Shown here: in pieces, positions 1 through 59,230 of the stretch | How positions within the stretch are numbered: the first letter of the stretch is position 1 | Layout: each line of letters begins with the position of its first letter | IMG/VR virus record: IMGVR_UViG_3300020045_004392 | Span: 1 to 59,230 of that record | DNA length: 59,230 bases | Source: a virus | Taxonomy: Duplodnaviria > Caudoviricetes | Direction: 5' to 3' (one strand) | Translations under genes and position numbers: made by a program | The notes under the pieces: model-generated | What the model saw: only the letters and a program-made list of their open reading frames with translations | The model's database searches: none | Told to the model about the DNA's origin: nothing

Positions 1-13
1 TTTAAGCCCTAAC

Positions 14-148
14 CCATAACAGCCAAATACCCGGCAAGCTGGGCGACTGAAGGTTTTCGAGCGTTTGAGTTTCGCGTGTGCAGTATCGCAATTCGGACAG
101 GATTTTGCACGTAATCCCATCCTGCGTGTATTGGCGGGAGCGTTATAA
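14..148 (+). repeat. attC-like recombination site (homolog of 42469-42601)
   Basis: CCATAAC (14-20) ... GTTATAA (142-148), with imperfect inner inverted repeat GCCAAATACCCGGCAAGCTGGG / CCCATCCTGCGTGTATTGGC. Confidence 0.8.
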
Positions 149-174
149 AAGGGTTCAAATTGGTACAATGTATC

Positions 175-672
175 CTAAAATTTATCGCTTTGCTTATACG
201 CTCCTGCGATCTTAATTATCTGGATAATCTCTTCCATCCCACACGACTCAAACCCCTGGCACATAAATTTAATCCGTGATACAGGCACGTTTACCATTTG
301 TGAAATTTCAGCCGCCGAAAGACCAGAGCAATATAACGTGCGAATTTCCCATGAGTCAATAACTCGTTTCGGATTTGCCTGTTTTCGTTCAGGCTTTGAT
401 ACGACAAAAATGTTTTTCAAAGAGCAATCTTCATAACTGCCATAGTACCGGATTCGACCGAAAAAAGCGTCATAATCCAACCCATTAAACAGGCAGTAAA
501 CTAAGCGTGCAAGGTAAACAGTGCGACCGCCTAAAGTCATAATTACATGACCGTTTTTGCCGATTCGTGTGCCTTGTACTTCGGTGCCGTTTGGCCGGAG
601 TACTTTGCCTGAGTTTGTTACGGTGTAGCCGTTAAACGTCCTTACTTGCGGTTCGTTACTTTTTTCGCTCAT
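175..672 (-). CDS. Degenerate NUMOD4/HNH-like protein with C-terminal HTH-like segment
   Basis: YTVTNSGKV...YLARLVYCLF...DCSLKNI follows the HNH scaffold but lacks the His residues. C-terminal GLSAAEISQMVNVPVSRIK resembles an HTH. Homolog at 43060-43557. Confidence 0.5.
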   Translation of the reverse strand: MSEKSNEPQVRTFNGYTVTNSGKVLRPNGTEVQGTRIGKNGHVIMTLGGRTVYLARLVYCLFNGLDYDAFFGRIRYYGSYEDCSLKNIFVVSKPERKQANPKRVIDSWEIRTLYCSGLSAAEISQMVNVPVSRIKFMCQGFESCGMEEIIQIIKIAGAYKQSDKF

Positions 673-1022
673 GGCCGTTTCTCATTAAATTCAGTTTTCT
701 TTCTCATTTCTTCAATTAAATCAATGCCGTAATGTTCAGCCATTGCAAAACAAACGAGGGTTATGTCGGCAAGTTCAGACGGGTCAAACGAATCCCACAT
801 ATAAGAGTCGAGAAGTTCTTTTTTTTCTTCGTCAATTTTATCGCAAAACTCAAGTACGCACGTCGTTTTGGTTATCAATCCCCTCCGTTTTGTTGCTTCG
901 TAATTTCGGTGAGTGATGTCGGTGAGGTAGGCGCGGCCAGATTTTACGCCCTCTTTATAATACTCAAACTTCATTATTTCGAGTGCCTCTGCAGCTTCTT
1001 TCGTTACTTTAATTTCGTTCAT
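669..1022 (-). CDS. MazG-like nucleotide pyrophosphohydrolase
   Basis: SELADITLVCFAMAEHYGIDLIEEMRKKTEFNEKRP matches the all-alpha NTP-PPase C-terminal motif. Confidence 0.65.
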   Translation of the reverse strand: MNEIKVTKEAAEALEIMKFEYYKEGVKSGRAYLTDITHRNYEATKRRGLITKTTCVLEFCDKIDEEKKELLDSYMWDSFDPSELADITLVCFAMAEHYGIDLIEEMRKKTEFNEKRP

Positions 1023-1174
1023 AGCAATTCACATTCAATAGCGTTAAACAATTCATAAGGTATTTTTTCAGTCGATTCAATGTAAACACGGCCATCGGTA
1101 ACAGTTACAGAAGTAATTCCGTATTGGGTTATTTCGTCTGAAAATTTAGTGCGGAGTGAGGCGAGGTGGTTCAT
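1019..1174 (-). CDS. Small hypothetical protein (51 aa, MNHLASLRTKFSDEITQYG...)
   Basis: Read manually. ATGA overlaps on both sides. Conserved in copy B (43554-43709). Confidence 0.75.
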   Translation of the reverse strand: MNHLASLRTKFSDEITQYGITSVTVTDGRVYIESTEKIPYELFNAIECELL

Positions 1175-1383
1175 GATGCGATAAACGTTAATTTGTTCCG
1201 TGAGTAAAAATTTGTGTTTACTTCTTGCTGTGTCAACTTTAATTCATCGCAAAGTGGTTCTATGTTTTTAGCTTTACCTTGTAGGTAAATTTCATAAGCC
1301 GTTACGCTTATATTGTAAAACATCTCAGGCTTCAATCTGGTAAACCTGAAAATTAACTGTAAACGTCTTAAATTTTCTTTCAT
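1171..1383 (-). CDS. Hypothetical early protein
   Basis: First ORF after the leftward promoter. N-terminus is identical to 43706-43921. Confidence 0.75.
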   Translation of the reverse strand: MKENLRRLQLIFRFTRLKPEMFYNISVTAYEIYLQGKAKNIEPLCDELKLTQQEVNTNFYSRNKLTFIAS

Positions 1384-1427
1384 ATCGATTTGTTTTTACC
1401 CCAGCAACGTCGCCGGTGATTGTTCAG

Positions 1428-1435
1428 CAAATATA
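1428..1435 (-). promoter_or_regulatory. Bacteroidota -7 promoter element (TATATTTG), leftward early operon
   Basis: Matches TAnnTTTG consensus ~45 bp upstream of the 1383 start. Conserved at 43967-43974. Confidence 0.65.
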
Positions 1436-1631
1436 CATCTTATTTTTATATTTCAAAACGATTTTTATATATATTTGATATATTTTTAAATATACGCTAA
1501 AATGTCAATTTATATAAACAATTAAAAATTCAATATAAAGTTAAAATTGGGCTATATTGGTATTAAGAGTGCATTTTTATTTAAATAACGTAATACGCAA
1601 TTCAGTCTGTAACCATTACTAATATTAATAG

Positions 1632-1759
1632 AGTGCAAAAGTGCAATTATTTTAGTATATCAGTATAAAGTATAAATATAATATATAATAGAAATGAATT
1701 TAAAAATAAATTATATTTAAATATAGCAGAGAATAGGAAAATAATTGCACTTTTGCACT
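1632..1759. repeat. Perfect 22-bp inverted repeat around an AT-rich core; candidate origin or packaging site
   Basis: AGTGCAAAAGTGCAATTATTTT (1632-1653) / AAAATAATTGCACTTTTGCACT (1738-1759). Confidence 0.7.
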
Positions 1760-1847
1760 ATGCCAATGTTTATTGGTGTTTTAGCGTATTTTTGTATAGC
1801 ATGTTCAATAATATTGCATTAATTGTATAGCGTATTCAATAAATTAG

Positions 1848-1855
1848 TACATTTG
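1848..1855 (+). promoter_or_regulatory. Bacteroidota -7 promoter element (TACATTTG), rightward late operon
   Basis: Consensus match 21 bp upstream of ORF 1877. Confidence 0.6.
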
Positions 1856-1876
1856 CATAACACTAATTAAAATGAT

Positions 1877-2275
1877 ATGAGCAAAGGAGGAACAAGAACC
1901 AATTCAGGGCCAAAGCGTAAGTATAATGAGCAAACTAAAATGGTTGCTTTTAGATGCCCTATTTCAAAGATTGACGAACTTAAAAAACTTGTTAATGATC
2001 AGCTTGATAAATGGAACGTAAAAGGTATTCCAGTACCTAAACTGTCATTAAATGATTACCATTTGCTATCTGATAGAAAATACGTAGTTAAAAAAGTACG
2101 TGGTAAGCCTCATGTTTGTCGTACAGTTGAGAACGCTAAAGGTAAATTTAACGTACTTTTAGCCCAGGATATTATCGGGATCAATTGTGAAATACTTTTC
2201 GTTGATGGTAATACCCTAAACAATGAACGCGAAAATATCAGGCCAGTTAATCGGGAAGTCGAATTTATTTATTAA
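1877..2275 (+). CDS. Putative DNA-binding protein with degenerate HNH-like C-terminus
   Basis: N-terminal GGTRTNSGPKRK basic motif; C-terminal FVDGNTLNNERENIR. Confidence 0.45.
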   Translation: MSKGGTRTNSGPKRKYNEQTKMVAFRCPISKIDELKKLVNDQLDKWNVKGIPVPKLSLNDYHLLSDRKYVVKKVRGKPHVCRTVENAKGKFNVLLAQDIIGINCEILFVDGNTLNNERENIRPVNREVEFIY

Positions 2276-2286
2276 TTTTGAGTTTT

Positions 2287-2730
2287 ATGGCACGACCTTA
2301 TAATTATACAGAGGAAGAGAAAGAAGTCATTATAACCGATATTTGTAATCGGGTTATTGATGAAACTATTTCGTTTAATAAAGCCGTTAAAGATTCTCAA
2401 ATTAGTTATGTTACATTTTTTCAATGGTTATCTAAATCAGACAAGCTAAAGGAGCTTTATAACTACGCGTGTGAGATCAGATCAGATATTTTATTTGATG
2501 AAATGATTGATATTGCTGATGACGGTTCCAATGATTTTATGAAGAAACTAATGGGAGAAACTGAGATCGAAATATTAAATTCTGAACACATACAGAGATC
2601 TAGGTTGAGGGTTGATACTCGTAAATGGATATTGGCTAAAATGCAGCCTAAAAAATATGGTGATAAGATTAGCCAGGAAATTTCAGGCAGTTTATCAGTT
2701 ATCGAAGTTAAACCACCATCACTAGACTAA
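2287..2730 (+). CDS. terS: Terminase small subunit (Sf6 gp1-like)
   Basis: RSRLRVDTRKWILAKMQPKKYGDK motif; directly upstream of TerL. Confidence 0.85.
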   Translation: MARPYNYTEEEKEVIITDICNRVIDETISFNKAVKDSQISYVTFFQWLSKSDKLKELYNYACEIRSDILFDEMIDIADDGSNDFMKKLMGETEIEILNSEHIQRSRLRVDTRKWILAKMQPKKYGDKISQEISGSLSVIEVKPPSLD

Positions 2731-3965
2731 TGTTAATTGATCTTCATACTCATCAAGACAAGCTATTTAATCCATTAATTTACGATCTTAGGAAAGCTAA
2801 AACAAGATTTGTAAACAATTGGGGCGGTGCTGGTTCTGGCAAATCATATACACAAACACAGCATGAAATAATAAAATGTCTTGAAAAACCTGAAAAATTA
2901 TTAGTTACTCGCAAGGTTGCAAGTACGCTGAAAGATTCAGTTATAAGTTTATTTGTTTCAGTCTTAAACCAATGGGGTCTTGATGACTTCTACACTGAAA
3001 ATAAATCAACTCAATTCATTACTTTAACAAATGGGAGCCAGATTCTATTTAAGGGAATGGATGATCAGGAGAAAATTAAATCAATAGCTGGAATTACTCG
3101 CATATGGAATGAGGAAGCAAGCGAATTAACTCAGGCAGATATAAATCAGCTCAATTTGCGACTGCGTGGTAAGGATGGGTTACAAATGACAAATACATTT
3201 AACCCGATTGATGAAGAACATTTTCTAAAAGCATATTTTTTCGACAATCCGGATATGCTTACAAGAACTACAAATTTACATACTACTTACAAAGATAATA
3301 GGTTTATTGATGAGGCATATAAGGCAGAATTAGAAGGTTATCAGCATATTGATAAGAACTATTATAAAATTTATGCTCTTGGTGAATGGGGTGGAATTAC
3401 TGAGGGTCGTATATTTCCGATATGGGAACATATTGAGCGTTTCCCTGAAATTGATGGGCATTGGTACGGTCTTGATTTCGGGTTCTCAAATGATCCGACG
3501 GCAATTGTTAAAACTATCAAATGGAAAAACAGAATTTACTTTGATGAGCGGTTATATCGCGTTGGATTGACTAATCCTGATATTGCATCGTTTATGTTTG
3601 CCGATGGGTACAAAGGTCAAGTAGTTATTTGTGATTCAGCGGAGCCTAAAAGTATCGAAGAGCTTCGAAGGTTAGGGATAAATGCAATTGAAGCGCAAAA
3701 GGGGGCAGGCTCAATTATGGCAGGTATTGACTTTTTGAAGGCTCATAAGGTATTGGTAACTCAGTCAAGTTTAAACCTGATCCGTGAAAATAAATACTAC
3801 CAGTGGAAGGAACTGCCGCCAAACCGTCAAACTGCTAACAAGCGTTTCGACAATACGCCTAAGGATTGGATGAACCATTTAAAAGACGCTTGCCGTTATG
3901 CGTATTCACTTGGTGACTTTGCTCAGTCCGGTGGTAGCGTTGATGTTGGATGGGATGAACTTTAA
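2730..3965 (+). CDS. terL: Terminase large subunit, PBSX/SPP1 family
   Basis: GGAGSGKS Walker A, WNEEASE Walker B, GLDFGFSNDP and DSAEP nuclease motifs. Confidence 0.95.
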   Translation: MLIDLHTHQDKLFNPLIYDLRKAKTRFVNNWGGAGSGKSYTQTQHEIIKCLEKPEKLLVTRKVASTLKDSVISLFVSVLNQWGLDDFYTENKSTQFITLTNGSQILFKGMDDQEKIKSIAGITRIWNEEASELTQADINQLNLRLRGKDGLQMTNTFNPIDEEHFLKAYFFDNPDMLTRTTNLHTTYKDNRFIDEAYKAELEGYQHIDKNYYKIYALGEWGGITEGRIFPIWEHIERFPEIDGHWYGLDFGFSNDPTAIVKTIKWKNRIYFDERLYRVGLTNPDIASFMFADGYKGQVVICDSAEPKSIEELRRLGINAIEAQKGAGSIMAGIDFLKAHKVLVTQSSLNLIRENKYYQWKELPPNRQTANKRFDNTPKDWMNHLKDACRYAYSLGDFAQSGGSVDVGWDEL

Positions 3966-4025
3966 CCAATAATCATATTTTGTATTTGTAAATTTATTTT
4001 GTAATTTTCGCAAAAATATACAGAT

Positions 4026-5309
4026 ATGGCATTCCTCGATATTTTCAAAGGGTTAAAAAAGAATCCACTTCAGCAAGCTGTTTATGAATACTGGATACAC
4101 TCAGGCAATGTTAACAACATTCCAGACGATCCGGATGCTTATCTAAAGAAAGGATATTCAGCGAATACCACTGTTTATTCGATTGTTTCAAGGATTGATG
4201 CAATGCGTAAACAGGCTAAGTTAGTGCTAAAAGATCAGGCCGGAAATGTAGTCGAAACACACGAACTATTGAAGTTTCGTGATAGATTTAATAAATCGCT
4301 GACCACTAACGATGCCATTACTCAAATGCTGATTTATAAACTGGTTATCGGTGAATGGTTCGTGTATAAACTCGCACCTGATGCTGGGGCAAATAAGGGG
4401 AAAGTATCAGAATTACATTTACTTCCTGCTGCTGACGTTGAAATTATTGAGGGAACAATCTTTGATCCGGTGCGAGGGTATAAGATTGAAGGAAACTACA
4501 ATATTGAGTTACCTGTTGAATCGGTTTATCATGGCAAGTTATTCAATCCGAATTGGAATGATGAGCGTACTCTTCACGGGATGTCCCCACTACGCGCGGC
4601 TGCAAACACTGTATCGAAATTAAACCAGATTGAGATTACAGAAACAAAAGCATTCGAGAACCAGGGGCCACCGTATATCCTTTACAAAGAAAGTTCAACC
4701 GATCCAATGCAAAACCGGATGACCGATCCGCAAAGGGATGAGATCGTAAAAAAGATCAAAAACGCTGCAAAGGAAAACAATAGATCATTGCCGTTAGTGT
4801 TAAAAGACAAATTTGGAAAACTGGATTTAGGGCAAAAGCTTGCTGATATGACTATCATTGAGTCAAGCAACGCGGGTATCATTGCGCTTTGTGCTGTTTA
4901 TGGTGCGCCTCCTGAATTATTTGGATATGGTCAAAAGACTTACAACAACATGCAAGAGGCTCGTAAATCAATGTGGACTGACTGCCTTATGCCAAACCTT
5001 GATGCAATTGCCGAAACATTTAACGCGTGTACTATTTACGATACATCCGAATATCAGGGTCTATATTGGGATTGGGATTATTCCGAAATTGAAGAACTTC
5101 AGGAAGGAATGCAAATTAAGGTCAATTGGATGAAAGCCGCCGGATGGTCTTACAACGAGATTCGCAAAGTAACAGGCAAAGAGCCGATTGACAATCCTTT
5201 GATGGATGAGCCTGTTATTGGGATGGGAGACACTTTTTTGAGTGATTACGGGGATCCGTTGGATGATCAAGACCCGACAAAGAAAGACTTTAGCGATTAC
5301 AAGAAATGA
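4026..5309 (+). CDS. Portal protein (HK97-like)
   Basis: 427 aa after TerL; GMSPLRAA, TYNNMQEA and NEIRKVTGKEPI motifs. Confidence 0.9.
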   Translation: MAFLDIFKGLKKNPLQQAVYEYWIHSGNVNNIPDDPDAYLKKGYSANTTVYSIVSRIDAMRKQAKLVLKDQAGNVVETHELLKFRDRFNKSLTTNDAITQMLIYKLVIGEWFVYKLAPDAGANKGKVSELHLLPAADVEIIEGTIFDPVRGYKIEGNYNIELPVESVYHGKLFNPNWNDERTLHGMSPLRAAANTVSKLNQIEITETKAFENQGPPYILYKESSTDPMQNRMTDPQRDEIVKKIKNAAKENNRSLPLVLKDKFGKLDLGQKLADMTIIESSNAGIIALCAVYGAPPELFGYGQKTYNNMQEARKSMWTDCLMPNLDAIAETFNACTIYDTSEYQGLYWDWDYSEIEELQEGMQIKVNWMKAAGWSYNEIRKVTGKEPIDNPLMDEPVIGMGDTFLSDYGDPLDDQDPTKKDFSDYKK

Positions 5310-6091
5310 AAACCTCCACCCGCAAATTTGAAATCCAATACCTTCGCACCCGCAACGCAATCGAGCGCAAAGGCATACGATTAGTTCAGGCTGCTTTGCG
5401 TTTGCAATACACTCAATTCTTAGACCGTGCCAAAGACTTATCGCCGTCAATGTGGAATGACATAAAAATTAGCGAGCAACCGATCAAACAATTTTTTGAA
5501 CAGTTTTATCCAATGTCTGGGCGATTGGGACAAATGACAAGAAAAAATATGTTAGCACAAAAAAATCAGGTGAAATCTTTGGAAGACGATTTATATTTGT
5601 CAATTTACGAGCGACACATGCAACAACTTGTCGGGACGAATGATTATGCCAAACGAATTAACACAATCACAAATACAACCTCTGAGCGGATTAATAACGT
5701 TATTCAATCGGTAATGACTGAGGGTGAATTGGGCGGTTATGGAATTGATAAAATACGTCAATCGCTAACTGATGCAATTGGGGCCAGTATTCGCGGCAAC
5801 GTTCGCGCGCGGGCTAAAGCAATCGCACAGACTGAAATGATCAGCGCAAGCAATCAAGCGTCAACCTATGCAGCCGATTCAACTGGGTTAGAGTATCGGA
5901 AATATTGGAGTACTTCGCACTTGCAGGGTATCAGACCTACGCATATAATGGCTGAACAGGATTCAATTCAGCGTGGCGGGTATAAGAAAGACGAACGTTT
6001 TGCAAATGGGTTATTGTTCCCGGGAGATCCGGCTGGACCAGCCGAAGAAGTTGTGAATTGTCGCTGCACAGTTTTACACGAAATTTTGTAA
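5306..6091 (+). CDS. Minor head / head morphogenesis protein (SPP1 gp7 / Mu gpF-like)
   Basis: RAKAIAQTE, RPTH and FPGDP...VNCRC motifs. Confidence 0.85.
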   Translation: MKTSTRKFEIQYLRTRNAIERKGIRLVQAALRLQYTQFLDRAKDLSPSMWNDIKISEQPIKQFFEQFYPMSGRLGQMTRKNMLAQKNQVKSLEDDLYLSIYERHMQQLVGTNDYAKRINTITNTTSERINNVIQSVMTEGELGGYGIDKIRQSLTDAIGASIRGNVRARAKAIAQTEMISASNQASTYAADSTGLEYRKYWSTSHLQGIRPTHIMAEQDSIQRGGYKKDERFANGLLFPGDPAGPAEEVVNCRCTVLHEIL

Positions 6092-6138
6092 ATATGAAAT
6101 AAATATTTACATTTAACGAAAATTTACACACTCACATA

Positions 6139-6792
6139 ATGAAAGAACTTGAATTTAAATCGTTTCAAATATCAGAAGTAAAATCTGATGATTCAGGTAA
6201 TCTTATAATTAATGGATATGGCGCAACGTTCAACGACATTGACGACGGTGACGATCAAATTAAACAAGGTTCGTTTTTAGAAACACTCGTCGAGCGTGCT
6301 GGAAGGATCGCCTTTTGTTTCCAACATGACATTCATAATGCAGTTGGTAAGATTTTAGTCATTAATGAGGATGTAAAAGGATTGTTTCTTTCTGTAATGA
6401 TTAGTGCTGCTGAAGATGATTTGCAAATAAAAATCAAAGAGGAAATTTACAAAGAAATGTCAATCGGTTATAAAGTAATCGAATCACATTACGAACAAAT
6501 AAATGGTAAAAATATTCGTGTAATAACTAAAATTAAACTTTACGAAGTTAGCATCGTAACTATTGCGATGAATGAATATGCTACTATTGACAGTATGAAA
6601 TCAGAAGAACAACAGGATTTTATCAAAAAAGAATTTAACCGATTGATTGCTATTATCAGAAATGAAAACATAAACTATGAGCTTTTAAAATTGAAAGACT
6701 TAACTCTTTCCGTTCTCGCTCGAAAGACAGAACCGCCGAAAGAAGAGCCGCAAATGAAAGCTGATGACATATTGAAATTATTAAACTCTTAA
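6139..6792 (+). CDS. HK97-family prohead protease
   Basis: GYGATFN, FQHD, MSIGY and LYEVSIVT motifs. Confidence 0.9.
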   Translation: MKELEFKSFQISEVKSDDSGNLIINGYGATFNDIDDGDDQIKQGSFLETLVERAGRIAFCFQHDIHNAVGKILVINEDVKGLFLSVMISAAEDDLQIKIKEEIYKEMSIGYKVIESHYEQINGKNIRVITKIKLYEVSIVTIAMNEYATIDSMKSEEQQDFIKKEFNRLIAIIRNENINYELLKLKDLTLSVLARKTEPPKEEPQMKADDILKLLNS

Positions 6793-6802
6793 AATTTATA
6801 AC

Positions 6803-8035
6803 GTGGAAAAGAAAGAATTGGAATTAGCCTTAGAAACTCACGGTAAAGTGATTCAGGCAAAACAGGTAGAAATGCAAAAAGCAATTGATGCCAATTTGGA
6901 AGCCAAAGCCGTTGAACTTCAAAAGTCAATTGACGAAATGAAGGCCGCAAAAGAAGTCATGCAAAAGCAACTTGATGATCAGAATATCGAGATTCAGAAG
7001 TCAAGGATGCAAAAGAACGACGAAGAAGCCGTTTCACTTGAAAAGACTATTCGTCAACTGTTCGACTCGAAAGAGTTTAAAGATGCCAAAGCATCCGGAT
7101 TTAAGACTAAAAGTATGTTCCAGGTTAAAGCCGCTACTTCTGACATTACCGGAACTATTAACATGACTCAACAGCGGTTACAAGTTAAATTCAATCCTGA
7201 ACGCGCCTTGGCTTTCATGCCTTATCTTAATGTTGGTGTTATCGGAAACGATAAAAACCGCGTATTGTGGGTAGAAGGTGCTTACACTTCGAACGTGGGT
7301 TATGTTGGCGAAGGAGCTGGGCAGGCAAATGCTGACACTGGTACCGCTACCGAAAAGACCCGCGCAATGTGTAAGATAAGTGCAAAATTGCCGCTTACTG
7401 CCGAACTTTTGGAAGATGCTGAATATGTTACTTCTGCTTTCCGCATGAAAATGCAAGAAAAAGCAATGTTATTTACTGACCTTGAATGTTACGGTGGTGA
7501 TGGATCTGACGGCGTTAACCCTAACCATATTTATGGTATTAAAGGTCATGCAACTGCTTACAGTGCCGCAACTACCGGAACAACTGGCGCAAACGGCGTA
7601 GTCGATGCCAATATCGGCGATTTGATTGATGACATGATTTTGCAGGGCGAATTATCTGAACAACGCGGCATGAACGTTTTGTGGATGAATCCGAAAGACT
7701 TCGGCAAATTCAAACGTGCAAAAGACAATCAGGGTCAGTATCTTTTCGTGAAAGATGTGAACGGTCAGTATTCAATATCTGGCTTGAATGTTGTTAAATC
7801 AACCGCTGTTACTGTAAACACGATGACCATCGCCGACTCTGCAAAGATTCAGTTATGGTGGAAACGTAACCTCGAAGTAAAATTCAGTCAAATGAATGGA
7901 ACAGACTTCGTGGACGATACTTATACAGCTGTTCTATTCCTGAGAAATCAGGTTGTTGTTGAAGGCCCGGATAAAACCGCCTTAATTCATGTTGCGGACA
8001 TTGCCGCATCAATTGCAGCTATTACATTTGTATAA
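6803..8035 (+). CDS. Major capsid protein (HK97 fold) with coiled-coil delta domain
   Basis: Position after protease; ELLED, GDG...GI and WMNPKD motifs. Confidence 0.9.
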   Translation: MEKKELELALETHGKVIQAKQVEMQKAIDANLEAKAVELQKSIDEMKAAKEVMQKQLDDQNIEIQKSRMQKNDEEAVSLEKTIRQLFDSKEFKDAKASGFKTKSMFQVKAATSDITGTINMTQQRLQVKFNPERALAFMPYLNVGVIGNDKNRVLWVEGAYTSNVGYVGEGAGQANADTGTATEKTRAMCKISAKLPLTAELLEDAEYVTSAFRMKMQEKAMLFTDLECYGGDGSDGVNPNHIYGIKGHATAYSAATTGTTGANGVVDANIGDLIDDMILQGELSEQRGMNVLWMNPKDFGKFKRAKDNQGQYLFVKDVNGQYSISGLNVVKSTAVTVNTMTIADSAKIQLWWKRNLEVKFSQMNGTDFVDDTYTAVLFLRNQVVVEGPDKTALIHVADIAASIAAITFV

Positions 8036-8042
8036 CCAAAAC

Positions 8043-8062
8043 AGGGGGTGAAATATCCCCCT
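8043..8062 (+). promoter_or_regulatory. Stem-loop after capsid gene
   Basis: AGGGGG-TGAAATAT-CCCCCT; covarying counterpart at 54771-54792. Confidence 0.55.
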
Positions 8063-8079
8063 TAATACACTTTAAAAAT

Positions 8080-8490
8080 ATGAAAAAGTTTATTTTTATT
8101 GCGCTTTTTGGACTGATTACAATGTTCAGTCAGGCGCAAGTATCTGGGGGATTCACTTCTTTTGTGAATGACACAACGACTAATACTGAAACAGTTTATA
8201 TGGCAGTTGCAACGCCAAAGGCTATATATAGTAATCAAACATTGGCTATTGAATTGTCAGGAACAAACGCATCAGGTACAGCGACAGTTACGGCATCGCT
8301 CCAGGTTAGTGATGATAATGTACTTTGGTATAACTATGGTTCGTCTATTACCTTAAATAATGCCGGTACTGTATCGAATTATGCATGGGAGCTTGCAACC
8401 TCTGGATTTAGATACTATCGAGTCAGGTGTATATCTTCAGGGACAGGAGTCACGAATTTAAAAGGGAAACTGGGTTTAAAGCCTAGATAA
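8080..8490 (+). CDS. Signal-peptide-bearing beta-rich protein, possible capsid decoration protein
   Basis: MKKFIFIALFGLITMFSQA|Q leader; immediately after the capsid gene; homolog at 54810. Confidence 0.55.
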   Translation: MKKFIFIALFGLITMFSQAQVSGGFTSFVNDTTTNTETVYMAVATPKAIYSNQTLAIELSGTNASGTATVTASLQVSDDNVLWYNYGSSITLNNAGTVSNYAWELATSGFRYYRVRCISSGTGVTNLKGKLGLKPR

Positions 8491-8552
8491 TAACCGTATT
8501 TGGAATTAACAGGGGATCGTTTCCCCTGTACGGTTCACACAAATCTTATAGC

Positions 8553-8772
8553 AATGAAATACAAAGTGATCAAAGAGTATGCAGGAATTGAAGTTTATTC
8601 GGAAGTAAAACTATCTGAATCGAGCGCAAGATATATGATTGAACAGGGATATGTTGAGCCGATAACTGAACACCAATCAGCGCCCGTAACCGTTACAATT
8701 GAAGGGCGAAAATTAGCGCAAGTACTCAACAAAGCAATTGAACCAAATTATAAACGCAATAAAATTAAATAG
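8553..8772 (+). CDS. Small head-module protein
   Basis: ATG at 8553 preferred over TTG at 8500; conserved in copy B. Confidence 0.65.
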
Positions 8773-8774
8773 TC

Positions 8775-9029
8775 ATGGCAGTAGAATCAGTAGTTTTAAC
8801 GAAAAGCGCAGGTGACGATTATCAAATAGTCGTTGGCGGACAGTATTCTTATACAAAACAATTTCCACGTGCGGACTATTCCACCAACTCAGAGGGTATT
8901 AAATTGGTTCCTTACGTTGGTCCAGCAATCATGCATAAGTCATATCTTCCGGCAGCCTGGACAGTCGGAGTAACTACCGGATTTACGACAAACAAAGAAG
9001 TCACTGACGCAATAACAGCATTAGGATAA
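8775..9029 (+). CDS. Hypothetical head-module protein
   Basis: ORF tightly coupled within the operon. Confidence 0.65.
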   Translation: MAVESVVLTKSAGDDYQIVVGGQYSYTKQFPRADYSTNSEGIKLVPYVGPAIMHKSYLPAAWTVGVTTGFTTNKEVTDAITALG

Positions 9030-9844
9030 TGAAAAAGTTATTATCAATTATGATTCTGATGCTGATAGTATCGGTTTCATTTGCTCAGTTAGGTGGAAAG
9101 ACTACAATATCAAAAGTAACTGGATTGCAAACTGCTTTAGATGCTAAGGCAGATACATCTATTGTTTTAACTCAAACAGAAGCCGATGCAACGTATCTTC
9201 AACTAACAGATACCATTCCATTTAGTTCGATTGCTTATAATAAAACAGAAGTTGATAGTATTATCCATGTAGCCAATCAAAATCCAATATCAAAACTTAA
9301 ATACTTATTGGATGGAAGTACAGTAACTTTCCCAGTCGCAATGACAACATGGCTGACGGCTACTGGGGTGTTTACTTCTCAAAGATTTTATTATATGCTT
9401 ATTGAGGTTCCAGATTCGACAAGATATACAAAATTTCATTGGGTGTTGCAATCGCAGGGGGCATTCACTGAAAGTGACTACAATGGATTTGGTATTTATT
9501 CCGTCGCATCCAATGGAACCTTTACGAAAATTGTAGAAACTGCAAATGATGCTAGTGTATTTAAAACTGCCGTTGACGCACTTGGAACAAAAGCATTACC
9601 ATCGCCAATAATATTGCCTCCCGGAGTATATGCAATTGGGTGGCTATACTGTAGTTCGGCTCAATCTGCCGTTGTTGGGTATTACGGTAGTTCGGTGCTC
9701 GTTCCGGCAACGTCTGTTTTATTTTCAAATTCAATTAAATTAGGTGGATTTATAGCCACGCAGACATCGTTGCCTAATTCTTTTGCAGCATCGGCTGCAA
9801 CGCAATATAATTCAATTCCTTTTATTTGGATAGCTAATGATTAA
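9029..9844 (+). CDS. Signal-peptide protein with phage fibre-like repeat
   Basis: MKKLLSIMILMLIVSVSFA|Q leader; ISKVTGLQTALDAKAD resembles the phage tail-repeat motif. Confidence 0.55.
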   Translation: MKKLLSIMILMLIVSVSFAQLGGKTTISKVTGLQTALDAKADTSIVLTQTEADATYLQLTDTIPFSSIAYNKTEVDSIIHVANQNPISKLKYLLDGSTVTFPVAMTTWLTATGVFTSQRFYYMLIEVPDSTRYTKFHWVLQSQGAFTESDYNGFGIYSVASNGTFTKIVETANDASVFKTAVDALGTKALPSPIILPPGVYAIGWLYCSSAQSAVVGYYGSSVLVPATSVLFSNSIKLGGFIATQTSLPNSFAASAATQYNSIPFIWIAND

Positions 9845-11804
9845 GCAATTAATAATATTAATAATACTAGTGCTGTTTAAATTAACAACACTAGCAACGG
9901 TGTATCAGATTGCTAATCAATCAGCCTTTGATGCCTTTGATCAATCTACACTAGTGGCTGGAGATCAGATTTTATTTAATAAAGGTGAAACATTTATTGG
10001 TACTATCACTGTTCATAATTCAGGAACTTCCGGTAATCCTATTACTTACGGGGCTTATGGAACAGGTGCAAATCCAATTATTACTGGCCTTACAACTATT
10101 TCAGAATGGACAAATGAAGGTGGTGGTATTTATTCTAAAGTTATTACATCAGAAGCCCAAACGAACATGGTTACGGTTGATGGTGTAAATACCGCAATGG
10201 GAAGATCTCCCAATTCTACTTATCTTACTTACGAATCATTTAATACGAATGTTTCTATTACAGATACTGGATTAGGCACTTCAATTAATTGGACAGGAGC
10301 AGAAATCGTAATCCGTAAAAATGATTGGACATTGGATAGATGCCTGATTACAAATCATAGCGGAGATGTACTTACCTATAACAACCTAGGATCAACTCAA
10401 AATGCAACTGCTAATTATGGCTATTTTATTCAGAACGATTTAAGGACATTAGACCAATTAGGAGAATGGTATCATAGTACAAGCACAGGTAAATTTTATA
10501 TGTACTTTGGAGTAACTAATCCAACAAGTAAAACAGTTAAGGTTGCAACTGTTAGTAATTTGGTTAATGCAACTTCTTCAAATCCTTATATTACAATTCA
10601 AGATATATCATTCATAGGCTGCATTGATACTGCAATAAAATCAACAGAAGCAAATACAGGATATACAATAAATAATTGTGTGGTTTCATTTGCAGGAATG
10701 AATGGTATTTGGGCGGTAGGAACTTCTAATACAGTTACAAACAATCAAATATCTGATTGTGCTAAAATTGCAATTAGAAGTAATCGTCCAAATGTTGTTA
10801 TTACAGGAAATACTATAACGAATATCGGTATAATTGAAGGGCAGAGTGTCTCTGGAGGAAATAATGCAATAAGCATCGGTGAGCCTAGTAGTGCGTTGGT
10901 TCAAAATAATATAATTGAAAATATTGGATATAATGGGATTTACATAGGATCATACAATAGTACTGGATCAATTATCCGAAATAATTTTATAAATAATCCA
11001 TGTAAAATTGTATCTGATGGTGGTGGTATTTACACAGGAGGCACTCACACGTCGCTTGTAATTGATGGAAATATTATTTTAAATGTTCAAGCTAATAATA
11101 ACGGAACTAATGGAAAAACAGGACAGGGAGAGGGTGTTTATTTAGATGAATATGCTAATGGTATAACTGTTCAGAACAACACTATATCTAATTGTAATGG
11201 CTCTGGAATAAAAATACACAAAGGGCATGACAATATAATTCAAAATAATACTTGTTATAATAATGCACGAGGAATTACATTTCTCAATTCTGAATCTGCA
11301 AATAATATCGTTCGCAATACTTTAACCAGAAACATATTCGTTGCAAAGTACGCATCGACAAATCAATATTGCTTATACATTTATTCACCAATGAATGATA
11401 TTGCAAGTTTTGGAACTGCAACAAATAACTATTATGCAAGACCTATTGACGATGCTAACACTATTTTTACATATCAACCAAATACAGGATATGTATATAG
11501 AACACTTGCAAGCTGGCAGTCATTTACTAATCAGGATGCTAATTCTCACAAATCTCCATTTTCAATTTCATCAGAGTCTGACATTAGATTTGAGTATAAT
11601 GCCACAAACGAAAATAAAACAGTTATTTTAGATCAAAATTATAGAGATATTGTAAACAATGCAGATCACACGGCAGTAACACTAGGGCCATACACATCTA
11701 TTATTTTGTTGAAACACGCAGCATACCAAAGTACATCAACAAGAAAATCAGTATCAGGAAATAAAAAAACCATTGTTGATAATGGTAACGTTATAAGGAA
11801 TTAA
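9837..11804 (+). CDS. Right-handed parallel beta-helix protein (pectate-lyase-like fold), possible depolymerase or spike
   Basis: GDQILFNKGETF and PITYGAYGTGANPII motifs, Asn ladders, DGGGIY and GVYLDE; hydrophobic N-terminus. Confidence 0.8.
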   Translation: MIKQLIILIILVLFKLTTLATVYQIANQSAFDAFDQSTLVAGDQILFNKGETFIGTITVHNSGTSGNPITYGAYGTGANPIITGLTTISEWTNEGGGIYSKVITSEAQTNMVTVDGVNTAMGRSPNSTYLTYESFNTNVSITDTGLGTSINWTGAEIVIRKNDWTLDRCLITNHSGDVLTYNNLGSTQNATANYGYFIQNDLRTLDQLGEWYHSTSTGKFYMYFGVTNPTSKTVKVATVSNLVNATSSNPYITIQDISFIGCIDTAIKSTEANTGYTINNCVVSFAGMNGIWAVGTSNTVTNNQISDCAKIAIRSNRPNVVITGNTITNIGIIEGQSVSGGNNAISIGEPSSALVQNNIIENIGYNGIYIGSYNSTGSIIRNNFINNPCKIVSDGGGIYTGGTHTSLVIDGNIILNVQANNNGTNGKTGQGEGVYLDEYANGITVQNNTISNCNGSGIKIHKGHDNIIQNNTCYNNARGITFLNSESANNIVRNTLTRNIFVAKYASTNQYCLYIYSPMNDIASFGTATNNYYARPIDDANTIFTYQPNTGYVYRTLASWQSFTNQDANSHKSPFSISSESDIRFEYNATNENKTVILDQNYRDIVNNADHTAVTLGPYTSIILLKHAAYQSTSTRKSVSGNKKTIVDNGNVIRN

Positions 11805-11843
11805 TTAGATTTGTCACTATTCAAGCATTTTTAAAACAACAAT

Positions 11844-12356
11844 ATGCAACTAAAATTAGGAACAGTAACAACAGAGCCGATAACGTTGGCCGAAGCTAAA
11901 ACATGGTTAAAGGTTGATTATTCGGATGAGGATGCAATGATTACGAAGTTAATTACTTCGGTTCGTCATCAGGCCGAGTTATTTACCGGATTATCTTTAG
12001 TGGCTCGCACAATTGAATATTTTAATGAAGAAATAGCTGATGAAATTGTATTGCCTTATCCAGATCATGCCTCAATAACTGAAGTAAAGATTAACGATGT
12101 TGTTTCAACCTCATACAAGAAAACCGGATTAACTCAGTTTATTATTTATCCGGAATCAACTTATCTGTCTGGTGAAAATCAGCAAGGTATTTACATTAAG
12201 TATGTAACATCAGGAACAATACCAGAGGGCATTGATACCGAACTTCTGAAAATCATTGATGAGAAATATCGTAACCGTGGTAATACTTTCGAGGGTTCAA
12301 TTACTGAACTGAATGAAAATGCATATGCAAATTTGGCTAAATATTGTTTAATGTAA
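11844..12356 (+). CDS. Head-tail connector protein (gp6-like)
   Basis: EPITLAEAKTWLKVDYSDEDAMI motif. Confidence 0.85.
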   Translation: MQLKLGTVTTEPITLAEAKTWLKVDYSDEDAMITKLITSVRHQAELFTGLSLVARTIEYFNEEIADEIVLPYPDHASITEVKINDVVSTSYKKTGLTQFIIYPESTYLSGENQQGIYIKYVTSGTIPEGIDTELLKIIDEKYRNRGNTFEGSITELNENAYANLAKYCLM

Positions 12357-12420
12357 ACCCAATACACCCGACACGCTTCCCGTCAGATCAGCGCACTTGT
12401 CGGGTCTTATCTTGAATCGG

Positions 12421-12747
12421 ATGAACACAGGAAAACTAAATAGACGGATTACAATTGTAACGCCAGGCGCAATGACTCCGGATGGAATCGGTGGTTTTAC
12501 TGAAGGTACGAAAACTACGCGGGTTGCTTGGTGTTCAGCTAGGCAGTTGAGTATGGGAGAATCTTTGAGTTACGGACTTGAAACTTCAACCGCTTCATAT
12601 CGTTTCTCATTTCTGTATTTTGCCGCTGATGACATTACCCGGGTGAAGGAATTAACTTTCTCAGGTCGTACCTTTCGCATTGTGAACGTTGAGAATGTCG
12701 ATGAAGCAAAGAAAGAAATAACCGTTATCGCAAATGAGCGCAAATAA
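12421..12747 (+). CDS. Head closure / head-tail adaptor protein
   Basis: GKLNRRITI...DGIGG motif; synteny. Confidence 0.85.
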   Translation: MNTGKLNRRITIVTPGAMTPDGIGGFTEGTKTTRVAWCSARQLSMGESLSYGLETSTASYRFSFLYFAADDITRVKELTFSGRTFRIVNVENVDEAKKEITVIANERK

Positions 12748-12781
12748 GACCCGTACAGAGGCGTAAAAAAGAGGTTCACAG

Positions 12782-13351
12782 ATGGCAAATAACATACAGA
12801 TAGGAATAGACCCGCGAACGCTGAAACATTTATCAGATCAATTTGATTTGGTGAAAAAAGGCGCGGGCGAATCTATGTATCTGGCATTGATTAAAGTTGC
12901 TTTCAAGATTAAGTCAGAGGCTCAATTACGGTTGACAGGTCGCGGGCATATCATTACTTCGCGGCTTAAAAATTCAATCTTTGTAAAAGGGCAAAAGCAT
13001 ATTAACCGTCCTGATAATTCGCTGACTTATACGGACACGAAAGGCAAATCTTATAAGTCAGATTTAAGTACGGTTAAACTTGCTGCAAATGAATTGGCAA
13101 TAGGTACGAATGTTGAATATGCACCGGCTATTGAATTTGGGAGCCGCCCGCACGTTATCGAAGCGAAGAACCGGAAAGTATTGAGCAACGGGAAAGCGTT
13201 TTTTGGTAAACGTGTTAATCATCCTGGATGGTCAGGTGATTCGTTCCTTTATTGGGGCATGAAAAATGTTGACATAACAAAGTCAGTCGGTGACGATATG
13301 ACTAACGATTTGAAGTTTGGTAAGTTCTTAAAACCTGGGGTAACGAAATGA
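12782..13351 (+). CDS. HK97 gp10-like neck/tail completion protein
   Basis: TSRLKNSI, GTNVEYAPAIEFG and VNHPG motifs. Confidence 0.8.
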   Translation: MANNIQIGIDPRTLKHLSDQFDLVKKGAGESMYLALIKVAFKIKSEAQLRLTGRGHIITSRLKNSIFVKGQKHINRPDNSLTYTDTKGKSYKSDLSTVKLAANELAIGTNVEYAPAIEFGSRPHVIEAKNRKVLSNGKAFFGKRVNHPGWSGDSFLYWGMKNVDITKSVGDDMTNDLKFGKFLKPGVTK

Positions 13352-13749
13352 AAGACATCAGACAAATACTTCTCACCGCATTAGTTCCGGCACTTGCAAC
13401 GGCAACCGGTAAAAACGTGTACACGCGAATGCCAAAGGCAATCGGGGCGGTTTATCCTTACATTTATATCAGTGACATTTATCAGGAAGAAATCGGGCCA
13501 AAGACAAGCTACATTTATCGGCTTGATGTTCTTATCCAGATCATTTATCAGGATGTTGATTCATTAACCGGATTGTTTGCCGACATGAACAACGTCCTAT
13601 CAATCGTAAATAACGGATCGCCATTCGCTTTGACCGCACCACATAAAGTAATGTCATGTGAGTTAAATAACTCAACGACGACCGAATTTCAGACCGAAAC
13701 AGGCGCGCAAAATGTTGGGTTGATTAGGTTACTTTTTAATATCGAATAA
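13348..13749 (+). CDS. Tail terminator protein
   Basis: VYTRMP...YPYIYI motif; lies between gp10-like and tail tube genes. Confidence 0.7.
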   Translation: MKDIRQILLTALVPALATATGKNVYTRMPKAIGAVYPYIYISDIYQEEIGPKTSYIYRLDVLIQIIYQDVDSLTGLFADMNNVLSIVNNGSPFALTAPHKVMSCELNNSTTTEFQTETGAQNVGLIRLLFNIE

Positions 13750-13809
13750 TTTGTTTAAATTTGGGTCTCGAGTTATACGTATAGTTCAAAAATATTAAAA
13801 TTTTAAGTC

Positions 13810-14244
13810 ATGGCTACAAAAATTGGAACACGGGTATTAATTAAAGTCGCTGGTGGTTTGCTTGTTGGGCAGACTTCAGTAAGTTCATCGTTAGCCGCTA
13901 CGATGATCGAAATCAGTAACAAATTAAGCGGTAAACACTCAGAATTTGAGTATGGGCGCATCAATGAAACGCTATCCGTTGAGGGTATTGCGTCCAGTTC
14001 AAAAGAGGCAACATTAAAGGGATATTGGGAACTTCGGGCAGCGGTGAACGCTCACACGAAAGTCGCAGTTGTATTAACTGAGTATGCAGATGAAACTGCC
14101 GCCGCTGATGTAGTTGGAGCTGAAGAACTGACTTATCAGGCGTTGATTTCAGGTCTGGATGCTTCGTTTCCTGACAATGATAAATCAACATTCAGTTGTA
14201 ATTTACAGATAACCGGAATGCCTGCACAGGCAACGAACGCATAA
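13810..14244 (+). CDS. Major tail (tube) protein
   Basis: Synteny; TFSCNLQITG C-terminal motif. Confidence 0.8.
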   Translation: MATKIGTRVLIKVAGGLLVGQTSVSSSLAATMIEISNKLSGKHSEFEYGRINETLSVEGIASSSKEATLKGYWELRAAVNAHTKVAVVLTEYADETAAADVVGAEELTYQALISGLDASFPDNDKSTFSCNLQITGMPAQATNA

Positions 14245-14261
14245 CCGAATGAAAATATTTT

Positions 14262-14295
14262 AATACCCTGATGAATTTATTTTTATCAGGGTATT
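14262..14295. terminator. Inverted repeat after tail tube gene
   Basis: AATACCCTGAT / ATCAGGGTATT. Confidence 0.5.
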
Positions 14296-14323
14296 GTTAT
14301 TTAATACATTTGTGTTATATTTG
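14294..14323 (+). promoter_or_regulatory. Bacteroidota promoter for the RNA cluster
   Basis: TTG (14294-14296), 19-bp spacer, TATATTTG (14316-14323). Confidence 0.65.
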
Positions 14324-14326
14324 TAT

Positions 14327-14560
14327 CGTTCGTTGACGTTATTTGAAACTGTTAAGACGTGGGTTCGACTCCCACCACCTCCACCGCTTCGCCAAGTGCG
14401 CTAACCGGTCGCGATAGTACCGTTATCTTGGGGGTGTCTGGTTTTGATTGGCAGACGTAGGGTAATTGAGGACAAAAGCTATAACAGGCAACAATTTTGA
14501 AATGAAAGCCGCTGCATAGTGCAGTAGTGAACGCGGTACGCACCCGACCGAATACAGGGG
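14327..14560 (+). ncRNA. ssrA: Circularly permuted (two-piece) tmRNA
   Basis: T-arm GTGGG-TTCGACT-CCCAC plus CACCTCC-A-CC (14359-14385) precedes the 5' end GGGGGTG-TCTGGTTTTGA (14430). Acceptor stem has G3-U70. Tag ORF GNNFEMKAAA* at 14487-14519. Confidence 0.88.
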
Positions 14561-14566
14561 CAAAAC

Positions 14567-14648
14567 GCAAATGATGGTAAACGTGGTTAAATCAGCAGAC
14601 TGTAAATCCGTCGCTTCGGCTATTGGGGTTCGATTCCCTGCATTTGCA
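14567..14648 (+). tRNA. tRNA-Tyr (GTA)
   Basis: Acceptor GCAAATG/CATTTGC, anticodon loop CTGTAAA, long variable arm, T-loop TTCGATT. Atypical A8, one anticodon-stem mismatch, CCA not encoded. Confidence 0.8.
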
Positions 14649-14759
14649 CATATTTACCCTGCAATTCGTGTAATGCTTGTAATATTCAGGTAAAAGCAAG
14701 CCCAAAACTACTGAGGTTATCAGGACTAAAAAAATAGCCCAGATGTAGAAATCAATCGC

Positions 14760-14779
14760 TGGCCGAGTCGGCCATTTTT
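14760..14779 (+). terminator. Rho-independent terminator-like hairpin closing the RNA cluster
   Basis: TGGCCG-AGT-CGGCCA followed by TTTTT. Confidence 0.5.
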
Positions 14780-14799
14780 AACAAATTAATCCAAATCGC

Positions 14800-14955
14800 A
14801 TGACCGAAAACGAAAAACGAGACTTAAAGATTTCTTTGCAACTTAAAGATGAAGAAATAGCCAGGCAAATCGCAAAGCGCAAACTTGCCGAACAAACTCG
14901 CAATTGGACTATTATTTTAGTCGTAGTGATTCATGTTTTAATTTTGGTGATATGA
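14800..14955 (+). CDS. Small membrane protein (51 aa)
   Basis: Read manually: MTENEKRDLK...WTIILVVVIHVLILVI*; C-terminal hydrophobic helix. Confidence 0.6.
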   Translation: MTENEKRDLKISLQLKDEEIARQIAKRKLAEQTRNWTIILVVVIHVLILVI

Positions 14956-15047
14956 AAAATCCAAAACTTAGTGCATTGGCTTGTTCTTCCCCGTGGATTT
15001 TATTAGCCATACTTGAAATTTATTTTGTATTCATTTTATTTGCGTAA
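14952..15047 (+). CDS. Small membrane peptide (31 aa)
   Basis: MKNPKLSALACSSPWILLAILEIYFVFILFA*; ATGA-coupled to the previous ORF. Confidence 0.5.
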   Translation: MKNPKLSALACSSPWILLAILEIYFVFILFA

Positions 15048-15050
15048 GCT

Positions 15051-15482
15051 ATGAACACCCCACACGACACAATCTTAATTTCAATACCTTATCCTGTCAA
15101 ATTCCTGACCTTAAAACGTAAGATCGGATTCACATTTACGAACATGGCAATCTTTTTGTTCAGGGAACACGAGGAAATCAAAACGTCAAAAGATTATTCA
15201 GATTGGATTGAAAAACACGGCCAATCCGGGTTGATCAGCGAAATGCTTTATCATGCCGCTTGTTCCTATTGCCTTGCAAATCGCAAGCGTGAGAACTTCA
15301 CAAAGGAGGGATTAAAGAAAGCTATTGCACTGACTTCAACCGAAGATCAGGAACGTATTTTGAAAGTTTGGCGCGCGTCTGAAACGTTCGGGGCAACTGT
15401 CAAACCGTCAAAAAAAAAAGTAACTCTGAAATCGAAGAAGTATCTTATTCAGACGAATATGAATTTTGCACTGGAATTGTAG
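15051..15482 (+). CDS. Tail assembly chaperone (gpG analogue)
   Basis: Between tail tube and TMP genes; A10 slippery run at 15410-15419. Confidence 0.75.
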   Translation: MNTPHDTILISIPYPVKFLTLKRKIGFTFTNMAIFLFREHEEIKTSKDYSDWIEKHGQSGLISEMLYHAACSYCLANRKRENFTKEGLKKAIALTSTEDQERILKVWRASETFGATVKPSKKKVTLKSKKYLIQTNMNFALEL

Positions 15483-15754
15483 GCATATCAAAAGCTGAGT
15501 ACTTCACACTCACGCCTGCTGAAACATACACGCGCGTGCGGGCATACATTCATAACCGGGATGCAATGGCCGCTAACTTCAGGGCATTGTTTCAATTGCA
15601 GTTTAATCAATGGAGTAAACATCCGAAAAGCGCGGTAGAACTTTGGCCACTATCAATTGATGAATCAGACGTTGAGCCGTTGACAGACGAAGAAATGTAC
15701 AAAAGAAACGAAGAAATTATAAATCAGTATCTGGAACGGTACGGAGTGAATTAG
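15419..15754 (+). CDS. Tail assembly chaperone frameshift extension (gpT analogue, -1 frame)
   Basis: -1 frame is open from the A-run: SNSEIEEVSYSDEYEFCTGIVGISKAEYFTLTPAETYTRVRAY..., in frame with ORF 15536-15754. Confidence 0.75.
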   Translation, partial: SNSEIEEVSYSDEYEFCTGIVGISKAEYFTLTPAETYTRVRAYIHNRDAMAANFRALFQLQFNQWSKHPKSAVELWPLSIDESDVEPLTDEEMYKRNEEIINQYLERYGVN

Positions 15755-15779
15755 CCCTATTTTGTAGGGCTTTTTTTTT
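15753..15779 (+). terminator. Rho-independent terminator
   Basis: AGCCCTA-TTTTG-TAGGGCT plus T-run; identical copy at 18019. Confidence 0.8.
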
Positions 15780-15825
15780 GTCCTAAATTTCACTAAATTT
15801 GACGTGACACTAAATACATACGACA

Positions 15826-17733
15826 ATGAAAATCGGCGATCTGTTCATAAAATTAGGACTTCAAAAAGGTGAGTTCGATAAGGGCATAGATGATGCAAAA
15901 CGTAAGACTTCAGCATTTGGTGACGGCATGAAGAAAATTGGGGGCATGATTGCGGGGGTATTTGCTGTTGGTCAAGTAGTTTCATACGTCCGTGAATCAA
16001 TTAAATTAGCCGCTGAAACTGAGAACGTGCGTAAAGCGTTCATTCGTTTGGGTGGTGGTGCGTACTTTAACGATCTAAATAATGCCGTCCGTGGTACTCT
16101 ATCTCAGGTCGATTTGATGAAGAATACTATTCAGGCTACTAACTTCGGTATCCCGATAAAAGACCTTGCAAACCTCTTTAAATTTGCCACTGAAAGAGCT
16201 GCACAAACAGGGCAGTCTGTGGAGTTCCTTACACAGTCTATTGTTATGGGTATCGGCCGTAAGTCGGTCTTAATCCTTGATAACTTAGGAATTTCAGCCG
16301 TTCAACTTCGCGAGAAACTTAAAAAAGTAGGTGAAGAAGCTGCCACAGTTGGTGACGTTTCTGAAGCTATTGGAGAGATCGCGCAAGAGCAATTTAAGCG
16401 AATGGGAGAACAGGCCACAACGACAGCGCAAAAATTAGACGATGTAAAAGGTTCTTGGGTAGATATTAAAGTGGCTATTGGGGATGCAATAAATCAAAGC
16501 GATATTTTTACAGGTGGGATTAAAATACTTGGTGACTATCTGAATGTATTTTCGGCTCAGACTGCCAACGCAATGACAAACGCAGGGAATCGCGTTAAAA
16601 AATTCATGGCAACTATGCCCGAAAGTATTGCAGATCAAAAAACGGCAATAAAGGCAGAATTAGATAGACTAAACGAAGAAATTGCACAGTATCAGGCTGG
16701 ACTTGAAACGAACCCGAAACTGGCATGGTCGATGTTTCCAACACCAGAACGAGATGAGGTTAAGCAAGAAATTAACACGTTAAAGAATCAGGCAATTGAA
16801 TTAGTTGGGGTGTTCGATCAATTGAAAATGAAATCTGAACCAGTTGAATTAATGCAACGTATTTCTGATTTAGAGTTGCTTATTTCGATGGAGAAGAAAC
16901 TTGCATCGCAGAAAAATATATCTGCTGACGATGCAATAAACCATGCCAACGCAATAGCAAAAGCAGAAGAGGAACTAAAAAAGTTAAGGGAAATTGCAGG
17001 AGTTGAAGCTCATAAAACAGCGACCGAGCAGTTGGCCGATTTGAAAAAAGTAAACGACGAACTCGAAGCACAGCGAATTTTAAGGCAAGAGTTTAAGGGG
17101 GAGAAAATACAGCCGATGACCGGAGTCGGTACACCTGACCAAATGCCTATAAATTTCATGGATACCAACCAATTACAGTTGGGCGATATGGGTGATTCAT
17201 GGAAAGCAAATATTGCAAAGAACAAAAAGTTCACTGAAGAGTATTTGCAGGATATGAAGGATTTCAATACAGAATTAAATGAAACGATTAAATCCGGCAT
17301 TTCTACTGCAATAAATTCAATGGCTGAAGGACTTGGAAAGCTTGCATCTGATGCAATTTTGGGAAATGATATGGATAACTTTGGAAATACTATTTTAAAG
17401 ATAATAGGCTCATTTATGCAGTCTCTTGGTTCTGCAATTGTTGCATTAGGAATGTCTATGCTTGTTATTGACTTAGGGTTAAAATCATGGAATCCAGGAC
17501 TACTTATTGCTGGAGGTGCTGCACTTATTGCTGGAGGTGCTTTAATCTCAGGACTGGCCGCTGGTGGAGTTAAAGGCAGTACATCCGCTTCATCTGCCGC
17601 CTCCGGTTACTCAAACTATTCGGCATCGAGTGGCGCTGCCACTCTATCCGGGAATGTTGTGTTTGAACTGGAAGGTACTAAATTAAGAGGGGCTCTAAAT
17701 AATACGGACAGGCGAAATACATTAATTCGATAG
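15826..17733 (+). CDS. Tail tape measure protein
   Basis: IGDLFIKLG start; helical Ala/Gly-rich; LILDNLGI; C-terminal VVFELEGTKL. Confidence 0.85.
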   Translation: MKIGDLFIKLGLQKGEFDKGIDDAKRKTSAFGDGMKKIGGMIAGVFAVGQVVSYVRESIKLAAETENVRKAFIRLGGGAYFNDLNNAVRGTLSQVDLMKNTIQATNFGIPIKDLANLFKFATERAAQTGQSVEFLTQSIVMGIGRKSVLILDNLGISAVQLREKLKKVGEEAATVGDVSEAIGEIAQEQFKRMGEQATTTAQKLDDVKGSWVDIKVAIGDAINQSDIFTGGIKILGDYLNVFSAQTANAMTNAGNRVKKFMATMPESIADQKTAIKAELDRLNEEIAQYQAGLETNPKLAWSMFPTPERDEVKQEINTLKNQAIELVGVFDQLKMKSEPVELMQRISDLELLISMEKKLASQKNISADDAINHANAIAKAEEELKKLREIAGVEAHKTATEQLADLKKVNDELEAQRILRQEFKGEKIQPMTGVGTPDQMPINFMDTNQLQLGDMGDSWKANIAKNKKFTEEYLQDMKDFNTELNETIKSGISTAINSMAEGLGKLASDAILGNDMDNFGNTILKIIGSFMQSLGSAIVALGMSMLVIDLGLKSWNPGLLIAGGAALIAGGALISGLAAGGVKGSTSASSAASGYSNYSASSGAATLSGNVVFELEGTKLRGALNNTDRRNTLIR

Positions 17734-17805
17734 TATGTTTTAAAACATCTTGCATATTAACACAAATGTGCTTACATTCGTAGGGTAATTAAAAACAAAT
17801 CAATC

Positions 17806-17991
17806 ATGGAAGCAATACACGGACAAATAGACATGTCAAAAATTAAGAGTAAAATTATGAAAGCAAGAAAACCAGATGGAACAATCATCCAAGTAAGAGT
17901 AATAAATCTTGAAGAAAATAATCTTCAATTGAATGGAAAATATATAAGTTTCAAAGATGTTCGGGTACGTGATGGCTACCGGAGTGAGTAA
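17806..17991 (+). CDS. Small protein resembling the N-terminal half of the SSB-like gene 35636-36013
   Basis: HGQIDMSKI...KPDGTIIQVRVINLEENNL versus TGQLNYSAM...GKNGPIECVILPLESNYI. Confidence 0.45.
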   Translation: MEAIHGQIDMSKIKSKIMKARKPDGTIIQVRVINLEENNLQLNGKYISFKDVRVRDGYRSE

Positions 17992-18018
17992 AATCAGCTA
18001 TAAATGATGTCATCAGGA

Positions 18019-18045
18019 AGCCCTATTTTGTAGGGCTTTTTTTTT
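18019..18045 (+). terminator. Rho-independent terminator (duplicate of 15753)
   Basis: AGCCCTATTTTGTAGGGC plus T-run. Confidence 0.8.
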
Positions 18046-18083
18046 GCCTGTTTATTTCGTAACTTTCCGAAAATTTACAGGTC

Positions 18084-20117
18084 ATGGCATACCAAAAAAA
18101 GTATTACTTCTCATTCAAAGACATTAGATTAACTGAGCGCACTCATTTAGTCGAACTTTGGCAGAATACCGAAACTGTTTTAACCGCTGAAGAAATCAAA
18201 GGACACATGAATCCGTTCTCGGTTGAAATGCCTGAAATAGATCATAAGTTTCAGGTCGTGCGTGGGTGCGGGTGCCAGATCAACTTACTATCTGAAACTG
18301 ATATGAAGTTCTTTACAGGGTTATATCATGTCAACCCTACCGACTTCATGGTGAAACATTACATTGACGGCGTGATTAACTTTTACGGTTATCTGAATGC
18401 TGAAATGATGTCAGAACCGTACGACATTGATTTTAACTATCAGGTAAGTTTAACTGGTAATGATGGGTTCTCTTTGATGGATCGCTTTTCGTTTATCCAA
18501 CTTGACGAATCAAATTATACAGGCGTTAAATCAAAGTTTGAACTACTTCAAATTATCTTTGCGAAAATCGGATTGCCTTTCACTGAATACAGAATTGCAC
18601 TTGCTACGACATTCACAGGATATTCCGGTGACGCTGATTCAAGCATTTTACATGAATCTTTTGTGGATTGTGCAAACTTTTACGATGAAGATGATAAGCC
18701 AATGACATTGCGTGCGGTGGTAGAATCAATACTTGCACCTTATGGGGCGCATATCCGTGCGGAATTAGGCAATATATACATAACTGACATTCATTCATTA
18801 GCTTCGCTTTCTTCGGTTGCTTACAAACAGTTTACAATGTCAACCGGAGCCTATACTGGATTTATTGCGATACCGAACGTTAAGGCAATCGCTGACATTG
18901 GGTATTTAGGCACTGGCCACAGTATCGAGCGATCTGGTGGCGTTAATCGTCAGGTGGTAAGTTATTCGCCATATCCGACAAAAACGATATTAGAAGAGTC
19001 GTTAATAGGTACTGATGAGTTTACAACTGTTCCGCCAACATTTAGCACGAAGGATGGGTATTATTATAGAACTTTGGAAGGCAATAAATACTGGGAAACT
19101 ATTCTAGGCGTGTTTGAACAAAGTTTTTACAATTCCCCAAATGATTCGAATGTGTATATCATGTGGCCTAGATTTACATTGGTAAATACAAAGGTTGCAC
19201 AACTCAAAATAAATCCTTATTTAAATATTTCAACTCCTGAATACGGCAATATAAATGATCTTTACCGAATGATAAAGATTGAAATTAGAGCGGAAATATT
19301 AATAAAAACCAAAACAAACCCATACGACAGTAATGATAGTTATGGATTGGTTACCCAATTAGTTACATATTGGGTCGTAAAAGTTGGGAATCTATACTAT
19401 GACAATTCACTAACTGAGAGTCCGAGATGGACAACAACTTATGCCATGTGTCGGGTTCCATCGAACGGAAACGGCCAGAATATTAATGATGATTTCCATT
19501 CTTTCATATTTGCCCCTTTTGTTGACGAATATTTGATGGGAAATTTGGAAATTGAAATATGGTCTAATTATGAAACGTATGGTGATGGTGGTGGGTTGCT
19601 ATCAGATAAAGTTAAGGAAATTTGGATTAAAAATATTGAGTTTAATTTAACTAGGATTAACAGCACAAATCCTGCATTGCCATCTTTAGAAATTCCAGAT
19701 AACGACATTGAATACATAGGACTGCTTGACCGAACATTTCAGAATGAAGGGCAAAAGATTGAATTAACTTGCGGTACTGATACCACGCTTTGCGATAAAG
19801 CTAAAATCCTAAAATCTGATGGTACAAACTATTCTGACATCACTCAATGGACACGCAATGCACAAACTTTTAAAATTGAAGAGTTGCTGCTTGGTTCAGT
19901 TTCCTCAAACTACCGTGCTGGATTCGTGACGCTTTCAAATATGAAGTTGAAAAACTCATTCAGTCTGCAAAATATTCTGACTGATACATTTATCGGGTCG
20001 GCAAAAATGATGGTAAAATCTGCAATGATAAACTATCAGGACAATGTAGTTGAATGCTCATTGATTGAAATTTTACCGGATGAACTTATCATTGTGAAAG
20101 ACACAACCGTAACGTAA
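18084..20117 (+). CDS. Minor tail / tail-tip hub protein
   Basis: 677 aa; first large gene after TMP. Confidence 0.65.
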   Translation: MAYQKKYYFSFKDIRLTERTHLVELWQNTETVLTAEEIKGHMNPFSVEMPEIDHKFQVVRGCGCQINLLSETDMKFFTGLYHVNPTDFMVKHYIDGVINFYGYLNAEMMSEPYDIDFNYQVSLTGNDGFSLMDRFSFIQLDESNYTGVKSKFELLQIIFAKIGLPFTEYRIALATTFTGYSGDADSSILHESFVDCANFYDEDDKPMTLRAVVESILAPYGAHIRAELGNIYITDIHSLASLSSVAYKQFTMSTGAYTGFIAIPNVKAIADIGYLGTGHSIERSGGVNRQVVSYSPYPTKTILEESLIGTDEFTTVPPTFSTKDGYYYRTLEGNKYWETILGVFEQSFYNSPNDSNVYIMWPRFTLVNTKVAQLKINPYLNISTPEYGNINDLYRMIKIEIRAEILIKTKTNPYDSNDSYGLVTQLVTYWVVKVGNLYYDNSLTESPRWTTTYAMCRVPSNGNGQNINDDFHSFIFAPFVDEYLMGNLEIEIWSNYETYGDGGGLLSDKVKEIWIKNIEFNLTRINSTNPALPSLEIPDNDIEYIGLLDRTFQNEGQKIELTCGTDTTLCDKAKILKSDGTNYSDITQWTRNAQTFKIEELLLGSVSSNYRAGFVTLSNMKLKNSFSLQNILTDTFIGSAKMMVKSAMINYQDNVVECSLIEILPDELIIVKDTTVT

Positions 20118-20136
20118 ATTTTTGTAAATTTGCAAT

Positions 20137-21015
20137 ATGTCAGACGTAAGAACCAACAACATACCAGTTCCACGCACCGCACGAAATAAGCGGATATATT
20201 CAGGGAATACCGGAATTAGTAAGTCTGTCGCATCGGGCGCAAGTGGTGAAACGGTATTGGATTGGGTAGGTGTATCAAGCACTGATGTTGTAATAAACCG
20301 GAACCTGACCGTTGAAGGAAACTTAACCGTTGATAATCTGGCAGGATTGGCAGGGGATACGGTTATAGTTAACGAAAACGGAACTTTAGCAACTGTTCGG
20401 GAAGTAATTAATGAAGTTCCGGCCGGAGACATTGACGGGGTTAACGTAACTTATACGCTCGAACATCTCCCTGCCGGTCTTATCCGGTTGTACAAAAACG
20501 GGCAGAAGCTAAAAATAACAACTGACTACTCAATTACTGACGATGTTATTACACTTGTAACGCCGCTTATTTCTGACGGCTACGAAGATATTTTGCTTTG
20601 CGATTATCGTTACGTCACATATTCGCCTGGTGGTACTCCTGTTCCTGCAATTCCTGATCTGGTTAATTGGGTTGCAATGACGCGCGGGGTGGCCGCTCAA
20701 TCGTCAGGGTTCGATATTCAAATTTGCCGAATTGGTAAAACAATTCAAATGTCTGGTTATTTTTTATCAGCTTCGAACCCAGCATCTGGTTCGGTTATTG
20801 CTTCGATTGCGATTGAATCGATTGCTGAAGGAATGAGTTTAACCAGACCGCAATGGATAACGTCGAATGAAATATCAAGTGACTACGACAATAGGGGTAT
20901 GAGGTTTTATGTTGACACGTTCGATCCAACTATAAAACCAACCGTTCGACTTCTTTGTGATTACGAATTCGATGCTGGACAAATATACTTTTCAAAAACT
21001 TTAATTTGCTTATAA
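20137..21015 (+). CDS. Tail fibre-associated protein
   Basis: EVPAGDIDGVNVTYTL...LYKNGQKL...DYSI motif typical of fibre modules. Confidence 0.55.
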   Translation: MSDVRTNNIPVPRTARNKRIYSGNTGISKSVASGASGETVLDWVGVSSTDVVINRNLTVEGNLTVDNLAGLAGDTVIVNENGTLATVREVINEVPAGDIDGVNVTYTLEHLPAGLIRLYKNGQKLKITTDYSITDDVITLVTPLISDGYEDILLCDYRYVTYSPGGTPVPAIPDLVNWVAMTRGVAAQSSGFDIQICRIGKTIQMSGYFLSASNPASGSVIASIAIESIAEGMSLTRPQWITSNEISSDYDNRGMRFYVDTFDPTIKPTVRLLCDYEFDAGQIYFSKTLICL

Positions 21016-21016
21016 C

Positions 21017-23113
21017 ATGAAAAAATTACTATTTATTTTAATGCTTATTCCTTTTATTGGATTCGGGCAAAGCAAAATACGAAACACTCAGATTACATCA
21101 GGGAATAATCCAAATGAAACATTTCTAAAATCTGATGGCGCGACTAATGCCGTTTGGGACTCCGCTAAAATTTCAGGCTTAAAAATTGACGCGACTTTGA
21201 ATCTTAAAGAGTATTCTATTTATGCCGAAGGACAACAACTACCATTATCCAACGGAGGGTGTCAAATTTCAACGCTTACAGATAACGGAAACGGTACGGT
21301 AACGCTAGGAACAGGTGACTATCATTTGTCTGCTAACGTAAGCGGTAAAGGTTCGCATAACTATACTTTATCAGGTGGCACATTTACGCTTACTGACGGA
21401 TCGCAAAACTATATTGTAGCCGACTACAATTCGGGTTCCCCTTATATTCATGTTATAACCGACGTAACGCTAATTAATGAGACTACAATAGTACCAATCT
21501 ATACTATTTTTAGAAACGGTACTTATTTGCACACTCAGAATTGGGATGCGTTGGGGATTGCCCTATCAAATAAAATTCATCAATCAATTGTAAAGACTCA
21601 ACGATATAGGCGTGAATCCGGTTTGTCATTGTCTGAATATGGAACTCATAACCTTAATTTGTCAGTCGGCAGAATATGGACAGGTGCAGTACCGATAACT
21701 TTGGATGCAATTGCAACCTCAACGGATAATATATTCTTTTTTAGGCATATTACAGGCGTTTGGACTCCAAATTTACAAACTGCTTATAATTTCACTCACT
21801 ATGATAATGGTACTGATTTAATAGAACTTACTTCAAATAGATACGCTGTAAATTGGGTGTTTAGAGGTGTTGAAAGTCAGAAGCATTTATATATAGTTGC
21901 CGGAACAGGTGACTATACCGAATCACAAGCAATAACAGCGACATTACCAGCTATTCCAATTGCAATAAGTTCTCATGCTGTATTGGTGGCTAAATTGATA
22001 GTACAGAAAAATGCTGCAACGGCTTCAAGCATTCAATCTGCTTTTGATACTCAATTCGGATTAAGTGCAATTCAATCACACGGAGACTTAACCGGGCGCG
22101 ATGTGGTAGATTCGCATCCGGCTGGAGCAATAACTAATACACCTTACTCAACGACATCGGCAACTACGGTTCAGGGTGCTATTAATGAATTGACAGATGA
22201 GAAAGTTCAAGTTTCTCCTGCGTCTGCTCAGTCTGGTAATATATGGATGGGTGGTTCCATCAGGACAACACAACCAGGAGAATCATTCAGAGTTTCTGAA
22301 CCCTCATCTACAAGTCCATACTCAATAGCGTTCGAGAATGCTGGTGGTGCTGTTTACTTTGGGGTTGAGGGTAGTACAGCAGGTGGTTATTTTACTAATT
22401 CAAACGCTTATGAAGCTGTAATATACGGCGCAAATTCACTATTTATTACATCCCCAACAAGATTTGCATCAACAGTAAACAGCACAGGCTATCTTATAAA
22501 CGGTAACAATCTGTTTAGTTCTCTAACGACAAACGCATACACTAAATGGGATGGGACTAAGTTTGTAGATGCAGTAACACCAACAGGAGCTACAAACCTA
22601 TCCTATACACCAAGCGCAACGAATGGAATAGTTGCTAGTGATACCGGAACCGACGCAACGATTCCGGCAGGAAGTACAATTAATGCAAGTTTAATGCTTC
22701 CGGCTGATAAAACAAAACTAGACGGATTAGTGGCTAATACAATGACGACAGGGTGGGTGGCTAAATGGGACGGAACGAAGTTTGTTGACTTCTATAATCC
22801 GGCAGTTTACGCACTCAGTGGAACTACACCAACGTGGAACGTTAATAATGGGGTTAATGCTACACTAACAACAACTGGAGTCACAACTATAACGATGTCT
22901 AATCTAGTTGCAGGAACAGGCGGTTATTTAACGGTTTCAAGTGGATCGCTGACGTATTATATCACATTCTCAGGATATACGTTTAAAATAACTAGGGCGG
23001 TTTGGAAAACAGGGGATCAATGCTACGTATCAGGCTCAACAAAAACGGATATTTATCATTGGTCGTATAATGGATCAACTGTAACAATTTCAGGAACTTT
23101 AGACGTACAATAA
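21017..23113 (+). CDS. Tail-fibre-like protein with signal peptide
   Basis: MKKLLFILMLIPFIGFG|Q leader; HGDLTGRD..DSHPA, TVQGAINEL, ASLMLPADKTKLDG and repeated KWDGTKFVD fibre motifs. Confidence 0.65.
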   Translation: MKKLLFILMLIPFIGFGQSKIRNTQITSGNNPNETFLKSDGATNAVWDSAKISGLKIDATLNLKEYSIYAEGQQLPLSNGGCQISTLTDNGNGTVTLGTGDYHLSANVSGKGSHNYTLSGGTFTLTDGSQNYIVADYNSGSPYIHVITDVTLINETTIVPIYTIFRNGTYLHTQNWDALGIALSNKIHQSIVKTQRYRRESGLSLSEYGTHNLNLSVGRIWTGAVPITLDAIATSTDNIFFFRHITGVWTPNLQTAYNFTHYDNGTDLIELTSNRYAVNWVFRGVESQKHLYIVAGTGDYTESQAITATLPAIPIAISSHAVLVAKLIVQKNAATASSIQSAFDTQFGLSAIQSHGDLTGRDVVDSHPAGAITNTPYSTTSATTVQGAINELTDEKVQVSPASAQSGNIWMGGSIRTTQPGESFRVSEPSSTSPYSIAFENAGGAVYFGVEGSTAGGYFTNSNAYEAVIYGANSLFITSPTRFASTVNSTGYLINGNNLFSSLTTNAYTKWDGTKFVDAVTPTGATNLSYTPSATNGIVASDTGTDATIPAGSTINASLMLPADKTKLDGLVANTMTTGWVAKWDGTKFVDFYNPAVYALSGTTPTWNVNNGVNATLTTTGVTTITMSNLVAGTGGYLTVSSGSLTYYITFSGYTFKITRAVWKTGDQCYVSGSTKTDIYHWSYNGSTVTISGTLDVQ

Positions 23114-24777
23114 TGAAAAATATACTAATCATTTTATTTTTATTTATTTCAACATCTATATTCTCTCAGGATTTTGGGGAAATATTTAGCTATAAAAACC
23201 CAATAGTAGTAACAATAGATGCCACTGAAATAACTCAAACAACTGCTAAGACAGGGCTAAATTTAATAGCAAATGGTGGCGCATTCATTGAACGAGCTGT
23301 ATTGGTGTGGGATACAATAACAACAATTGACTATGCTAATCCGTTGGGAAGTGTTTTTTTATTCCAAAATACGGCCTATACGGGTGAAAATTATTATACG
23401 TTAACAGGGCTTCAGTCTTGTAAAACCTATTACGTATCTTGTTATGCTGATAGATATTTGGGAAGTCCTATTGCGGATGCCTCTGGGTCGCTTGGAAATA
23501 CTATTAGCTTTACAACAGAATGTTCATCAACTCTTCCAATTGTTACTACAATAGAGCCAATGTACTTATCTACAACATCGGCAACAAGTGGGGGTAATGT
23601 CTCATCAGATGGTGGGGCAAATGTAACGGCTAGGGGCGTTTGTTGGGCAACTCACGCTAGTCCTGATATTACAGACAGCAAAACAACAAGCGGAAGCGGA
23701 ACTGGCGTGTTTACAAGCACAATGTCAGGATTAACGGCAGGAACGTTATATTATGTAAGAGCGTACGCAACAAATAGCGTAGGAACTGCATATGGAGAAG
23801 AATTTGAGTATCAGGGATTGACTCTTCCAAATGTTTACCTATTCGACAACTACAATATTACTCAGTCATCAGCTAATATTGCAAGCATAATAATGTCAAC
23901 AGGACACACAACACTAACCGATAAAGGTATTTGTTGGAAACCAAACACGGCAGGAAGTCCTACGCTTTCAGATAGCGTATATTCAAATGGCAGCGGTGGA
24001 ATAAAGTTTGATCAATATGTTAGCATTATGAGTGATTTAACAGCGTCAACCACCTATAAAGTAAGGCCATACGCAACAAATTCAGTTGGGACTTATTACG
24101 GTAATGAAATCACTATAACAACTGAATCAGGAACATTATTGCCACCAACAGTAACAACAGATTCAATAGCAGACTACAATGATCCTAATCCTGAGTTTGC
24201 TAACTTTTACGGTAATGTCCGAAGTGATGGAGGTGATCCAATAATCAGAAGTGGATTTGTTTACAATACAACAGGGAATCCAACGCTGACCAATACAATT
24301 TTAATACTAGGGGAATATCCATATGAGGGTTCATACTTTATGACCGCTAATTTGGAATGCGGAACTCATTATTATGTTTGTGCCTATTCTGAAAATTCAA
24401 CAGGCGTTGGGTATGGGGACGTATTAGAGTTTACAACAGATACCCCGTCTAGTTATGTAGTTGCTCAGGTTTATTCATACATAACAGGCACGTGTGATGG
24501 GACACCTTACGACTTATCAATGCCTAGTCAAGCGAATGCTATTCAGGCTTGCGATAATTATACTAATTGTGGATTTGATACTTTTGAAGGTTTTAGAGTT
24601 CAAGCAATATCTTTCAGTGCAGGATATAGGCTATACAATTGGCTTTCTGATTGCGAACCTTTTGATGCAAGTACTGAACATGGATATTATTTTGCAACTA
24701 CCGATTCAGGGGCAAATACCTATATTTTAGAGATCAGTAGTGATGGTATGATAATATCTGTTACACCATGCCCGTAA
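23113..24777 (+). CDS. Signal-peptide protein with tandem FN3-like repeats
   Basis: MKNILIILFLFISTSIFS|Q leader; ~4 repeats of PxVTT...G.CW...YYVRAYATNSVGTAYG; Cys-containing C-terminus. Confidence 0.7.
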   Translation: MKNILIILFLFISTSIFSQDFGEIFSYKNPIVVTIDATEITQTTAKTGLNLIANGGAFIERAVLVWDTITTIDYANPLGSVFLFQNTAYTGENYYTLTGLQSCKTYYVSCYADRYLGSPIADASGSLGNTISFTTECSSTLPIVTTIEPMYLSTTSATSGGNVSSDGGANVTARGVCWATHASPDITDSKTTSGSGTGVFTSTMSGLTAGTLYYVRAYATNSVGTAYGEEFEYQGLTLPNVYLFDNYNITQSSANIASIIMSTGHTTLTDKGICWKPNTAGSPTLSDSVYSNGSGGIKFDQYVSIMSDLTASTTYKVRPYATNSVGTYYGNEITITTESGTLLPPTVTTDSIADYNDPNPEFANFYGNVRSDGGDPIIRSGFVYNTTGNPTLTNTILILGEYPYEGSYFMTANLECGTHYYVCAYSENSTGVGYGDVLEFTTDTPSSYVVAQVYSYITGTCDGTPYDLSMPSQANAIQACDNYTNCGFDTFEGFRVQAISFSAGYRLYNWLSDCEPFDASTEHGYYFATTDSGANTYILEISSDGMIISVTPCP

Positions 24778-24914
24778 TGTTTTATAATTAAAATAAATTA
24801 TTTAATTTAGTGTCGAATTTTAAAAATTTACTATTATGAAAAAGTCAATTAGATTGTACGACGATCCACCAGTTCCAGATCAAGAGCCAGACGGCCCAGA
24901 TTTACCACCTGAAA

Positions 24915-25289
24915 ATGAGTAAGCTAAAACTAAAAGGTGTATTAGCTGTATTTGCCATTATATTGATAATGGTATCATACATCATTTATAACTACTATTA
25001 TTATGAAATGAATATAAAACTTAAAGAATTATATTTTATTTCAACAGGAGTAGCAATTTCTATTTTTTCAGGGTTACTTTTTACCTTTTTTCGGAATAAA
25101 TGGACTAGAACGCTATTGCTATATTGCTCTACTTTTTATGCGATGCTGATAATTTCATACGTATATTCATGGATAACTCAAAACCATGCCTACGCTTATA
25201 TTAAATTATCAATGTTCTTAGGGTTATTAATAGGAATAATTTATATGACGTATGACCTCATTGCAAATCGAACCAACAACCGCGCTTAA
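24915..25289 (+). CDS. Multi-pass membrane protein (lysis region)
   Basis: About 4 hydrophobic helices. Confidence 0.6.
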   Translation: MSKLKLKGVLAVFAIILIMVSYIIYNYYYYEMNIKLKELYFISTGVAISIFSGLLFTFFRNKWTRTLLLYCSTFYAMLIISYVYSWITQNHAYAYIKLSMFLGLLIGIIYMTYDLIANRTNNRA

Positions 25290-25512
25290 TTTTATCGTAC
25301 TTGTTATTCAAGTTATTGTATTTGTTTTCATGTATCAAAAGAAAATAAAAAACACAGTTGATTCAGAGGACTTAGATAAATTGAAAAATTATGTAGATAG
25401 TCAAGACCGGGCAATCCATCACCGAATTGATGGAATTGAAAAAAAGACAAGTGAAGATATTTCTCACATTCGAAACATGACTCAGGAAATTTATAACCAT
25501 TTATTAAAATAA
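25252..25512 (+). CDS. Single-pass membrane protein, holin/antiholin-like
   Basis: One TM segment plus coiled-coil; in lysis cluster. Confidence 0.5.
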   Translation: MTSLQIEPTTALNFIVLVIQVIVFVFMYQKKIKNTVDSEDLDKLKNYVDSQDRAIHHRIDGIEKKTSEDISHIRNMTQEIYNHLLK

Positions 25513-25515
25513 GAA

Positions 25516-25776
25516 ATGAAAACAGGATTCTTTCAGTCGATTTCAGGAAATAACAGTAGTTCCAGGTTAATTGCTTTCATTGTAGTAATGATTTCTCTTG
25601 CATTTACCGGATTTGTTTTGTGGTCTGGATTATCAAAAGACAATGCTGATATTTTAGTGACTACAACAGCCGCCGGAACATTATTCCTTCAGGTTGCAGG
25701 GTCGGCTATGGCATTTGTATTTATTCAAAAGAAAACCGAAGTAAAACAGGAGGTTAAAAATGAAAACCCTACTTAG
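25516..25776 (+). CDS. Putative holin
   Basis: Two TM segments, SSSRL motif, charged C-terminus. Confidence 0.55.
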   Translation: MKTGFFQSISGNNSSSRLIAFIVVMISLAFTGFVLWSGLSKDNADILVTTTAAGTLFLQVAGSAMAFVFIQKKTEVKQEVKNENPT

Positions 25777-26359
25777 TATTTTCTCGTTTGCAAAAGGAAA
25801 TTTTATCAAAATCCTGATTGTTGCCTTAGTCGTTGCAGTATCGTTCGGGTATTTGATGTACAAAACGAACATCAAATTGAAAATTGATAATACCAGGCAG
25901 TCGGAAAACTACGTTCAATTAAATCAGGCAAATCAAGTTCTATCATTAAAAATTGATGAATATTCAGATTTGCACACAAAAGATTCTGAAAAACTTGATT
26001 CGCTTTTACAAGTGATCAAATTAAAGCCTAAACAGATCAAATCTGCAACGGTAATAAATACTATTTATAAAGATACTACGATTGAGAAGATCGTTTATTT
26101 ACCGGTACAAAAACAGACAGATTCGAGTTATATCATTCCTATCACAACTGATAACGGATGCTGGGGATTGAAAGGGCAGATATTAACAAAAGATCCTGAT
26201 TCTAAATTTAAGGTTACTGAACGAACAGCCAACAATTCGGCTCAATTAGTTGTAACACCACAAAAACGGTTTTTATTTTGGACAATTCGTAAAGAAAAAT
26301 ATCAGGCTTTTAGTGATTGCGGAGAAGTAACATTCACTCAGATTAATTTTGTCAAATGA
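25760..26359 (+). CDS. Putative spanin-like membrane-anchored coiled-coil protein
   Basis: N-terminal TM, coiled coil, KRFLFW C-terminal motif; beside endolysin. Confidence 0.5.
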   Translation: MKTLLSIFSFAKGNFIKILIVALVVAVSFGYLMYKTNIKLKIDNTRQSENYVQLNQANQVLSLKIDEYSDLHTKDSEKLDSLLQVIKLKPKQIKSATVINTIYKDTTIEKIVYLPVQKQTDSSYIIPITTDNGCWGLKGQILTKDPDSKFKVTERTANNSAQLVVTPQKRFLFWTIRKEKYQAFSDCGEVTFTQINFVK

Positions 26360-26805
26360 TAACCCTCGTAGAAAAAACTTTGCAAGACTTCGGACATTAC
26401 ACTCCTGACTCTGCTAATTTGATTCTCGGCACAATTGCCCAGGAATCAGCATACGGAAAATATCACAAACAAATTAACGGTCCAGCTTTAGGTATTTGCC
26501 AAATGGAGCCGGCAACGTTTAACGATATTTGCAAGAACTATCTTAAATACCATCCGGATATTACCGAGCGTATTAAATCAGTTTGCCATGTTAATGTACT
26601 TTCTGCTATTGATATGATCTCAAATGATCAATTAGCTATCTGTATGTGTAGAGTTCATTATTTGCGTCAAAAAGGCGCAATACCGACTACAATTGAAGGA
26701 TATGCAAAGTACTGGAAGCAATGGTATAATACGCCACTAGGGAAAGGTACTGAAACTGAATTTATCAGGAATTATCATTTGTGGGTGTTGAATGATCGGG
26801 ATTAA
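26356..26805 (+). CDS. Endolysin (lysozyme-like fold)
   Basis: LGTIAQES catalytic Glu, GPALGICQMEPAT and YWKQWYNTPLGKG motifs. Confidence 0.75.
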   Translation: MITLVEKTLQDFGHYTPDSANLILGTIAQESAYGKYHKQINGPALGICQMEPATFNDICKNYLKYHPDITERIKSVCHVNVLSAIDMISNDQLAICMCRVHYLRQKGAIPTTIEGYAKYWKQWYNTPLGKGTETEFIRNYHLWVLNDRD

Positions 26806-27187
26806 GTAGGTCACCGTATTTTTCCCTAAACTCACGATCTGTGTCTAAATATCCTTGGATCTTTTTAATTGAACTAAGTACAGTTGAATGGTCTTTGCCG
26901 CCAAAATAAGCACCAATTGCAGCCAGTGTACATTTTGTATTTTTTGATGCAATATAATGACAAAATTGACGAGGTAAAAGTATGTGAGGTTCACGTATTT
27001 TCATATTCAGGTACTCAGGAGTTAAGCCAGTTGCCTTGCAAACCATAGCCATGATTTGATCGAGCTTCATATAAACCTTGTTATCCTTGTTAAATATCCT
27101 CAATTCAAGTTCAAACTTAAAGTCTGATTGATTAAATGATTTGATTAATTCGTTTATTTTTTGCAATTCTTTTTCCATCGTATTCAT
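26765..27187 (-). CDS. DnaA C-terminal (domain IV)-like HTH protein
   Basis: PRQFCHYIA...TLAAIGAYFGGKDHSTVLSSIKKI matches the DnaA_C signature. Confidence 0.8.
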   Translation of the reverse strand: MNTMEKELQKINELIKSFNQSDFKFELELRIFNKDNKVYMKLDQIMAMVCKATGLTPEYLNMKIREPHILLPRQFCHYIASKNTKCTLAAIGAYFGGKDHSTVLSSIKKIQGYLDTDREFREKYGDLLNPDHSTPTNDNS

Positions 27188-27255
27188 ATTTTTTATATAT
27201 TTGTGTACTTCATAGGTTTGTTTAGGTTAGTTGATTTTTGATTAGGATTTGTTTT

Positions 27256-27286
27256 CCTCCCGGGGTGATTGCCGGGAGGTTTTTTT
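27256..27286 (+). terminator. Rho-independent terminator, possibly bidirectional
   Basis: CCTCCCGG-N8-CCGGGAGG plus T7. Confidence 0.7.
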
Positions 27287-27809
27287 ATGGATTAAAAAGC
27301 GTTGGCAATTTTCGTTCCACTGTAACAATTGTATCGTTATGGCTACCGCCATGAGCAACTAATAATATTTCAATTAATTCAAATCCTCTTTTCTTACCTA
27401 TTCCAGAACTATTCCACCCAAAGCACATAACTATTCCATTTGGCTTAACTATGCGGCTAATTTCGTTAATGTGTTTTGTTCTCCAACTGCTTTGTGTAGT
27501 TTCAGTTGTTACAGCAATCCCAACATTTTTATAACATTCTGAAACTTGCCTTAGTGAATAAGGTGGATCATAAAAAACAAAATCCAGAGAATTATCAGCA
27601 AATTTTTTAAGAAAATCAACAGCATCTAAATGATAATCTGTTTTCATTTCAGGGTTTAGATCATTGGTGACTTTTGCCAACTTACTTTTATTTGCAAATG
27701 GGTCTACGCTTTCAAAACTTGACTTTAGGTACTTATGAATCAATTTGCTGATACATTTAATATCAAAAGTGTTTGAATTAGGCATTTCCCATACTCTATT
27801 AAAAATCAT
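27285..27809 (-). CDS. Short amino-DNA methyltransferase (N6A/N4C type)
   Basis: VDPFAN SAM-binding-like motif and YDPPYS catalytic motif. Confidence 0.75.
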   Translation of the reverse strand: MIFNRVWEMPNSNTFDIKCISKLIHKYLKSSFESVDPFANKSKLAKVTNDLNPEMKTDYHLDAVDFLKKFADNSLDFVFYDPPYSLRQVSECYKNVGIAVTTETTQSSWRTKHINEISRIVKPNGIVMCFGWNSSGIGKKRGFELIEILLVAHGGSHNDTIVTVERKLPTLFNP

Positions 27810-28252
27810 ATCGTTTCCTCCATCTTTTTAACACTCTTCACTCTCACCCCATTCAAACAATCCTGTTCCTTTACCAAATAAACCATGTAAGCCGATCCTG
27901 TGTAACAAATTTCAATACCTGTTTTTGGTGCGGACTGATCCCGAACGTTCGATTCATGATTAAGCCAACCTGATGAGATTTTCTCAACGTTCCAAAACTC
28001 AAAAGATTCTGATCCTGTAATCAGCGTTACCTTATACCGCTTGCCAGATACGACACGATTTGAGCAAAAAAACATGATTATTGCAGCCTGTTTATCTGAT
28101 TCAATGAATTCGCGTAATGTTTCGAAATAAGCAAACAAACGGCCGGATAAAGCTATCTGATTTGATGTATCAGGTAGTTCGTATAACTTTTGCGTTGCAG
28201 TGTCAAATACGCAAATGTTTGGCGAGTCGGTGGGGACTATGCGGATGGTCAT
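27806..28252 (-). CDS. Hypothetical protein
   Basis: ATGA-coupled ORF. Confidence 0.6.
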   Translation of the reverse strand: MTIRIVPTDSPNICVFDTATQKLYELPDTSNQIALSGRLFAYFETLREFIESDKQAAIIMFFCSNRVVSGKRYKVTLITGSESFEFWNVEKISSGWLNHESNVRDQSAPKTGIEICYTGSAYMVYLVKEQDCLNGVRVKSVKKMEETI

Positions 28253-28608
28253 AGTAGTTCGGTATTATCGTGAATGTTGCCGATGACTTCAACATCTTTG
28301 TCATTAACAGCCTCGCCAAACCAATGACTAAACGCCCATTTTTTGCTGTCAATAATGAATGATGCAAACTTATTAGACCATCCAACTAGAAGATGTCTTT
28401 CTCCTGAATCTTTCACAATATCACCCTCAAATATCTTAACTCCGTTTTTGTCGGTTAATCCGGTGAATTGGCCGACTGAATCAGGGATTACTTCATCAAA
28501 ATCAGTATAACTAGATACTGCTGTAATAATTAAATTTTCAAATATTCCACCTTCAACCCATTCCCCATTATCAATTCGTTTCCCTCTAAATAATATTGGT
28601 CTTTTCAT
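28249..28608 (-). CDS. YopX family protein
   Basis: ILFRGKR...GQFTGLTDKNGVKIFEGDIV...EVIGNIHD. Confidence 0.9.
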   Translation of the reverse strand: MKRPILFRGKRIDNGEWVEGGIFENLIITAVSSYTDFDEVIPDSVGQFTGLTDKNGVKIFEGDIVKDSGERHLLVGWSNKFASFIIDSKKWAFSHWFGEAVNDKDVEVIGNIHDNTELL

Positions 28609-28946
28609 AATATTTCTTCTATTTGTTTTTTAAATTCTTCTAATGATCTCACCAAATAATAATTAATTCCTTGCTGATTAACTTTGACTTGCCATTCGAT
28701 TTGCGCAGGTGATTGCCGTCCTATTTCAGTTTTAAACTCAAAACAGTACAATGTTCCACGCCAGATAAATAAGCAGTCAGATACGCCTGATATTAGCCCT
28801 ACTGCCTTGCGTTGCATTGCCCGTGCTATATGTTCTGAATTGTTCGTAACTGAGAAGAACAGTCCTCGCGTCTGTGGGTGCGTATTCCACAACCACATGA
28901 CGCACGATGCTTGATTTTGGGATTCTGTTAACATACTTCTGCCCAC
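28605..28946 (-). CDS. VRR-NUC domain nuclease
   Basis: GLISGVSD...FEFKT..GRQSPAQ PD-(D/E)xK motif. Confidence 0.85.
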   Translation of the reverse strand: MGRSMLTESQNQASCVMWLWNTHPQTRGLFFSVTNNSEHIARAMQRKAVGLISGVSDCLFIWRGTLYCFEFKTEIGRQSPAQIEWQVKVNQQGINYYLVRSLEEFKKQIEEIL

Positions 28947-29686
28947 TTACCATGAGAATAAACAACAGGACACAAAAATGATTTTATTGTTTTTGCGTGA
29001 ATGTCTGCTTTTCTGACATGTTCAAAATTCACAGTTTCTATTTTAATGTGTGGATTGCCGTTATGATATAATGATTTTACTTTCGTCCCCACCGGATACC
29101 TCCGTTTTGCTTCAGCCAGTAATTCTTCTTCCGTTGCGGTTGTCCAGTCGCGGTCTGCTTTAGGTAGCACGCGCCCCTTTTCATCACGTTTCAAATTCTT
29201 ACGCGAAAGTTTTGACTTTAACTCTGCTATTTCAGTTTCGGCAACTTTTAAGCAAGTCTGTGCGATTTTGAGTTCGTCCTTCAAATAGGTATTTTTACAC
29301 GCAATCCGATACCGTTCTTTCGACACTTCTTCCAATTCCGTTTCACGGTCTTTCAAGTCCGTTCGAAGGCTAGTGTTTCCAAATCGCAACTTATCATCAT
29401 GTTCCTGAATCGAAGCATATTTCAGCATCAGGCGCACGTGCATATCTCCCTGAGTATCGTTAAACTTTCGTTCTTCAGCTAATTCAGTAGCAAGTAGATC
29501 AAACTCTTCGTGTCGTTGCTTTTTCTCAATTTCTGAGAATTTGCGCCACTTTTTTAGCTTTTTGATTTCGTGCCGGATTTCATAATTGCGCAAGGCAAGC
29601 GAAACAGTACAGATGATAAACAATGCTGCAATAAATAATGAGCCGATAAATAACGAGTCTTGAAGTGATTGGGTGAATGAGTTCAT
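28928..29686 (-). CDS. Membrane-anchored coiled-coil protein
   Basis: N-terminal TM, long heptad region, C-terminal EELLAEAKRRYPVGTK. Confidence 0.6.
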   Translation of the reverse strand: MNSFTQSLQDSLFIGSLFIAALFIICTVSLALRNYEIRHEIKKLKKWRKFSEIEKKQRHEEFDLLATELAEERKFNDTQGDMHVRLMLKYASIQEHDDKLRFGNTSLRTDLKDRETELEEVSKERYRIACKNTYLKDELKIAQTCLKVAETEIAELKSKLSRKNLKRDEKGRVLPKADRDWTTATEEELLAEAKRRYPVGTKVKSLYHNGNPHIKIETVNFEHVRKADIHAKTIKSFLCPVVYSHGKWAEVC

Positions 29687-29790
29687 TTTGATTTGTTTTT
29701 AGATGTTAGTACTAAGATTACAATAATTAATATGATAACGCCAGCGATGTAATAATCGGGCATTGCGTCGATGCGGTCAAGTAGGTTCAT
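29683..29790 (-). CDS. Small membrane peptide (35 aa)
   Basis: MNLLDRIDAMPDYYIAGVIILIIVILVLTSKNKSK*; ATGA overlaps on both ends. Confidence 0.6.
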   Translation of the reverse strand: MNLLDRIDAMPDYYIAGVIILIIVILVLTSKNKSK

Positions 29791-29909
29791 TTTAACAGGA
29801 AGTTTAAAACGTCATACCCGAATGCAGCCGCAAAAATCATAGCAGCAAATGAAACGTAAGCAATAGCAGCGATCAAATTTACTTTCCAATTTGGTAATCG
29901 TTTTGTCAT
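29787..29909 (-). CDS. Small membrane peptide (40 aa)
   Basis: MTKRLPNWKVNLIAAIAYVSFAAMIFAAAFGYDVLNFLLK*. Confidence 0.6.
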   Translation of the reverse strand: MTKRLPNWKVNLIAAIAYVSFAAMIFAAAFGYDVLNFLLK

Positions 29910-29913
29910 TTTA

Positions 29914-29943
29914 TTTGCCCGTCATGCCGGTAGCGAAGCGTTA
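29914..29943 (-). promoter_or_regulatory. Repeated 5' leader motif, copy 1
   Basis: Minus strand TAACGCTTCGCTACCGGCATGACGGGCAAA, 4 nt before ATG; TATATTTG promoter at 29956-29963. Confidence 0.7.
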
Positions 29944-30006
29944 ATTTGTATAGACCAAATATAAACACATTTGTGCTAATATGCAAGATGTTTAAAAACA
30001 TATTGA

Positions 30007-32385
30007 TTAAAACGGTAATATGTCCTTATCTTCTTTCTCCGGCATCGGTAAATTCACTATACCATATTCCAAATACATTCTACCCTGTCCGCAATCCACT
30101 GTTTTCCATCCGTTATACTCGCCCCACTCGCGCATCCAGTCGTAAAACTGATTTGAGGACTTGATGTAAGAACCTGGATTGTCGTTAATGAACTGCTTAA
30201 ATGTATCGTTCCGGTTATGCCGTGAATTATTTACAAGCCACATTTTAGCAAACTCGACAAACTCCTCAGATGTTTCACTAATCAGCTTTTTAATTTTCAA
30301 GTTGACAAAATCAACCTTAATCAATCCTTCGGTAAGGTATAACTTAATGCAATCCAACATCAGATTATCAAACTTATTCCATTCGTCAGCATCCCAATCA
30401 GTCCAAAAGTTTTTCTTAAAATCGTCAATCGGCTGAAATGAATCTGAATAATGAGGATGAAACTCAACCTCAAATTTTCGCCTTTCGTGTGATGAACTGG
30501 AACCTTTTAGTACATTGTTTGTCGGGATTCCTATTTTTGGGGAGTCGGCCGGATCAAGGTAGATTTCGCCCTTGTTCTTTTTATTGATCGGCCATCCGGT
30601 CGTCAGGATTGAAAATATTGATTCAAAGTTGAAATTGCGGGCTGTATCGTCCAGAACTACAATCTCAGTATCAGGATTCACCCGCTGCCAGGTGAAATCT
30701 TTATTCGGGTCAAATGATTTGCCATTAATGAAAACGGTAACCCTAATCTTAGACATTGCTAAAAATATTAATCCCTTACCTGTTCCTCCGGCTGGATTTG
30801 AACTTATAACTTCCTCATTTGCAATTAATGCCCTCACAGTTGAAGGGTCTTTAAATCGGTGCATCATGTACCCTATTCCTGACATTAGCGATTGACAACG
30901 GCTAATATTTCCGGCTGACACGTTTAACAAGAACTGAGCGAAATCACAACGTGCGGATGTGTCTGAATGTTCTCCCGGGTTATTTAGTGAAAAATCCCTG
31001 CCGATAATTTGCGACTTCCAAATATACCCACCCATCAGATCAATATACGGTACTAACTCAATGCCATCTTTCGACACGCAAACGGCAGTATTCCGATAAA
31101 ATACCCATGATGTGAATTTAGTATCTCGAATGATTGCAGGTTTCTTGACTTCTAAAAATGCAATGTATTTCTTTTCAAACTTCGAGTCTCCGGCAAAAAG
31201 ATTGTAAGCCGCCGTTTCATTTGCTTCGAGTAGGTAATTTAAAACAAAATCCTTAATCATGTCAATCGTTACGACTTCAATTACATTTTGAACTATCCGG
31301 ATAAAAGAAATATCTTCAGGATTAAACCGATATTTGAAAAATCCGTTTTGCTCAAGGAACTTTTTTAAATTGAGATAGTCAACTTTAATTGCCCCACGGC
31401 CAGAGTATGTCCAAAAAATGTGTGGTATTGTTTCATGCACGGTTTCCGGCTCATCAAGTTCAATTGTCAAGTCATCGGGGAATCGGTCGGAAACATTCGG
31501 CAATTCTTCTGAATGAATTGTTATCCCGTAATTCTTTGCAATGAAAAATATTTTGGCCATTGTTGCCTTGCCTGAACTCGTTCTTAGGCAATAGTCAAAC
31601 TGTTTGCTGCATTTATTCAGGTCAAATCCTGAGTTAAATCGGCTTAATCGTTCAAAGTAGTTTGCGCCTTGTTCTTTGTAAACATCTGCCAATACCAGCC
31701 CAATATCAACCCAATCTTTATAATTTTGAGTAATGTCAATACGTTGTGATTCTATAACCTGCAAAAGTGTTTCAATGTCCGTATCTTCGCCAGTTGACTC
31801 ATGCCTGATGTGTTCGCGTGGGGTCGATGGTTCCTTCGTGCGGATAATGCTGGTAAAGGTTTCAGCATATTGATTAACGTAAATATGTGGATCGTATGAC
31901 TCAAAACAAACCCTTGACCATCCTTTTACATTGTGATCAAAATATCTACATGACTCAAATTCTTTGGCAATTGATTCAAATCTGAGGTTATGTTCTTCGT
32001 TTGTTTTGCATTCAGGTATCAGCCAAATAACCTTTAATCCATTTCCTGATGGACTAGTAAAGCATGAATATGTGTGTTTATTCCCCTGAATTTTTGTGCG
32101 CCACAGTTGCATCTCACGTTCAGGTATTCCGTCAAAATCAAGACATATATAACCTGAGTGCGCCACCATTGATTCGTTGTTGCGCTTGGTGAATTCACCG
32201 GAGAAGCAAATCCAAAACAGGCGCTTCTTTAGTGTGTCGCGTTTTTGCTTGTTGGTTTCACTCCTTATTTGTTCGATTAAATGCCGGTTATTGCCGCGCT
32301 TGATACGGTCTAGCACCTCATCAATTTCAAAGGATTGTGATTGACTATCGGAGTCGATTGATTTGAACACTGTTATTTTTCCCAT
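30007..32385 (-). CDS. Primase-helicase (BT4734/VirE-N-like primase, PriCT-2-like domain, P-loop ATPase)
   Basis: HSGYICLDFD, FTSPSGNGLK, YKDWVDIG, GGTGKG Walker A, VVLDD Walker B. Confidence 0.85.
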   Translation of the reverse strand: MGKITVFKSIDSDSQSQSFEIDEVLDRIKRGNNRHLIEQIRSETNKQKRDTLKKRLFWICFSGEFTKRNNESMVAHSGYICLDFDGIPEREMQLWRTKIQGNKHTYSCFTSPSGNGLKVIWLIPECKTNEEHNLRFESIAKEFESCRYFDHNVKGWSRVCFESYDPHIYVNQYAETFTSIIRTKEPSTPREHIRHESTGEDTDIETLLQVIESQRIDITQNYKDWVDIGLVLADVYKEQGANYFERLSRFNSGFDLNKCSKQFDYCLRTSSGKATMAKIFFIAKNYGITIHSEELPNVSDRFPDDLTIELDEPETVHETIPHIFWTYSGRGAIKVDYLNLKKFLEQNGFFKYRFNPEDISFIRIVQNVIEVVTIDMIKDFVLNYLLEANETAAYNLFAGDSKFEKKYIAFLEVKKPAIIRDTKFTSWVFYRNTAVCVSKDGIELVPYIDLMGGYIWKSQIIGRDFSLNNPGEHSDTSARCDFAQFLLNVSAGNISRCQSLMSGIGYMMHRFKDPSTVRALIANEEVISSNPAGGTGKGLIFLAMSKIRVTVFINGKSFDPNKDFTWQRVNPDTEIVVLDDTARNFNFESIFSILTTGWPINKKNKGEIYLDPADSPKIGIPTNNVLKGSSSSHERRKFEVEFHPHYSDSFQPIDDFKKNFWTDWDADEWNKFDNLMLDCIKLYLTEGLIKVDFVNLKIKKLISETSEEFVEFAKMWLVNNSRHNRNDTFKQFINDNPGSYIKSSNQFYDWMREWGEYNGWKTVDCGQGRMYLEYGIVNLPMPEKEDKDILPF

Positions 32386-32422
32386 GTCGGTAGGATTAGG
32401 ATTTAAGGCACTGAAAAGAAAG

Positions 32423-32602
32423 TTATTTGATAATACCGTGTTTTTTTAGGATGGTTTGAACCGCATCAATCATTTCATTAATAATTGGTTCGTGTACCTT
32501 TGGAATTGAGTCGTGGCGAATTACTGAACGAGTACCTGAAAAAATACGGCTTACTTCTCCCCAGTTGAAAATTTTTTTATTTTTGTCGATTTGTTTTGAC
32601 AT
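32423..32602 (-). CDS. Small putative DNA-binding protein
   Basis: MSKQIDK...FNWGEVSRIFSGTRS; TACATTTG promoter at 32650-32657 on -. Confidence 0.55.
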   Translation of the reverse strand: MSKQIDKNKKIFNWGEVSRIFSGTRSVIRHDSIPKVHEPIINEMIDAVQTILKKHGIIK

Positions 32603-32662
32603 TGTATAAGTTTTTAAGTGTTTGAACTTCGTATGATAATGATGTAGCACAAATGTAGTAAA

Positions 32663-33439
32663 TTAATCAAATAGTGTTGGTTGTTTTAAATAATTTGTCA
32701 CTAATATTTCGGTTCGACGGGTTTTCAGATTTTGACGTTCACCGATAATATGGACATTTAGTTTTCGTTCTTTGGCTTGCTGTAAAATGAATGGATGATC
32801 AAATTCAGACATAGCGTATTTGCATCCGGTTGAATCAAGCGTATCAAAAAGGTCTGAACTATCCTGTTCTGTAAATGAATGGGAATAGTTATCAGAGGTA
32901 TTCAAATAAGGTGGATCACAATAAATAAATGATTGATCTGTTTCCCCTTTTCCGCCTCTATCATCAAGGCTAATTGAATTGAAAAATACCCTAAAATCTT
33001 TATTCATAAACTGAACTCCGAACATAAATTTCTGTGTCGGTTCAAGTAAATCAAGTATGGTTAAAAATTGATTCCCATTACATCTACTTGCTCCGTAAAC
33101 AATAGAATTTAAGTAAGTCAGATTTGATAAAAACAAAAATCGCATAGCTTTTCTTACTGGTTCTGTTTCTTTGTTTTCTTTCCAGTATTCAAGCAAATCA
33201 GAATGAATCGGCATCATTTTAAACTGCTGCTCTAGTTCATCTTTTTGATTGCTCACAACCTGGAATAAGTTAAAAACATCAGAATCCAAATCGTTCACAA
33301 TATTGTACTTTGCTTTTGGCTTGTTGAAAAACATTCCACCAGCACCGAAAAACGGTTCAATATAAATTTTGTGAGCAGGGAAATACGGTATGATTTTATC
33401 CGCAATCGCTGACTTGTTGCCTAATCTTCGTAGGATCAT
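32663..33439 (-). CDS. Dam-like (D12 class) adenine methyltransferase
   Basis: GNKS, YIEPFFGAGG, VNDLD and YCDPPY motifs. Confidence 0.9.
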   Translation of the reverse strand: MILRRLGNKSAIADKIIPYFPAHKIYIEPFFGAGGMFFNKPKAKYNIVNDLDSDVFNLFQVVSNQKDELEQQFKMMPIHSDLLEYWKENKETEPVRKAMRFLFLSNLTYLNSIVYGASRCNGNQFLTILDLLEPTQKFMFGVQFMNKDFRVFFNSISLDDRGGKGETDQSFIYCDPPYLNTSDNYSHSFTEQDSSDLFDTLDSTGCKYAMSEFDHPFILQQAKERKLNVHIIGERQNLKTRRTEILVTNYLKQPTLFD

Positions 33440-33475
33440 AATTTTTTAGTTTAACACAAATGTATCATTTCTTTT

Positions 33476-35080
33476 TTAACTCACAACTATTTTTTCATTA
33501 TATTTTTCTATCTGGCCAGCATATCGCCTTTTTGTCATTTCAATCCATCCCGATTTATAATTTCGACTTTTCGCATATTCAATCAGTCCATCCATCCCAG
33601 ATTTGGCAATAATCTGATTCAATACCCATCCAAATTTGTACCCTCTCGATTCGGCAACCTTTTCAAGTTCATCAAAATAGTTCTTTTCAGGTATTACAAT
33701 ATGATCAGTGTTGTAGTCAATTTGCACCAGTTCAGCAAACTTCAATTCCTTTTCAAGTTCAAAAATATATCCGCAAAAATCACAAATCCGACTTGAAGCA
33801 AATACATAAGCCTCACATCCACAATTACCATTTTTATCGGTGTGGTGTTTCCCGGCCATTGTTCCGCATTGTTTTACCGGTGGCGCACCACCACCTTTAC
33901 TTTCTTCGTGATATAGTGACCAATTGCGCTGTTGGTTGTAATATCCAAGTTCAGCGGCATTATTCCCGAAGTCAAGGATGTTGAAGTGAGTCTTGCCATG
34001 GTACGTTCTCGACCCTCTCCCCAACATTTGAAGCCATAACGGTATTGATGTTGTTGCCCTGTTAATAATAATAGTTTCAATGTCCTTGCGGTTAAATCCG
34101 GTGGTAAGTATTCCGGCATTCCAAAGTACGTCGTATTTGCGTTGTTTCCAATCTGAAACGACATGATTTCTGTCGCCTGAATATTTGCGGTAAGCATCAC
34201 GGAAATTTTCGTACTCGGCTAGTTTTATGTCATACTTAACTCGGGCCGCTTCTCCGGATCCCATAATTGGCGGTGCAACGTCTGAGGTCAGAAACTTAGC
34301 AGTAATTCCGGAATCATTGAAAGCCTTACAGGTATTGATAACATGCTGAATATTTACACCAAATCCAAGTGTCGCGGTACCTGGTACATTTTTAATCCAA
34401 TTTTCAACCACTCCGGCATATAATTCCCGTTTATTAAACCGCTCAAACATTCCTGATTCCTGATAGTCTCCGAATGAATTTAGCTTTACGCCTTTGACAT
34501 TTGCGCCATCGATACCGAAATATTTATCAGGTACCAGCTTTTTCAGTTTGATTAGTTCAGGAACTTGCAATCCTTGAATAAGTACTTCATAATCAGCCGC
34601 CAGTTGCCGCTGTTTTCCCATTCGTTGAGGGGTCGCGCTGAATCCTAAGATTATTGCCCCATTAAACGCATCGTTCTCAAAATATGGGTTAAATTCTTGC
34701 TTATGACATTCATCTAAAATAATAACATCGAACGACTTGAAAAAGCGCGGCCACTGTCCTATCCTTCGCCTGAGCGTTTGCGACATGGCAATGTAAACCT
34801 GATGAGTAAGCGGTGGTTCTACCATTTGCCCGGCCATAATATTGAACGGATGCAGTTTGAATTGTTGCAATGTCCCACCTGTTTCAAAAAGCAATTCCAC
34901 GCGGTCAGTAATTATCAAGGCACGCTTTTGTTTTCGCTCCATTTCTTTTACGATATGCGAAAACATAACGGTCTTTCCTGATCCGGTTGGAGACTGAACT
35001 AGTATATGCTTTTTGCCTTTTGAAAGTTCAGCGCGGACTTGTGAAATTAAGTCGGATTGGTATGGGTAAAGTTGGATCAT
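33476..35080 (-). CDS. SF2 DEAD/DEAH-box helicase with C-terminal Zn ribbon
   Basis: SPTGSGKT, DECH, SATP, QMLGRGSR and CxxC motifs. Confidence 0.9.
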   Translation of the reverse strand: MIQLYPYQSDLISQVRAELSKGKKHILVQSPTGSGKTVMFSHIVKEMERKQKRALIITDRVELLFETGGTLQQFKLHPFNIMAGQMVEPPLTHQVYIAMSQTLRRRIGQWPRFFKSFDVIILDECHKQEFNPYFENDAFNGAIILGFSATPQRMGKQRQLAADYEVLIQGLQVPELIKLKKLVPDKYFGIDGANVKGVKLNSFGDYQESGMFERFNKRELYAGVVENWIKNVPGTATLGFGVNIQHVINTCKAFNDSGITAKFLTSDVAPPIMGSGEAARVKYDIKLAEYENFRDAYRKYSGDRNHVVSDWKQRKYDVLWNAGILTTGFNRKDIETIIINRATTSIPLWLQMLGRGSRTYHGKTHFNILDFGNNAAELGYYNQQRNWSLYHEESKGGGAPPVKQCGTMAGKHHTDKNGNCGCEAYVFASSRICDFCGYIFELEKELKFAELVQIDYNTDHIVIPEKNYFDELEKVAESRGYKFGWVLNQIIAKSGMDGLIEYAKSRNYKSGWIEMTKRRYAGQIEKYNEKIVVS

Positions 35081-35385
35081 ACTGTTATAAAGTATGTAAT
35101 TGGTATCGGAAATGGTTTTGAATGTAAATTTTTAACAACCAATATTGCTGTTATCCATTCATCAGCATGATATATTACCCCTTCTTCGCCCATGTATTCA
35201 ACTGTTCCGTTTGACAACTTTCTCACTCCAATTATTTGAACTTCAGTTTCTTTCCACAACTTTACTTCTTCCCAAACTTTTCGACTTTTTGTGTGAAAAT
35301 TGCCTCTTATCTTAACTCGCTTTAAATATGATTTAACGATTAATTTTTGGCCGATCGTTATTTCTTTAATTGCTTCCATGTTCAC
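35077..35385 (-). CDS. Hypothetical protein
   Basis: Coupled ORF. Confidence 0.6.
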   Translation of the reverse strand: MNMEAIKEITIGQKLIVKSYLKRVKIRGNFHTKSRKVWEEVKLWKETEVQIIGVRKLSNGTVEYMGEEGVIYHADEWITAILVVKNLHSKPFPIPITYFITV

Positions 35386-35582
35386 CAGATTGTTAGTTGA
35401 TTAGTATTAATTTTGTTTACTTCAGCAACCTTTGACCCATTACGGTTCGCCCAATATATCGAAGCAATCCACGCATAACGCAATAGTTGAACGTGTGAGG
35501 AATTGTACTTAAATCCTGACTTTTGCCAATTATGAATAATTCGCTTTTGAAAACGTGTAGGGGATTGGTAGAAGGTTTGCAT
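35382..35582 (-). CDS. Hypothetical protein
   Basis: Coupled ORF. Confidence 0.55.
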   Translation of the reverse strand: MQTFYQSPTRFQKRIIHNWQKSGFKYNSSHVQLLRYAWIASIYWANRNGSKVAEVNKINTNQLTIW

Positions 35583-35606
35583 GGGATTGATTAATTAGGG
35601 AAAAGT

Positions 35607-35627
35607 AGGCCGGAATTTACCCGGCCT
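35607..35627 (-). terminator. Hairpin after SSB-like gene
   Basis: AGGCCGG-N7-CCGGCCT with TTTT downstream on -. Confidence 0.55.
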
Positions 35628-35635
35628 GTAATTTG

Positions 35636-36013
35636 CTAGAAAGGAAGTGCATCATCAACTAACGGTGTATCATCAAACTGTTCTGACGTATTAACTTCGG
35701 CAGTCGGTGCAGACCATTCTTTCAGGTTACCCAAGAACGGCGTATATTTTCCGGCAGCCTTCAACGCTTCACGGATTTCCTTTTTAGGATTGATTTTGAT
35801 CGTGTGAGTATTCCCATTTTTTTGCTTCTCGGGTGCCACATCGTAAACGGCTATGCCCTGACTCAAATACGTTTTACCATCTTTAACCGTCTTTTCAATG
35901 TAGTTCGATTCAAGCGGTAGTATTACGCATTCGATTGGTCCGTTCTTACCTTTTACCATCGTAACGATGTGTTCCATCGCACTGTAATTCAATTGTCCTG
36001 TTAGTGTACTCAT
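35636..36013 (-). CDS. Putative single-stranded DNA-binding protein
   Basis: Acidic tail ending DDALPF; located in the recombination module. Confidence 0.65.
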   Translation of the reverse strand: MSTLTGQLNYSAMEHIVTMVKGKNGPIECVILPLESNYIEKTVKDGKTYLSQGIAVYDVAPEKQKNGNTHTIKINPKKEIREALKAAGKYTPFLGNLKEWSAPTAEVNTSEQFDDTPLVDDALPF

Positions 36014-36020
36014 TTTATGT

Positions 36021-36053
36021 TTTGCCCGTTATCCCGATAGCGAAGGGGTTATG
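36021..36053 (-). promoter_or_regulatory. Repeated 5' leader motif, copy 2
   Basis: Minus strand CATAACCCCTTCGCTATCGGGATAACGGGCAAA, 7 nt before ATG. Confidence 0.7.
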
Positions 36054-36056
36054 TGA

Positions 36057-36200
36057 TTATTTACGTTTAAAATATACATGGTGATTACCTTCATAATGAT
36101 AAAGCTCATAACTTATACTTATGATATAAATATTATCTTCATTTTTAGCATACCATTCATTAAGTAATTCTAATGTTTTAAATACAGAATGTTCAATCAT
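36057..36200 (-). CDS. Small hypothetical protein (MIEHSVFK...)
   Basis: Internal ATG of track ORF 36057-36428 avoids overlap with the exonuclease gene. Confidence 0.5.
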   Translation of the reverse strand: MIEHSVFKTLELLNEWYAKNEDNIYIISISYELYHYEGNHHVYFKRK

Positions 36201-36228
36201 TTTGTTAAGTTTATGCGCTTTCGCGCGG

Positions 36229-37107
36229 TTACTGTTCAACCTCCACACACATCTCATCCATGCTCCGCCCGGACATATACCCGTCCAAAATTCGTTTGGC
36301 CTTATGTACACGGTCGAGCATCGCATCAATGTAAATCTGATCACGCATGACGCGAATAATGACCAGTTGAAATTCAGGTTTACAGCGAGGATCGTAAGAA
36401 ACAAAATCGCACCATTGAACGCCTGCAACTTCGATATTCCCCTGAATTTGGCCGTAGTAATCGTGATTAATCATTATGCCGCCAGATTGTTTTAGATCGA
36501 AGTTGTTTTCATGAACCAATGGATCGTAAGGACATTTAATTTCGAGGATTCCTTCCACAAAACGGGTCGATCCTTCTTTACCTCCGATCACTTCCCCATC
36601 AAAGCTACCGCCCAAATACGGTATCGAGTAATGTACTTTAAACCCAACTTCATTAACCACATATCCGGTCTTTTCGGCATACTTTCCCCGCGCCTCTGGT
36701 TCGTACTTTGTTCCCCATGCGGTAGGTCTGAATTCTTTCATCATTTGCTCAATCGCTAATTGTTCGCGTCCTTCGTCTGTCATTCTCATATACGATGCGA
36801 TTGTTTTAATAACCTTCCTAGCAGTTTCGCCCCACTTTGCCATCTCTGGCGTGATTCCTAACTTCGCATTTACTTTCCCGTGTTTCATTAAGTCAGGAGT
36901 CTTTGAATTTGTGAACTTATCCCAGCGATGCAAAAACCATTCAATAGAACGTTGCTTCATTTGCTCAGTATCGTTTACTTTTTCGGAGTCGATCGTTATT
37001 GCTGAGAAGTCGGCAAGATCGGAGAATGGGTTGTTAACTTCATGTGATACCGATTTCATACCCTGAATATCACTACCTTTAAATTGTACTTTTACTTTGT
37101 CGCTCAT
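36229..37107 (-). CDS. YqaJ / lambda-exonuclease family protein
   Basis: QRSIEWF..R, WGTKYEPEAR, GGSFDG, LEIKCP and YYGQIQ motifs. Confidence 0.9.
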   Translation of the reverse strand: MSDKVKVQFKGSDIQGMKSVSHEVNNPFSDLADFSAITIDSEKVNDTEQMKQRSIEWFLHRWDKFTNSKTPDLMKHGKVNAKLGITPEMAKWGETARKVIKTIASYMRMTDEGREQLAIEQMMKEFRPTAWGTKYEPEARGKYAEKTGYVVNEVGFKVHYSIPYLGGSFDGEVIGGKEGSTRFVEGILEIKCPYDPLVHENNFDLKQSGGIMINHDYYGQIQGNIEVAGVQWCDFVSYDPRCKPEFQLVIIRVMRDQIYIDAMLDRVHKAKRILDGYMSGRSMDEMCVEVEQ

Positions 37108-37112
37108 GTCGC

Positions 37113-37730
37113 TTAATTTATCGGGGTTTCAACAAACTGCCTTAACTCTTTCAACAACTGCATCGCCCGTTCATTTGCTTCAAATTTTGAACGCTGCAAT
37201 GTGAATACTGCAACCATATGCTTAATCGCAGGTGAAGTCTGATTGCACCACTCAGAAAGTTTTGCAATCGGGAAGCGCGTGCCGTCTGGAATATTAAACC
37301 CGCTCGAATCAGCCTTCAGTTGAATCTTTGGAAGTATTTCCAAATGCCGACCAATTCCCCATTTTGCAGCAGCGCGAACAAACGCACTTGAAGCGGCTGT
37401 CTTTGCTTCGAACGTGTCTTTATCGACTTGTTCAATTGATTTCTTGCGTGATGCCCTTGCACCTCCTGCATCTGATTTTTCAATCATGCCTCCATCGGTC
37501 ATAATCTGGATTGAGCAAAAAAGTATTCCGGCAACTTCGCGGTACTCATTACCCCAGCCACCAATTCCGCAAACCTCATCCAAAATAGTTTCGCACTGAT
37601 CCGCATCATAATACGGGTAAATTTCATTTTTACCGTCTCCGGCCGAGTCTCCGACCCTCCATTTAGGCAGTACACCAATTGACTCATGAAAGTCTGGTGA
37701 GCCAAGTTTGATTAATTCGATTTTTTCCAT
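37113..37730 (-). CDS. Rad52/Sak-like single-strand annealing protein
   Basis: PYYDA...ILDEVCG..GW and AKTAASSAFVRAAAKWGIGR motifs; adjacent to exonuclease. Confidence 0.85.
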   Translation of the reverse strand: MEKIELIKLGSPDFHESIGVLPKWRVGDSAGDGKNEIYPYYDADQCETILDEVCGIGGWGNEYREVAGILFCSIQIMTDGGMIEKSDAGGARASRKKSIEQVDKDTFEAKTAASSAFVRAAAKWGIGRHLEILPKIQLKADSSGFNIPDGTRFPIAKLSEWCNQTSPAIKHMVAVFTLQRSKFEANERAMQLLKELRQFVETPIN

Positions 37731-37737
37731 TTGTTTT

Positions 37738-37770
37738 TTTGCCCGTCATCCCGATAGCAAAGGGGTTATG
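37738..37770 (-). promoter_or_regulatory. Repeated 5' leader motif, copy 3
   Basis: Minus strand CATAACCCCTTTGCTATCGGGATGACGGGCAAA, 7 nt before ATG. Confidence 0.7.
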
Positions 37771-37784
37771 CCCGTGTGGACTGA

Positions 37785-38093
37785 TTAATTATTTTTATGA
37801 AATTCAGCAATTAATGCTTTGTTTATTTTGTCCTCAATTTCGTAATTAATGTTTGATTCAACCGGATAAAATCCTTCGACTGTTATTAACTGAATATCAG
37901 TTGATACATAACGAGAGTTACACTCATCATTGATAAGTACTTTAACGTGAAAATTCAATTCATCATTAAATTTATTGATAAAAGAATGTCCTGATTTTTC
38001 ATGGCATTTATCGTTGTTTCCTGCCATTTCGCAAATTTGATTAACAAGTGCGTTAATCTCAGCTTCGGTAAATTCTACTTTTAGTGTTCTCAT
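37785..38093 (-). CDS. Hypothetical protein (MRTLKVEF...)
   Basis: ATG downstream of TATATTTG promoter at 38122-38129 (-). Confidence 0.6.
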   Translation of the reverse strand: MRTLKVEFTEAEINALVNQICEMAGNNDKCHEKSGHSFINKFNDELNFHVKVLINDECNSRYVSTDIQLITVEGFYPVESNINYEIEDKINKALIAEFHKNN

Positions 38094-38417
38094 TTGATTA
38101 GGATTTGTAATTTGATTGACACAAATATAGCACAATTGTTTTAAATACGCAATAGGTAAAAGAAAATAAATTAATTATTTTTAGGGGTGAATACTCCAAT
38201 ATTCGAATCTTTTTAACATTTATTAACTGAAACGGTTTGATTTAAAATCGTTTCCTAAAAATTTGACCGATTTTTCAACCGATATTGTTTAATTCGTTTT
38301 TTAATAAATTGATTAACTTGTATTTTACTTTTTGATTAGAAAATTCGAGTACCTAAAAAGTACTATAAACTTTCCGCTATTTACAAGTTATCGTCCAGTT
38401 TAGGACGCTGCGTTGAT

Positions 38418-38723
38418 TCATTTTCGTTTCTTTTTAGGCTTTGTGTAATTTGACTTTGTGACCCTATCGAGTTTCTTGTCATGGACTTTAGTATAAGCCT
38501 CAAATTCTTGTGATTTCTTTCCTGCAATATATTTTTCGTTCATTTGACAATTCGGAAAGTCGCAAAGCATCCCATCTACGTGAGCGCATCCTTGTTCTTT
38601 AAACAAAGCGCAGTTTTTAACTGGATCGCCTTTACTTCCATCAAATAAACTTTTAAATATACTTCCCATTCCCGGCTGTTGTTGTATTGCGTACAATTCT
38701 CTTGCTTGTTGTTTTTCGTCCAT
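38418..38723 (-). CDS. Cassette 1 gene b, Cys-rich hypothetical protein
   Basis: MDEKQQ...CALFKEQGCAHVDGMLCDFPNC. Confidence 0.6.
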   Translation of the reverse strand: MDEKQQARELYAIQQQPGMGSIFKSLFDGSKGDPVKNCALFKEQGCAHVDGMLCDFPNCQMNEKYIAGKKSQEFEAYTKVHDKKLDRVTKSNYTKPKKKRK

Positions 38724-38727
38724 AATG

Positions 38728-39039
38728 TTAATTTTTAGATTTATAACCTTGTTCAATAAGTATGTGGTCAAGCTCATCATAAAAAGGTTGCATATTTTTA
38801 TTTCCAACCAATTCACGAACTTTAGAAAGCCAAAATTTTTGTTGTACTTCTCTGTTTTCAATTGTAAACTGGAGCTTTGTTTTGTTTGCTTTTTGGCTCT
38901 TAAACTCATCGGTACTTTTCAGCCAGACTTTTAAAATAGGTCTGATTAAAGTTTGTAGTTTGTCACGGTTGATGTATGGTTGTGCCAATACTGCATCCGT
39001 GATTCTTTTTGAAATTTCATCTAAACTAATATCGTACAT
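38728..39039 (-). CDS. Cassette 1 gene a, hypothetical protein
   Basis: ATG at 39039 (MYDISL); frame extends to a TTG at 39084 inside attC1. Confidence 0.6.
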   Translation of the reverse strand: MYDISLDEISKRITDAVLAQPYINRDKLQTLIRPILKVWLKSTDEFKSQKANKTKLQFTIENREVQQKFWLSKVRELVGNKNMQPFYDELDHILIEQGYKSKN

Positions 39040-39071
39040 ATAATTTTGATTAAGTGATTGAAAAACCGGAA

Positions 39072-39166
39072 CGATAACTTTCAATAACGGTCAAGTGCGG
39101 CAGTATCGGGTTTATGCGTTGGACATTGTTTCAAACCCGCCCCTGCCGTTATCTAACCCGTTAGCA
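39072..39166 (+). repeat. attC-like site 1
   Basis: CGATAAC...ATAACGG(T)CAAGTGCGG / CCGCCCCTGCCGTTAT...GTTAGCA. Confidence 0.8.
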
Positions 39167-39172
39167 ACAAGG

Positions 39173-39496
39173 TTAAAGGCGTTCCCAAATCCAAGTTTCT
39201 CGACCGTTGAATCTTGACGGAGTTTCATTAAATGGGGGTTGAAAATGAATACCCTTGCCTTTAAGGTAAAATCCTTGCTTAATGTCCATGAGTAACATTC
39301 CCTCATAAACAGTTGAATTTCCTTCCATTACAATTCCCTTTTCAATGCTAAAAACTCGACTTTTCGGCTCTGTAATTCTGACTCTATCTCCAATTGTACA
39401 GGGTTTTCCGTCTTTATCGTTGCAGATAAATAGCCCTATTGCTAACATGTTGCTACCCGCAATAGCGGCAGCATCGGTTTTTGTAGTTTCGTTCAT
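39173..39496 (-). CDS. Cassette 2 gene, hypothetical (YopX-like DKDGK..IGDRV motif)
   Basis: Start codon lies inside attC2. Confidence 0.6.
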   Translation of the reverse strand: MNETTKTDAAAIAGSNMLAIGLFICNDKDGKPCTIGDRVRITEPKSRVFSIEKGIVMEGNSTVYEGMLLMDIKQGFYLKGKGIHFQPPFNETPSRFNGRETWIWERL

Positions 39497-39571
39497 TGTT
39501 TTAAGTTATTAGTAATTTGACAGTTATATGTTTCAAATCCGCTACTGACGTGTAGCACAGTACCGTTATGT
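39440..39571 (+). repeat. attC-like site 2
   Basis: TGCTAAC...TGCTACCCGCAATAGCGG / CCGCTACTGACGTGTAGCA...GTTATGT. Confidence 0.85.
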
Positions 39572-39577
39572 GCAACC

Positions 39578-40312
39578 TTAAAAAAGCACGCATTGGCGTT
39601 TGTGGTTCTTGAATCGTTCTACTGCCGCCCGAAAATAGTCGGGGTCAAGTTCAATGCCGACAAATGTCAGGTTCTTTTTATCTAAGGTGTTTGCTTTGTC
39701 TATTGCTATTGCTATGCTTCCACTTCCTAAGTGGGTGTCAATAATCTTAAAGTTTTCATTTGCGTATTTATTTAAAATCCATTCGTAAAGTTGTACAGGC
39801 TTTTGCGTTGGGTGTATTTTATCGCCTGTTCTGTTATCATATCGGTAAAGTTGTGCAGGGCTATCAAAAGAAGTCCAAGCAAGTTCAACTTGGCTAAAGT
39901 TTTCCCAAGGTTGCACCTTATCCCAACATAAAATACAACGGCTTGGCGGTAAGTTAAAATAGTTGCCACCCCAAATAATTTGCTGTTTACTTATTCGTTT
40001 TAGTTCAGTAAAATATTCATCAGTTGGCACGGCATTGTCCCAATCGCAATTTGCTGTATTTAGTTTTCGGTATTTCAACTTTCCAGAACCACCGTTTAAC
40101 CTTTTATTATTATTTCTTCTTTGGCATGGTGTCGCTGCCATATTTGGGGCATTAATACCATAAGGCGGGTCAACAATAGCCAAATCAAACTCTTTGTCTT
40201 TAAAGGTTTTCATTATAGCCATATTGTCGGCATTGTAAAAAGAAAAAAAAGGCTGCACATAACACTCGCTATACGCAAGCGGGGGTGTAGTGCTATTTTG
40301 TAAGTCTGTCAT
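39578..40312 (-). CDS. Cassette 3 gene, N6A/N4C DNA methyltransferase (beta class)
   Basis: VDPPYG, HPTQKP and DTHLGSGS motifs; start inside attC3. Confidence 0.9.
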   Translation of the reverse strand: MTDLQNSTTPPLAYSECYVQPFFSFYNADNMAIMKTFKDKEFDLAIVDPPYGINAPNMAATPCQRRNNNKRLNGGSGKLKYRKLNTANCDWDNAVPTDEYFTELKRISKQQIIWGGNYFNLPPSRCILCWDKVQPWENFSQVELAWTSFDSPAQLYRYDNRTGDKIHPTQKPVQLYEWILNKYANENFKIIDTHLGSGSIAIAIDKANTLDKKNLTFVGIELDPDYFRAAVERFKNHKRQCVLF

Positions 40313-40385
40313 TCTATTTTAGTTTTGTGTATTTTGATACTTTTGCGCTTCTAATCCCCGCCAGCGCATAGCGGAAACGTTAACG
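40257..40385 (+). repeat. attC-like site 3
   Basis: ACATAAC...CGCTATACGCAAGCGGGG / CCCCGCCAGCGCATAGCG...GTTAACG. Confidence 0.85.
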
Positions 40386-41483
40386 CCAACCATATTCCGC
40401 TTCGTGGCCAGATATAGCGTTGAAAATTTGATAGACAACCTGGGGAACTATTGCGTTCCCGTAGGCTTTGATAGATTCATTTCTCCATTTAGGAAAGGTA
40501 ATTCCGTCCAGTTGGGAGGAAACCCCATCATTTCCCCCACAAATTGTGGGTTCAGTAATTGGGAATTTAGAGAATCGTCCATATTTCGTATAACTGTCTC
40601 CAAATTTTGTTGCTTCCCTTCCCTGTTCTTTCCCATGTAACCCGTTTTGCCGCTTGCTGCATCCGGTGTCGGTAAAAGTCCGGCATTGAACATCTGTTGT
40701 ATTGATCTGCAGTATTTCATTCCCTTCGCACTCACACTCTGGCCGTTCTCGTTCAATTTTCGGTTCGATGGGTTCGTATTTGGCGTTGGTAATAGTCCGT
40801 AAAACATCGCCGCATCTATTATGCTGTTCGGTCTGTTTTCCCCGTTCTTTCTGCTCATCATTGTTGTTGCTCCGGTTGCTTTCAACTTCTCCACCCGTTC
40901 GGGATGATCCCGTTGTACGCTTGTTGGCGTAGGCCACAAAGAAGATTCTCTCTCGTCTGTGTGGAGCATTAATGGCACAAGCTGGAAGTATAACCGGTGC
41001 GACTTCGTACCCTTCAGCTTCCAAGTCAGCTTGCACCTCGTTGAAAACCATTCCCCCGTTCCAATTAACGAGGCCATAAACGTTTTCCCCCACAATGTAG
41101 CGCGGGGCAATCTCCCGTATTGCTCTAAGCATTTCGGGAAATAAATGCCTTTCATCTTCTTTTCCGAGCCGTTTTCCGGCCATGCTGTATGGTTGGCATG
41201 GAAATCCACCCGTAAGGATGTCAATGTTTCCTCTGTGAATAGTGAAGTCTGTTTTTGTGATGTCGTCATAACTTATAGCTTTAGGCCAATAATAATTCAA
41301 TACTTTCTTTCCAAATTCGTTCCACTCGCAATGAAAGACGTTTTCCCATCCCATCCATTCAGCAGCTAGATCAAAGCCACCGATACCGGAAAATAATGAG
41401 CCGTGACGAAATGGCTGGGCGTTAACTTCGTCTACCCGCAAGTCTGGCAGCGGTGCGTTATTCAAGTTCATCTTTTCGTTCAT
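40380..41483 (-). CDS. Cassette 4 gene, C5-cytosine DNA methyltransferase
   Basis: LFSGIGG, GGFPCQ, ENV, HRRERIF and YGNAIVP motifs; start inside attC4; stop TAA formed by the GTTA crossover. Confidence 0.92.
   Translation of the reverse strand: MNEKMNLNNAPLPDLRVDEVNAQPFRHGSLFSGIGGFDLAAEWMGWENVFHCEWNEFGKKVLNYYWPKAISYDDITKTDFTIHRGNIDILTGGFPCQPYSMAGKRLGKEDERHLFPEMLRAIREIAPRYIVGENVYGLVNWNGGMVFNEVQADLEAEGYEVAPVILPACAINAPHRRERIFFVAYANKRTTGSSRTGGEVESNRSNNNDEQKERGKQTEQHNRCGDVLRTITNAKYEPIEPKIERERPECECEGNEILQINTTDVQCRTFTDTGCSKRQNGLHGKEQGREATKFGDSYTKYGRFSKFPITEPTICGGNDGVSSQLDGITFPKWRNESIKAYGNAIVPQVVYQIFNAISGHEAEYGWR
40448..41269 (-). CDS. Overlapping alternative-frame ORF inside the C5-MTase (xPTP repeats)
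   Basis: 273 aa open frame with LWPTP, LLPTP x2 and LNPQFVGEMMGFPPNWT. Confidence 0.5.
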   Translation of the reverse strand: MTTSQKQTSLFTEETLTSLRVDFHANHTAWPENGSEKKMKGIYFPKCLEQYGRLPRATLWGKTFMASLIGTGEWFSTRCKLTWKLKGTKSHRLYFQLVPLMLHTDERESSLWPTPTSVQRDHPERVEKLKATGATTMMSRKNGENRPNSIIDAAMFYGLLPTPNTNPSNRKLNENGQSVSAKGMKYCRSIQQMFNAGLLPTPDAASGKTGYMGKNREGKQQNLETVIRNMDDSLNSQLLNPQFVGEMMGFPPNWTELPFLNGEMNLSKPTGTQ

Positions 41484-41550
41484 ACATTATTGGTTTTTGA
41501 CAGTTATTTACTCGTAATCCAGCCCTGACGTGTAGCCTAGATCGTTATAT
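41420..41550 (+). repeat. attC-like site 4
   Basis: CGTTAAC...CTACCCGCAAGTCTGG / CCAGCCCTGACGTGTAG...GTTATAT. Confidence 0.8.
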
Positions 41551-42027
41551 GCCACTTAAAAGGGACTTCGCATAATCTGACAATTCTATCTGAATTTCGG
41601 TTAATTGACACATTCGATAGAAATCAAATATTGTAGAAGTAGCAATCGGCAGACATCCATAGAACCCATTATTTTGAAAGCAAATAAAATCCTCTTCCAT
41701 ATCAATTTTATGGGTTTTATCTTCATTTTTAATGAGTATTTCATAAACATAGCTTCCGTGTGAGCATCCATAGCCATCTCCACAATCACAGCTATCCCAT
41801 TGTAAAATAACGTTTGTAAACATTACTTTTGCGTTCTTTTCTTCTGCCTCTTTTTTGGCAAGTTCGTAATTATCATCATCCATAAATTTACGATCTTGCT
41901 CTGACGGAATCCAACCAGTTTTTTGAAGATTTGACCCTTCAATGTCAAGTGGAATCTGAATAAAAGCGGCATATAACTTCGTATTAGCGTCAATTGCCGT
42001 TGTGTTGGTTTGCGAATTTTTGTTCAT
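41545..42027 (-). CDS. Cassette 5 gene, hypothetical with CDC...GCSH motif
   Basis: Start inside attC5; stop formed by the GTTA crossover. Confidence 0.65.
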   Translation of the reverse strand: MNKNSQTNTTAIDANTKLYAAFIQIPLDIEGSNLQKTGWIPSEQDRKFMDDDNYELAKKEAEEKNAKVMFTNVILQWDSCDCGDGYGCSHGSYVYEILIKNEDKTHKIDMEEDFICFQNNGFYGCLPIATSTIFDFYRMCQLTEIQIELSDYAKSLLSGI

Positions 42028-42101
42028 TTAATTTATTTTTAAGTAATTTGACAAATTTGTTTTTCAAAATCGGCAACTGCGCCAATACGTCAGCGTTATG
42101 G
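41971..42101 (+). repeat. attC-like site 5
   Basis: ATATAAC...CGTATTAGCG(T)CAATTGCCG / CGGCAACTGCGCCAATACG...GTTATGG. Confidence 0.85.
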
Positions 42102-42134
42102 GTAAGGCTAAAGCTCTGTGATAAGTTTGTTGTC

Positions 42135-42446
42135 TTAAATAGGTTCAGAAAGAAATGCTGAACATCGGTATGAAATTTGGCAAACTCCTATTGGTGGATG
42201 AATACCGCAATTCATTTGATAGCAAATCTTTTTCTTTTCTGACTCTGATTTTATTCTTTCAATTTCACTTTTAACATCTGACCAGAAATCGAAATCCATT
42301 TGAAGCTCTTGTCTTTCAAGTAGCGGCTTGATGGTTAAGTGTCCGGTTGTAACTTTTAGGGCATCGACAATTTCAGAAACAACATATTTTGCATTGTCCC
42401 CAAATTGCGCTTTTAGTTCTTTTGCTTTTTGAGTGTAATTTGACAT
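42135..42446 (-). CDS. Cassette 6 gene, hypothetical (MSNYTQKAKEL...)
   Basis: ATG at 42446 preferred; frame stays open through attC6. Confidence 0.6.
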   Translation of the reverse strand: MSNYTQKAKELKAQFGDNAKYVVSEIVDALKVTTGHLTIKPLLERQELQMDFDFWSDVKSEIERIKSESEKKKICYQMNCGIHPPIGVCQISYRCSAFLSEPI

Positions 42447-42468
42447 TTGACAGATTTTGAAGCCCTCC

Positions 42469-42601
42469 CCATAACAGCCAAATACCCGGCAAGCTGGGCG
42501 GCTGAAAGTGTTCGAGCGTTTGAGTTTCGCATGTGCAGTATCGCAACTCGGATGGAATTTTGCACGTAATCCCATCCTGCGTGTAGCCGTCACTGTTAAC
42601 A
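42469..42601 (+). repeat. attC-like site 6
   Basis: CCATAAC...GTTAACA; homologous to 14-148. Confidence 0.8.
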
Positions 42602-42605
42602 ACAA

Positions 42606-42947
42606 TTATATTGTCAGCACATATTCGCTGACTAATCGTTGTTTGACATCTTGACTGAGATATTTACACGGAGCTTTACCTTTTATTTCTTCAAGACCAT
42701 GTACGCTACTATCATAAGTAGTATAATTACGCATTCCGTGACTAATATCTTCTTTGGTGAATGAAATCCATCTACCAAAATGATGTTCGACATGGCACGT
42801 TTTCCCATTTCTCTTTTTGTAGGTATCTTGTTTGTTTACAAATGCTTTCATGTTGTGAAAGTCAATCTGAAATATTTTATACTTACTATCAATTTTGACA
42901 GCTTGCATTTCTTCGAGATAGCTTTTTGTTTGCTGATTGTATTCCAT
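42606..42947 (-). CDS. Cassette 7 gene, hypothetical protein
   Basis: Fills cassette 42596-43049; absent from copy A. Confidence 0.65.
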   Translation of the reverse strand: MEYNQQTKSYLEEMQAVKIDSKYKIFQIDFHNMKAFVNKQDTYKKRNGKTCHVEHHFGRWISFTKEDISHGMRNYTTYDSSVHGLEEIKGKAPCKYLSQDVKQRLVSEYVLTI

Positions 42948-42959
42948 TATAATAACTGT

Positions 42960-43055
42960 TGTTAACTTTGTGTTGCGGTAAATTGGGGTTGTGTTGCTTC
43001 GTTGACAGGCAATTATTTCAAACTCCCCAACTTCCGCAACACATCAGCGTTATTT
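42960..43055 (+). repeat. attC-like site 7
   Basis: TGTTAAC..TGTGTTGCGG(T)AAATTGGGG / CCCCAACTTCCGCAACACA...GTTATTT. Confidence 0.85.
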
Positions 43056-43059
43056 TTAG

Positions 43060-43557
43060 TTAAAATATGTCCAATGGATAACTTTTTACTATCGCTTTGA
43101 TCCTTGTTATCTCTTCCATTCCACAACCCTCAAATCCCTGGCACATAAATTTAATTCGTGATACAGGGATGTTCAACATTGTCGAAATTTCAGCCGAAGA
43201 TAATCCACTGCAAAATAGTGTGCGTATTTCCCATGAGTCAATTACTCGCTTCGGCTTTGCTGGTTCCCGTTCAGGTTTTGACACGACAAAGATGTTTTTT
43301 AACGAGCAATCTTCATAACTGCCATAATATCGGATTCGACCACAAAACGCATCGTAATCCAGACCATTAAACAGACAGTAAACCAATCTAGCCAAATAAA
43401 TAGTTTGCCCACCTAAAGTCATAATTACATGGTTATTTTTACCGATACGTGTCCCGGTTACTTCGGTGCCGTTTGGCCTGAATACTATGCCTGAGTCGGT
43501 GATGGTATATCCGTTAAATTGGCGCGTCTGAGCCGTTAGAGTGTCGTTTTTTTTCAT
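43060..43557 (-). CDS. Degenerate HNH/HTH protein (homolog of 175-672)
   Basis: High similarity to 175-672. Confidence 0.55.
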   Translation of the reverse strand: MKKNDTLTAQTRQFNGYTITDSGIVFRPNGTEVTGTRIGKNNHVIMTLGGQTIYLARLVYCLFNGLDYDAFCGRIRYYGSYEDCSLKNIFVVSKPEREPAKPKRVIDSWEIRTLFCSGLSSAEISTMLNIPVSRIKFMCQGFEGCGMEEITRIKAIVKSYPLDIF

Positions 43558-43709
43558 AACAATTCACATTCAATAGCGTTAAACAATTCATAAGGTATTT
43601 TTTCAGTAGATTCAATGTAAACACGTCCTTCGGTAACTGTTACCGAAGTTATGCCGTATTGGGTTATTTCGTCTGAAAATTTGGTGAGTAATGTGGAAAT
43701 GTGGTTCAT
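43554..43709 (-). CDS. Small hypothetical protein (homolog of 1019-1174)
   Basis: MNHISTLLTKFSDEITQYG...; read manually. Confidence 0.75.
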   Translation of the reverse strand: MNHISTLLTKFSDEITQYGITSVTVTEGRVYIESTEKIPYELFNAIECELL

Positions 43710-43921
43710 AGTCGTACGATTCCGATGCCGTTGCGTAAATACCAGTTTGGTTGTCTTTGATCACGAACAAACTTAAATAATTTAATCTTTTCCTCATCAA
43801 TATCTTCAGGGTTTCCCTGCAATGATATTTCGTATCCATCAAAATGAATACAATAAAACATCTCAGGCTTTAATCTGGTAAACCTGAAAATTAACTGCAA
43901 ACGTCTTAAATTTTCTTTCAT
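43706..43921 (-). CDS. Hypothetical protein (homolog of 1171-1383)
   Basis: Shared MKENLRRLQLIFRFTRLKPEMFY. Confidence 0.75.
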   Translation of the reverse strand: MKENLRRLQLIFRFTRLKPEMFYCIHFDGYEISLQGNPEDIDEEKIKLFKFVRDQRQPNWYLRNGIGIVRL

Positions 43922-44091
43922 GATCGATTTGTTTTTACCCCGGCAACATCGCCGTTGATCGTTCAGCAAATATACAATTGTTTTTTATATTTCAAAACTA
44001 TTTTTATATATATTTGATATATTTTTAAATATAACGAAAAACAGCAATTTATTTTTATTTTATATTTGAGTCAAAAAAGCGATATATTGAC

Positions 44092-44407
44092 AAAAGATAG
44101 AAAACAGCAAAATAAACCTATCTTTTTCACCCAAAAGATAGCTACCTAACCAAGCTTAAAACCTTACTACAATTGGCTTAGTGAATTATTCTATCTTTTT
44201 ATACATATTAGACTAAAGTATAAATATAATATAAAATAAAAATGAATTTAAAAATAAATTATATTTAAAACATACAGCAGAGTAGTAAATTTAGATAGAC
44301 TTTTACACTAACATACTAAAACGCCTTTATTCATAAGGATTAGATACCTATCTAAAGCCTATCTTTTACCTATCTTTTTAGGATAGGTTTTAATTTCCTA
44401 TCTTTTT
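44092..44407. repeat. CTATCTTTT/AAAAGATAG iteron-like repeats around a conserved AT-rich core
   Basis: Copies at 44092, 44118, 44133, 44191, 44359, 44370 and 44398. Confidence 0.65.
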
Positions 44408-44544
44408 AGTTTTGTGTAGAATTTTTTGATATATTTGCTGATGTTAATGGTCAAGATTAACAACCAAAGATATTAGGTGTCAAAACCTGAATCCCTATCA
44501 AACATCTTGACCGTGTTTTTTAGGGATTTTTTAATTTACATATT

Positions 44545-45015
44545 ATGAGTTACAAAGGTGTTACAAAATCAGGAGATCAATTTAAGGCTCAAATTTATCA
44601 TTTAGGAAAGGTTATAAATGTTGGCGTATTCTCATCTGATTTATTGGCAGCAAAAGCCTATGATGAGAAATCGAGGCAATTAAACGGTAATGACACAAAG
44701 AAGATAAACTTTGCACTTGAGGTTAAAAGAGAATCAAACCTAAAAGTTCATTCAGAAAAAACAGGTACTTACAAAGGTGTTTCATTCGATGAAAAAGAAA
44801 ATCTTTGGAAAGCTGAAGTTTCTGTATTGGGTAGTATTGAAATTATTGGGTTTTATGATACTGAAGAAAAGGCCGCAATGTATCATGATGAAGCTATTTA
44901 TGGACTTATATGTCCAAATGTTTTGCGTATAATGGAACCAGATGAACGTGCAAAACTTTGCAATTTTACACACGATGAATATTGCTCACTTGCTTTTAAG
45001 GAAATATTAAAGTAA
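44545..45015 (+). CDS. Tandem AP2-domain DNA-binding protein
   Basis: Two YKGV...(F/W)KA.I/V...G.F/Y....AA..Y/HD repeats. Confidence 0.85.
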   Translation: MSYKGVTKSGDQFKAQIYHLGKVINVGVFSSDLLAAKAYDEKSRQLNGNDTKKINFALEVKRESNLKVHSEKTGTYKGVSFDEKENLWKAEVSVLGSIEIIGFYDTEEKAAMYHDEAIYGLICPNVLRIMEPDERAKLCNFTHDEYCSLAFKEILK

Positions 45016-45038
45016 TTTTGAGTTTTAAAACTTTTGTT

Positions 45039-45482
45039 ATGGCAGCCCCTGAAGGTAATGAATATTGGAAATTAAGGTCTAAAGATGGTCGGGATAAGAT
45101 ATTTGAAACACCTGAGCAACTTTTAGAAGCTTGTAATGATTATTTTGAATGGGTACAAAACAATCCTTTAAAATCGTCTGAAATAGTCAAATATAAGGAT
45201 TATGCAGAATTAATGGAAGTTCCTAAAATGAGGCCAATGACTATTGAGGGGCTTTGTAATTTCATTGACATAAGCGTGAAAGGATTTAAGCTGTACAGAG
45301 ATAGAATAGATTTTATTCCAGTCGTTACGCGCATTGAGCAAATAATTTACAATAATAAGTTCGAGGGTGCTGCTTCCGGCTTCTTAAATCCTAACATTAT
45401 TGCCCGTGATTTGGGTCTTCAGGATAAACAGCAAACCGAACATACAGGCGAAATAATCGTTCGCCCGCCAAAGTTCGACTAA
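45039..45482 (+). CDS. terS: Terminase small subunit (P22 gp3-like)
   Basis: MAAPEGNEYWKLRSKDGRDKIF...RPMTIEGLC...NIIARDLGL. Confidence 0.85.
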   Translation: MAAPEGNEYWKLRSKDGRDKIFETPEQLLEACNDYFEWVQNNPLKSSEIVKYKDYAELMEVPKMRPMTIEGLCNFIDISVKGFKLYRDRIDFIPVVTRIEQIIYNNKFEGAASGFLNPNIIARDLGLQDKQQTEHTGEIIVRPPKFD

Positions 45483-46718
45483 ATGATAATCGACCTAAAT
45501 AAACATCGAGACGAAATATTTAATCCTCTTATCGGTACTTTGCAAAAAGCTGATAAGCGTTTTGTCATTAATTACGGAGGTGCTGGTTCTGGAAAATCAT
45601 TTACACAAACGCAGCATGAAATAATCAGGTGTTTACAAAAACAGGAGAAATTACTTGTAATTCGTAAAGTAGGAACTACGCTTAAAGATTCGGTAGTCGC
45701 TTTGTTTGTCTCAATTCTTAATTCGTGGGGTTTAGAGGATTTTTACACTGAGAATAAATCAACTCAATTCATTCAATTTTCAAACGGTAGCTGCATTCTT
45801 TTCAAGTCGATGGATGATCCTGAAAAGATCAAATCTATTGCCGGTATTACGCGTATTTGGATTGAGGAAGCAAGCGAATTAACCCAGGCTGATTTTAGTC
45901 AGTTAAACTTACGACTTCGGGGACGTGATAACTTACAAATTACATTAACATTTAACCCGATTGATGAAGAACATTGGATTAAGTCTTATTTCTTTGACAA
46001 TGAAACTGTAAATGCGAAAACAAATATAATCAGAACTACTTACAAAGATAATAGATTCATTGATGAGGCATATAAGGCAGAGTTAGAAGGTTATCAGCAT
46101 ATTGATAAAAACTACTATAAAATATATGCGCTTGGTGAGTGGGGTGGAATTACTGAAGGTCGCATATTTCCGATATGGGAACAGATTGAGCGTTTTCCTG
46201 AAATTGATGGTCACTGGTACGGGCTTGATTTCGGGTTCTCAAATGATCCGACGGCGATAGTTAAAACCATTAAATGGAAAAATAGAATCTATTTTGATGA
46301 GCGGTTGTATCGCGTTGGACTGACTAATCCTGATATTGCATCGTTTATGTTTGCCGATGGGTACAAAGGACAGGTAGTAATTTGTGATTCTGCGGAGCCT
46401 AAAAGTATTGAAGAGTTGCGGCGGCTTGGTATTAATGCAATTGAAGCGCAAAAGGGGGCAGGTTCAATAATGGCCGGTATTGACTTTTTGAAGGCGCATA
46501 AAGTACTGGTAACTCAGTCAAGTTTAAACCTGATTCGTGAGAATAAATATTATCAATGGAAGGAATTGCCGCCAAACAGACAGACTGCAAATAAACGTTT
46601 TGATAATACGCCTAAAGACTGGATGAACCATCTTAAAGACGCCTGCCGTTATGCGTATTCGCTTGGTGACTTCGCTCAGGCAGGTGGAAGTGTTGATGTT
46701 AGGTGGGATGAATTATAA
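45483..46718 (+). CDS. terL: Terminase large subunit, PBSX family
   Basis: Same motifs as 2730-3965. Confidence 0.95.
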   Translation: MIIDLNKHRDEIFNPLIGTLQKADKRFVINYGGAGSGKSFTQTQHEIIRCLQKQEKLLVIRKVGTTLKDSVVALFVSILNSWGLEDFYTENKSTQFIQFSNGSCILFKSMDDPEKIKSIAGITRIWIEEASELTQADFSQLNLRLRGRDNLQITLTFNPIDEEHWIKSYFFDNETVNAKTNIIRTTYKDNRFIDEAYKAELEGYQHIDKNYYKIYALGEWGGITEGRIFPIWEQIERFPEIDGHWYGLDFGFSNDPTAIVKTIKWKNRIYFDERLYRVGLTNPDIASFMFADGYKGQVVICDSAEPKSIEELRRLGINAIEAQKGAGSIMAGIDFLKAHKVLVTQSSLNLIRENKYYQWKELPPNRQTANKRFDNTPKDWMNHLKDACRYAYSLGDFAQAGGSVDVRWDEL

Positions 46719-46806
46719 CCTGTCACGGATTTAGGCTAAATGTGTGACAAAAAAAAGCCCCAAAATAGTTGCCAGTAATACAGATAGCGCAGTTGTGATG
46801 GTTAGT

Positions 46807-47064
46807 TTACTTTGTATATGTCAATCTAAAATCAACGTCTTTGCCTTCGTTTTTATAGTCAATAAAGCTACTTTCTGATAATTCAAAACCAGAGTTTAAA
46901 ATAACTGCAATGTATTTATAATATTTAGTTGCACTAAAATAACCCTTAACTGTAATCTCATTAAACTTAGATATTTCGTTAGCAAAATCATAAAAACTAA
47001 CATTATAAACTTCTGAACCTGTAATTACAGTGATAATTTTTGATATTGAAAAAGTTGCGTTCAT
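46807..47064 (-). CDS. Antisense moron gene, hypothetical
   Basis: ATG at 47064 with TATCTTTG promoter at 47098-47105 (-); absent in copy A. Confidence 0.6.
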   Translation of the reverse strand: MNATFSISKIITVITGSEVYNVSFYDFANEISKFNEITVKGYFSATKYYKYIAVILNSGFELSESSFIDYKNEGKDVDFRLTYTK

Positions 47065-47205
47065 GTCGTTTGTTTTTATTTGTTTATTTCTATGCTTCAA
47101 AGATAGCACTATTGTGCTAACTACACAACTTTAAAGTGTTAAAAAATGTTAAAATTTGAAATTAGTTTTTAGTTTTGTATATTTGACAAAAATAACTTTC
47201 AGAAC

Positions 47206-48489
47206 ATGGCACTATTTAACATCTTCAGCCGAAATAAAGACAAAAACCCATTAACACGCGCAGTATTTGAGTACTGGATACATTCAGGGAATGTCAACAA
47301 CATTCCAGATGATCCGGACGCTTATCTGAAGAAAGGATATTCAGCGAATACAACTGTTTATTCGATTGTTTCAAGGATTGATGCAATGCGTAAACAGGCT
47401 AAACTAGTGCTAAAGGATAAGGTCGGTAATATAGTCGAAACACATGAATTGTTAAAGTTTCGTGATCGTTTTAATAAATCACTTACCACTAATGATGCCA
47501 TTACTCAAATGCTGATTTATAAATTGGTGATTGGTGAATGGTTCGTGTATAAACTGGCACCAGATGCCGGAGCGAATAAAGGCAAGGTTTCAGAATTGCA
47601 TTTACTTCCTGCTGCTGATGTTGAAATAATTGAAGGCAGTATATTTGATCCGGTGCGAGGGTATAAGATCGAAGGAAATTACAACATTGAATTGCCGGTT
47701 GAATCAGTCTATCACGGCAAACTATTTAACCCGAATTGGAATGATGAGCGGACGCTCCACGGAATGTCACCACTTCGCGCGGCTGCAAATACCGTATCAA
47801 AGTTAAATCAGATTGAAATAACCGAAACAAAAGCATTCGAGAACCAGGGACCGCCTTACATTTTGTATAAGGAATCCTCAACCGATCCGATGCAAAACCG
47901 GATGACAGACCCGCAGCGCGATGAAATTGTTAAGAAGATCAAAAACGCTGCAAAGGAAAATAATAGATCATTGCCGTTAGTGTTAAAAGACAAATTTGGA
48001 AAACTGGATTTAGGGCAAAAGCTTGCCGATATGACTATCATTGAGTCAAGTAATGCAGGTATTCAGGCACTGTGCAACGTTTATCAAATTCCCGGGCAAA
48101 TATTCGGAATTGGCGAGGCGACCTATAACAACATGAGGGAAGCGCGCAAAGCCGCATGGACTGACTGCATACAGCCGAATTTGACATCAATTGCTGAGTG
48201 TATGAACGCTTGTACGATCTTCGACATTCAAGAATATCAAGGACTGTACTGGGATTGGGATTACTCAGACATTGAGGAACTTCAGGAGGGTATGGAAATT
48301 AAAGTAGGTTGGATGAAAGCCGCTGGATGGTCGTACAATGAGATTCGCAAAGTGACAGGCAAAGAACCTATTGATAACCCACTGATGGATGAGCCTGTAA
48401 TTGGCATGGGTGATACTTTTTTGAGTGATTATGGCGATCCGTTGGACGATCCTAACGCTGCTAAAGATTTTGGGGACTATAAAAAATAA
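47206..48489 (+). CDS. Portal protein
   Basis: Homolog of 4026-5309; TATATTTG promoter at 47178-47185. Confidence 0.9.
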   Translation: MALFNIFSRNKDKNPLTRAVFEYWIHSGNVNNIPDDPDAYLKKGYSANTTVYSIVSRIDAMRKQAKLVLKDKVGNIVETHELLKFRDRFNKSLTTNDAITQMLIYKLVIGEWFVYKLAPDAGANKGKVSELHLLPAADVEIIEGSIFDPVRGYKIEGNYNIELPVESVYHGKLFNPNWNDERTLHGMSPLRAAANTVSKLNQIEITETKAFENQGPPYILYKESSTDPMQNRMTDPQRDEIVKKIKNAAKENNRSLPLVLKDKFGKLDLGQKLADMTIIESSNAGIQALCNVYQIPGQIFGIGEATYNNMREARKAAWTDCIQPNLTSIAECMNACTIFDIQEYQGLYWDWDYSDIEELQEGMEIKVGWMKAAGWSYNEIRKVTGKEPIDNPLMDEPVIGMGDTFLSDYGDPLDDPNAAKDFGDYKK

Positions 48490-48495
48490 AATATT

Positions 48496-48912
48496 ATGGC
48501 AACACGTACAAATTATTTCATTCAAAAAAGTTTAGATCATATTTATCTGAACAGCGCAATTACCAACATTGGCGATGCAAGTGGATTGCCTGCTGCCGCA
48601 ACTGCCGGAAATCTTTATATGGCATTGTTAGTTAGCGGAACAGAAACAGCATATACCAGTTATGCACGTCAGCCAATTCCCAGATCAGGATCAGGTTTTG
48701 TCCGTGATGCTAATGTTGTTTCAAACGTGGCTCAGGTAAATTTCCCGAAGTCAACAGGTGCAGGGGAGACAACCTGTAATCAGGTTGCAATTTACGATGC
48801 TGTATCTGGTGGAAACCAAATGCATTTACAAACCCTTGCTTATGACATTACTACAACAATAAATCATATACCAATTATTGAAGCTGGAGCATTAACCATC
48901 ACCGGAAGCTAA
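48496..48912 (+). CDS. Putative virion structural protein
   Basis: YARQPI...SN...VNFPKST...AIYDAVSGGN motif seen in phage fibre/adaptor proteins. Confidence 0.55.
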   Translation: MATRTNYFIQKSLDHIYLNSAITNIGDASGLPAAATAGNLYMALLVSGTETAYTSYARQPIPRSGSGFVRDANVVSNVAQVNFPKSTGAGETTCNQVAIYDAVSGGNQMHLQTLAYDITTTINHIPIIEAGALTITGS

Positions 48913-48913
48913 C

Positions 48914-49252
48914 ATGGCAACTACTATTTTCAACGACTACTACAAGAACGTTTCATCTGGAGCAATTAATCCTTCTGATGTAAACTTTTCAGCGTATATA
49001 GTTGATGGGGCCTATGTGCCTGAACCTACACATAAAAGAGTGAATGTAACAGGCAAAATAGTTACACTCAGGCAGGTCATTATTAATGAAGATATTTCGA
49101 CCCTTTCAATGAGTGAAATTATTGAGAAGGTTAAAAGCAAGTTGGAAGATGCTGAGTACGAAAATGCTGCTGCTTTTGTTGTGTACGATATTGCTACAAC
49201 CGAATTATGTTGGCACGAAACGTTTGATAAACCCCGAATAGATGGCGAATAG
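48914..49252 (+). CDS. Hypothetical protein (inserted block)
   Basis: Coupled ORF. Confidence 0.6.
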   Translation: MATTIFNDYYKNVSSGAINPSDVNFSAYIVDGAYVPEPTHKRVNVTGKIVTLRQVIINEDISTLSMSEIIEKVKSKLEDAEYENAAAFVVYDIATTELCWHETFDKPRIDGE

Positions 49253-51554
49253 ATATTTAGTTGGAACAGGTGCAAGGAACTGGAGCAATACTGCTATTTG
49301 GTCTGACGCTTCAGGCGGTGCAGGAGGTTTCTCTGTGCCTACATCTGCTGATGCTGTAATCTTTGATGCTAATTCAGGCACAGGGAATCTAACTTTAGAT
49401 GTTGCAGCTTCGGTTGGTTCATTAGATAGTTCTTCTTTAACTGCTATTGTTACTCTTGTTTCTTCGGTTTATACTTTTAGTAATTACGGTAGTTTAACGC
49501 TGAATGGTTCTTATTCAAAGTTTAGTTTTACTGGCACGGCTTATTATTATCAAAAAGGAACAGGTACAATCACAACTAACGGTAATCTGTTTTTAACTCT
49601 TAATAGGCTTTATATTGATGGGGTTGGTATTACTGTCACGAATGGGGATGATTGTAATTTAGGGGGAACACATATTTACCCTACGAATGGTACATTAGAC
49701 ACTAATGGAAAGACAATAACTTGCAACAGTATAAGATTTCAAACAGGAACTTCTACATTAACTTGTGGTTCATCTACTATAAATTTAATTCAATTTTGGA
49801 GAGATGGAGGTACAGTAACGTTTAATGCAGATACTTCTACCTTTAATTTTAATAATCCAACGATTGCTGTTATCGGAACTCTTAATTCTGTTACTGGAAA
49901 TTTCTATAATATCACAAGACAAAGTGTATCTTCTATTGATAATTATTTGGAATTATGGACAAACATTACAATCAATAATTTAACACTTACTGGACTAAAT
50001 TCTACAACTGTGAGGGCGTTGGTTCGCTCCAACACCATCGGCACACCTCGCACAATAACCTGCAACGGAACTATAACAGCTTCTAATGTAGATTTTAGAG
50101 ATATAACTTTAGCAGGTTCAGCAAACAGAGATTTATCGGCTATTACAGGAGGTTCAGGTGATTGTGGTGGTAACTCAGGAATAACTTTTACACCAGCACA
50201 AAAACAGTATTTTAAACATACAAGTGGAGCAGTTAATTTTTCAGATGCTACGAAATGGTTTTCAGACTTCTCACCACGTACAACAGCAGGTAGAGTACCA
50301 CTTCCACAAGATGATTGGGATTTTGATGCTAGTTCGTTTACAGGCACTTCAACAGTAACAGTTAATGTTCCTCGTATTGGTAGAAGTTGTGATATGAGTG
50401 CGGTTGCTAATTCAGTTACTTGGACACTTGCTAATGCTATTGAGGTTTATGGGAGCTATGTGTTGGGGGTGAATATTACTCCGAGTGGGAATAACGGGGT
50501 TTTGCTTATGGGGAGGTCTGGTTTTAATATAAATCTTTACGATAAATCAGTGTATAGAGTAGATGTTAATTGTTATAATGGTGTGTATGATTCCGTATCT
50601 GATATAACCACGCTAGTTGCAGGAAGTAGTTTTTCAATTACGTCTGGTGCGTTTAAGTTTAATAATTATTTTTATACTGGCTATAGACTAGATGTGAGTT
50701 CAGCATCATCTGTTTATTTAGGCAATAACACATTAACAATCACTTCGGCAATAGCTATTAATTCTTCTGCAAATATATTTCCGGAAACATCTACAATTGT
50801 CTGTATTGGTAGTGGTTCTTCTACTATGCTTGCTTCTCTTGGAGGCAAAACATACAACAAAATCCAATTATCAGGTTCTCATACCGGAAACTTTGACATT
50901 TCAGGTTCAAACACAATAGCCGAACTAATAATAGATGCTGGCAGAAAAGTAAGGTTTACCGCAGGAACAACACAAAACATAGGAAAAGCTACTATTGGAG
51001 CAGGGGCAAGTATTGATAGTATTACAGCAGCCACGCATACTTTGAATTATACGGGAACAGATATAGTTGAAACTGATGGAATATCTGTTAAAAACTCTAT
51101 TGCTACACCTGCCAATAAATGGTTTGCAGGAGCAAGTTCAACGGATAGTGGTAATAATTCGGGATGGTTGTTTCAAACACTTGAACGTGTATTGCCTGTA
51201 TTTACTGAGGCTGAGGTGATTGAATCAACGCTATTAAGCAAGCCTAACATTTCGGCAATGTATGATGAGTCAGAAAATTTATATTTGATATTATCATGTT
51301 TAACCGCTATGTCAGGACAATTTGATGAAATCGAAGAATTGCAAGCCGAGTTGATCGCATTGGCTTCGGCTAATCCTGCATTTACCGAACACGAAGAGAT
51401 GTTTACCACGGTAATAGTTGAAATAATTGAAGAAATAAAATTGACATTACAAGCGGATTCATTAATTTTGAAAGATTTAAATATAAACTCAGTTATCAAT
51501 AAGGTGTTATCTGAATATTCTCAAATTACTAAAACTATTAACTATGAGTTGTAA
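49242..51554 (+). CDS. Large beta-solenoid-like fibre/adhesin protein
   Basis: MANRYLVG...WS...W...SGG...VPTSADAVIFD; two internal homologous units ending in GNNSGW/GGNSGI. Confidence 0.6.
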   Translation: MANRYLVGTGARNWSNTAIWSDASGGAGGFSVPTSADAVIFDANSGTGNLTLDVAASVGSLDSSSLTAIVTLVSSVYTFSNYGSLTLNGSYSKFSFTGTAYYYQKGTGTITTNGNLFLTLNRLYIDGVGITVTNGDDCNLGGTHIYPTNGTLDTNGKTITCNSIRFQTGTSTLTCGSSTINLIQFWRDGGTVTFNADTSTFNFNNPTIAVIGTLNSVTGNFYNITRQSVSSIDNYLELWTNITINNLTLTGLNSTTVRALVRSNTIGTPRTITCNGTITASNVDFRDITLAGSANRDLSAITGGSGDCGGNSGITFTPAQKQYFKHTSGAVNFSDATKWFSDFSPRTTAGRVPLPQDDWDFDASSFTGTSTVTVNVPRIGRSCDMSAVANSVTWTLANAIEVYGSYVLGVNITPSGNNGVLLMGRSGFNINLYDKSVYRVDVNCYNGVYDSVSDITTLVAGSSFSITSGAFKFNNYFYTGYRLDVSSASSVYLGNNTLTITSAIAINSSANIFPETSTIVCIGSGSSTMLASLGGKTYNKIQLSGSHTGNFDISGSNTIAELIIDAGRKVRFTAGTTQNIGKATIGAGASIDSITAATHTLNYTGTDIVETDGISVKNSIATPANKWFAGASSTDSGNNSGWLFQTLERVLPVFTEAEVIESTLLSKPNISAMYDESENLYLILSCLTAMSGQFDEIEELQAELIALASANPAFTEHEEMFTTVIVEIIEEIKLTLQADSLILKDLNINSVINKVLSEYSQITKTINYEL

Positions 51555-51822
51555 TTACTATAAGGGATCATCTTTGAATTTGGAATTAAATACCGGAGTT
51601 GATTTATCTGGTGCATCTTCCGTACTTATAAAAACAGATGTTAACGGTACGGTAGCGTCAACGGATGCTACTTTAATGGACGACGATCAGACTGTTACCC
51701 TTAAAATAATATTGGCAGCATCAGGGCGTTACCGTGTATGGGTTAATGCTATTTATTCAGGTACAGAAAAATATATAGGATGCCCATATGATTTCAATGT
51801 TTTGGAAGAGGGAAAACTATGA
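51544..51822 (+). CDS. Small Ig/BppU-like structural protein
   Basis: TGVDLSGA...GRYRVW beta-sandwich pattern. Confidence 0.45.
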   Translation: MSCNYYKGSSLNLELNTGVDLSGASSVLIKTDVNGTVASTDATLMDDDQTVTLKIILAASGRYRVWVNAIYSGTEKYIGCPYDFNVLEEGKL

Positions 51823-52604
51823 AACCTGCCACCCGTAAATTCGAAATAACCTACCTCCGCACCCGCAACGCAATTGAGCGCAAAGGCATACGATTAGTTC
51901 AGGCCGCTTTGCGTTCGCAGTACACACAATTCTTAGACCGCGCCAAGGAACTCCCTCCGTCAATGTGGATTGACATTAAAATCAGCGAGCAACCAATAAA
52001 GCAATTTTTCAGTACTTTTTATCCGATGTCCGGGCGATTAGGCCAAATGACGCGAAAAAATATGTTGGCTCAACGTAATCAGGTTAAATCTTTGGAAGAT
52101 GATCTGTATTTGTCAATTTACGAGAGGCACATGCAACAACTTGTCGGCACATCTGACTATGCCAAACGAATTAACACAATCACAAATACAACTGCAGACC
52201 GGATAAATACAGTTGTTCAATCGGTAATGACTGAGGGCGAATTGGGTGGATATGGGATTGATAAAATACGTCAATCACTCACTGATGCAATAGGTGCCAG
52301 TATTCGCGGCAACGTTCGCGCCAGGGCAAAGGCAATCGCACAGACTGAAATGATAAGCGCAAGTAATCAGGCTTCAACCTACGCAGCCGACTCGACCGGA
52401 TTGGAGTACAGGAAGTATTGGAGTACCTCACATTTGCAAGGGATCAGGCCAACGCATATAATGGCTGAACAGGATTCTATTCAGCGTGGAGGATACAAGA
52501 AAGATGAACGTTTCGCAAATGGGTTACTGTTCCCAGGAGACCCCGCCGGGAGTGCTGAAGAAGTTGTGAATTGTAGGTGTACAGTTTTACACGAAATTTT
52601 GTAA
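51819..52604 (+). CDS. Minor head / head morphogenesis protein
   Basis: Homolog of 5306-6091. Confidence 0.85.
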   Translation: MKPATRKFEITYLRTRNAIERKGIRLVQAALRSQYTQFLDRAKELPPSMWIDIKISEQPIKQFFSTFYPMSGRLGQMTRKNMLAQRNQVKSLEDDLYLSIYERHMQQLVGTSDYAKRINTITNTTADRINTVVQSVMTEGELGGYGIDKIRQSLTDAIGASIRGNVRARAKAIAQTEMISASNQASTYAADSTGLEYRKYWSTSHLQGIRPTHIMAEQDSIQRGGYKKDERFANGLLFPGDPAGSAEEVVNCRCTVLHEIL

Positions 52605-52647
52605 ATATGAAATAAATATTTACATTTAACGAAAATTTACATGGAAT

Positions 52648-53364
52648 ATGCCAGTAAAAGTAAAATTTAGAGATATGTTATATAAATATTGCATTACTCA
52701 GGTAAAGGACATTGATGAAAAAGGAGTAGTCAGCTTTTACGGGTCGATACTTAATACGGCTGATCGTGTGAAAGATATAGTCGATCCAGGGGCATACACT
52801 AAAACCATTACTGAAAACTTTTCAGAGATTCAGCATTATAAAAACCATGATTCAACATTGATGCCTGGAGTAATTCATGAACTTTCAGAGGACGGAACTG
52901 GATTGCTTGCTAAGTCAAAATTGATCCTTAAAACTCAGTTAGGACTTGAAACCTACGAAGAGTATAAGGCAATGGCTGAGGCTAAAAAGTCAATGGGTCA
53001 CTCAATCGGGTACGTTCCGGTTCGTCAGCAGAAGTCAGCCGATGGATTTAACCATCTTAAAGAAGTTTATCTATTCGAACTTTCAACCCTGACAAAGATG
53101 GCCGCTCATCCTGGAGCATTAACTACCGGTATTAAGTCATTTGAGGAATTGGATTTCGAAGCGTTGGTAAAAGAAGAAATATTTTACACCAACCTTTTAA
53201 ACTGCAAATTCACAGATGCAAAACTTGAAAACATTGAATTAATACATAAGCATTTACAGTCACTCATTGAAACGATGCGCCGCGATATGCACCCATCAGA
53301 CGATGCGCCGACAAAATCAATAATTTTTGATTCAAACTTTTTTACAAACAATTTAAATTTATAA
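52648..53364 (+). CDS. HK97-family prohead protease (different lineage from 6139)
   Basis: KNHD, HSIGY and LFELSTLT motifs. Confidence 0.85.
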   Translation: MPVKVKFRDMLYKYCITQVKDIDEKGVVSFYGSILNTADRVKDIVDPGAYTKTITENFSEIQHYKNHDSTLMPGVIHELSEDGTGLLAKSKLILKTQLGLETYEEYKAMAEAKKSMGHSIGYVPVRQQKSADGFNHLKEVYLFELSTLTKMAAHPGALTTGIKSFEELDFEALVKEEIFYTNLLNCKFTDAKLENIELIHKHLQSLIETMRRDMHPSDDAPTKSIIFDSNFFTNNLNL

Positions 53365-53365
53365 A

Positions 53366-54763
53366 ATGAAAAATTTATTTCGTATTCCATTATTTAAATG
53401 GGTATTTGGCCTAATGGCCGTTTTGCTTATCGCGGTGGTTTTTGCTTGCATTAATACCGCTGCCGGATCAGGTGTCATTATGATGTCACCTTTTATTCTC
53501 GCTGGTTTCAGTGAAGAACAGTCTAAGTCATTTGGTGAGTGGATGGAAAAACAGTCTGGTGAAATTCAGGCAAAAGTAAAGTCATTGATTGAAGCCGCCA
53601 AAGATGGCGAATTGCTTACTGAACTGAAAACAATGATTCAGGGAGACGGTAAAGAAACAAAAGGACTGGCCGCGCTTATTCCGATCATGCAAAAACAACT
53701 AGACGATCAGAATATCGAGATTCAGAAGTCAAGGATGCAAAAGAACGAGGATGAAGCCGTTTCACTTGAAAAGTCTATTCGTCAACTGTTCGACTCTAAA
53801 GAATTCAAAGATGCAAAAGCTGCCGGATTTAAGACTAAAAGTATGTTCCAGGTTAAAGCTGCAACATCCGACATTACCGGAACTATCAACATGACTCAAC
53901 AGCGATTGCAGGTTAAATTTAACCCTGAACGTGCGCTTGCTTTCATGCCTTATCTTAATGTTGGTGTTATCGGAAACGATAAAAACCGCGTATTGTGGGT
54001 AGAAGGTGCTTACACTTCGAACGTGGGTTACGTTGGCGAAGGAACTGGGCAGGCAACCGCTGACGCTGGTACCGCTACCGAAAAGACTCGCGCAATGTGT
54101 AAGATCAGCGCAAAATTGCCGCTTACTGCTGAACTTTTGGAAGATGCTGAATATGTTGCTTCTGCTTTCCGTATGAAAATGCAGGAAAAAGCAATGTTAT
54201 TTACTGACCTTGAATGTTATGGGGGGGACGGTTCAGACGGTGTGAATCCTAACCATATTTATGGTATTAAAGGTCACGCAACCGCTTATAGTGCTGCAAC
54301 TACCGGAACAACTGGCGCAAACGGCGTAGTCGATGCCAATATCGGCGATTTGATTGACGATATGATTTTACAGGGCGAACTGTCAGAGCAACGCGGAATG
54401 AACGTTCTTTGGATGAATCCTAAAGACTTCGGCAAATTCAAACGTGCAAAAGACAATCAGGGTCAGTACCTTTTCGTGAAAGATGTGAACGGTCAGTATT
54501 CAATCTCAGGGTTGAATGTTGTTAAATCAACCGCTGTTACTGTGAACACGATGACTATTGCCGACTCTGCAAAGATTCAGTTGTGGTGGAAACGTAATCT
54601 TGAAGTAAAATTCTCTCAAATGAATGGTACTGACTTCGTGGATGACACTTATACGGCCGTTCTGTTCCTGAGAAATCAGGTAGTTGTTGAAGGTCCGGAT
54701 AAAACCGCCTTGATTCACGTTGCTGACATTGCCGCAGCAATTGCCGCTATTACATTTGTATAA
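53366..54763 (+). CDS. Major capsid protein with hydrophobic N-terminal extension
   Basis: Nearly identical to 6803-8035 from MQKQLDDQ onward. Confidence 0.9.
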   Translation: MKNLFRIPLFKWVFGLMAVLLIAVVFACINTAAGSGVIMMSPFILAGFSEEQSKSFGEWMEKQSGEIQAKVKSLIEAAKDGELLTELKTMIQGDGKETKGLAALIPIMQKQLDDQNIEIQKSRMQKNEDEAVSLEKSIRQLFDSKEFKDAKAAGFKTKSMFQVKAATSDITGTINMTQQRLQVKFNPERALAFMPYLNVGVIGNDKNRVLWVEGAYTSNVGYVGEGTGQATADAGTATEKTRAMCKISAKLPLTAELLEDAEYVASAFRMKMQEKAMLFTDLECYGGDGSDGVNPNHIYGIKGHATAYSAATTGTTGANGVVDANIGDLIDDMILQGELSEQRGMNVLWMNPKDFGKFKRAKDNQGQYLFVKDVNGQYSISGLNVVKSTAVTVNTMTIADSAKIQLWWKRNLEVKFSQMNGTDFVDDTYTAVLFLRNQVVVEGPDKTALIHVADIAAAIAAITFV

Positions 54764-54809
54764 CCAAAATAGGCTGGTGAAATATCCGGCCTTAACACAC
54801 TCATAAAAT

Positions 54810-55220
54810 ATGAAAAAGTTTATTTTTATCGCGATTTTTGGACTGATTACAATGTTCAGTCAGGCGCAAACTGTTGGCGGGATTACTTCGCTCGTTGGCG
54901 CAACTGTTACCGACACTGAAACTGATTATCTAACTATTGCCACTCCAGTAGCAATTCAGGGTAATTATACAATCGGATTACAAATGGCTGGATCGGCGAC
55001 CGGAACAAGTACTGTAACAGGTGCAATTCAAGTATCAGATGATAACTCTACATGGTATAATTATGGTTCTGCTATCACTTTGAATAATGCAGGGACAGTT
55101 GCCAATTATGCGTGGGCGTTGGAATCAAGTCAGTTTAGGTACTACCGAATAAAATTACTATCATCCGGAAGCGGAACGACCGTATGTACAGGGAAGATTC
55201 TGATTAAGAAAAAGCAATAA
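54810..55220 (+). CDS. Signal-peptide protein (homolog of 8080-8490)
   Basis: MKKFIFIAIFGLITMFSQA|Q leader. Confidence 0.6.
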   Translation: MKKFIFIAIFGLITMFSQAQTVGGITSLVGATVTDTETDYLTIATPVAIQGNYTIGLQMAGSATGTSTVTGAIQVSDDNSTWYNYGSAITLNNAGTVANYAWALESSQFRYYRIKLLSSGSGTTVCTGKILIKKKQ

Positions 55221-55280
55221 CCGTATTTGGAATTAACAGGGGATCGTTTCCCCTGTACGGTTCACATCAAAAATATAGTC

Positions 55281-55499
55281 ATGAAATACAAAGTGATTAA
55301 AGAATACGCAGGTATAGAAGTTAGATCTGAAGTTAAACTATCAGAATCGAGTGCAAGATACATGATTGAACATGGATATGTTGAGCCGATTCCAGAACAA
55401 CAATCAGCGCCCATAACCGTAACAATTAAGGGTAGCGATTTATCATCCGCACTCAACAAAGCAATCGAACCAAAGTATAAACGCAATAAAAATAAATAG
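55281..55499 (+). CDS. Small head-module protein (homolog of 8553-8772)
   Basis: MKYKVIKEYAG. Confidence 0.65.
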   Translation: MKYKVIKEYAGIEVRSEVKLSESSARYMIEHGYVEPIPEQQSAPITVTIKGSDLSSALNKAIEPKYKRNKNK

Positions 55500-55501
55500 T
55501 C

Positions 55502-55807
55502 ATGCCAAAAGTAACAGGATCAATTTTGTTAGCAGCCATTCGATCATTTGGCGCAGCGGTACCGCTTAAAGGTGTATTCACAGTTCAGATGCTTTGTGCT
55601 AACCTAAGTGCAGATACAACGTTTAATCTTCAATTTTCGCTTGATAAAGTAAATTGGGATAATGCTCAGGAATCTGGCACTGACATTACAGATACATTGG
55701 TTGATGATACTGTAATGATAAAATCTTTCGAAGCTGATCCTGGTATCTATTGGCGTATCCTTTTTGCAGGGGCAACAACAGGAACCGTAGCTTATATCTA
55801 TAATTGA
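55502..55807 (+). CDS. Hypothetical beta-rich protein
   Basis: LQFSLDKVNW...YWRI pattern resembles the 8080/54810 family; no signal peptide. Confidence 0.55.
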   Translation: MPKVTGSILLAAIRSFGAAVPLKGVFTVQMLCANLSADTTFNLQFSLDKVNWDNAQESGTDITDTLVDDTVMIKSFEADPGIYWRILFAGATTGTVAYIYN

Positions 55808-55808
55808 T

Positions 55809-57428
55809 ATGAATACGAAGATTAACACAAAGATAAGCACGAAGATACCTGCTTTGGTTCAACAGTGGACAAATTTGAATCAATTTAAGTATTACTTAGA
55901 TAGCGTGAACGGCAATGATTTGGATTCAGGTCTATCTCCATCTCAGGCAAAAAAAACTATTGCAGCATTACCAGAAATTGTTTCAGGAGATAAGATTGGT
56001 ATAGCTAAAGGGTCATATTTCAGGGAAGAATTAAACCTACATAATATTAATGACCTCACAATTGGGTCGTATGGGTTTGGAGCAAAGCCTATTATAGATT
56101 GTGCCGATCAATGCGTAAGTGCCAATTTCGTAAAAGATGGAGGTTACACGAATGTTTATCAATACATACACGCACATCAGGTAGAATCTTTGTTTTACCT
56201 TTCGATGTGGGAAAATGGGTTAAGGTTAAAATATGTTACATCATTAGCTCTTGTTGATTCTACACCCGGAAGTTATTATGTCCCCACCTCTAGTGGTGCA
56301 GGAAATATTACATTTTACGTACACACCTCAGATTCGAGTAGTCCAATTACTAACACAAAGATATATGATGCAAGTACGCGGAATTGGGGCTTAGTTGTAA
56401 ACAACAACTGTACTGTTTTTGGATTACACACAAAAAGAAATGCACATCCAAACGGATCAACAGAAATACATGAAAATGGAACGGTTTATGATTGCGTGTT
56501 CGAAGATGGAGCGAAACACAATTTCTTTATCAATTATGGTACTGTAACCGATTGTTTTGCATGGAAGGCTGATGAGCCAAGCAGGGTTCAATATGCGATG
56601 TTTGTTGGATACTCTGTTGATGGTAGGGGTAAGTCAGTAGTTTGGGAAAGATGCACGGCAAGGGGTTCAAATACTACGGATGGAGGGAGCGCATTCACGA
56701 ATCATACGTCTGGAAATTCAATGCCATTTGATTCAGTAAGTTTTATTGATTGTTCTGTAACATTTATAGGTCAAGCATTTGGGGCAAATAATACAATTGT
56801 TATGAATGCAACCAGATGTTTTGCCTCAGTTATAGGAAAGGGATTTGTACCGGAATCGACTACTGCTAATATAGTTAATTGCAGAATAGACGGGTATGAT
56901 TCAAATAATAATAAACAAACAACAAGATCAATAGACTCTACTTCTTCTTCGCTGAATATATCTGGATTAAGGGCAAATGTAAATCGAGAAAACGATGCGG
57001 TTATCTATGGCGCAGGGGTAATTAATATAACTAAAAGCGCAATATCAATACTTTCCGGTAGTACCGGATGGCAAAGATTCGTATTGTGCAGATCAACAGG
57101 TGTTCAAATCAACTCAACATATAATGTTGTAAATGGCATGGATACGTTGTATAGCTGTCCGGCAGGATCATATATTATTGCAAGTGAAAATAATGTTGTT
57201 AGTTCAAATACATTAGAAATAAAAAATAACAACGTAGCTTATTCAACATTTTATGCATATAAATCTGCCAATGCAACATTAGATATTAATTCCGTAGTTG
57301 GAGACCCTTTGTTTATAGATCCTTCAGTTGGTAATTATTCTTTACAAGAAGGAAGTCCAGCAATTGCTATTGGTGCAGGATTAGAAAATAACAACATAGT
57401 TTATACGGAAATTCCAGCATCGGCTTAG
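55809..57428 (+). CDS. Parallel beta-helix protein
   Basis: YYLDSVNGND..SGLSPSQAKKTI, GDKIGIAKGS, and GDPLF...GNYSLQEGSPAI motifs. Confidence 0.75.
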   Translation: MNTKINTKISTKIPALVQQWTNLNQFKYYLDSVNGNDLDSGLSPSQAKKTIAALPEIVSGDKIGIAKGSYFREELNLHNINDLTIGSYGFGAKPIIDCADQCVSANFVKDGGYTNVYQYIHAHQVESLFYLSMWENGLRLKYVTSLALVDSTPGSYYVPTSSGAGNITFYVHTSDSSSPITNTKIYDASTRNWGLVVNNNCTVFGLHTKRNAHPNGSTEIHENGTVYDCVFEDGAKHNFFINYGTVTDCFAWKADEPSRVQYAMFVGYSVDGRGKSVVWERCTARGSNTTDGGSAFTNHTSGNSMPFDSVSFIDCSVTFIGQAFGANNTIVMNATRCFASVIGKGFVPESTTANIVNCRIDGYDSNNNKQTTRSIDSTSSSLNISGLRANVNRENDAVIYGAGVINITKSAISILSGSTGWQRFVLCRSTGVQINSTYNVVNGMDTLYSCPAGSYIIASENNVVSSNTLEIKNNNVAYSTFYAYKSANATLDINSVVGDPLFIDPSVGNYSLQEGSPAIAIGAGLENNNIVYTEIPASA

Positions 57429-57467
57429 TTCGACTTTAGGACAAGTTGAACCAAAAAACTATAATAT

Positions 57468-57980
57468 ATGAAACCAAAAATAACAACGACAGGATCAGAG
57501 CCGATAACATTGGCCGAAGCAAAAGCATGGTTAAAGGTTGATTATCCGGATGAAGATACGCTTATCTCGATGCTAATTTCAGGTGTACGCGAGCAAGTAG
57601 AGGAATTTACTGGGTTATCATTAATTGCTTCAACAATCGAATATTTCAACGACGAGATACCCGAAGAAATTATTTTGCCTTATCCTGAACACGCTTCGAT
57701 TACTGAGGTTAAGATTAACGATGTTATTTCAACTTCATACAAAAAAACCGGATTAACTCAGTTTATTATTTATCCGGAATATACTTATCTTAGCGGTGAA
57801 GATCAGCAAGGAATTTACATTAAGTATGTAACTTCAGGATCGTGTCCGGTTGGGTTAAAACTTGAACTTCTAAAAATCATTGATGAGAAATACCGGAACC
57901 GTGGTAATACTTTTGAGGGGTCAATTTCAGAACTTAATGAAAATGCGTATGCAAATTTGGCAAAATATTGTTTAATGTAG
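57468..57980 (+). CDS. Head-tail connector protein
   Basis: Homolog of 11844-12356. Confidence 0.85.
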   Translation: MKPKITTTGSEPITLAEAKAWLKVDYPDEDTLISMLISGVREQVEEFTGLSLIASTIEYFNDEIPEEIILPYPEHASITEVKINDVISTSYKKTGLTQFIIYPEYTYLSGEDQQGIYIKYVTSGSCPVGLKLELLKIIDEKYRNRGNTFEGSISELNENAYANLAKYCLM

Positions 57981-58065
57981 TTGTTTGCCCCGCTTCCCGT
58001 CAGATCATCGCGCTCAGGGCAAACCATTTTATTTTATGTATTATGAACGAAGATAAAGTATTCGC

Positions 58066-59230
58066 ATGAACACAGGCAAACTAAATAGACGGATCACAAT
58101 CGTAACGCCAGGGGCAATGACTACGGTTGCACATTGCACCAGAGCAGGAATCCATCATCACGATGGCGATTTTGTTGAGTATAGCAACAATACGATGTAT
58201 GATAATTCAATGGGTATTTGGTTCCAGAATACAAATGCAGAAGATAGTATTCACGATGTAGAGGTGTTCGATAATATAATGATTGCAAAAGTTGCAACAC
58301 ATAAATTATTGGCATTTTCAAGTAATTGGGATGATGTTCAAACTTTTGGAACTGCTGACAGAAACTATTATTTCAGACCAATTGCTCAGACTGATGTAAT
58401 GTATGTCAATCAACCATCGAATGTAAATCAAACATTCACGGTTGCACAGTGGCGTACTTTCTCCGGTCAGGATACAAATTCATTCTTACCACCTTATTCC
58501 GTTTTGGTTGAATCAGATTTTAGATTTGAATATAATGCAACATCTTCACCTATTGTTATAAGTGTTACAACTCCGGTATTTGACTATTTTGGAACTGAAT
58601 ACGAAAATGAGGACATAACCCTTCAGCCTTATACTTCAATTGTTCTGATGAATTATAATACGACAGGCTATGAAAACGAATTGATTGATTACATCAATGA
58701 GTTAACAACTCCATTATCAACTCCGACTCTGACTAAGATTAATAGTTTTATGGTTACTCTTAAATCAGGGCTTGCAATTACAGCTTTGAGTCAGGCATTT
58801 GATTATATGCGCTTCTATGGTAGTGAGACTTTGGAAAGTGCATTGCGGAATATGGTGAAAAGATCACATGACGCAACGGCTGTTAATTCACCTACGTTCG
58901 CTGCAAATGATGGAATTACATTCAATGGTACAAGTAATTACATTGAGCAGAATTATACCCCTTCAACGCAAAAAGTAACTTGGTCTCAAAACTCAGCATC
59001 GTACGGTATTTACTTTAAAACATTACAGCGTGGAGTCAATAAAGTAAATGGAGCGTATGCTACTACGGCAAATGGAGGCACTTCTAAAATTGTATTGATT
59101 GGAAGCGAAACAGCAACTACTTTATATGTTGATGTAAACAATGCCATATCTGCCCCTAAAATTACGAGTTCCATAACGTCTGGATTTATAATCGGATCAA
59201 GAACTGGCAGTTCAGGATTAGATGCTTATG
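58066..59230 (+). CDS. Chimeric ORF open to window end: 19 aa of head-closure protein fused to a beta-helix C-terminal region
   Basis: MNTGKLNRRITIVTPGAMT then TVAHCTRAGI...FGTADRNYYFRPI...RFEYNAT...LQPYTSIVL, similar to the C-terminus of 9837-11804. No stop before 59230. Confidence 0.6.
   Translation, partial: MNTGKLNRRITIVTPGAMTTVAHCTRAGIHHHDGDFVEYSNNTMYDNSMGIWFQNTNAEDSIHDVEVFDNIMIAKVATHKLLAFSSNWDDVQTFGTADRNYYFRPIAQTDVMYVNQPSNVNQTFTVAQWRTFSGQDTNSFLPPYSVLVESDFRFEYNATSSPIVISVTTPVFDYFGTEYENEDITLQPYTSIVLMNYNTTGYENELIDYINELTTPLSTPTLTKINSFMVTLKSGLAITALSQAFDYMRFYGSETLESALRNMVKRSHDATAVNSPTFAANDGITFNGTSNYIEQNYTPSTQKVTWSQNSASYGIYFKTLQRGVNKVNGAYATTANGGTSKIVLIGSETATTLYVDVNNAISAPKITSSITSGFIIGSRTGSSGLDAY

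Follow-up and report, generated by a model that had tools for sequence, protein, structure and literature searches.

In its standard form, tmRNA is normally ~360 nt long and contains four pseudoknots, of which PK1, the one that precedes the tag, is counted as important; Bacteroidota bacteria have this one-piece form. In the classical two-piece tmRNAs, described by the Rfam models RF01849, RF01850 and RF01851 and by the merged model RF04321, the 3′ half is encoded first, followed by a spacer and the 5′ half; the acceptor stem forms across the spacer, P2 joins the two pieces, and the tag ORF lies on the coding piece, all of which is shared by the locus described here. The seeds of RF04321 are, in the account given in PMC11915505, alpha, beta and cyanobacterial only. 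Phages also carry permuted genes: Buchholz et al. 2022 (PMC9004378) list 53 ARAGORN-called two-piece structures among 18,146 phage genomes, and in Table S1 of that paper ‘Permuted’ is the entry for several crAssphage genomes and for Cellulophaga phage phi4:1. We found no description of the compact type presented below in the accessible portions of the literature on permuted or two-piece phage, crAss-like or Bacteroidetes tmRNAs. The best explanation of our locus, in which we have good confidence, is a compact, phage-encoded, circularly permuted two-piece tmRNA gene that has no pseudoknot before the tag.

The stretch of DNA that we analysed (the window) corresponds to an entire IMG/VR record, 59,230 nt in length, for which the CheckV estimate is 82%. 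Judged by its PHROG matches, the window phage is siphovirus-like with an HK97-type head; it has a unit length of ~42.5 kb and is not a crAss-like podophage. The structural module, on the + strand, has PHROG matches to terminase small and large subunits, portal, protease, major head protein, adaptors, tail terminator, major tail protein (13810-14244) and tail genes, and the replication module (26765-43969, − strand) to a primase/helicase, a helicase, an exonuclease, an Erf-like annealing protein and four DNA methyltransferases. Another structural module, related to the first (76-86% DNA identity), starts at 44545, and positions 1-1760 are 73-92% identical to 42457-44310. Because of these duplicated segments, we read the record as joining two diverged relatives of a ~42.5-kb phage, ~1.4 unit lengths in all. 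The record is linear and looks chimeric, which we counted against our explanation of the tmRNA gene. SmpB (PF01668) was not found within the record.

The host phylum is most likely Bacteroidota, to judge from the relatives of the primase, the lack of Shine-Dalgarno enrichment and the type of promoter box, and the description of the phage as Bacteroidota-type in an earlier reading of the sequence (the first-pass annotation) is thereby supported. A tblastn search with the primase/helicase matched 41 phage records, and all 35 named ones are Bacteroidota phages (Flavobacterium 21, Cellulophaga 9, Polaribacter 2, and one each from Bacteroides, Maribacter and Tenacibaculum), albeit at low identities of 24-35%. 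Shine-Dalgarno-like motifs lie upstream of 6 of 70 ORFs, compared with 6.4 ± 2.4 at random positions; such absence of enrichment is an established Bacteroidota trait, as is the promoter consensus TAnnTTTG. This consensus occurs 97 times in the window against an expectation of 78.7 ± 8.7, a count reached in 3 of 100 shuffles. For the major capsid protein, we found no relative in genome contigs, and the large terminase gave no host signal, its best matches being <45% identical and spread over many phyla.

The first-pass annotation had proposed a circularly permuted tmRNA and had named ARAGORN and the Rfam permuted models as checks. ARAGORN called a permuted tmRNA (tmRNA*) at 14294-14610 with the same tag, GNNFEMKAAA*, and the Rfam model RF04321 (tmRNA_permuted) matched 14338-14519 with 51.3 bits, over its gathering cut-off of 47 (E 3.6e-7). 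None of RF01849, RF01850 and RF01851, which describe the alpha-, beta- and cyanobacterial permuted forms, matched the window at gathering thresholds, so that RF04321 is the only permuted model to do so; the near-identical relative L009 reached 38.6 bits on RF01850, whose cut-off is 84, and aligned to model positions 66-178 only. The claim that the gene does not fit those permuted forms was thus correct. The standard tmRNA model RF00023 scored 26 bits against a cut-off of 47. The features read from the letters, namely a promoter box, two halves, stems and a tag frame, are all present where that annotation had placed them.

The acceptor piece, which is the 3′ half of the tRNA-like domain and is encoded first, would span 14327-14385 on the + strand, its 5′ end being placed from the promoter. 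Its leader carries the 5′ strand of P2c (14328-31) and the corresponding strands of P2b (14338-42) and P2a (14349-55), and is followed by the T-arm (14359-14375), the acceptor 3′ strand CACCUCC (14376-14382), the discriminator A14383 and CC (14384-85). The base after this CC is G, and therefore the terminal A of CCA is not encoded. An intervening segment of 44 nt (14386-14429, + strand), presumably removed at maturation, separates the two pieces, and natural variants cluster in it (T14423G, T14424G, C14427T and an insertion after 14429). The coding piece (14430-14566, + strand) would end at or before 14566, the boundary set by the expected RNase P processing immediately in front of the neighbouring tRNA-Tyr. 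It opens with the acceptor 5′ strand GGGGGUG (14430-14436), which forms a 7-bp stem with CACCUCC. The alanine identity element G3-U70 is present in this stem as G14432-U14380; both the stem and this pair had been recognised in the first pass, and the pair is invariant in 16/16 relatives.

The acceptor strand is followed by the D-loop motif UGGUUUUGA (14439-47), the 3′ strand of P2a (14448-54), the coding-piece strands of P2b (14462-66) and P2c (14470-73) and an A-rich single strand (14474-86). The tag ORF, GNNFEMKAAA, occupies 14487-14519 on the + strand, with resume codon GGC at 14487 and stop codon UAG at 14517-19, and a tag-end hairpin (14512-16/14520-24) encloses the stop codon within its loop. 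The tag ends in KAAA instead of the usual LAA, which we also counted against our explanation. The D-loop is separated from the resume codon by only 39 nt, and the stop codon is followed by 47 nt at most. Since P2a-c fill the 39 nt, there is no room for PK1, a further point that we counted against our explanation. The locus accordingly departs from the standard RF00023 architecture, with neither PK1 between P2 and the resume codon nor PK2-4 after the tag.

The gene appears to sit in its own transcription unit, consisting of a terminator, a promoter box, the tmRNA, a tRNA-Tyr and a second terminator. A terminator-like hairpin with a 15-pair stem and a T-rich tail (14261-14296, + strand) closes the upstream major tail protein gene (phrog_1407). 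The promoter that had been noted in front of the tmRNA is present as TATATTTG at 14316-14323 (+ strand), a Bacteroidota-type −7 box of the form TAnnTTTG from which transcription would start at ~14327. Among 26 non-redundant family members (see below), 8 have an exact TAnnTTTG ending 35-56 nt upstream of the T-stem, and counts of the promoter motif upstream were 14 on the forward strand and 4 on the reverse complement. With no gap after the coding piece there follows a tRNA-Tyr with anticodon GTA (14567-14649, + strand), called by ARAGORN and scoring 38.6 bits on the Rfam tRNA model (cut-off 29), which is probably co-transcribed with the coding piece; it is kept in two related public-run contigs and absent in L009. 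A terminator-like hairpin with a T-run (14760-14779, + strand) would end the unit. Spacer and coding piece are represented together in two contigs of low depth, assembled from the RNA libraries of two studies (one with 14430-14588 plus 18 nt of spacer, the other with 14394-14539); both look unprocessed and could be DNA carry-over, and we take them as a weak hint of transcription at most.

The gene has relatives. The record IMGVR_UViG_3300020045_004202, whose major tail protein is 83% identical to that of the window, has a near-identical tmRNA in the corresponding position, its tag unchanged but without the tRNA-Tyr. Searched for the permuted arrangement, IMG/VR yielded 20 loci with spacers of 20-50 nt and 34 loci with spacers of 51-81 nt, and metagenomes yielded 6 loci. 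Sixteen of the first 20 IMG/VR loci match the beta or alpha permuted models of Rfam (RF01850/RF01849), and all 16 have UUCGA in the D-loop; the remaining four resemble the window in scoring 50-55 bits on RF04321, are all compact and have UUUGA instead. One of these four comes from G002, a phage genome that is complete and has terminal repeats (42,969 bp, CheckV 100%). The permuted UUUGA pattern matched a single contig when one genome each for 185,579 bacterial and archaeal species was scanned, namely a 27-kb contig of a ‘Candidatus Berkiella’ MAG. Given that a complete phage genome carries a member and that the 185,579-species set gave one contig, we regard this as a phage gene and not an artefact of host flanks.

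A scan with the 5′ motif alone returned at least 113 stretches, 80 of which were taken with their flanks. A strict rule, requiring a perfect 7-bp acceptor partner adjoining the T-loop, classified these 80 as 20 permuted, 23 one-piece and 37 unclassified, and ARAGORN called 22 permuted and 19 one-piece tmRNAs in the same 80. All scans pooled gave at least 42 permuted records with the motif. We dropped those without a recognisable tag (L069, L117, L122, L129 and L039), with a truncated leader (L031 and L007) or with a beta-like tag (L047), which left 34 records, or 26 that are non-redundant at <85% identity; the family thus has at least 26 members. Its traits are the UGGNUUUGA D-loop motif, which served as membership criterion as well as being a shared feature, the permuted order, mostly G-initial tags, the lack of room for a pre-tag pseudoknot, and carriage by phages. 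Spacers range from 18 to 126 nt as computed, where the computation counts 2 nt over the true spacer (46 for the window). By these sequence traits, the window gene belongs to a family of compact two-piece tmRNAs of phages, although the use of the motif as a search criterion leaves the common ancestry of the family unproven.

In a blastn search of a 50,697-record phage collection, the window gene and L024 had no match, and four other members (L058, L021, L062 and L037) matched unrelated phage tmRNAs over only 36-65 nt of their tRNA-like 3′ halves. None of the public sequencing runs contained half or more of the sampled words. Two further candidates were rejected as members. In Cellulophaga phage phi4:1, the ARAGORN tmRNA* is 662 nt long, takes in three tRNA genes and is not matched by RF04321; Stenotrophomonas phage Marzo has a permuted tmRNA, but one with UUUCGAC and the tag ANDDSYTVRIAA, which belongs to a different lineage.

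Beyond the gene and its permuted order, the comparisons show a conserved tag frame and selection on three elements, namely the tRNA-like domain, P2 and the tag-end hairpin. In a MAFFT alignment of 16 relatives (A2), the test covered 15 pairs, those of the T-arm and acceptor stem plus the three at the start of P2a: 98.8% of the cells were paired, compared with 82.6 ± 1.5% in 500 shuffles, none of which reached the observed value. When partners were slid by 1-3 columns in the same 16 relatives, pairing fell to 45-58%. Changes on both sides, i.e. compensatory changes, occurred in 8 of the 15 pairs, the three P2a pairs among them. An open tag frame of 10-16 codons runs from a shared resume column in 16/16 aligned sequences and ends in small hydrophobic residues, so that the tag frame proposed in the first pass at 14487-14519 is a conserved one.

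RNAalifold, applied to the MAFFT alignment, recovered only the T-arm and the acceptor stem, because MAFFT does not align the P2 strands in columns. We therefore compared duplex energies of each member's own strands with those of swapped strands for the 26 non-redundant members, using 5000 permutations. For P2a, the cognate energy was −4.68 kcal/mol and the swapped energy −2.04 ± 0.27; for P2b, −4.69 and −3.36 ± 0.30; for P2c, −7.02 and −4.98 ± 0.38; and for the tag-end hairpin, −11.46 and −7.41 ± 0.53. For each of these four elements, 0 of 5000 permutations were as low as the cognate value. A first run with 13 members, which left out the near-duplicates L009 and L029 and the doubtfully tagged L039, gave a matching picture. 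P2a corresponds to the helix CUGUUAA (14349-55)/UUGGCAG (14448-54) of the first-pass annotation, which accordingly covaries. Variants within P2a and P2c (G14450A, G14451A and G14471A) all keep pairing by turning G-U into A-U. The short-tag members L126, L141, L124 and L104 also have the stop codon in the hairpin loop, with stem sequences that differ between members, and members with a long tag have the hairpin within the tag itself. Single-sequence minimum-energy folds gave no one consistent structure, and a comparison of whole-segment duplex energies with shuffled leaders had no power. We conclude from ARAGORN, RF04321 and covariation across the spacer that the very compact, circularly permuted tmRNA gene is genuine.

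The leader has a second potential partner. The sequence CGUUCGUUG (14327-35) is complementary to UAGUGAACG (14525-33) over nine contiguous pairs, three of them G-U, and the first-pass annotation had taken this for a second helix between the pieces. In that topology, the leader would pair with the tail of the coding piece and close the mRNA-like domain, as in classical two-piece tmRNAs. The fold energy of the window is 1.3 kcal/mol better with this tail helix than with P2b and P2c (−33.2 versus −31.9 kcal/mol; −29.5 for the core alone), L009 has a compensatory double change (C14327T and G14533A), and leader-tail complementarity is strong in L024 and L064 (z −3.9 and −3.4 in the first 13-member test). 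However, G14529T disrupts the central C-G pair of the tail helix in 5/5 relatives (L009 and contigs of the four public runs X1, X5, X15 and X17), and the X5 contig, which covers the entire region and keeps C14327, has A14533, A14333 and T14529 and loses 3 of the 9 pairs. Family-wide, moreover, the pairing of the leader with the 45 nt after the stop codon was no better than swapped (−10.44 versus −9.98 ± 0.48 kcal/mol), with 846 of 5000 permutations as low. Hence the complementarity is real but is not conserved as a helix, and we consider the tail-helix topology unlikely.

We favour a three-part P2 because G14529T breaks the tail helix in relatives whereas variants in P2a and P2c keep pairing; on this comparison, pairing of the leader with the pre-tag stretch, in P2b and P2c, is the more likely. 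With a three-part P2, the favoured model makes the mRNA-like domain a 3′ extension. The 3′ trailer (14534-14560, + strand) contains the putative H-type pseudoknot suggested in the first pass, with complementarity of 14534-37 to 14547-50 and of 14543-45 to 14557-59. The region 14534-60 is conserved in the near-identical L009 only; other members have a plain hairpin or a terminator there, and like the tail helix the pseudoknot lacks support.

A working two-piece tmRNA with a three-part P2 would be made and used as follows. From the promoter at 14316-23, one precursor would contain the acceptor piece, the 44-nt spacer, the coding piece and tRNA-Tyr and would end at the terminator at 14760-79. Host RNase P would make one cut at G14430 and another where tRNA-Tyr starts, and host 3′ trimming together with the CCA-adding enzyme would complete ...CACCUCC-A-CC(A). 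The resulting pieces, of ~60 nt and at most 137 nt, would be joined by the 7-bp acceptor stem and by P2 between the leader of the acceptor piece and the pre-tag stretch (14349-55/14448-54, 14338-42/14462-66 and 14328-31/14470-73). The mRNA-like part, with GGC at 14487, GNNFEMKAAA and the stop codon in the hairpin loop, would be a 3′ extension. Host AlaRS would charge the molecule via G3-U70, with host SmpB as the partner, which we assume because the phage encodes none. Stalled ribosomes would thus be rescued in infected cells, with A-GNNFEMKAAA added. For all of these steps, from transcription through processing, CCA addition, charging and use of SmpB to tagging, we argue by analogy with known two-piece tmRNAs, and any benefit to the phage is likewise inferred.

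As to benefit, we can speculate that the phage gains free ribosomes late in infection, a counter to host nucleases or an altered fate of tagged proteins. The gene lies between late structural genes and its tag is divergent, which makes these ideas reasonable to test. Alternatively, the phage RNA could be a decoy that soaks up host SmpB or AlaRS, or competes with host tmRNA, and thereby shuts down trans-translation. Such a role would suit a phage without SmpB and an RNA stripped of pseudoknots, and there is a precedent in a tRNA-like-domain-only molecule resembling the tmRNA of mycobacteriophage DS6A, which inhibits tmRNA in E. coli (as reported in PMC4131195 and PMC11915505). However, the tag frame, resume codon, stop codon and covarying tag-end hairpin are kept (16/16 aligned sequences; 26 non-redundant members), and the tag frame counts against a decoy because a pure decoy would not need one; we hold this role to be quite improbable. 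We give hardly any credence to a remnant or software artefact, in which an attP-like copy of the 3′ end of a host ssrA would lie upstream of an unrelated G-rich stretch: false permuted calls by ARAGORN do occur, as over the tRNA array of phi4:1, but this reading is contradicted by the covariation across the spacer (98.8% versus 82.6%, 0/500), the conserved tag frame, the lack of any integrase among the PHROG matches of the record's 72 ORFs, the gene at the same place in IMGVR_UViG_3300020045_004202, and the family member in the complete phage genome with terminal repeats.

In a two-piece tmRNA of this kind, the parts kept under selection appear to be only four: the tRNA-like domain in its two halves, the three-part P2, a brief tag frame and a single hairpin. 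If functional, it would be a natural minimal tmRNA, and phages of a phylum with one-piece tmRNA would possess a two-piece version of their own whose tag differs; this bears on the purpose of the pseudoknots and on the investment of phages in ribosome rescue. The type as such is already annotated in public phage records, both in crAss-like RefSeq entries and, as far as its supplement goes, as ‘Permuted’ in PMC9004378. What is new is that a siphovirus-like phage carries it, that its structure was tested across the family and that the proposed topology is corrected, and the gain for the window itself is modest.

With respect to origin, a one-piece relative is informative. Cellulophaga phage Calle_1 is a cultured Bacteroidota phage (Bartlau et al. 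2021, PMC8776804). Its one-piece tmRNA (MT732432.1, 43002-43361) carries the CUGGUUUUGAC motif of the window, and its 3′ half is 90% identical over 40 nt to the family member L037; it differs from the window gene in having the standard order, the full size of 360 nt, 86.6 bits on RF00023 and a 21-residue tag. The UGGNUUUGA motif is found in one-piece tmRNAs more widely: in Calle_1, in other phage contigs and in two full-size genes with the tag GENNYALAA, which we take to be the Bacteroidota host type. The two GENNYALAA-tagged genes lie at contig starts, and one of them shares 94.7% identity with the tmRNA of phage cr125_1 across 38 nt at its 3′ end. The string GENNYALAA was not found in a full-text literature search. 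These similarities suggest that the compact type probably arose by permutation of a Bacteroidota-type tmRNA, separately from the classical lineages, although a separate origin is not proven, because the UGGNUUUGA motif was also a search criterion. Of the independent permutation put forward in the first pass, the separate origin is thus supported by the motif shared with one-piece tmRNAs, whereas an event unique to this phage is contradicted by the at least 26 members. A more comprehensive scenario, which we offer tentatively and rate at somewhat below an even chance, is a phage-only lineage that made its own permutation of a Bacteroidota-type one-piece tmRNA and lost the pre-tag pseudoknot and probably the later ones. 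Its mRNA-like domain would be a free tail without a closing helix, and it would have spread across crAss-like podophages and HK97-type siphophages. Its tags (…LRAVA, …MKAAA) would have drifted from GENNYALAA, and rescue would come with a changed or avoided proteolytic fate.

Compared with the classical two-piece tmRNAs, the window gene has UUUGA and not UUCGA in the D-loop, leaves no room for PK1, and has no family-level support for a helix closing the mRNA-like domain; it is about half the size of the one-piece forms encountered here (397-399 nt). The OM43 phage Melnitz and pelagimyophages resemble the window phage in encoding a permuted ssrA called by ARAGORN, as described in PMC9004378. According to the same source, their tmRNAs are of the alphaproteobacterial type and match their hosts' own two-piece form, and that of Melnitz is under a glutamine riboswitch; the window gene, unlike such alphaproteobacterial-type phage forms, fails the lineage-specific Rfam models. 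The tmRNAs of crAss-like phages (Suoliviridae) are like the window gene, being permuted, small and phage-borne, with the UGGNUUUGA motif and a G-initial tag. The family member L120, on a 99-kb contig, matches RefSeq crAss-like phages, five of which have a tmRNA annotation under the match, and in cr115_1 (NC_055898.1, 42525-42886) this annotation coincides with an ARAGORN permuted call with the tag GNTSYIMNYSRIAA. Relative to these crAss-like tmRNAs, the window gene belongs to a siphovirus-like phage, and its tag is shorter and ends in KAAA.

DNA comparison within the record matched positions 1-1760 to 42457-44310 and 2725-12484 to 45477-58129, the two matching sets sharing 73-92% DNA identity. 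Judged from these matches, the record holds about 1.4 unit lengths of two related but diverged phage genomes arranged head-to-tail; the joined genomes are either a tandem prophage pair or the product of an assembly that went all the way round a circular genome and continued into that of a related strain. This arrangement is not taken into account in the 82% completeness that CheckV estimates for the record.

The small terminases of the two structural modules differ in PHROG (1482 and 606). The second module also carries about 3.3 kb (48496-51822) that is absent from the first; this stretch is flanked by portal and head-morphogenesis genes, and includes a 770-aa ORF (49242-51554) without a PHROG match. 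Four separate DNA methyltransferase genes lie on the minus strand (27285-27809, 32663-33439, 39578-40312 and 40380-41483). That a single replication module, some 17 kb long, carries all four suggests heavy investment against restriction.

We compared the region 3′ of the tmRNA (14650-14800 and 14800-14955 in the window), where tRNA-Tyr is followed by a small ORF that begins MTENEK at position 14800, with related contigs. In L009, a contig whose tmRNA is nearly identical, tRNA-Tyr is absent and the MTENEK ORF is reached about 30 nt past the tmRNA. Contigs from two public runs retain tRNA-Tyr, and the sequence that comes next in them resembles the stretch leading up to the MTENEK ORF. We conclude that the roughly 110 bases and terminator that follow tRNA-Tyr are additional in the window.

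Tags across the compact permuted tmRNA family sort into recognisable groups (for example, loci L032, L037, L062, L109, L127 and L145 versus the window, L126 and L055). Long tags end in …PLRAVA or …LRMAV, with a hairpin within the tag; short tags end in …MKAAA or …AMAA, and the hairpin loop holds the stop codon. The conserved Leu-Arg may be due to the hairpin loop sequence rather than to selection on the peptide.

Among 185,579 species, each represented by one genome, the sole match to the family pattern was on a 27-kb contig (CAYXVT010000013.1; L069) of a 'Candidatus Berkiella' MAG. The locus has the tag GKSVEMYPTQRKAA and its own terminator, and the contig may derive from a phage or a prophage that was placed in a gammaproteobacterial MAG during binning. 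A further locus, L073 (G001:C1:18000-37900), comes from an 82.7-kb phage contig, and its tmRNA is preceded by an integrase some 1 kb upstream. The 19.9 kb around this tmRNA includes just three ORFs of at least 200 aa when read with the standard bacterial code, so that the genes here may be numerous and small, or a stop codon may have been reassigned.

Cellulophaga phage phi4:1 (NC_021788.1) is entered as 'Permuted' in a published supplementary table (PMC9004378). We rejected the corresponding ARAGORN call (L071, 1730-2391): it covers three tRNA genes of a 14-tRNA array, and no RF04321 match was found there. Hence, the published entry is probably a false positive. In the crAss-like phage cr115_1 (NC_055898.1), a RAGATH-9 RNA (Rfam RF03146; L190, 210-389) exceeds the 75.2-bit cut-off with a score of 158.5 bits and overlaps the annotated permuted tmRNA gene, its end lying 13 nt past the gene start.

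Follow-up and report, generated by a model that had tools for sequence, protein, structure and literature searches.

A probable integrase-less attC-type cassette array in a lytic-type phage and related arrays in Flavobacteriaceae chromosomes

Introduction

A row of small genes separated by long imperfect palindromes was noticed in a viral genome (Duplodnaviria; Caudoviricetes; IMG/VR record IMGVR_UViG_3300020045_004392), and the question that this locus raises is by what means a phage without an integrase could assemble and exchange such genes. The window, i.e. the whole stretch of 59,230 nt that was analysed, contains sequence of two diverged copies, A and B, of the ~42.5 kb genome of a lytic-type phage, the host of which is presumably Flavobacteriaceae-like. 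The original prediction, made from the sequence letters, described the row as an integron-type cassette array that exchanges genes with the help of a host IntI acting in trans.

Sedentary chromosomal integrons, such as those of Vibrio, contain arrays of near-identical attC repeats. An attC cluster is by definition a CALIN when at least two attC sites are detected with the IntegronFinder or HattCI models and no intI is nearby. CALINs have already been published in virulent phages, including the Polaribacter phage P12002L with its methyltransferase cassettes, one site of which IntI1 recombined with attI1 (Qi et al. 2023, PMC9892861), and the array studied here is therefore not new as a kind.

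Results

The cassette row in the window

The array was confirmed in the window. The seven predicted TAAC...GTTA palindromes are all present and folded across 39075-43052, and an eighth was found at 17-145, which belongs to the second, diverged genome copy within the same record (Table 1). Each cassette is composed of one gene, or two in cassette 1, and a site of 89-127 nt. Since all cassette genes are on the minus strand, every site stands at the 5' end of its own gene, and in four of the seven cassettes the start codon is within the site. For cassette 4 the start must be inside s4, because there is no start codon between the R'' box and the catalytic motif I, while s1 lies wholly upstream of the cassette 1 start codon at 39039.

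As predicted, no phage integrase was found: the window gave no match to PF00589, PF00239 or PF01797 (tyrosine recombinase, serine recombinase and Y1 transposase, respectively), and a tyrosine recombinase was also missing from all five other site-bearing phage records. No Rfam family matched the sites. Both the clustering of sites and the absence of an integrase that define a CALIN are thus found here, with the sites called by our own model R1, which was built from 11 phage sites only. On this sequence evidence the region is probably a CALIN and, jointly with that reading, would sit in a hypervariable slot of the phage early or accessory region.

Table 1. Array features and neighbouring backbone genes in the window (model coordinates, + strand). 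The window sites are training members of R1, which makes their R1 scores circular.
Feature	Position	Strand	Description
Site sA	17..145	-	copy-A counterpart of s6; R1 95 bits, training member
YqaJ-type exonuclease, backbone	36229-37107	-	just downstream of array
Rad52-like annealing protein, backbone	37113-37730	-	just downstream of array; 20.2 bits vs 20.3 cut-off
Array downstream end (in transcription direction)	38330..38390	-	last cassette tail ...GATAAC joined to backbone; attI-like junction
Cassette 1	38418..39039	-	two small ORFs, 38418-38726 and 38728-39039; no Pfam family; first ORF matches phrog_31522, function unknown
Site s1	39075..39163	-	89 nt, short form; R1 66.8 bits, training member
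Cassette 2 gene	39173..39496	-	107 aa, no family; start codon within s2
Site s2	39443..39568	-	126 nt; R1 118.1 bits, training member
Cassette 3 gene	39578..40312	-	N6/N4 DNA methyltransferase (Pfam, PHROG)
Site s3	40260..40382	-	123 nt
Cassette 4 gene	40380..41483	-	C5 cytosine DNA methyltransferase
Site s4	41423..41547	-	125 nt
Cassette 5 gene	41545..42027	-	160 aa, no family
Site s5	41974..42098	-	125 nt; 18-bp stem, two G.T pairs, one extrahelical A on 3' arm
Cassette 6 gene	42135..42449	-	~104 aa, no family
Site s6	42472..42598	-	127 nt; stem base mismatched
Cassette 7 gene	42606..42947	-	113 aa, no family; missing from copy A
Site s7	42963..43052	-	90 nt, short form; R' box abuts stop codon of 165-aa backbone gene
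Backbone gene upstream of array	43060..43557	-	165 aa, no family

Site anatomy and strand asymmetry

When folded, the minus strand of each site has its TAAC and GTTA boxes paired, then an unpaired spacer that differs in length between the two sides, and then an imperfect stem of 18 bp in which a G.T wobble is fixed. TAAC/GTTA was invariant in all 11 aligned sites. In most sites the spacer is 6-7 nt on one side and 2-5 nt on the other, and it is followed by 17-18 bp of stem, the 3' ('') arm of which has two extra unpaired columns, and by a variable interior of 30-70 nt. This is the imperfect palindrome of an attC site, with its R pair, spacer, L stem with extrahelical bases and variable terminal part. 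The stem covaries: 85.3% of the cells were paired as compared with 72.4% in shuffles (0 of 500 shuffles reached 85.3%) and 27-44% in slid controls, and changes on both sides occurred in 12 of 17 stem pairs among the 11 aligned sites and in 15 of 17 among 24 sites.

The predicted folding of the bottom strand was borne out as a structural asymmetry, with a basal duplex that is stabler on the minus strand in 8/8 sites. Likewise, in line with the G-T mismatches foreseen on that strand, stem pair 25-120 is G.U in 9/11 aligned sites and in 19/24 of the model-fitted alignment. The ends of attC sites are marked by the inverse core and core boxes, RYYYAAC and GTTRRRY. The full GTTRRRY motif was found in none of the eight phage R' boxes of the window, in which GTTA alone is constant; boxes of the array in the bacterial genome G495 are closer to it (e.g., GTTGGGC and GTTAGGT). 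When the 59-kb window was scanned for TAAC..GTTA duplexes of -13 kcal or better, just two further minus-sense places were found, and in unrelated bacterial flanking sequence (263 kb) the same scan gave about six places at -12 or better.

Complementarity of cassette ends

Each cassette was predicted to start with bases that complement its own site. We scored matches over 16 positions outward from TAAC/GTTA, with eight candidate heads per row. The own-cassette heads scored 12, 13, 14, 11, 13, 13, and 14, the remaining cells scored 5-11, and the row maximum was at the own cassette in all seven rows, as claimed. Over four phages, 16 consecutive pairs had a mean of 11.75/16, while 441 other pairs had a mean of 7.3 (sd 1.8) and only 5.4% of them reached 11. 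At position 11, 9 of 13 well-matched own pairs of the phages (17 examined) and 23 of 24 well-matched own pairs of one bacterial array (38 examined) had a G.T wobble when read on the folding strand. Such pairing arises only once the two ends of one cassette are brought together. The arrangement is that of gene cassettes, in which the crossover falls in the R' box and the cassette begins with the remainder of its own site; if cassettes are built or moved as circles by recombination near TAAC, each gene would end up with one half of the same site on either side.

Arrays of the same site family in Flavobacteriaceae

Full-length R1 matches of up to 63.7 bits were obtained in 56 of 151 Flavobacteriaceae genomes. 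These matches, the interior motifs shared by bacterial and phage sites and the position-11 wobble in both are independent of the training set, and by sequence they assign the phage sites to the site family that makes up large Flavobacteriaceae chromosomal arrays. The latter consist of tens of cassettes with mostly family-less genes, ~125-nt sites that are near-identical per genome and own-cassette R-box pairing, whereas the phage sites are heterogeneous. At the threshold of the genome search, 15 sites of G495 extend over 534.7-602.9 kb, i.e. an array of at least 68 kb; 39 sites were mapped in 530-586 kb, and the array begins 2.2 kb 3' of a 394-aa recombinase.

The bacterial arrays are situated directly 3' of, and co-directional with, an Xer/IntI-like tyrosine recombinase that has no IntI-specific insertion or extra domain. 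In ten genomes chosen for a site already known on the recombinase contig, 33 site matches of constant polarity were found on the 3' side (149 kb searched), while the 5' side had none in eight of the ten (141 kb searched). The recombinase scored 213 bits against an integron-integrase cut-off of 265, and an adjacent IntI with the extra domain, as in a complete integron, was not found. The search for intI in candidate hosts that had been proposed to check the prediction was negative in the family, as TIGR02249 (integron integrase) was above the cut-off in 0/401 sampled Flavobacteriaceae genomes and 1/401 class genomes, with scoring limited to the top five candidates of each genome. Thus, of the claim that a host IntI serves the phage in trans, the canonical IntI was not upheld, while the host family does carry arrays of the same sites beside an Xer/IntI-like recombinase. 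The recombinase homolog was present in 35/56 site-positive and 45/95 site-negative genomes, a weak correlation, and the phage cassette proteins had no homolog in ~170 kb of bacterial arrays compared.

The canonical order, a top-strand ORF with attC past its 3' end, was seen in five bacterial arrays but not in the phage. In all bacterial arrays examined the cassettes have the opposite orientation to those of the phage, and 24/24 phage sites are on the sense strand at gene 5' ends.

Comparison with related phages

The suggested comparison across relatives showed that the cassette content varies: the whole array is missing from two related phages (L003 and L004), another (L006) carries three cassettes that differ from those here, and cassette 7 is missing from copy A. 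Arrays are also in different slots among related phages. The window and L006 share one cassette tail with different neighbours after it, and both arrays end on homologous backbone sequence, to which a different last cassette is joined immediately past TAAC in L006. The 15-nt box of cassette 2 recurs in L006, where it flanks an unrelated gene. The 165-aa backbone gene is conserved in relatives both with and without arrays, and its homolog directly follows sA. One sequence that the Polaribacter phages P12002S and P12002L have in common is joined to three different tails. Beyond its training set, R1 matched eight sites in phage record G404 and four in P12002S; next to the methyltransferases of P12002L its matches were short and weak.

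Breakpoints had been expected at G|TT. In three comparisons the junction is directly after TAAC, in accordance with this, while two other breaks are ~6-13 nt inside the site: copies A and B part ~9-13 nt 3' of TAAC, which leaves s6 with its mismatched stem base, and the joint of a 1080-bp insertion in P12002S falls in a shared pentamer, 6-11 nt past AAC. The latter two fit homologous recombination better, and s6 looks like a recombinant of two site types.

Discussion

We favour, with reasonable though far from complete confidence, the explanation that the region is a CALIN the cassettes of which move as circles through a host recombinase acting in trans, with homologous recombination as an auxiliary. 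A structure-specific recombination of single strands close to the TAAC box would have built and moved the cassettes. As the phage is without its own enzyme of that type, the array-linked Flavobacteriaceae Xer/IntI-like recombinase is the likely one to act on it in trans, and exchange in the phage may still be ongoing. The cassettes are inverted: the folding strand is also the strand on which the gene reads, and the site precedes the gene at its 5' end, which makes each gene run along phage early transcription. Homologous recombination between conserved site interiors probably also shuffles cassettes, and the phage annealing protein and exonuclease could drive it.

It is unlikely, in our view, that this homologous route is the main one, i.e. 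that the stem-loops serve as portable regulatory modules and that cassettes are exchanged chiefly through relaxed homologous recombination or annealing of single strands, driven by the Rad52-like protein and the YqaJ exonuclease, with no site-specific recombinase acting in the phage. Both genes are indeed close to the array, the site cluster of G404 encloses an annealing-protein gene, and the A/B and P12002S/P12002L breaks, with s6 as a product, are inside conserved site motifs, site interiors having motifs in common that are long enough for microhomology. The array also resembles the promoter-early stem-loop (PeSL) cassettes of T4-type phages, which are thought to move by homologous recombination between repeats: in both, a hyperplastic region of the phage contains small accessory early genes that are bounded by repeated stem-loops and shuffled among relatives. 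However, the window cassettes differ from PeSL cassettes in carrying the two halves of their own site, and exchange inside sites neither creates nor maintains the 11-15-nt complementarity of cassette ends. It also leaves the position-11 G.T wobble unexplained, several junctions are exactly past TAAC beside non-homologous sequence, and the same site family adjoins a tyrosine recombinase in bacteria.

Slightly less likely still is that the array is a relic, taken from a host integron-like system or put together by one and now inherited passively, the hairpins being retained for a different function, e.g. as structures at mRNA 5' ends or in RNA processing or termination. Because transcripts have the sequence of the folding strand, G.U-stabilised hairpins would also form in them around the start codons, and the heterogeneity of the phage sites and the lack of a phage recombinase would also suit a relic. 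Nevertheless, the variation of cassettes among close relatives and between the two copies of the record, and of array slots among related phages, argues against passive inheritance, and an RNA role alone cannot explain the pairing of gene ends 300-1100 nt apart, nor did Rfam yield a match. That each gene is a small transposon-like element with a transposase in trans is hardly credible: 8-15-nt inverted repeats starting with GTTA do bracket every gene body, but past GTTA they are cassette-specific and offer no common transposase binding site, promoter-proximal parts and start codons would fall outside the element, the intervening sequence is a conserved, covarying hairpin, and no transposase was found in the window.

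The Flavobacteriaceae arrays are like sedentary integrons in their tens of cassettes, near-identical sites, family-less genes, own R-box pairing and neighbouring tyrosine recombinase. Unlike in those, the recombinase is below the integrase cut-off, without IntI insertions and co-directional, with the cassettes on its 3' side, and the phage array has no recombinase and inverted genes. The filamentous phage CTX uses host XerCD on a folded single-stranded site. In that case, as would be true here, a phage that has no recombinase of its own presents its DNA, folded as a single strand, to a tyrosine recombinase of the Xer type from the host, but the whole CTX genome integrates at dif, and there is no cassette exchange within a dsDNA phage. 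The use of host XerCD by filamentous phages (CTX) is cited in PMC8138268. The P12002L CALIN, as published, is likewise an integrase-less attC-type cluster with DNA methyltransferase cassettes in a lytic phage of a Flavobacteriaceae host; it has two sites as compared with seven in the window, where own-cassette complementarity is explicit and all genes are inverted (PMC9892861). The P12002L sites detected by R1 may not be the two published ones, and the connection with host arrays that adjoin a non-canonical recombinase is drawn here and absent from section 3.4 of that paper (PMC9892861).

We would also suggest, quite tentatively and going by sequence comparison, that Flavobacteriaceae run a widespread integron-like system with an Xer-like recombinase lacking the IntI extra domain, which lytic phages tap through inverted cassettes, anti-restriction methyltransferases among them, and through the host enzyme that they would borrow during infection; strand choice may perhaps depend on fixed G.T wobbles at symmetrical positions of the R and L stems and not on extrahelical bases. 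Standard integron criteria may miss such a system. If it exists, a single recombination system would circulate both the counter-defence genes of phages and the accessory genes of hosts, and phage and host may thus share a single means of gene exchange.

The two DNA methyltransferase cassettes plausibly provide protection against host restriction. The Pfam and PHROG matches of the cassette 3 methyltransferase start at residue 24-25 or later, and its N-terminus is therefore encoded by the site; in its bacterial homologs, the match onset was at residue 19-28 in 23 of 24 loci.

Sites of the phage array

The region is a real integron-type cassette array, for which the phage supplies no enzyme. The seven imperfect palindromes (s1–s7) noticed from the sequence alone were recovered at their predicted positions, and an eighth, sA, was found additionally in copy A, a diverged second copy of one end of the record. 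Every site reads TAAC ... GTTA on both strands. On the minus strand, TAAC is followed by an unpaired spacer of 6–7 nt (the other arm has about 3 nt) and by a stem of 17–18 pairs with single unpaired bases, of which the 3' arm has two more than the 5' arm; the interior is variable and 30–70 nt long. No Rfam family matched the array region. RNAalifold, applied to a plain MAFFT alignment of the eight sites, returned no structure and was replaced by a hand-set basal structure and pair counts.

The first stem alignment comprised 11 sites, eight from the window and three from the related viral record L006. In this alignment, 85.3% of the stem cells were paired versus 72.4% after shuffling, with none of 500 shuffles as high, and slid controls reached 27–44%. 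Changes on both sides were seen in 12 of the 17 stem pairs, and one pair was G.U in 9 of the 11 sites. With 24 sites from four phages the corresponding values were 92.9% versus 66.0%, 15 of 17 pairs and 19 of 24 sites, figures that lean toward the structure because the alignment was fitted to the model. For the basal duplex, the minus strand was the more stable one in all eight window sites.

Probable exchange of cassettes among related phages

A comparison of related phage contigs had been proposed as a check on the array; six related viral records were found, and cassette content differs among them. The array occupies a variable slot, bordered on one side by a conserved 165-aa gene and on the other by the promoter region of a 116-aa gene. 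These two genes are directly joined in L003 and L004, while the slot holds other genes and no sites in L005 and three sites with different genes in L006. Within the window, cassette 7 is absent from copy A. In the more distant relative G404, eight sites are spread over two genome regions (L053 and L054), one of which surrounds the annealing-protein gene; G404 is labelled linear, and its 100-nt exact terminal overlap indicates that it is probably a complete circular assembly. Two cluster-initial sites of G404 begin with TAGC, not TAAC.

The expected coincidence of breakpoints with the site core held in three comparisons, where the junction falls directly after TAAC, and failed in two, where it lies inside the site (6–13 nt). 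In the first of the three, cassette 2 of the window and the final cassette of L006 have a common tail, which leads into s1 in the window and into the backbone in L006. These two cassettes have a 15-nt box in common and encode dissimilar proteins, so that, judged by sequence, the same boxes can be carried by unrelated genes. Secondly, the window and L006 arrays end on homologous backbone sequence despite different last cassettes. Thirdly, an identical 68-nt sequence adjoins three different cassette tails in the Polaribacter phages P12002S and P12002L. It occurs in P12002S, and in P12002L it stands behind the last cassette of each of two separate methyltransferase clusters; it could be a phage-side insertion site.

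Homologous exchange between sites probably also occurs. Copies A and B diverge about 9–13 nt 3' of TAAC, which leaves s6 with a mismatched stem base, and the bounds of a 1080-bp insertion in P12002S lie within a shared pentamer, 6–11 nt after AAC; both look like homologous exchange between conserved site sequences. A Rad52-like annealing protein (borderline match, 20.2 bits) and a YqaJ-type exonuclease are encoded just downstream of the array.

Pairing between cassette ends

The original prediction that the head of each cassette complements the left box of its own site is borne out, with 11–14 of 16 positions matched. The own head was the best of eight candidate heads in all seven rows, other combinations matching at 5–11 positions. 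Over four phages, 16 consecutive site pairs averaged 11.75 of 16 and 441 other pairs 7.3. The same pairing was seen in G495, a Flavobacteriaceae genome with a large site array (mean 10.4 of 16 for 38 consecutive pairs, 7.35 for other pairs), where the two boxes of the same site averaged 7.4 of 16. The mismatches of the own pairs are concentrated at position 11 and form a G.T wobble on the folding strand; among well-matched pairs it was present in 23 of 24 from bacteria and 9 of 13 from phages. As this pairing exists only when the cassette ends meet, the conserved wobble speaks for a single-stranded intermediate, circular or at least looped, in the phage as well as the bacterial setting.

In the window as in G495, C-A-G stands opposite T-T-G in the R stem, which is formed by own pairing, and again in the L stem. 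The two elements lie at similar distances on either side of the central spacer and make a pseudo-symmetric pair of G.T wobbles, possibly a strand-choice signal.

Site arrays and recombinases in Flavobacteriaceae

Integrons are regarded as devices of bacteria and as almost missing from Bacteroidota; phage CALINs (attC-site clusters without an integrase) have been seen as rare curiosities. Known parallels are the promoter stem-loop cassettes of T4 and CTX phage with XerCD.

Qi et al. 2023 (PMC9892861) reported 17 CALINs in phages, including the virulent Polaribacter phage P12002L with two methyltransferase cassettes, one site of which was recombined in an IntI1-dependent manner. The IntegronFinder 2 paper (PMC9024848) describes integrons as very rare in Bacteroidetes, and a review (PMC8618304) places Bacteroidota among the phyla with integrons.

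The phage sites, used as a probe, revealed the same site family in sampled Flavobacteriaceae, in arrays beside a non-canonical recombinase. The covariance model R1, built from the 11 phage sites and thus with the window sites as training members, gave rough E-values and was run on partial genome samples. Outside its training set it found four sites in P12002S, a weak one in Tenacibaculum phage JQ, the eight in G404 and, in 56 of 151 sampled Flavobacteriaceae genomes, full-length matches of up to 63.7 bits; P12002L gave weak short matches only (best 20.9 bits with filters off). The sites of G495 are about 125 nt long and form one array on one strand; 15 were detected at the genome-search threshold and 39 were mapped within the fetched 56 kb. 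The largest bacterial array extends over at least 68 kb. In G495 the ORFs are on the strand opposite to the sites, and a stop codon precedes each site; this canonical integron order was seen also in four further bacterial arrays. Interior motifs are common to the bacterial and phage sites. The bacterial arrays fetched up to that comparison held no homolog of the phage cassette proteins, and none of eight proteins beside the G495 array (recombinase excluded) had a Pfam family above cut-off.

The G495 array starts 2.2 kb 3' of the gene for a 394-aa tyrosine recombinase. This protein scored 220.6 bits on NF040815 (cut-off 220), 213.4 bits in two stretches on the integron-integrase model TIGR02249 (cut-off 265) and about 190 bits on both XerC and XerD. 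Aligned with the canonical IntI of G283, it is without both IntI-specific insertions and differs in the N-terminal ~100 residues. G283 was the sole one among the sampled genomes of the class to pass the IntI cut-off (421.9 bits), and two scanner-positive sites adjoin its IntI. Homologs of the G495 recombinase (E ≤ 1e-60) were found in 80 of 151 family genomes. Ten genomes with a site and a homolog on one contig, a choice that favours nearby sites, were compared for the side on which the sites lie: 149 kb 3' of the recombinase gene held 33 matches (32 sites of constant polarity and one opposite-strand echo), and 141 kb 5' of the gene, from eight of the ten, held none. A literature search with subscription journals and supplements outside its scope returned no account of large arrays in Flavobacteriaceae that adjoin a recombinase lacking the IntI domain.

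The window encodes neither a tyrosine nor a serine recombinase nor a Y1 transposase, in agreement with the first inspection, which had seen no tyrosine recombinase. A tyrosine recombinase gene is likewise absent from the five other phage records that bear sites. The proposal that a host enzyme acts in trans is reasonable, but the candidate is not IntI as usually defined: none of 401 family genomes had a canonical IntI above cut-off (five candidates scored per genome). Our candidate is the Xer/IntI-like enzyme found next to sites of this family in Flavobacteriaceae. We infer that the phage array is a substrate of this recombinase, that cassette circles arise and that cassettes are still being exchanged. 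Should both kinds of array be targets of the enzyme, a common cassette pool would serve marine Flavobacteria and their lytic phages, and phage accessory regions with counter-defence genes, methyltransferases for example, would gain a defined and testable exchange mechanism. The system is also a natural test of how a tyrosine recombinase without the extra domain of IntI chooses a folded single strand.

Cassette genes and their orientation

The array encodes an N6/N4 DNA methyltransferase, a C5 cytosine DNA methyltransferase and six small proteins without a Pfam family. A D12-class N6-adenine DNA methyltransferase is encoded in the backbone, outside the array, which brings the total of the phage to three.

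Since the array genes are on the minus strand, a site stands at the 5' end of each. In cassettes 2, 4 and 5, and probably also in cassette 3, the site contains the start codon and 15–25 codons. The methyltransferase domains of the array start only at residue 24–26, and in 23 of 24 loci the bacterial N6 homologs align from residue 19–28 onward. None of these 24 loci has a site upstream. In the Bacteroidales MAG L031, a simple scanner found strong TAAC..GTTA hairpins downstream of a methyltransferase homolog; they have no R1 match and are thus probably a different element. The inverted gene orientation sets the phage cassettes apart from every bacterial array examined, and with this orientation the mRNA carries the strongly folding form of the site around each start codon.

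The motif TTGAAA..YTGTCAA occurs three times, always in the array, and 6 of the 12 matches of YTGTCAAA are in the array. We do not call it a phage-specific promoter, as the same interior motifs are found in bacterial sites whose genes read the opposite way. Single-strand promoters are known from plasmid leading regions; here the folding strand is the sense strand and not the template, and this explanation was rejected. Processing of the RNase III type, with a panhandle between the two mRNA ends, was rejected because the start codon is upstream of the 3' arm, at least in cassette 4. A transposon with inverted repeats was also rejected.

Organization of the phage record

The IMG/VR virus record comprises 59,230 bases; it is labelled linear, and CheckV puts its completeness at an estimated 82%. 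Copies A and B are 72–92% identical in nucleotide sequence, and by this duplication the record holds about 1.4 units of a ~42.5-kb genome. Apparently, either two strain variants were joined during assembly or the record is a concatemer of mixed origin, and the label "linear, 82% complete" may be misleading. The plus strand carries the small and large terminase subunits and the structural genes. Among cultured phages, the nearest relatives infect Flavobacterium, Polaribacter, Nonlabens, Tenacibaculum and Cellulophaga.

Positions of the features in the window and in other records
Feature	Record	Position	Remark
Sites s1–s7	window	39075-43052	
Site sA	window	17-145	in copy A
Copy A	window	1-16,700	
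Copy B	window	42,457-59,230	
Replication, recombination and small accessory genes	window	26.7-43.6 kb	minus strand
D12-class methyltransferase	window	32663-33439	
43-nt repeat	window	36011-36053 and 37728-37770	88% identical
tmRNA-like gene	window	14294-14610	ARAGORN, asterisk flag
tRNA-Tyr gene	window	14567-14649	
68-nt sequence	P12002L (L047)	29172-29239 and 37198-37265	
TAAC..GTTA hairpins	L031	7456-7602 and 8368-8451	
Bacterial site array with its recombinase	G495 (L069-L071)	C1:531368-602940	
Sites at genome-search threshold	G495	534.7-602.9 kb	

The tmRNA-like gene overlaps the tRNA-Tyr gene among the structural genes. One occurrence of the 43-nt repeat stands shortly before the start codon of each of two backbone genes; the repeat contains a small GTTATC..GATAGC palindrome and has cross-matches in the relatives L005 and L006.

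What the first reader, a model, noticed from the sequence alone, without database searches (positions are those of the whole stretch)
39173..42101. Inverted cassettes: genes are antisense and start inside their own attC
Seen: all cassette ORFs are on -. The start codons at 39496, 40312, 41483 and 42027 lie in the AT-rich central loop of the attC, so the attC left arm encodes the N-termini (AIAGSNMLA, PLAYSECYVQ, LPDLRVDEVNA, AIDANTKLYA). In cassettes 4 and 5 the stop codon TAA is the complement of the crossover GTTA (40379-40382, 41544-41547). Known: canonical cassettes have the gene reading toward attC and rely on Pc. Inference: here the site doubles as translation-initiation region, presented in an mRNA hairpin loop. 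The array would be read from the phage's leftward early promoter (43967-43974 or 1428-1435), so each cassette is self-contained and silent if captured in a host integron.
Basis: partly seen in the sequence, partly recalled or inferred. Interest (0 to 1): 0.88.

Follow-up and report, generated by a model that had tools for sequence, protein, structure and literature searches.

The report
Inverted integron-type cassettes in a phage
A phage of Bacteroidota carries a row of small genes separated by folded recombination sites of the same family that its hosts use to store anti-phage defence genes, but in the phage every gene is turned round, and most begin inside their own site.

Summary
Seven hairpin sites (39063-43064) lie on the minus strand and separate the genes of a hypervariable early region. 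An eighth copy sits at window 5-155. A covariance model built from 20 relatives finds exactly these 8 sites in the 59 kb, all on the minus strand. The stems covary. One strand, the gene-sense strand here, folds better in 52 of 53 sites tested.

The same site family forms long arrays in Bacteroidota chromosomes. There the arrays sit beside a Xer/integron-integrase-like recombinase and carry defence genes (Avs4, restriction-modification), and the genes lie on the opposite strand. In viral contigs, 68 of 70 sites have the genes on the folding strand, none opposite.

Repeat units and homology breakpoints fall at the box where integron cassettes cross over. A start codon in the loop opens the gene in 34 of 51 long viral sites but only 4 of 39 host sites. 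Unrelated proteins share N-terminal peptides encoded by the site arms.

Not established: a canonical IntI (none in the phage, and the host recombinases lack the IntI insert), actual recombination, actual start-site use, and the proposed role of an mRNA hairpin loop.

The parts
42951..43064 (-). Site G. Short class, core 42963-43052 (90 nt). Fully intergenic, first site after the conserved gene 43060..43557. The start of 42606..42947 lies 16 nt downstream of the core.
   Evidence: Covariance model 46.9 bits, E 1.9e-7, not a training sequence. RNA fold z -4.18, 0 of 200 shuffles as stable. Arm pairing -28.8 kcal/mol, rank 2 of 222.
42606..42947 (-). Cassette gene, 113 aa, no known family. Together with site G it is absent from the diverged second genome copy at the window start.
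   Evidence: no Pfam or PHROG match. Window 1-130 matches 42457-42585, and 227-636 matches 43109-43518, with the gene and site G missing between them.
42460..42610 (-). Site F. Long class, core 42472-42598 (127 nt), atypical branched fold, fully intergenic. ATG 42446 of the next gene lies 26 nt downstream.
   Evidence: 35.3 bits, E 3.8e-5. A 91.5% identical copy at window 5-155 scores 39.2 bits. The folding strand is more stable, -22.4 against -15.8.
42135..42446 (-). Cassette gene, 103 aa read from ATG 42446. The listed 156-aa TTG ORF runs through site F. No known family.
41962..42110 (-). Site E. Long class, core 41974-42098 (125 nt). It contains the ATG at 42025-42027. The 3' arm on the sense strand encodes AIDANTKLYA.
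   Evidence: 108.9 bits (training sequence). RNA fold z -3.82, 0 of 200 shuffles. 5-nt and 2-nt spacers with one bulged base on the 3' arm.
41545..42027 (-). Cassette gene, 160 aa, no known family. Its stop codon is the TAA in the box of site D.
41411..41559 (-). Site D. Long class, core 41423-41547 (125 nt). It contains ATG 41483 and a second in-frame ATG 12 nt on. The arm encodes LPDLRVDEVNA.
   Evidence: 97 bits (training). Weak arm pairing, -18.8 against -15.9. The same arm peptide, LPQLRIAEVIAQP, heads an unrelated PP-loop enzyme in L006.
40380..41483 (-). Cassette gene: C-5 cytosine DNA methyltransferase, 367 aa. The Pfam domain begins only at residue 26, after the site-encoded stretch.
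   Evidence: PF00145, E 5.2e-48, residues 26-238. The next Met after residues 1 and 5 is residue 44, beyond motif I.
40248..40394 (-). Site C. Long class, core 40260-40382 (123 nt). It contains ATG 40312. The arm encodes PLAYSECYVQ.
   Evidence: 117 bits on minus against 20.3 bits on plus. RNA fold z -2.54. A public contig matches 39565-40382 only, which is this site plus its gene.
39578..40312 (-). Cassette gene: N6/N4 DNA methyltransferase, 244 aa.
   Evidence: PF01555, E 3.2e-12. Among the 80 best viral homologues, matches reach residue 9 or earlier in 10 loci, and 7 of those have a site across the start. Matches begin at residue 16-29 in the other 70, and none of those has one.
39431..39580 (-). 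Site B. Long class, core 39443-39568 (126 nt). It contains ATG 39496. The arm encodes AIAGSNMLA.
   Evidence: 92.1 bits (training). It is 98.45% identical over 129 nt to a site in L012, with unrelated flanks on both sides. The first 19 residues are identical on otherwise unrelated proteins.
39173..39496 (-). Cassette gene, 107 aa, no known family.
39063..39175 (-). Site A. Short and atypical, with two candidate 5' boxes and spacers of 1 and 10 nt. Last site of the array.
   Evidence: 46.8 bits, E 1.9e-7, not a training sequence..
43967..43996 (-). Candidate leftward early promoter feeding the array, TTTG-N18-TATATTTG. Its twin is at 1428-1457.
   Evidence: Pattern search: 8 matches in the window against 4.9 expected. 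These two face the leftward operons, and none lies on the minus strand inside the array. The consensus is recalled from memory and function was not tested.
43060..43557 (-). Conserved 165-aa gene bounding the array upstream. No known family.
   Evidence: Homologues at 82-88% in L003-L006. No Pfam or PHROG match.
37785..38135 (-). Conserved gene bounding the hypervariable region downstream. In L003 and L004 it directly follows the homologue of 43060..43557.
5..155 (-). Copy of site F belonging to the second, diverged genome copy joined in this record.
   Evidence: 39.2 bits, E 6.6e-6..

Best explanation
The region 39063-43064 is a cluster of attC-type recombination sites without a recombinase of its own. 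It sits in the hypervariable early-left region of a Bacteroidota phage.

Site anatomy on the gene-sense strand:
- an (A/C)TAAC box
- a 5-nt unpaired spacer
- an imperfect stem of about 20 bp
- a loop, which gives two size classes of about 88 and about 126 nt
- the returning arm
- a 1-2-nt spacer
- a GTTA box

Shown:
- The sites form one family with the sites of chromosomal cassette arrays in Bacteroidota.
- One strand folds better, whichever way the genes point.
- Cassette units and homology breakpoints fall at the 5' TAAC box of that strand, the position where integron cassettes cross over.
- In phages the genes lie on the folding strand, the reverse of the host arrays.
- In long phage sites a loop ATG opens the gene, so the 3' arm and GTTA box encode roughly residues 9-20.

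Inferred:
- Cassettes are exchanged as folded single strands by a Xer/integron-integrase-type tyrosine recombinase supplied in trans, from the host or from related phages that carry one at the end of the array.
- Transcription enters from the early promoter at 43967-43996 and runs against the canonical cassette direction, so only inverted genes are expressed.
- Because the folding strand is then in the mRNA, placing the AT-rich leader and start codon in the loop keeps initiation free of the stem.
- The cargo, two orphan DNA methyltransferases and four ORFans, is likely counter-defence.
For: (1) Family and structure
- The model finds 8 of 8 window sites on the minus strand and nothing comparable in the rest of the window.
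- It gives 32 matches in 7 of 20 viral or phage loci, 25 in bacterial-genome loci and 32 in methyltransferase-homologue loci.
- On an alignment not fitted to any structure, 78.8% of cells pair against 64.0% in shuffles (0 of 500 reach it). The covariation score is 0.431 against 0.182 (0 of 500), and 0.10-0.16 when partners are slid. Ten of 12 pairs of the main helix change on both sides.

(2) Strand
- The folding strand is more stable than its complement in 34 of 35 viral and 18 of 18 bacterial-genome sites.
- G-U/G-T pairs number 92 against 25.
- The spacer is 5 nt on the 5' side in 29 of 44 sites and 1-2 nt on the 3' side in 31 of 44.

(3) Host arrays
- In a Mariniphaga sediminis isolate scaffold, 9 sites in 20 kb lie on the strand opposite to the genes. 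A 374-aa recombinase sits at the upstream end.
- The layout is the same in a Bacteroidales MAG (9 sites) and in L096.
- Cassettes there match Avs4 (E 2.8e-161), PDC-S06, PDC-M16A plus TPR, and a type II restriction-modification pair.

(4) Orientation
- Viral: 36 same strand, 0 opposite, 2 ambiguous of 38. Bacterial-genome loci: 3 same, 17 opposite, 4 ambiguous of 24.
- In methyltransferase-homologue viral loci, 32 of 32 sites are on the gene strand.

(5) Cassette units
- Tandem repeats of 871-872 nt (99.9-100% identical) in L241 run from one 5' box to the next.
- Homology of the window's N6-methyltransferase to L165, L166 and L170 stops at 39562-39565, the box of site B.
- A 1117-nt public contig matches 39565-40382 only, with 20 differences.
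- L003 and L004 have no cassettes between the flanking genes. L005 and L006 have different ones.

(6) Starts
- A loop ATG opens an ORF of at least 50 aa in 34 of 51 long viral sites against 4 of 39 bacterial ones.
- The L006 enzyme carries 28 extra N-terminal residues that its site-less L005 homologue lacks.
- Residues 1-19 are identical on unrelated proteins.

(7) Precedent
- Clusters of attC sites were reported in virulent phages, including a Polaribacter phage with methyltransferase cassettes. One of its two tested sites was recombined by IntI1 (PMC9892861, section 3.4 read).
Against: - No tyrosine or serine recombinase is found in the record. Two of two related viral records that are at least 99% complete also lack one.
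- No genome tested has a match over the integron-integrase cut-off, 0 of 5. The array-side recombinases skip profile positions 180-238, so they lack the IntI-specific segment.
- The extended box consensus is not kept. The base before TAAC is A in 21 of 34 sites, where a pyrimidine is expected.
- Extrahelical bases are not clearly one-sided: 135 against 132 unpaired interior bases.
- Some exchanges do not fit a single crossover point. Site B is shared with L012 with breaks at both boxes. Copies F and F1 diverge 13-15 nt inside the site.
- The model did not match the short hairpins of Polaribacter phage P12002L. The link to the published, assayed site is therefore by resemblance only.
- Start-site use, transcription and recombination were not observed directly.
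- 'Bacterial' MAG contigs may include phage DNA. Of the three arrays mapped in detail (L096, L240, L241), only L240 comes from an isolate genome.
Confidence: 0.72

Rival explanations
1. The hairpins are RNA-level junction elements of a polycistronic early transcript: terminators, insulators, processing sites or devices that present the translation initiation region. They would be comparable to the promoter-terminator PeSL motifs of T4-like phages. Cassette shuffling would then come from homologous recombination at these conserved motifs by the phage's own Erf-like annealing protein and exonuclease.
For: - In the phage the better-folding strand is the mRNA strand, and it is rich in G-U pairs, 92 against 25.
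- Stop codons sit 12 nt before the site or inside its box. Start codons sit at a near-constant place in the loop, and T-rich runs follow many sites.
- An Erf-like protein and an exonuclease lie just downstream of the array.
- One exchange between F and F1 breaks at a shared internal motif.
- PeSLs are described as composite terminator/promoter motifs at indel borders of hyperplastic regions (PMC4122927, abstract and introduction read).
Against: - In host arrays the same family keeps the same fold bias (18 of 18) while the genes, and so the mRNA, lie on the other strand in 17 of 24 sites (maps). The bias is therefore a property of the DNA element and does not depend on the transcript.
- Breakpoints and tandem repeat units sit at a 4-5-nt box, too short for homologous exchange.
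- No promoter consensus lies on the sense strand inside the array. Terminator-like and sigma-70-like hits are not enriched: 6 against 5.1 and 23 against 24.1 expected.
- There is no Rfam match.
- An RNA role in addition to the DNA role is not excluded.
Confidence: 0.13
2. The elements are miniature self-mobile palindromic insertion elements of two size classes, comparable to the Correia/NEMIS or ERIC repeats (both recalled from memory). They would have inserted between genes and been co-opted for expression.
For: - There are two discrete size classes of about 88 and about 126 nt.
- Site B is 98.45% identical in two contigs with unrelated flanks on both sides, so the element alone is shared.
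- Near-identical sites recur within single host genomes.
Against: - Most sites differ in stem sequence with compensatory changes, and are not copies of a master element.
- They occur as regular one-per-cassette arrays beside a recombinase.
- The repeat units are site plus gene, not the site alone.
- No target-site duplication or transposase was seen. Neither was searched for systematically.
Confidence: 0.05
3. The genes are canonical after all. Either the true starts are downstream of the sites (for example the GTG at codon 19 of the N6-methyltransferase, directly after the GTTA box), or the minus strand is the top strand.
For: A GTG follows the box of site C in frame. Most distant methyltransferase homologues align only from residue 16-29.
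Against: - Frames stay open from a loop ATG into the gene in 34 of 51 long viral sites against 4 of 39 host sites.
- The C5-methyltransferase has no Met between residue 5 and residue 44, which lies beyond motif I.
- Seven of the 10 homologues that align from residue 9 or earlier have a site across the start.
- Strand assignment by fold bias, spacers, breakpoints and comparison with host arrays all agree.
Confidence: 0.04

Closest known systems
Clusters of attC sites lacking an integrase (CALINs) in phage genomes (Qi et al. 2023, PMC9892861; abstract, section 3.4 and passages read)
   Same: - Arrays of predicted attC sites without an integrase occur in virulent phages.
- One case is a Bacteroidota (Polaribacter) phage whose cassettes encode DNA methyltransferases.
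- One of its two tested sites was recombined by IntI1.
- That phage has short TAACG...GTTA hairpins between its methyltransferase genes on the gene-sense strand.
   Different: - The paper reports 'divergent directions' for that phage. The text I read says nothing of inverted cassettes, start codons inside sites or site-encoded N-termini.
- My model did not match that phage's short hairpins.
- The coordinates of its assayed sites are in supplements I could not see.
Integron attC sites and sedentary chromosomal integrons (Nivina et al. 2016, PMC5027507, passages read; 'biobanks of anti-phage defence' preprint 10.1101/2024.07.02.601686, search listing only)
   Same: - Conserved AAC/GTT boxes at the base of an imperfect hairpin.
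- An unpaired spacer and a variable loop.
- Structure conserved while sequence varies.
- One strand favoured.
- Crossover at the AAC of the folding strand's 5' box.
- One-gene cassettes.
- Host arrays full of defence systems.
   Different: - The spacer is strongly asymmetric (5 against 1-2 nt).
- The stem is a continuous run of about 20 bp.
- There are two fixed lengths.
- The extended RYYYAAC consensus is not kept.
- The neighbouring recombinase lacks the IntI-specific segment and points the same way as the cassettes.
- In the phage the genes are on the folding strand.
PeSL promoter-terminator motifs of T4-like phages (PMC4122927, abstract and introduction read; PMC2839356, search listing only)
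   Same: Short structured intergenic motifs lie at the borders of indels in hyperplastic early regions full of small ORFans. They are proposed to mediate modular shuffling.
   Different: PeSLs are sequence-conserved promoter plus stem-loop units, thought to act by homologous or site-specific recombination. Here no promoter was found in the sites, the stems covary, and the family is shared with host recombinase-linked arrays.
ORF-11/ORF-18 in attI1 and short ORFs within attC (review PMC8876359, passages read)
   Same: A recombination site carries translation signals that help express the neighbouring cassette.
   Different: Those are separate short ORFs acting by translational coupling on the canonical strand. 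Here the cassette's own start codon and first 20 or so residues lie within its own site on the other strand.

Membership tests
integron attC site | Inverted R boxes with the conserved AAC/GTT triplets at the base of the hairpin | tested here: met
   TAAC and GTTA are invariant in 20 of 20 aligned long sites and present in all 34 sites listed.
integron attC site | Extended box consensus RYYYAAC / GTTRRRY (as given in PMC5027507) | tested here: not met
   The base before TAAC is A in 21 of 34 sites, where a pyrimidine is expected. After GTTA the next base is T in 18 of 34, where a purine is expected.
integron attC site | Imperfect hairpin with an unpaired central spacer and a variable terminal loop; structure conserved while sequence varies | tested here: met
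   Covariation score 0.431 against 0.182, 0 of 500 shuffles reach it, and 10 of 12 main-helix pairs show double changes. Spacers are 5 nt in 29 of 44 sites and 1-2 nt in 31 of 44. Loops fall into two lengths.
integron attC site | Extrahelical bases on one arm that mark the recombined strand | tested here: inconclusive
   A single bulge on the 3' arm is seen in sites E and G and several others. Summed unpaired interior bases are 135 (5' arm) against 132 (3' arm) over 44 sites.
integron attC site | One strand (the bottom strand) favoured over its complement | tested here: met
   More stable in 34 of 35 viral and 18 of 18 bacterial-genome sites, whichever way the genes point.
integron attC site | Cassette unit bounded at the crossover box (between A and C of the folding strand's 5' AAC) | tested here: met
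   Tandem 871-872-nt units run from box to box in L241. Methyltransferase homology ends at 39562-39565. A public contig matches 39565-40382 only. Exceptions: site B/L012 breaks at both boxes, and F/F1 breaks inside the site.
integron attC site | Recognised by curated attC models (IntegronFinder, HattCI) and recombined by an integron integrase | not testable with these tools
   Neither model is available here, and Rfam holds no such family. Recombination needs a bench assay.
integron (platform) | An adjacent integron integrase: a tyrosine recombinase with the IntI-specific additional segment | tested here: not met
   Window: no PF00589 match. Host array-side recombinases score 202-211 bits on TIGR02249 (cut-off 265), in two stretches that skip profile positions 180-238. 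They just pass NF040815, 'tyrosine recombinase/integron integrase' (226.5 and 220.7 against 220). Phage recombinases in L012 and L009 are of the same kind and score lower.
integron (platform) | attI site and Pc promoter at the head of the array | not tested
   The 140 nt between the recombinase and the first cassette in L096 were read but not analysed.
PeSL (T4-like phages) | A conserved early promoter joined to a terminator stem-loop | tested here: not met
   No TTTG-N16-22-TAnnTTTG match lies on the sense strand inside the array. Sigma-70-like and terminator-like hits are at the shuffle level. The promoter consensus used is recalled from memory.
miniature inverted-repeat element | Near-identical copies with terminal inverted repeats and target-site duplications | tested here: not met
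   Mean column identity is 53% with compensatory stem changes. Only some pairs are near-identical. Target duplications were not searched for systematically.

The most novel reading that the evidence does not exclude
Bacteroidota and their phages share a distinct, undescribed integron-like system. It is run by a Xer-type recombinase that lacks the IntI insert and points the same way as the cassettes. Hosts use it to bank defence systems in the canonical orientation. Phages use the same sites in reverse to bank counter-defence genes such as orphan methyltransferases. In the phage version the site has become a portable expression module: it supplies the stop codon for the gene before it, and the leader, start codon and an N-terminal tag of about 20 residues for the gene after it. 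Any captured reading frame is therefore expressed from the early transcript, and it stays antisense, hence silent, if it moves into a host array.
Probability: 0.35. Interest if true: 0.9.

Novelty: new variant of a known kind. Interest (0 to 1): 0.8.

Why it matters
Integron-type sites in phages have only recently been reported, and integrons are considered rare in Bacteroidota (IntegronFinder 2.0 preprint, passages read). Three points follow from this window.

- A well-defined site family links phage early regions to large chromosomal arrays in Bacteroidota. Those arrays hold Avs4, restriction-modification and other defence candidates. The phage arrays hold orphan DNA methyltransferases. Defence and likely counter-defence genes would then be traded on one recombination platform.
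- The consistent inversion in phages is a clean natural experiment on how cassette orientation, the strand that folds and expression are coupled.
- A recombination site that encodes the start and first residues of whatever gene lies behind it is an unusual overlap of DNA-level and protein-level constraints. It predicts shared N-terminal peptides on unrelated proteins, and that prediction was confirmed here.

The questions become directly testable with the model built here and a cultured host such as Mariniphaga.

Tried and rejected
- Ungapped inverted-repeat search saw only the hairpins of A and G. The arms contain bulges, so I used a TAAC...GTTA duplex scan.
- Plain MFE z-scores were unremarkable for 4 of 7 sites.
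- I first read the loop motif TTTGAAA-N8-TGTCAA(A) as a promoter or operator. ATTTGACA occurs 11 times against 5.4 expected (5 of 100 shuffles reach that). TTTCAAA is not enriched, 37 against 39. The motif also occurs in host sites whose genes face the other way. I therefore treat it as part of the site. Its role is unknown.
- Sigma-70-like and terminator-like scans were at the shuffle level.
- Rfam gave one sub-threshold chance hit.
- BLAST against phage records found only pieces of methyltransferase genes.
- I favoured the RNA-only reading until. I dropped it as the main explanation when host arrays showed the same fold bias with genes on the other strand.
- Polaribacter phage P12002L: the duplex scan (minimum 55 nt) and the model found nothing. 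Reading its intergenic regions showed shorter hairpins with the same boxes.
- Of 17 IMG/VR pattern hits, 8 were chance matches without the hairpin. Most of the genome-collection pattern hits were also chance: 25 model matches in 13 of 80 loci.
- Model sensitivity is imperfect with default filters. It missed the L010 site and three sites of L009 that are in my list, one of them (L009 5665-5815) a training sequence of the model.
- Sequencing runs held at most 0.16 of the sampled words. All are stored as contigs, so strand, ends and expression could not be read. I make no claim about habitat. Many joints lie inside conserved methyltransferase motifs and come from other organisms.
- PHROGs and Pfam gave nothing for 4 cassette proteins or for the 165-aa flanking protein.
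- The outer helix I proposed beyond the boxes pairs in only 57% of cells and is not claimed.
- Rows dropped before counts:
  - One search left out the window copy at 5-155 and the matches cut by a locus end (L008 1-65, L097 1-126).
  - One search also left out L169 3212-3300 and L170 5665-5741 (cut), plus L086, L079 and L041 2806-3012 (matches longer than 200 nt). It set aside 15 short sites and 2 sites too near a locus end.
  - One search used 44 sites in which both boxes were found.
- Supplementary files of PMC9892861, which hold the attC coordinates and sequences of P12002L, were not available.

Full report
WHAT THE WINDOW IS
The window is a whole IMG/VR virus record, linear and estimated 82% complete. 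Its genes resemble those of Flavobacteriia and Bacteroides phages only weakly: 37 phage records share pieces of methyltransferase genes at 60-80% identity. The record holds about 1.4 genome units of two diverged variants joined head to tail. Positions 1-1760 match 42457-44310, and 2725-12484 match 45477-58129, at 73-92% identity. One unit has rightward structural genes (about 1877-26805) and a leftward operon (26765-43969). The finding lies at the promoter-proximal end of that leftward operon.

THE OBSERVATION
Read on the gene-sense (minus) strand, each junction has this layout:
- an upstream stop codon, usually 12 nt before the site or inside its first box
- an (A/C)TAACG box
- a spacer
- a GC-rich arm
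- a loop
- the complementary arm
- a GTTA box

There are seven such sites (A-G, 39063-43064) plus a copy of F at the window start.

Three tests show the pattern is not chance.
- Five sites rank 1, 2, 4, 5 and 7 among all 222 TAAC...GTTA pairs of the window by arm pairing. D and F are weak.
- A covariance model built from 20 long sites, run without filters, finds the 4 training sites and the 4 others (G, A, F, F1) at E <= 4e-5, all on the minus strand. Nothing comparable turns up in the other 55 kb.
- Simple folding z-scores are notable for only three sites.

A STRUCTURED FAMILY
A gapped pattern taken from sites B, E and G found 17 IMG/VR stretches. Nine of them have the full hairpin, and three of those nine are one sequence. 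The arrays around them hold up to 10 sites in 4 kb. Core lengths fall into two classes, 87-90 nt and 120-129 nt.

On a plain MAFFT alignment of 20 long sites, RNAalifold predicts 15 pairs, 13 of them with compensatory changes. With the box stem added, 78.8% of cells pair against 64.0% in shuffles. The covariation score is 0.431 against 0.182 (0 of 500 shuffles) and 0.10-0.16 for slid partners. One G-U pair is kept in 15 of 20 sequences. The boxes themselves never vary, so they say nothing about pairing. An outer helix I proposed pairs in only 57% of cells. The unpaired spacer is 5 nt on the 5' side in 29 of 44 sites and 1-2 nt on the 3' side in 31 of 44.

A HYPERVARIABLE, CASSETTE-WISE REGION
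Four relatives share the flanking genes. In L003 and L004 the homologue of 43060..43557 is followed directly by the homologue of 37785..38135. L005 has a single gene between them and no site. L006 has three sites and different genes. Within the window, the second genome copy lacks gene 42606..42947 together with site G.

Breakpoints:
- Site B is 98.45% identical over 129 nt to a site in L012, from box to box, with unrelated flanks.
- A 1117-nt contig from a public run matches 39565-40382 only (20 differences). That span is the box of B, the N6-methyltransferase gene and the whole of site C.
- Homology of that gene to L165, L166 and L170 stops at 39562-39565, and homology between L165 and L166 starts exactly at a 5' box.
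- In a host array, a 226-aa cassette is repeated in tandem units of 871-872 nt (99.9-100% identical) that run from one 5' box to the next.

These units match the integron definition of a cassette, with crossover at the AAC of the folding strand's 5' box (PMC5027507, passage read). Two cases do not fit a single crossover point: B/L012 breaks at both boxes, and F/F1 breaks 13-15 nt inside the site.

WHICH STRAND, AND WHY IT IS NOT ONLY RNA
The gene-sense strand folds more stably than its complement in 31 of 32 sites, with 92 against 25 G-U pairs. That first suggested an mRNA structure.

The same pattern searched in a collection of bacterial genomes gave model matches in 13 of 80 loci. By their record titles most are Bacteroidota, with one contig binned as an archaeon. 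A genome-wide model search then found at least 20 sites in each of four genomes.

In a Mariniphaga sediminis isolate scaffold, nine sites in 20 kb all lie on the strand opposite to the genes, with a 374-aa tyrosine recombinase at the upstream end. A Bacteroidales MAG (L241) and L096 show the same layout.

Across all loci:
- The model strand is the better-folding one in 34 of 35 viral and 18 of 18 bacterial-genome sites.
- Genes are on that strand in 36 of 38 viral sites (0 opposite, 2 ambiguous).
- Genes are on the opposite strand in 17 of 24 bacterial-genome sites (3 same, 4 ambiguous).
- In 80 further viral loci chosen only for a methyltransferase homologue, 32 of 32 sites are on the gene strand.

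The fold bias therefore belongs to the DNA element, as in attC bottom strands. The phage cassettes are inverted relative to the host arrangement. Both collections were searched with the same pattern, so the search itself does not create the difference.

STARTS INSIDE THE SITE
In long viral sites a loop ATG, 54-83 nt after the 5' box (most often 71-75), opens an ORF of at least 50 aa that runs out of the site in 34 of 51 cases. In host sites this happens in 4 of 39.

Further support:
- The C5-methyltransferase Pfam domain begins at residue 26, and no alternative Met precedes motif I.
- The N6-methyltransferase homologues that align from residue 9 or earlier number 10, and 7 of them have a site across their start. 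None of the 70 that align from residue 16-29 has one.
- A PP-loop enzyme in L006 has 28 extra N-terminal residues (including LPQLRIAEVIAQP) compared with its site-less homologue in L005. That peptide resembles LPDLRVDEVNAQP of the window's C5-methyltransferase.
- The first 19 residues of the 107-aa window protein are identical to those of an unrelated L012 protein.

Actual initiation was not observed. A GTG just after the box of site C remains a formal alternative for that one gene.

THE RECOMBINASE QUESTION
The record has no tyrosine or serine recombinase. Among five related viral records, three have a tyrosine recombinase and the two that are 99-100% complete have none. In L012 and L009 a 264-277-aa Xer/IntI-like enzyme lies directly after the last cassette on the gene strand.

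The enzymes beside the host arrays just pass NCBI's model 'site-specific tyrosine recombinase/integron integrase' (226.5 and 220.7 bits, cut-off 220). They stay below the integron-integrase subfamily cut-off (202 and 211 against 265). They align in two stretches that skip profile positions 180-238, so they lack the IntI-specific segment. The L096 enzyme is 36% identical to the L012 phage enzyme.

I therefore describe the system as integron-like and do not file it as an integron. Whether these enzymes act on the sites is an inference from position only.

EXPRESSION
A full match to the Bacteroidota promoter consensus (recalled from memory) lies at 43967-43996 on the minus strand, with its twin at 1428-1457. 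There is none on the sense strand inside the array. General promoter and terminator scans are at background. This fits promoterless cassettes read from the early promoter, against the canonical cassette direction.

Under that reading the folding strand is part of the mRNA. The AT-rich leader and ATG sit in a loop of about 67 nt, with room for an initiating ribosome. That the hairpin actually presents the start in this way is an inference.

CARGO
The window cassettes encode an N6/N4 and a C5 DNA methyltransferase and four proteins without any family match. Host cassettes match Avs4 (E 2.8e-161), PDC-S06, PDC-M16A with a TPR protein, and a type II methyltransferase-endonuclease pair.

COMPARISON WITH WHAT IS KNOWN
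- Clusters of attC sites without an integrase have been reported in 17 phages. They include Polaribacter phage P12002L with methyltransferase cassettes, and one of its two tested sites was recombined by IntI1 (PMC9892861).
- That phage has 50-55-nt TAACG...GTTA hairpins between its methyltransferase genes on the gene-sense strand. My model does not reach them, and the published coordinates are in supplements I could not see.
- Complete integrons are described as rare in Bacteroidetes (preprint 10.1101/2022.02.28.482270, passage read).
- Translation signals within attI1 and short ORFs within attC are known (PMC8876359, passages).
- Three full-text searches and the passages read turned up no description of cassettes that start inside their own site in inverted orientation. 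That is not proof of absence from the literature.

CAVEATS
- Most host examples are MAG contigs.
- Strand calls for genes rest on the longest ORFs.
- The model was trained on phage sites.
- E-values from the short calibration are rough.
- No experiment supports recombination, transcription or initiation.

Noticed in passing
window 1-1760 vs 42457-44310; 2725-12484 vs 45477-58129: The record joins about 1.4 genome units of two variants that are only 73-92% identical. It is either a tandem arrangement or a chimeric assembly of two strains. Differences between the copies include a cassette indel (42606..42947 plus site G).
   Followed up: partly
window 48496-51822: There is a 3.3-kb insertion in the second copy between the homologues of 4026..5309 and 5306..6091, holding four ORFs, one of 770 aa. 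A strong TAAC...GTTA hairpin at 51642-51745 (-28.3 kcal/mol, rank 3 of 222) lies at its end, but the site model does not match it.
   Followed up: no
L240 (G008:C3:9001-29000), L241 (G009:C5:426001-446000), L096: Bacteroidota chromosomal arrays of the same site family lie beside a co-directional Xer-like recombinase that lacks the IntI-specific segment. They carry Avs4, PDC-S06, PDC-M16A plus TPR and a type II restriction-modification pair. This may be an undescribed integron-like class in a phylum where integrons are held to be rare.
   Followed up: partly
L241 2391-4146 and 15044-16800: A 226-aa cassette (predicted N-terminal signal-like sequence) occurs four times, as two tandem pairs 12.6 kb apart, at 99-100% identity.
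   Followed up: partly
L012 4400-5233 (-), L009 1719-2513 (-): Two related viral contigs carry a 264-277-aa Xer/IntI-like recombinase directly after the last cassette. This gives the canonical integron geometry (integrase divergent from the sites' top strand) but with all cassette genes co-directional with the integrase.
   Followed up: partly
loops of sites B, E, G (e.g. window 42046-42068) and host sites in L037, L054, L097: A palindromic motif TTTGAAA-N8-TGTCAA(A) directly after the 5' arm is shared by phage and host sites regardless of gene direction. Its function is unknown. It could be a protein-binding site or an apical mini-hairpin.
   Followed up: partly
L240 7472-7717 and 17445-17690; L094 5980-6192: An 82-aa ORF beginning MWSGGISGRNRV overlaps two sites in the Mariniphaga array. 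A similar sequence is present in a Prolixibacteraceae MAG. The surrounding 616 nt are 99.7% identical between the two Mariniphaga copies.
   Followed up: no
window 43060-43557 (-): A conserved 165-aa protein heads the array in all relatives (82-88% identity). It has no Pfam or PHROG match. By eye its C-terminus looks like a helix-turn-helix, which would suggest a regulator of the early operon.
   Followed up: no
L013 (sense coordinates 173-908 of the 300-2600 reverse-complemented slice): The C5-methyltransferase homologue (38% identity to the window's) is split into two overlapping frames, so it may be frameshifted.
   Followed up: no
L010 1-790: There is a tandem repeat with a 60-nt period (copies 89-94% identical), upstream of the region holding a short-class site.
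   Followed up: no
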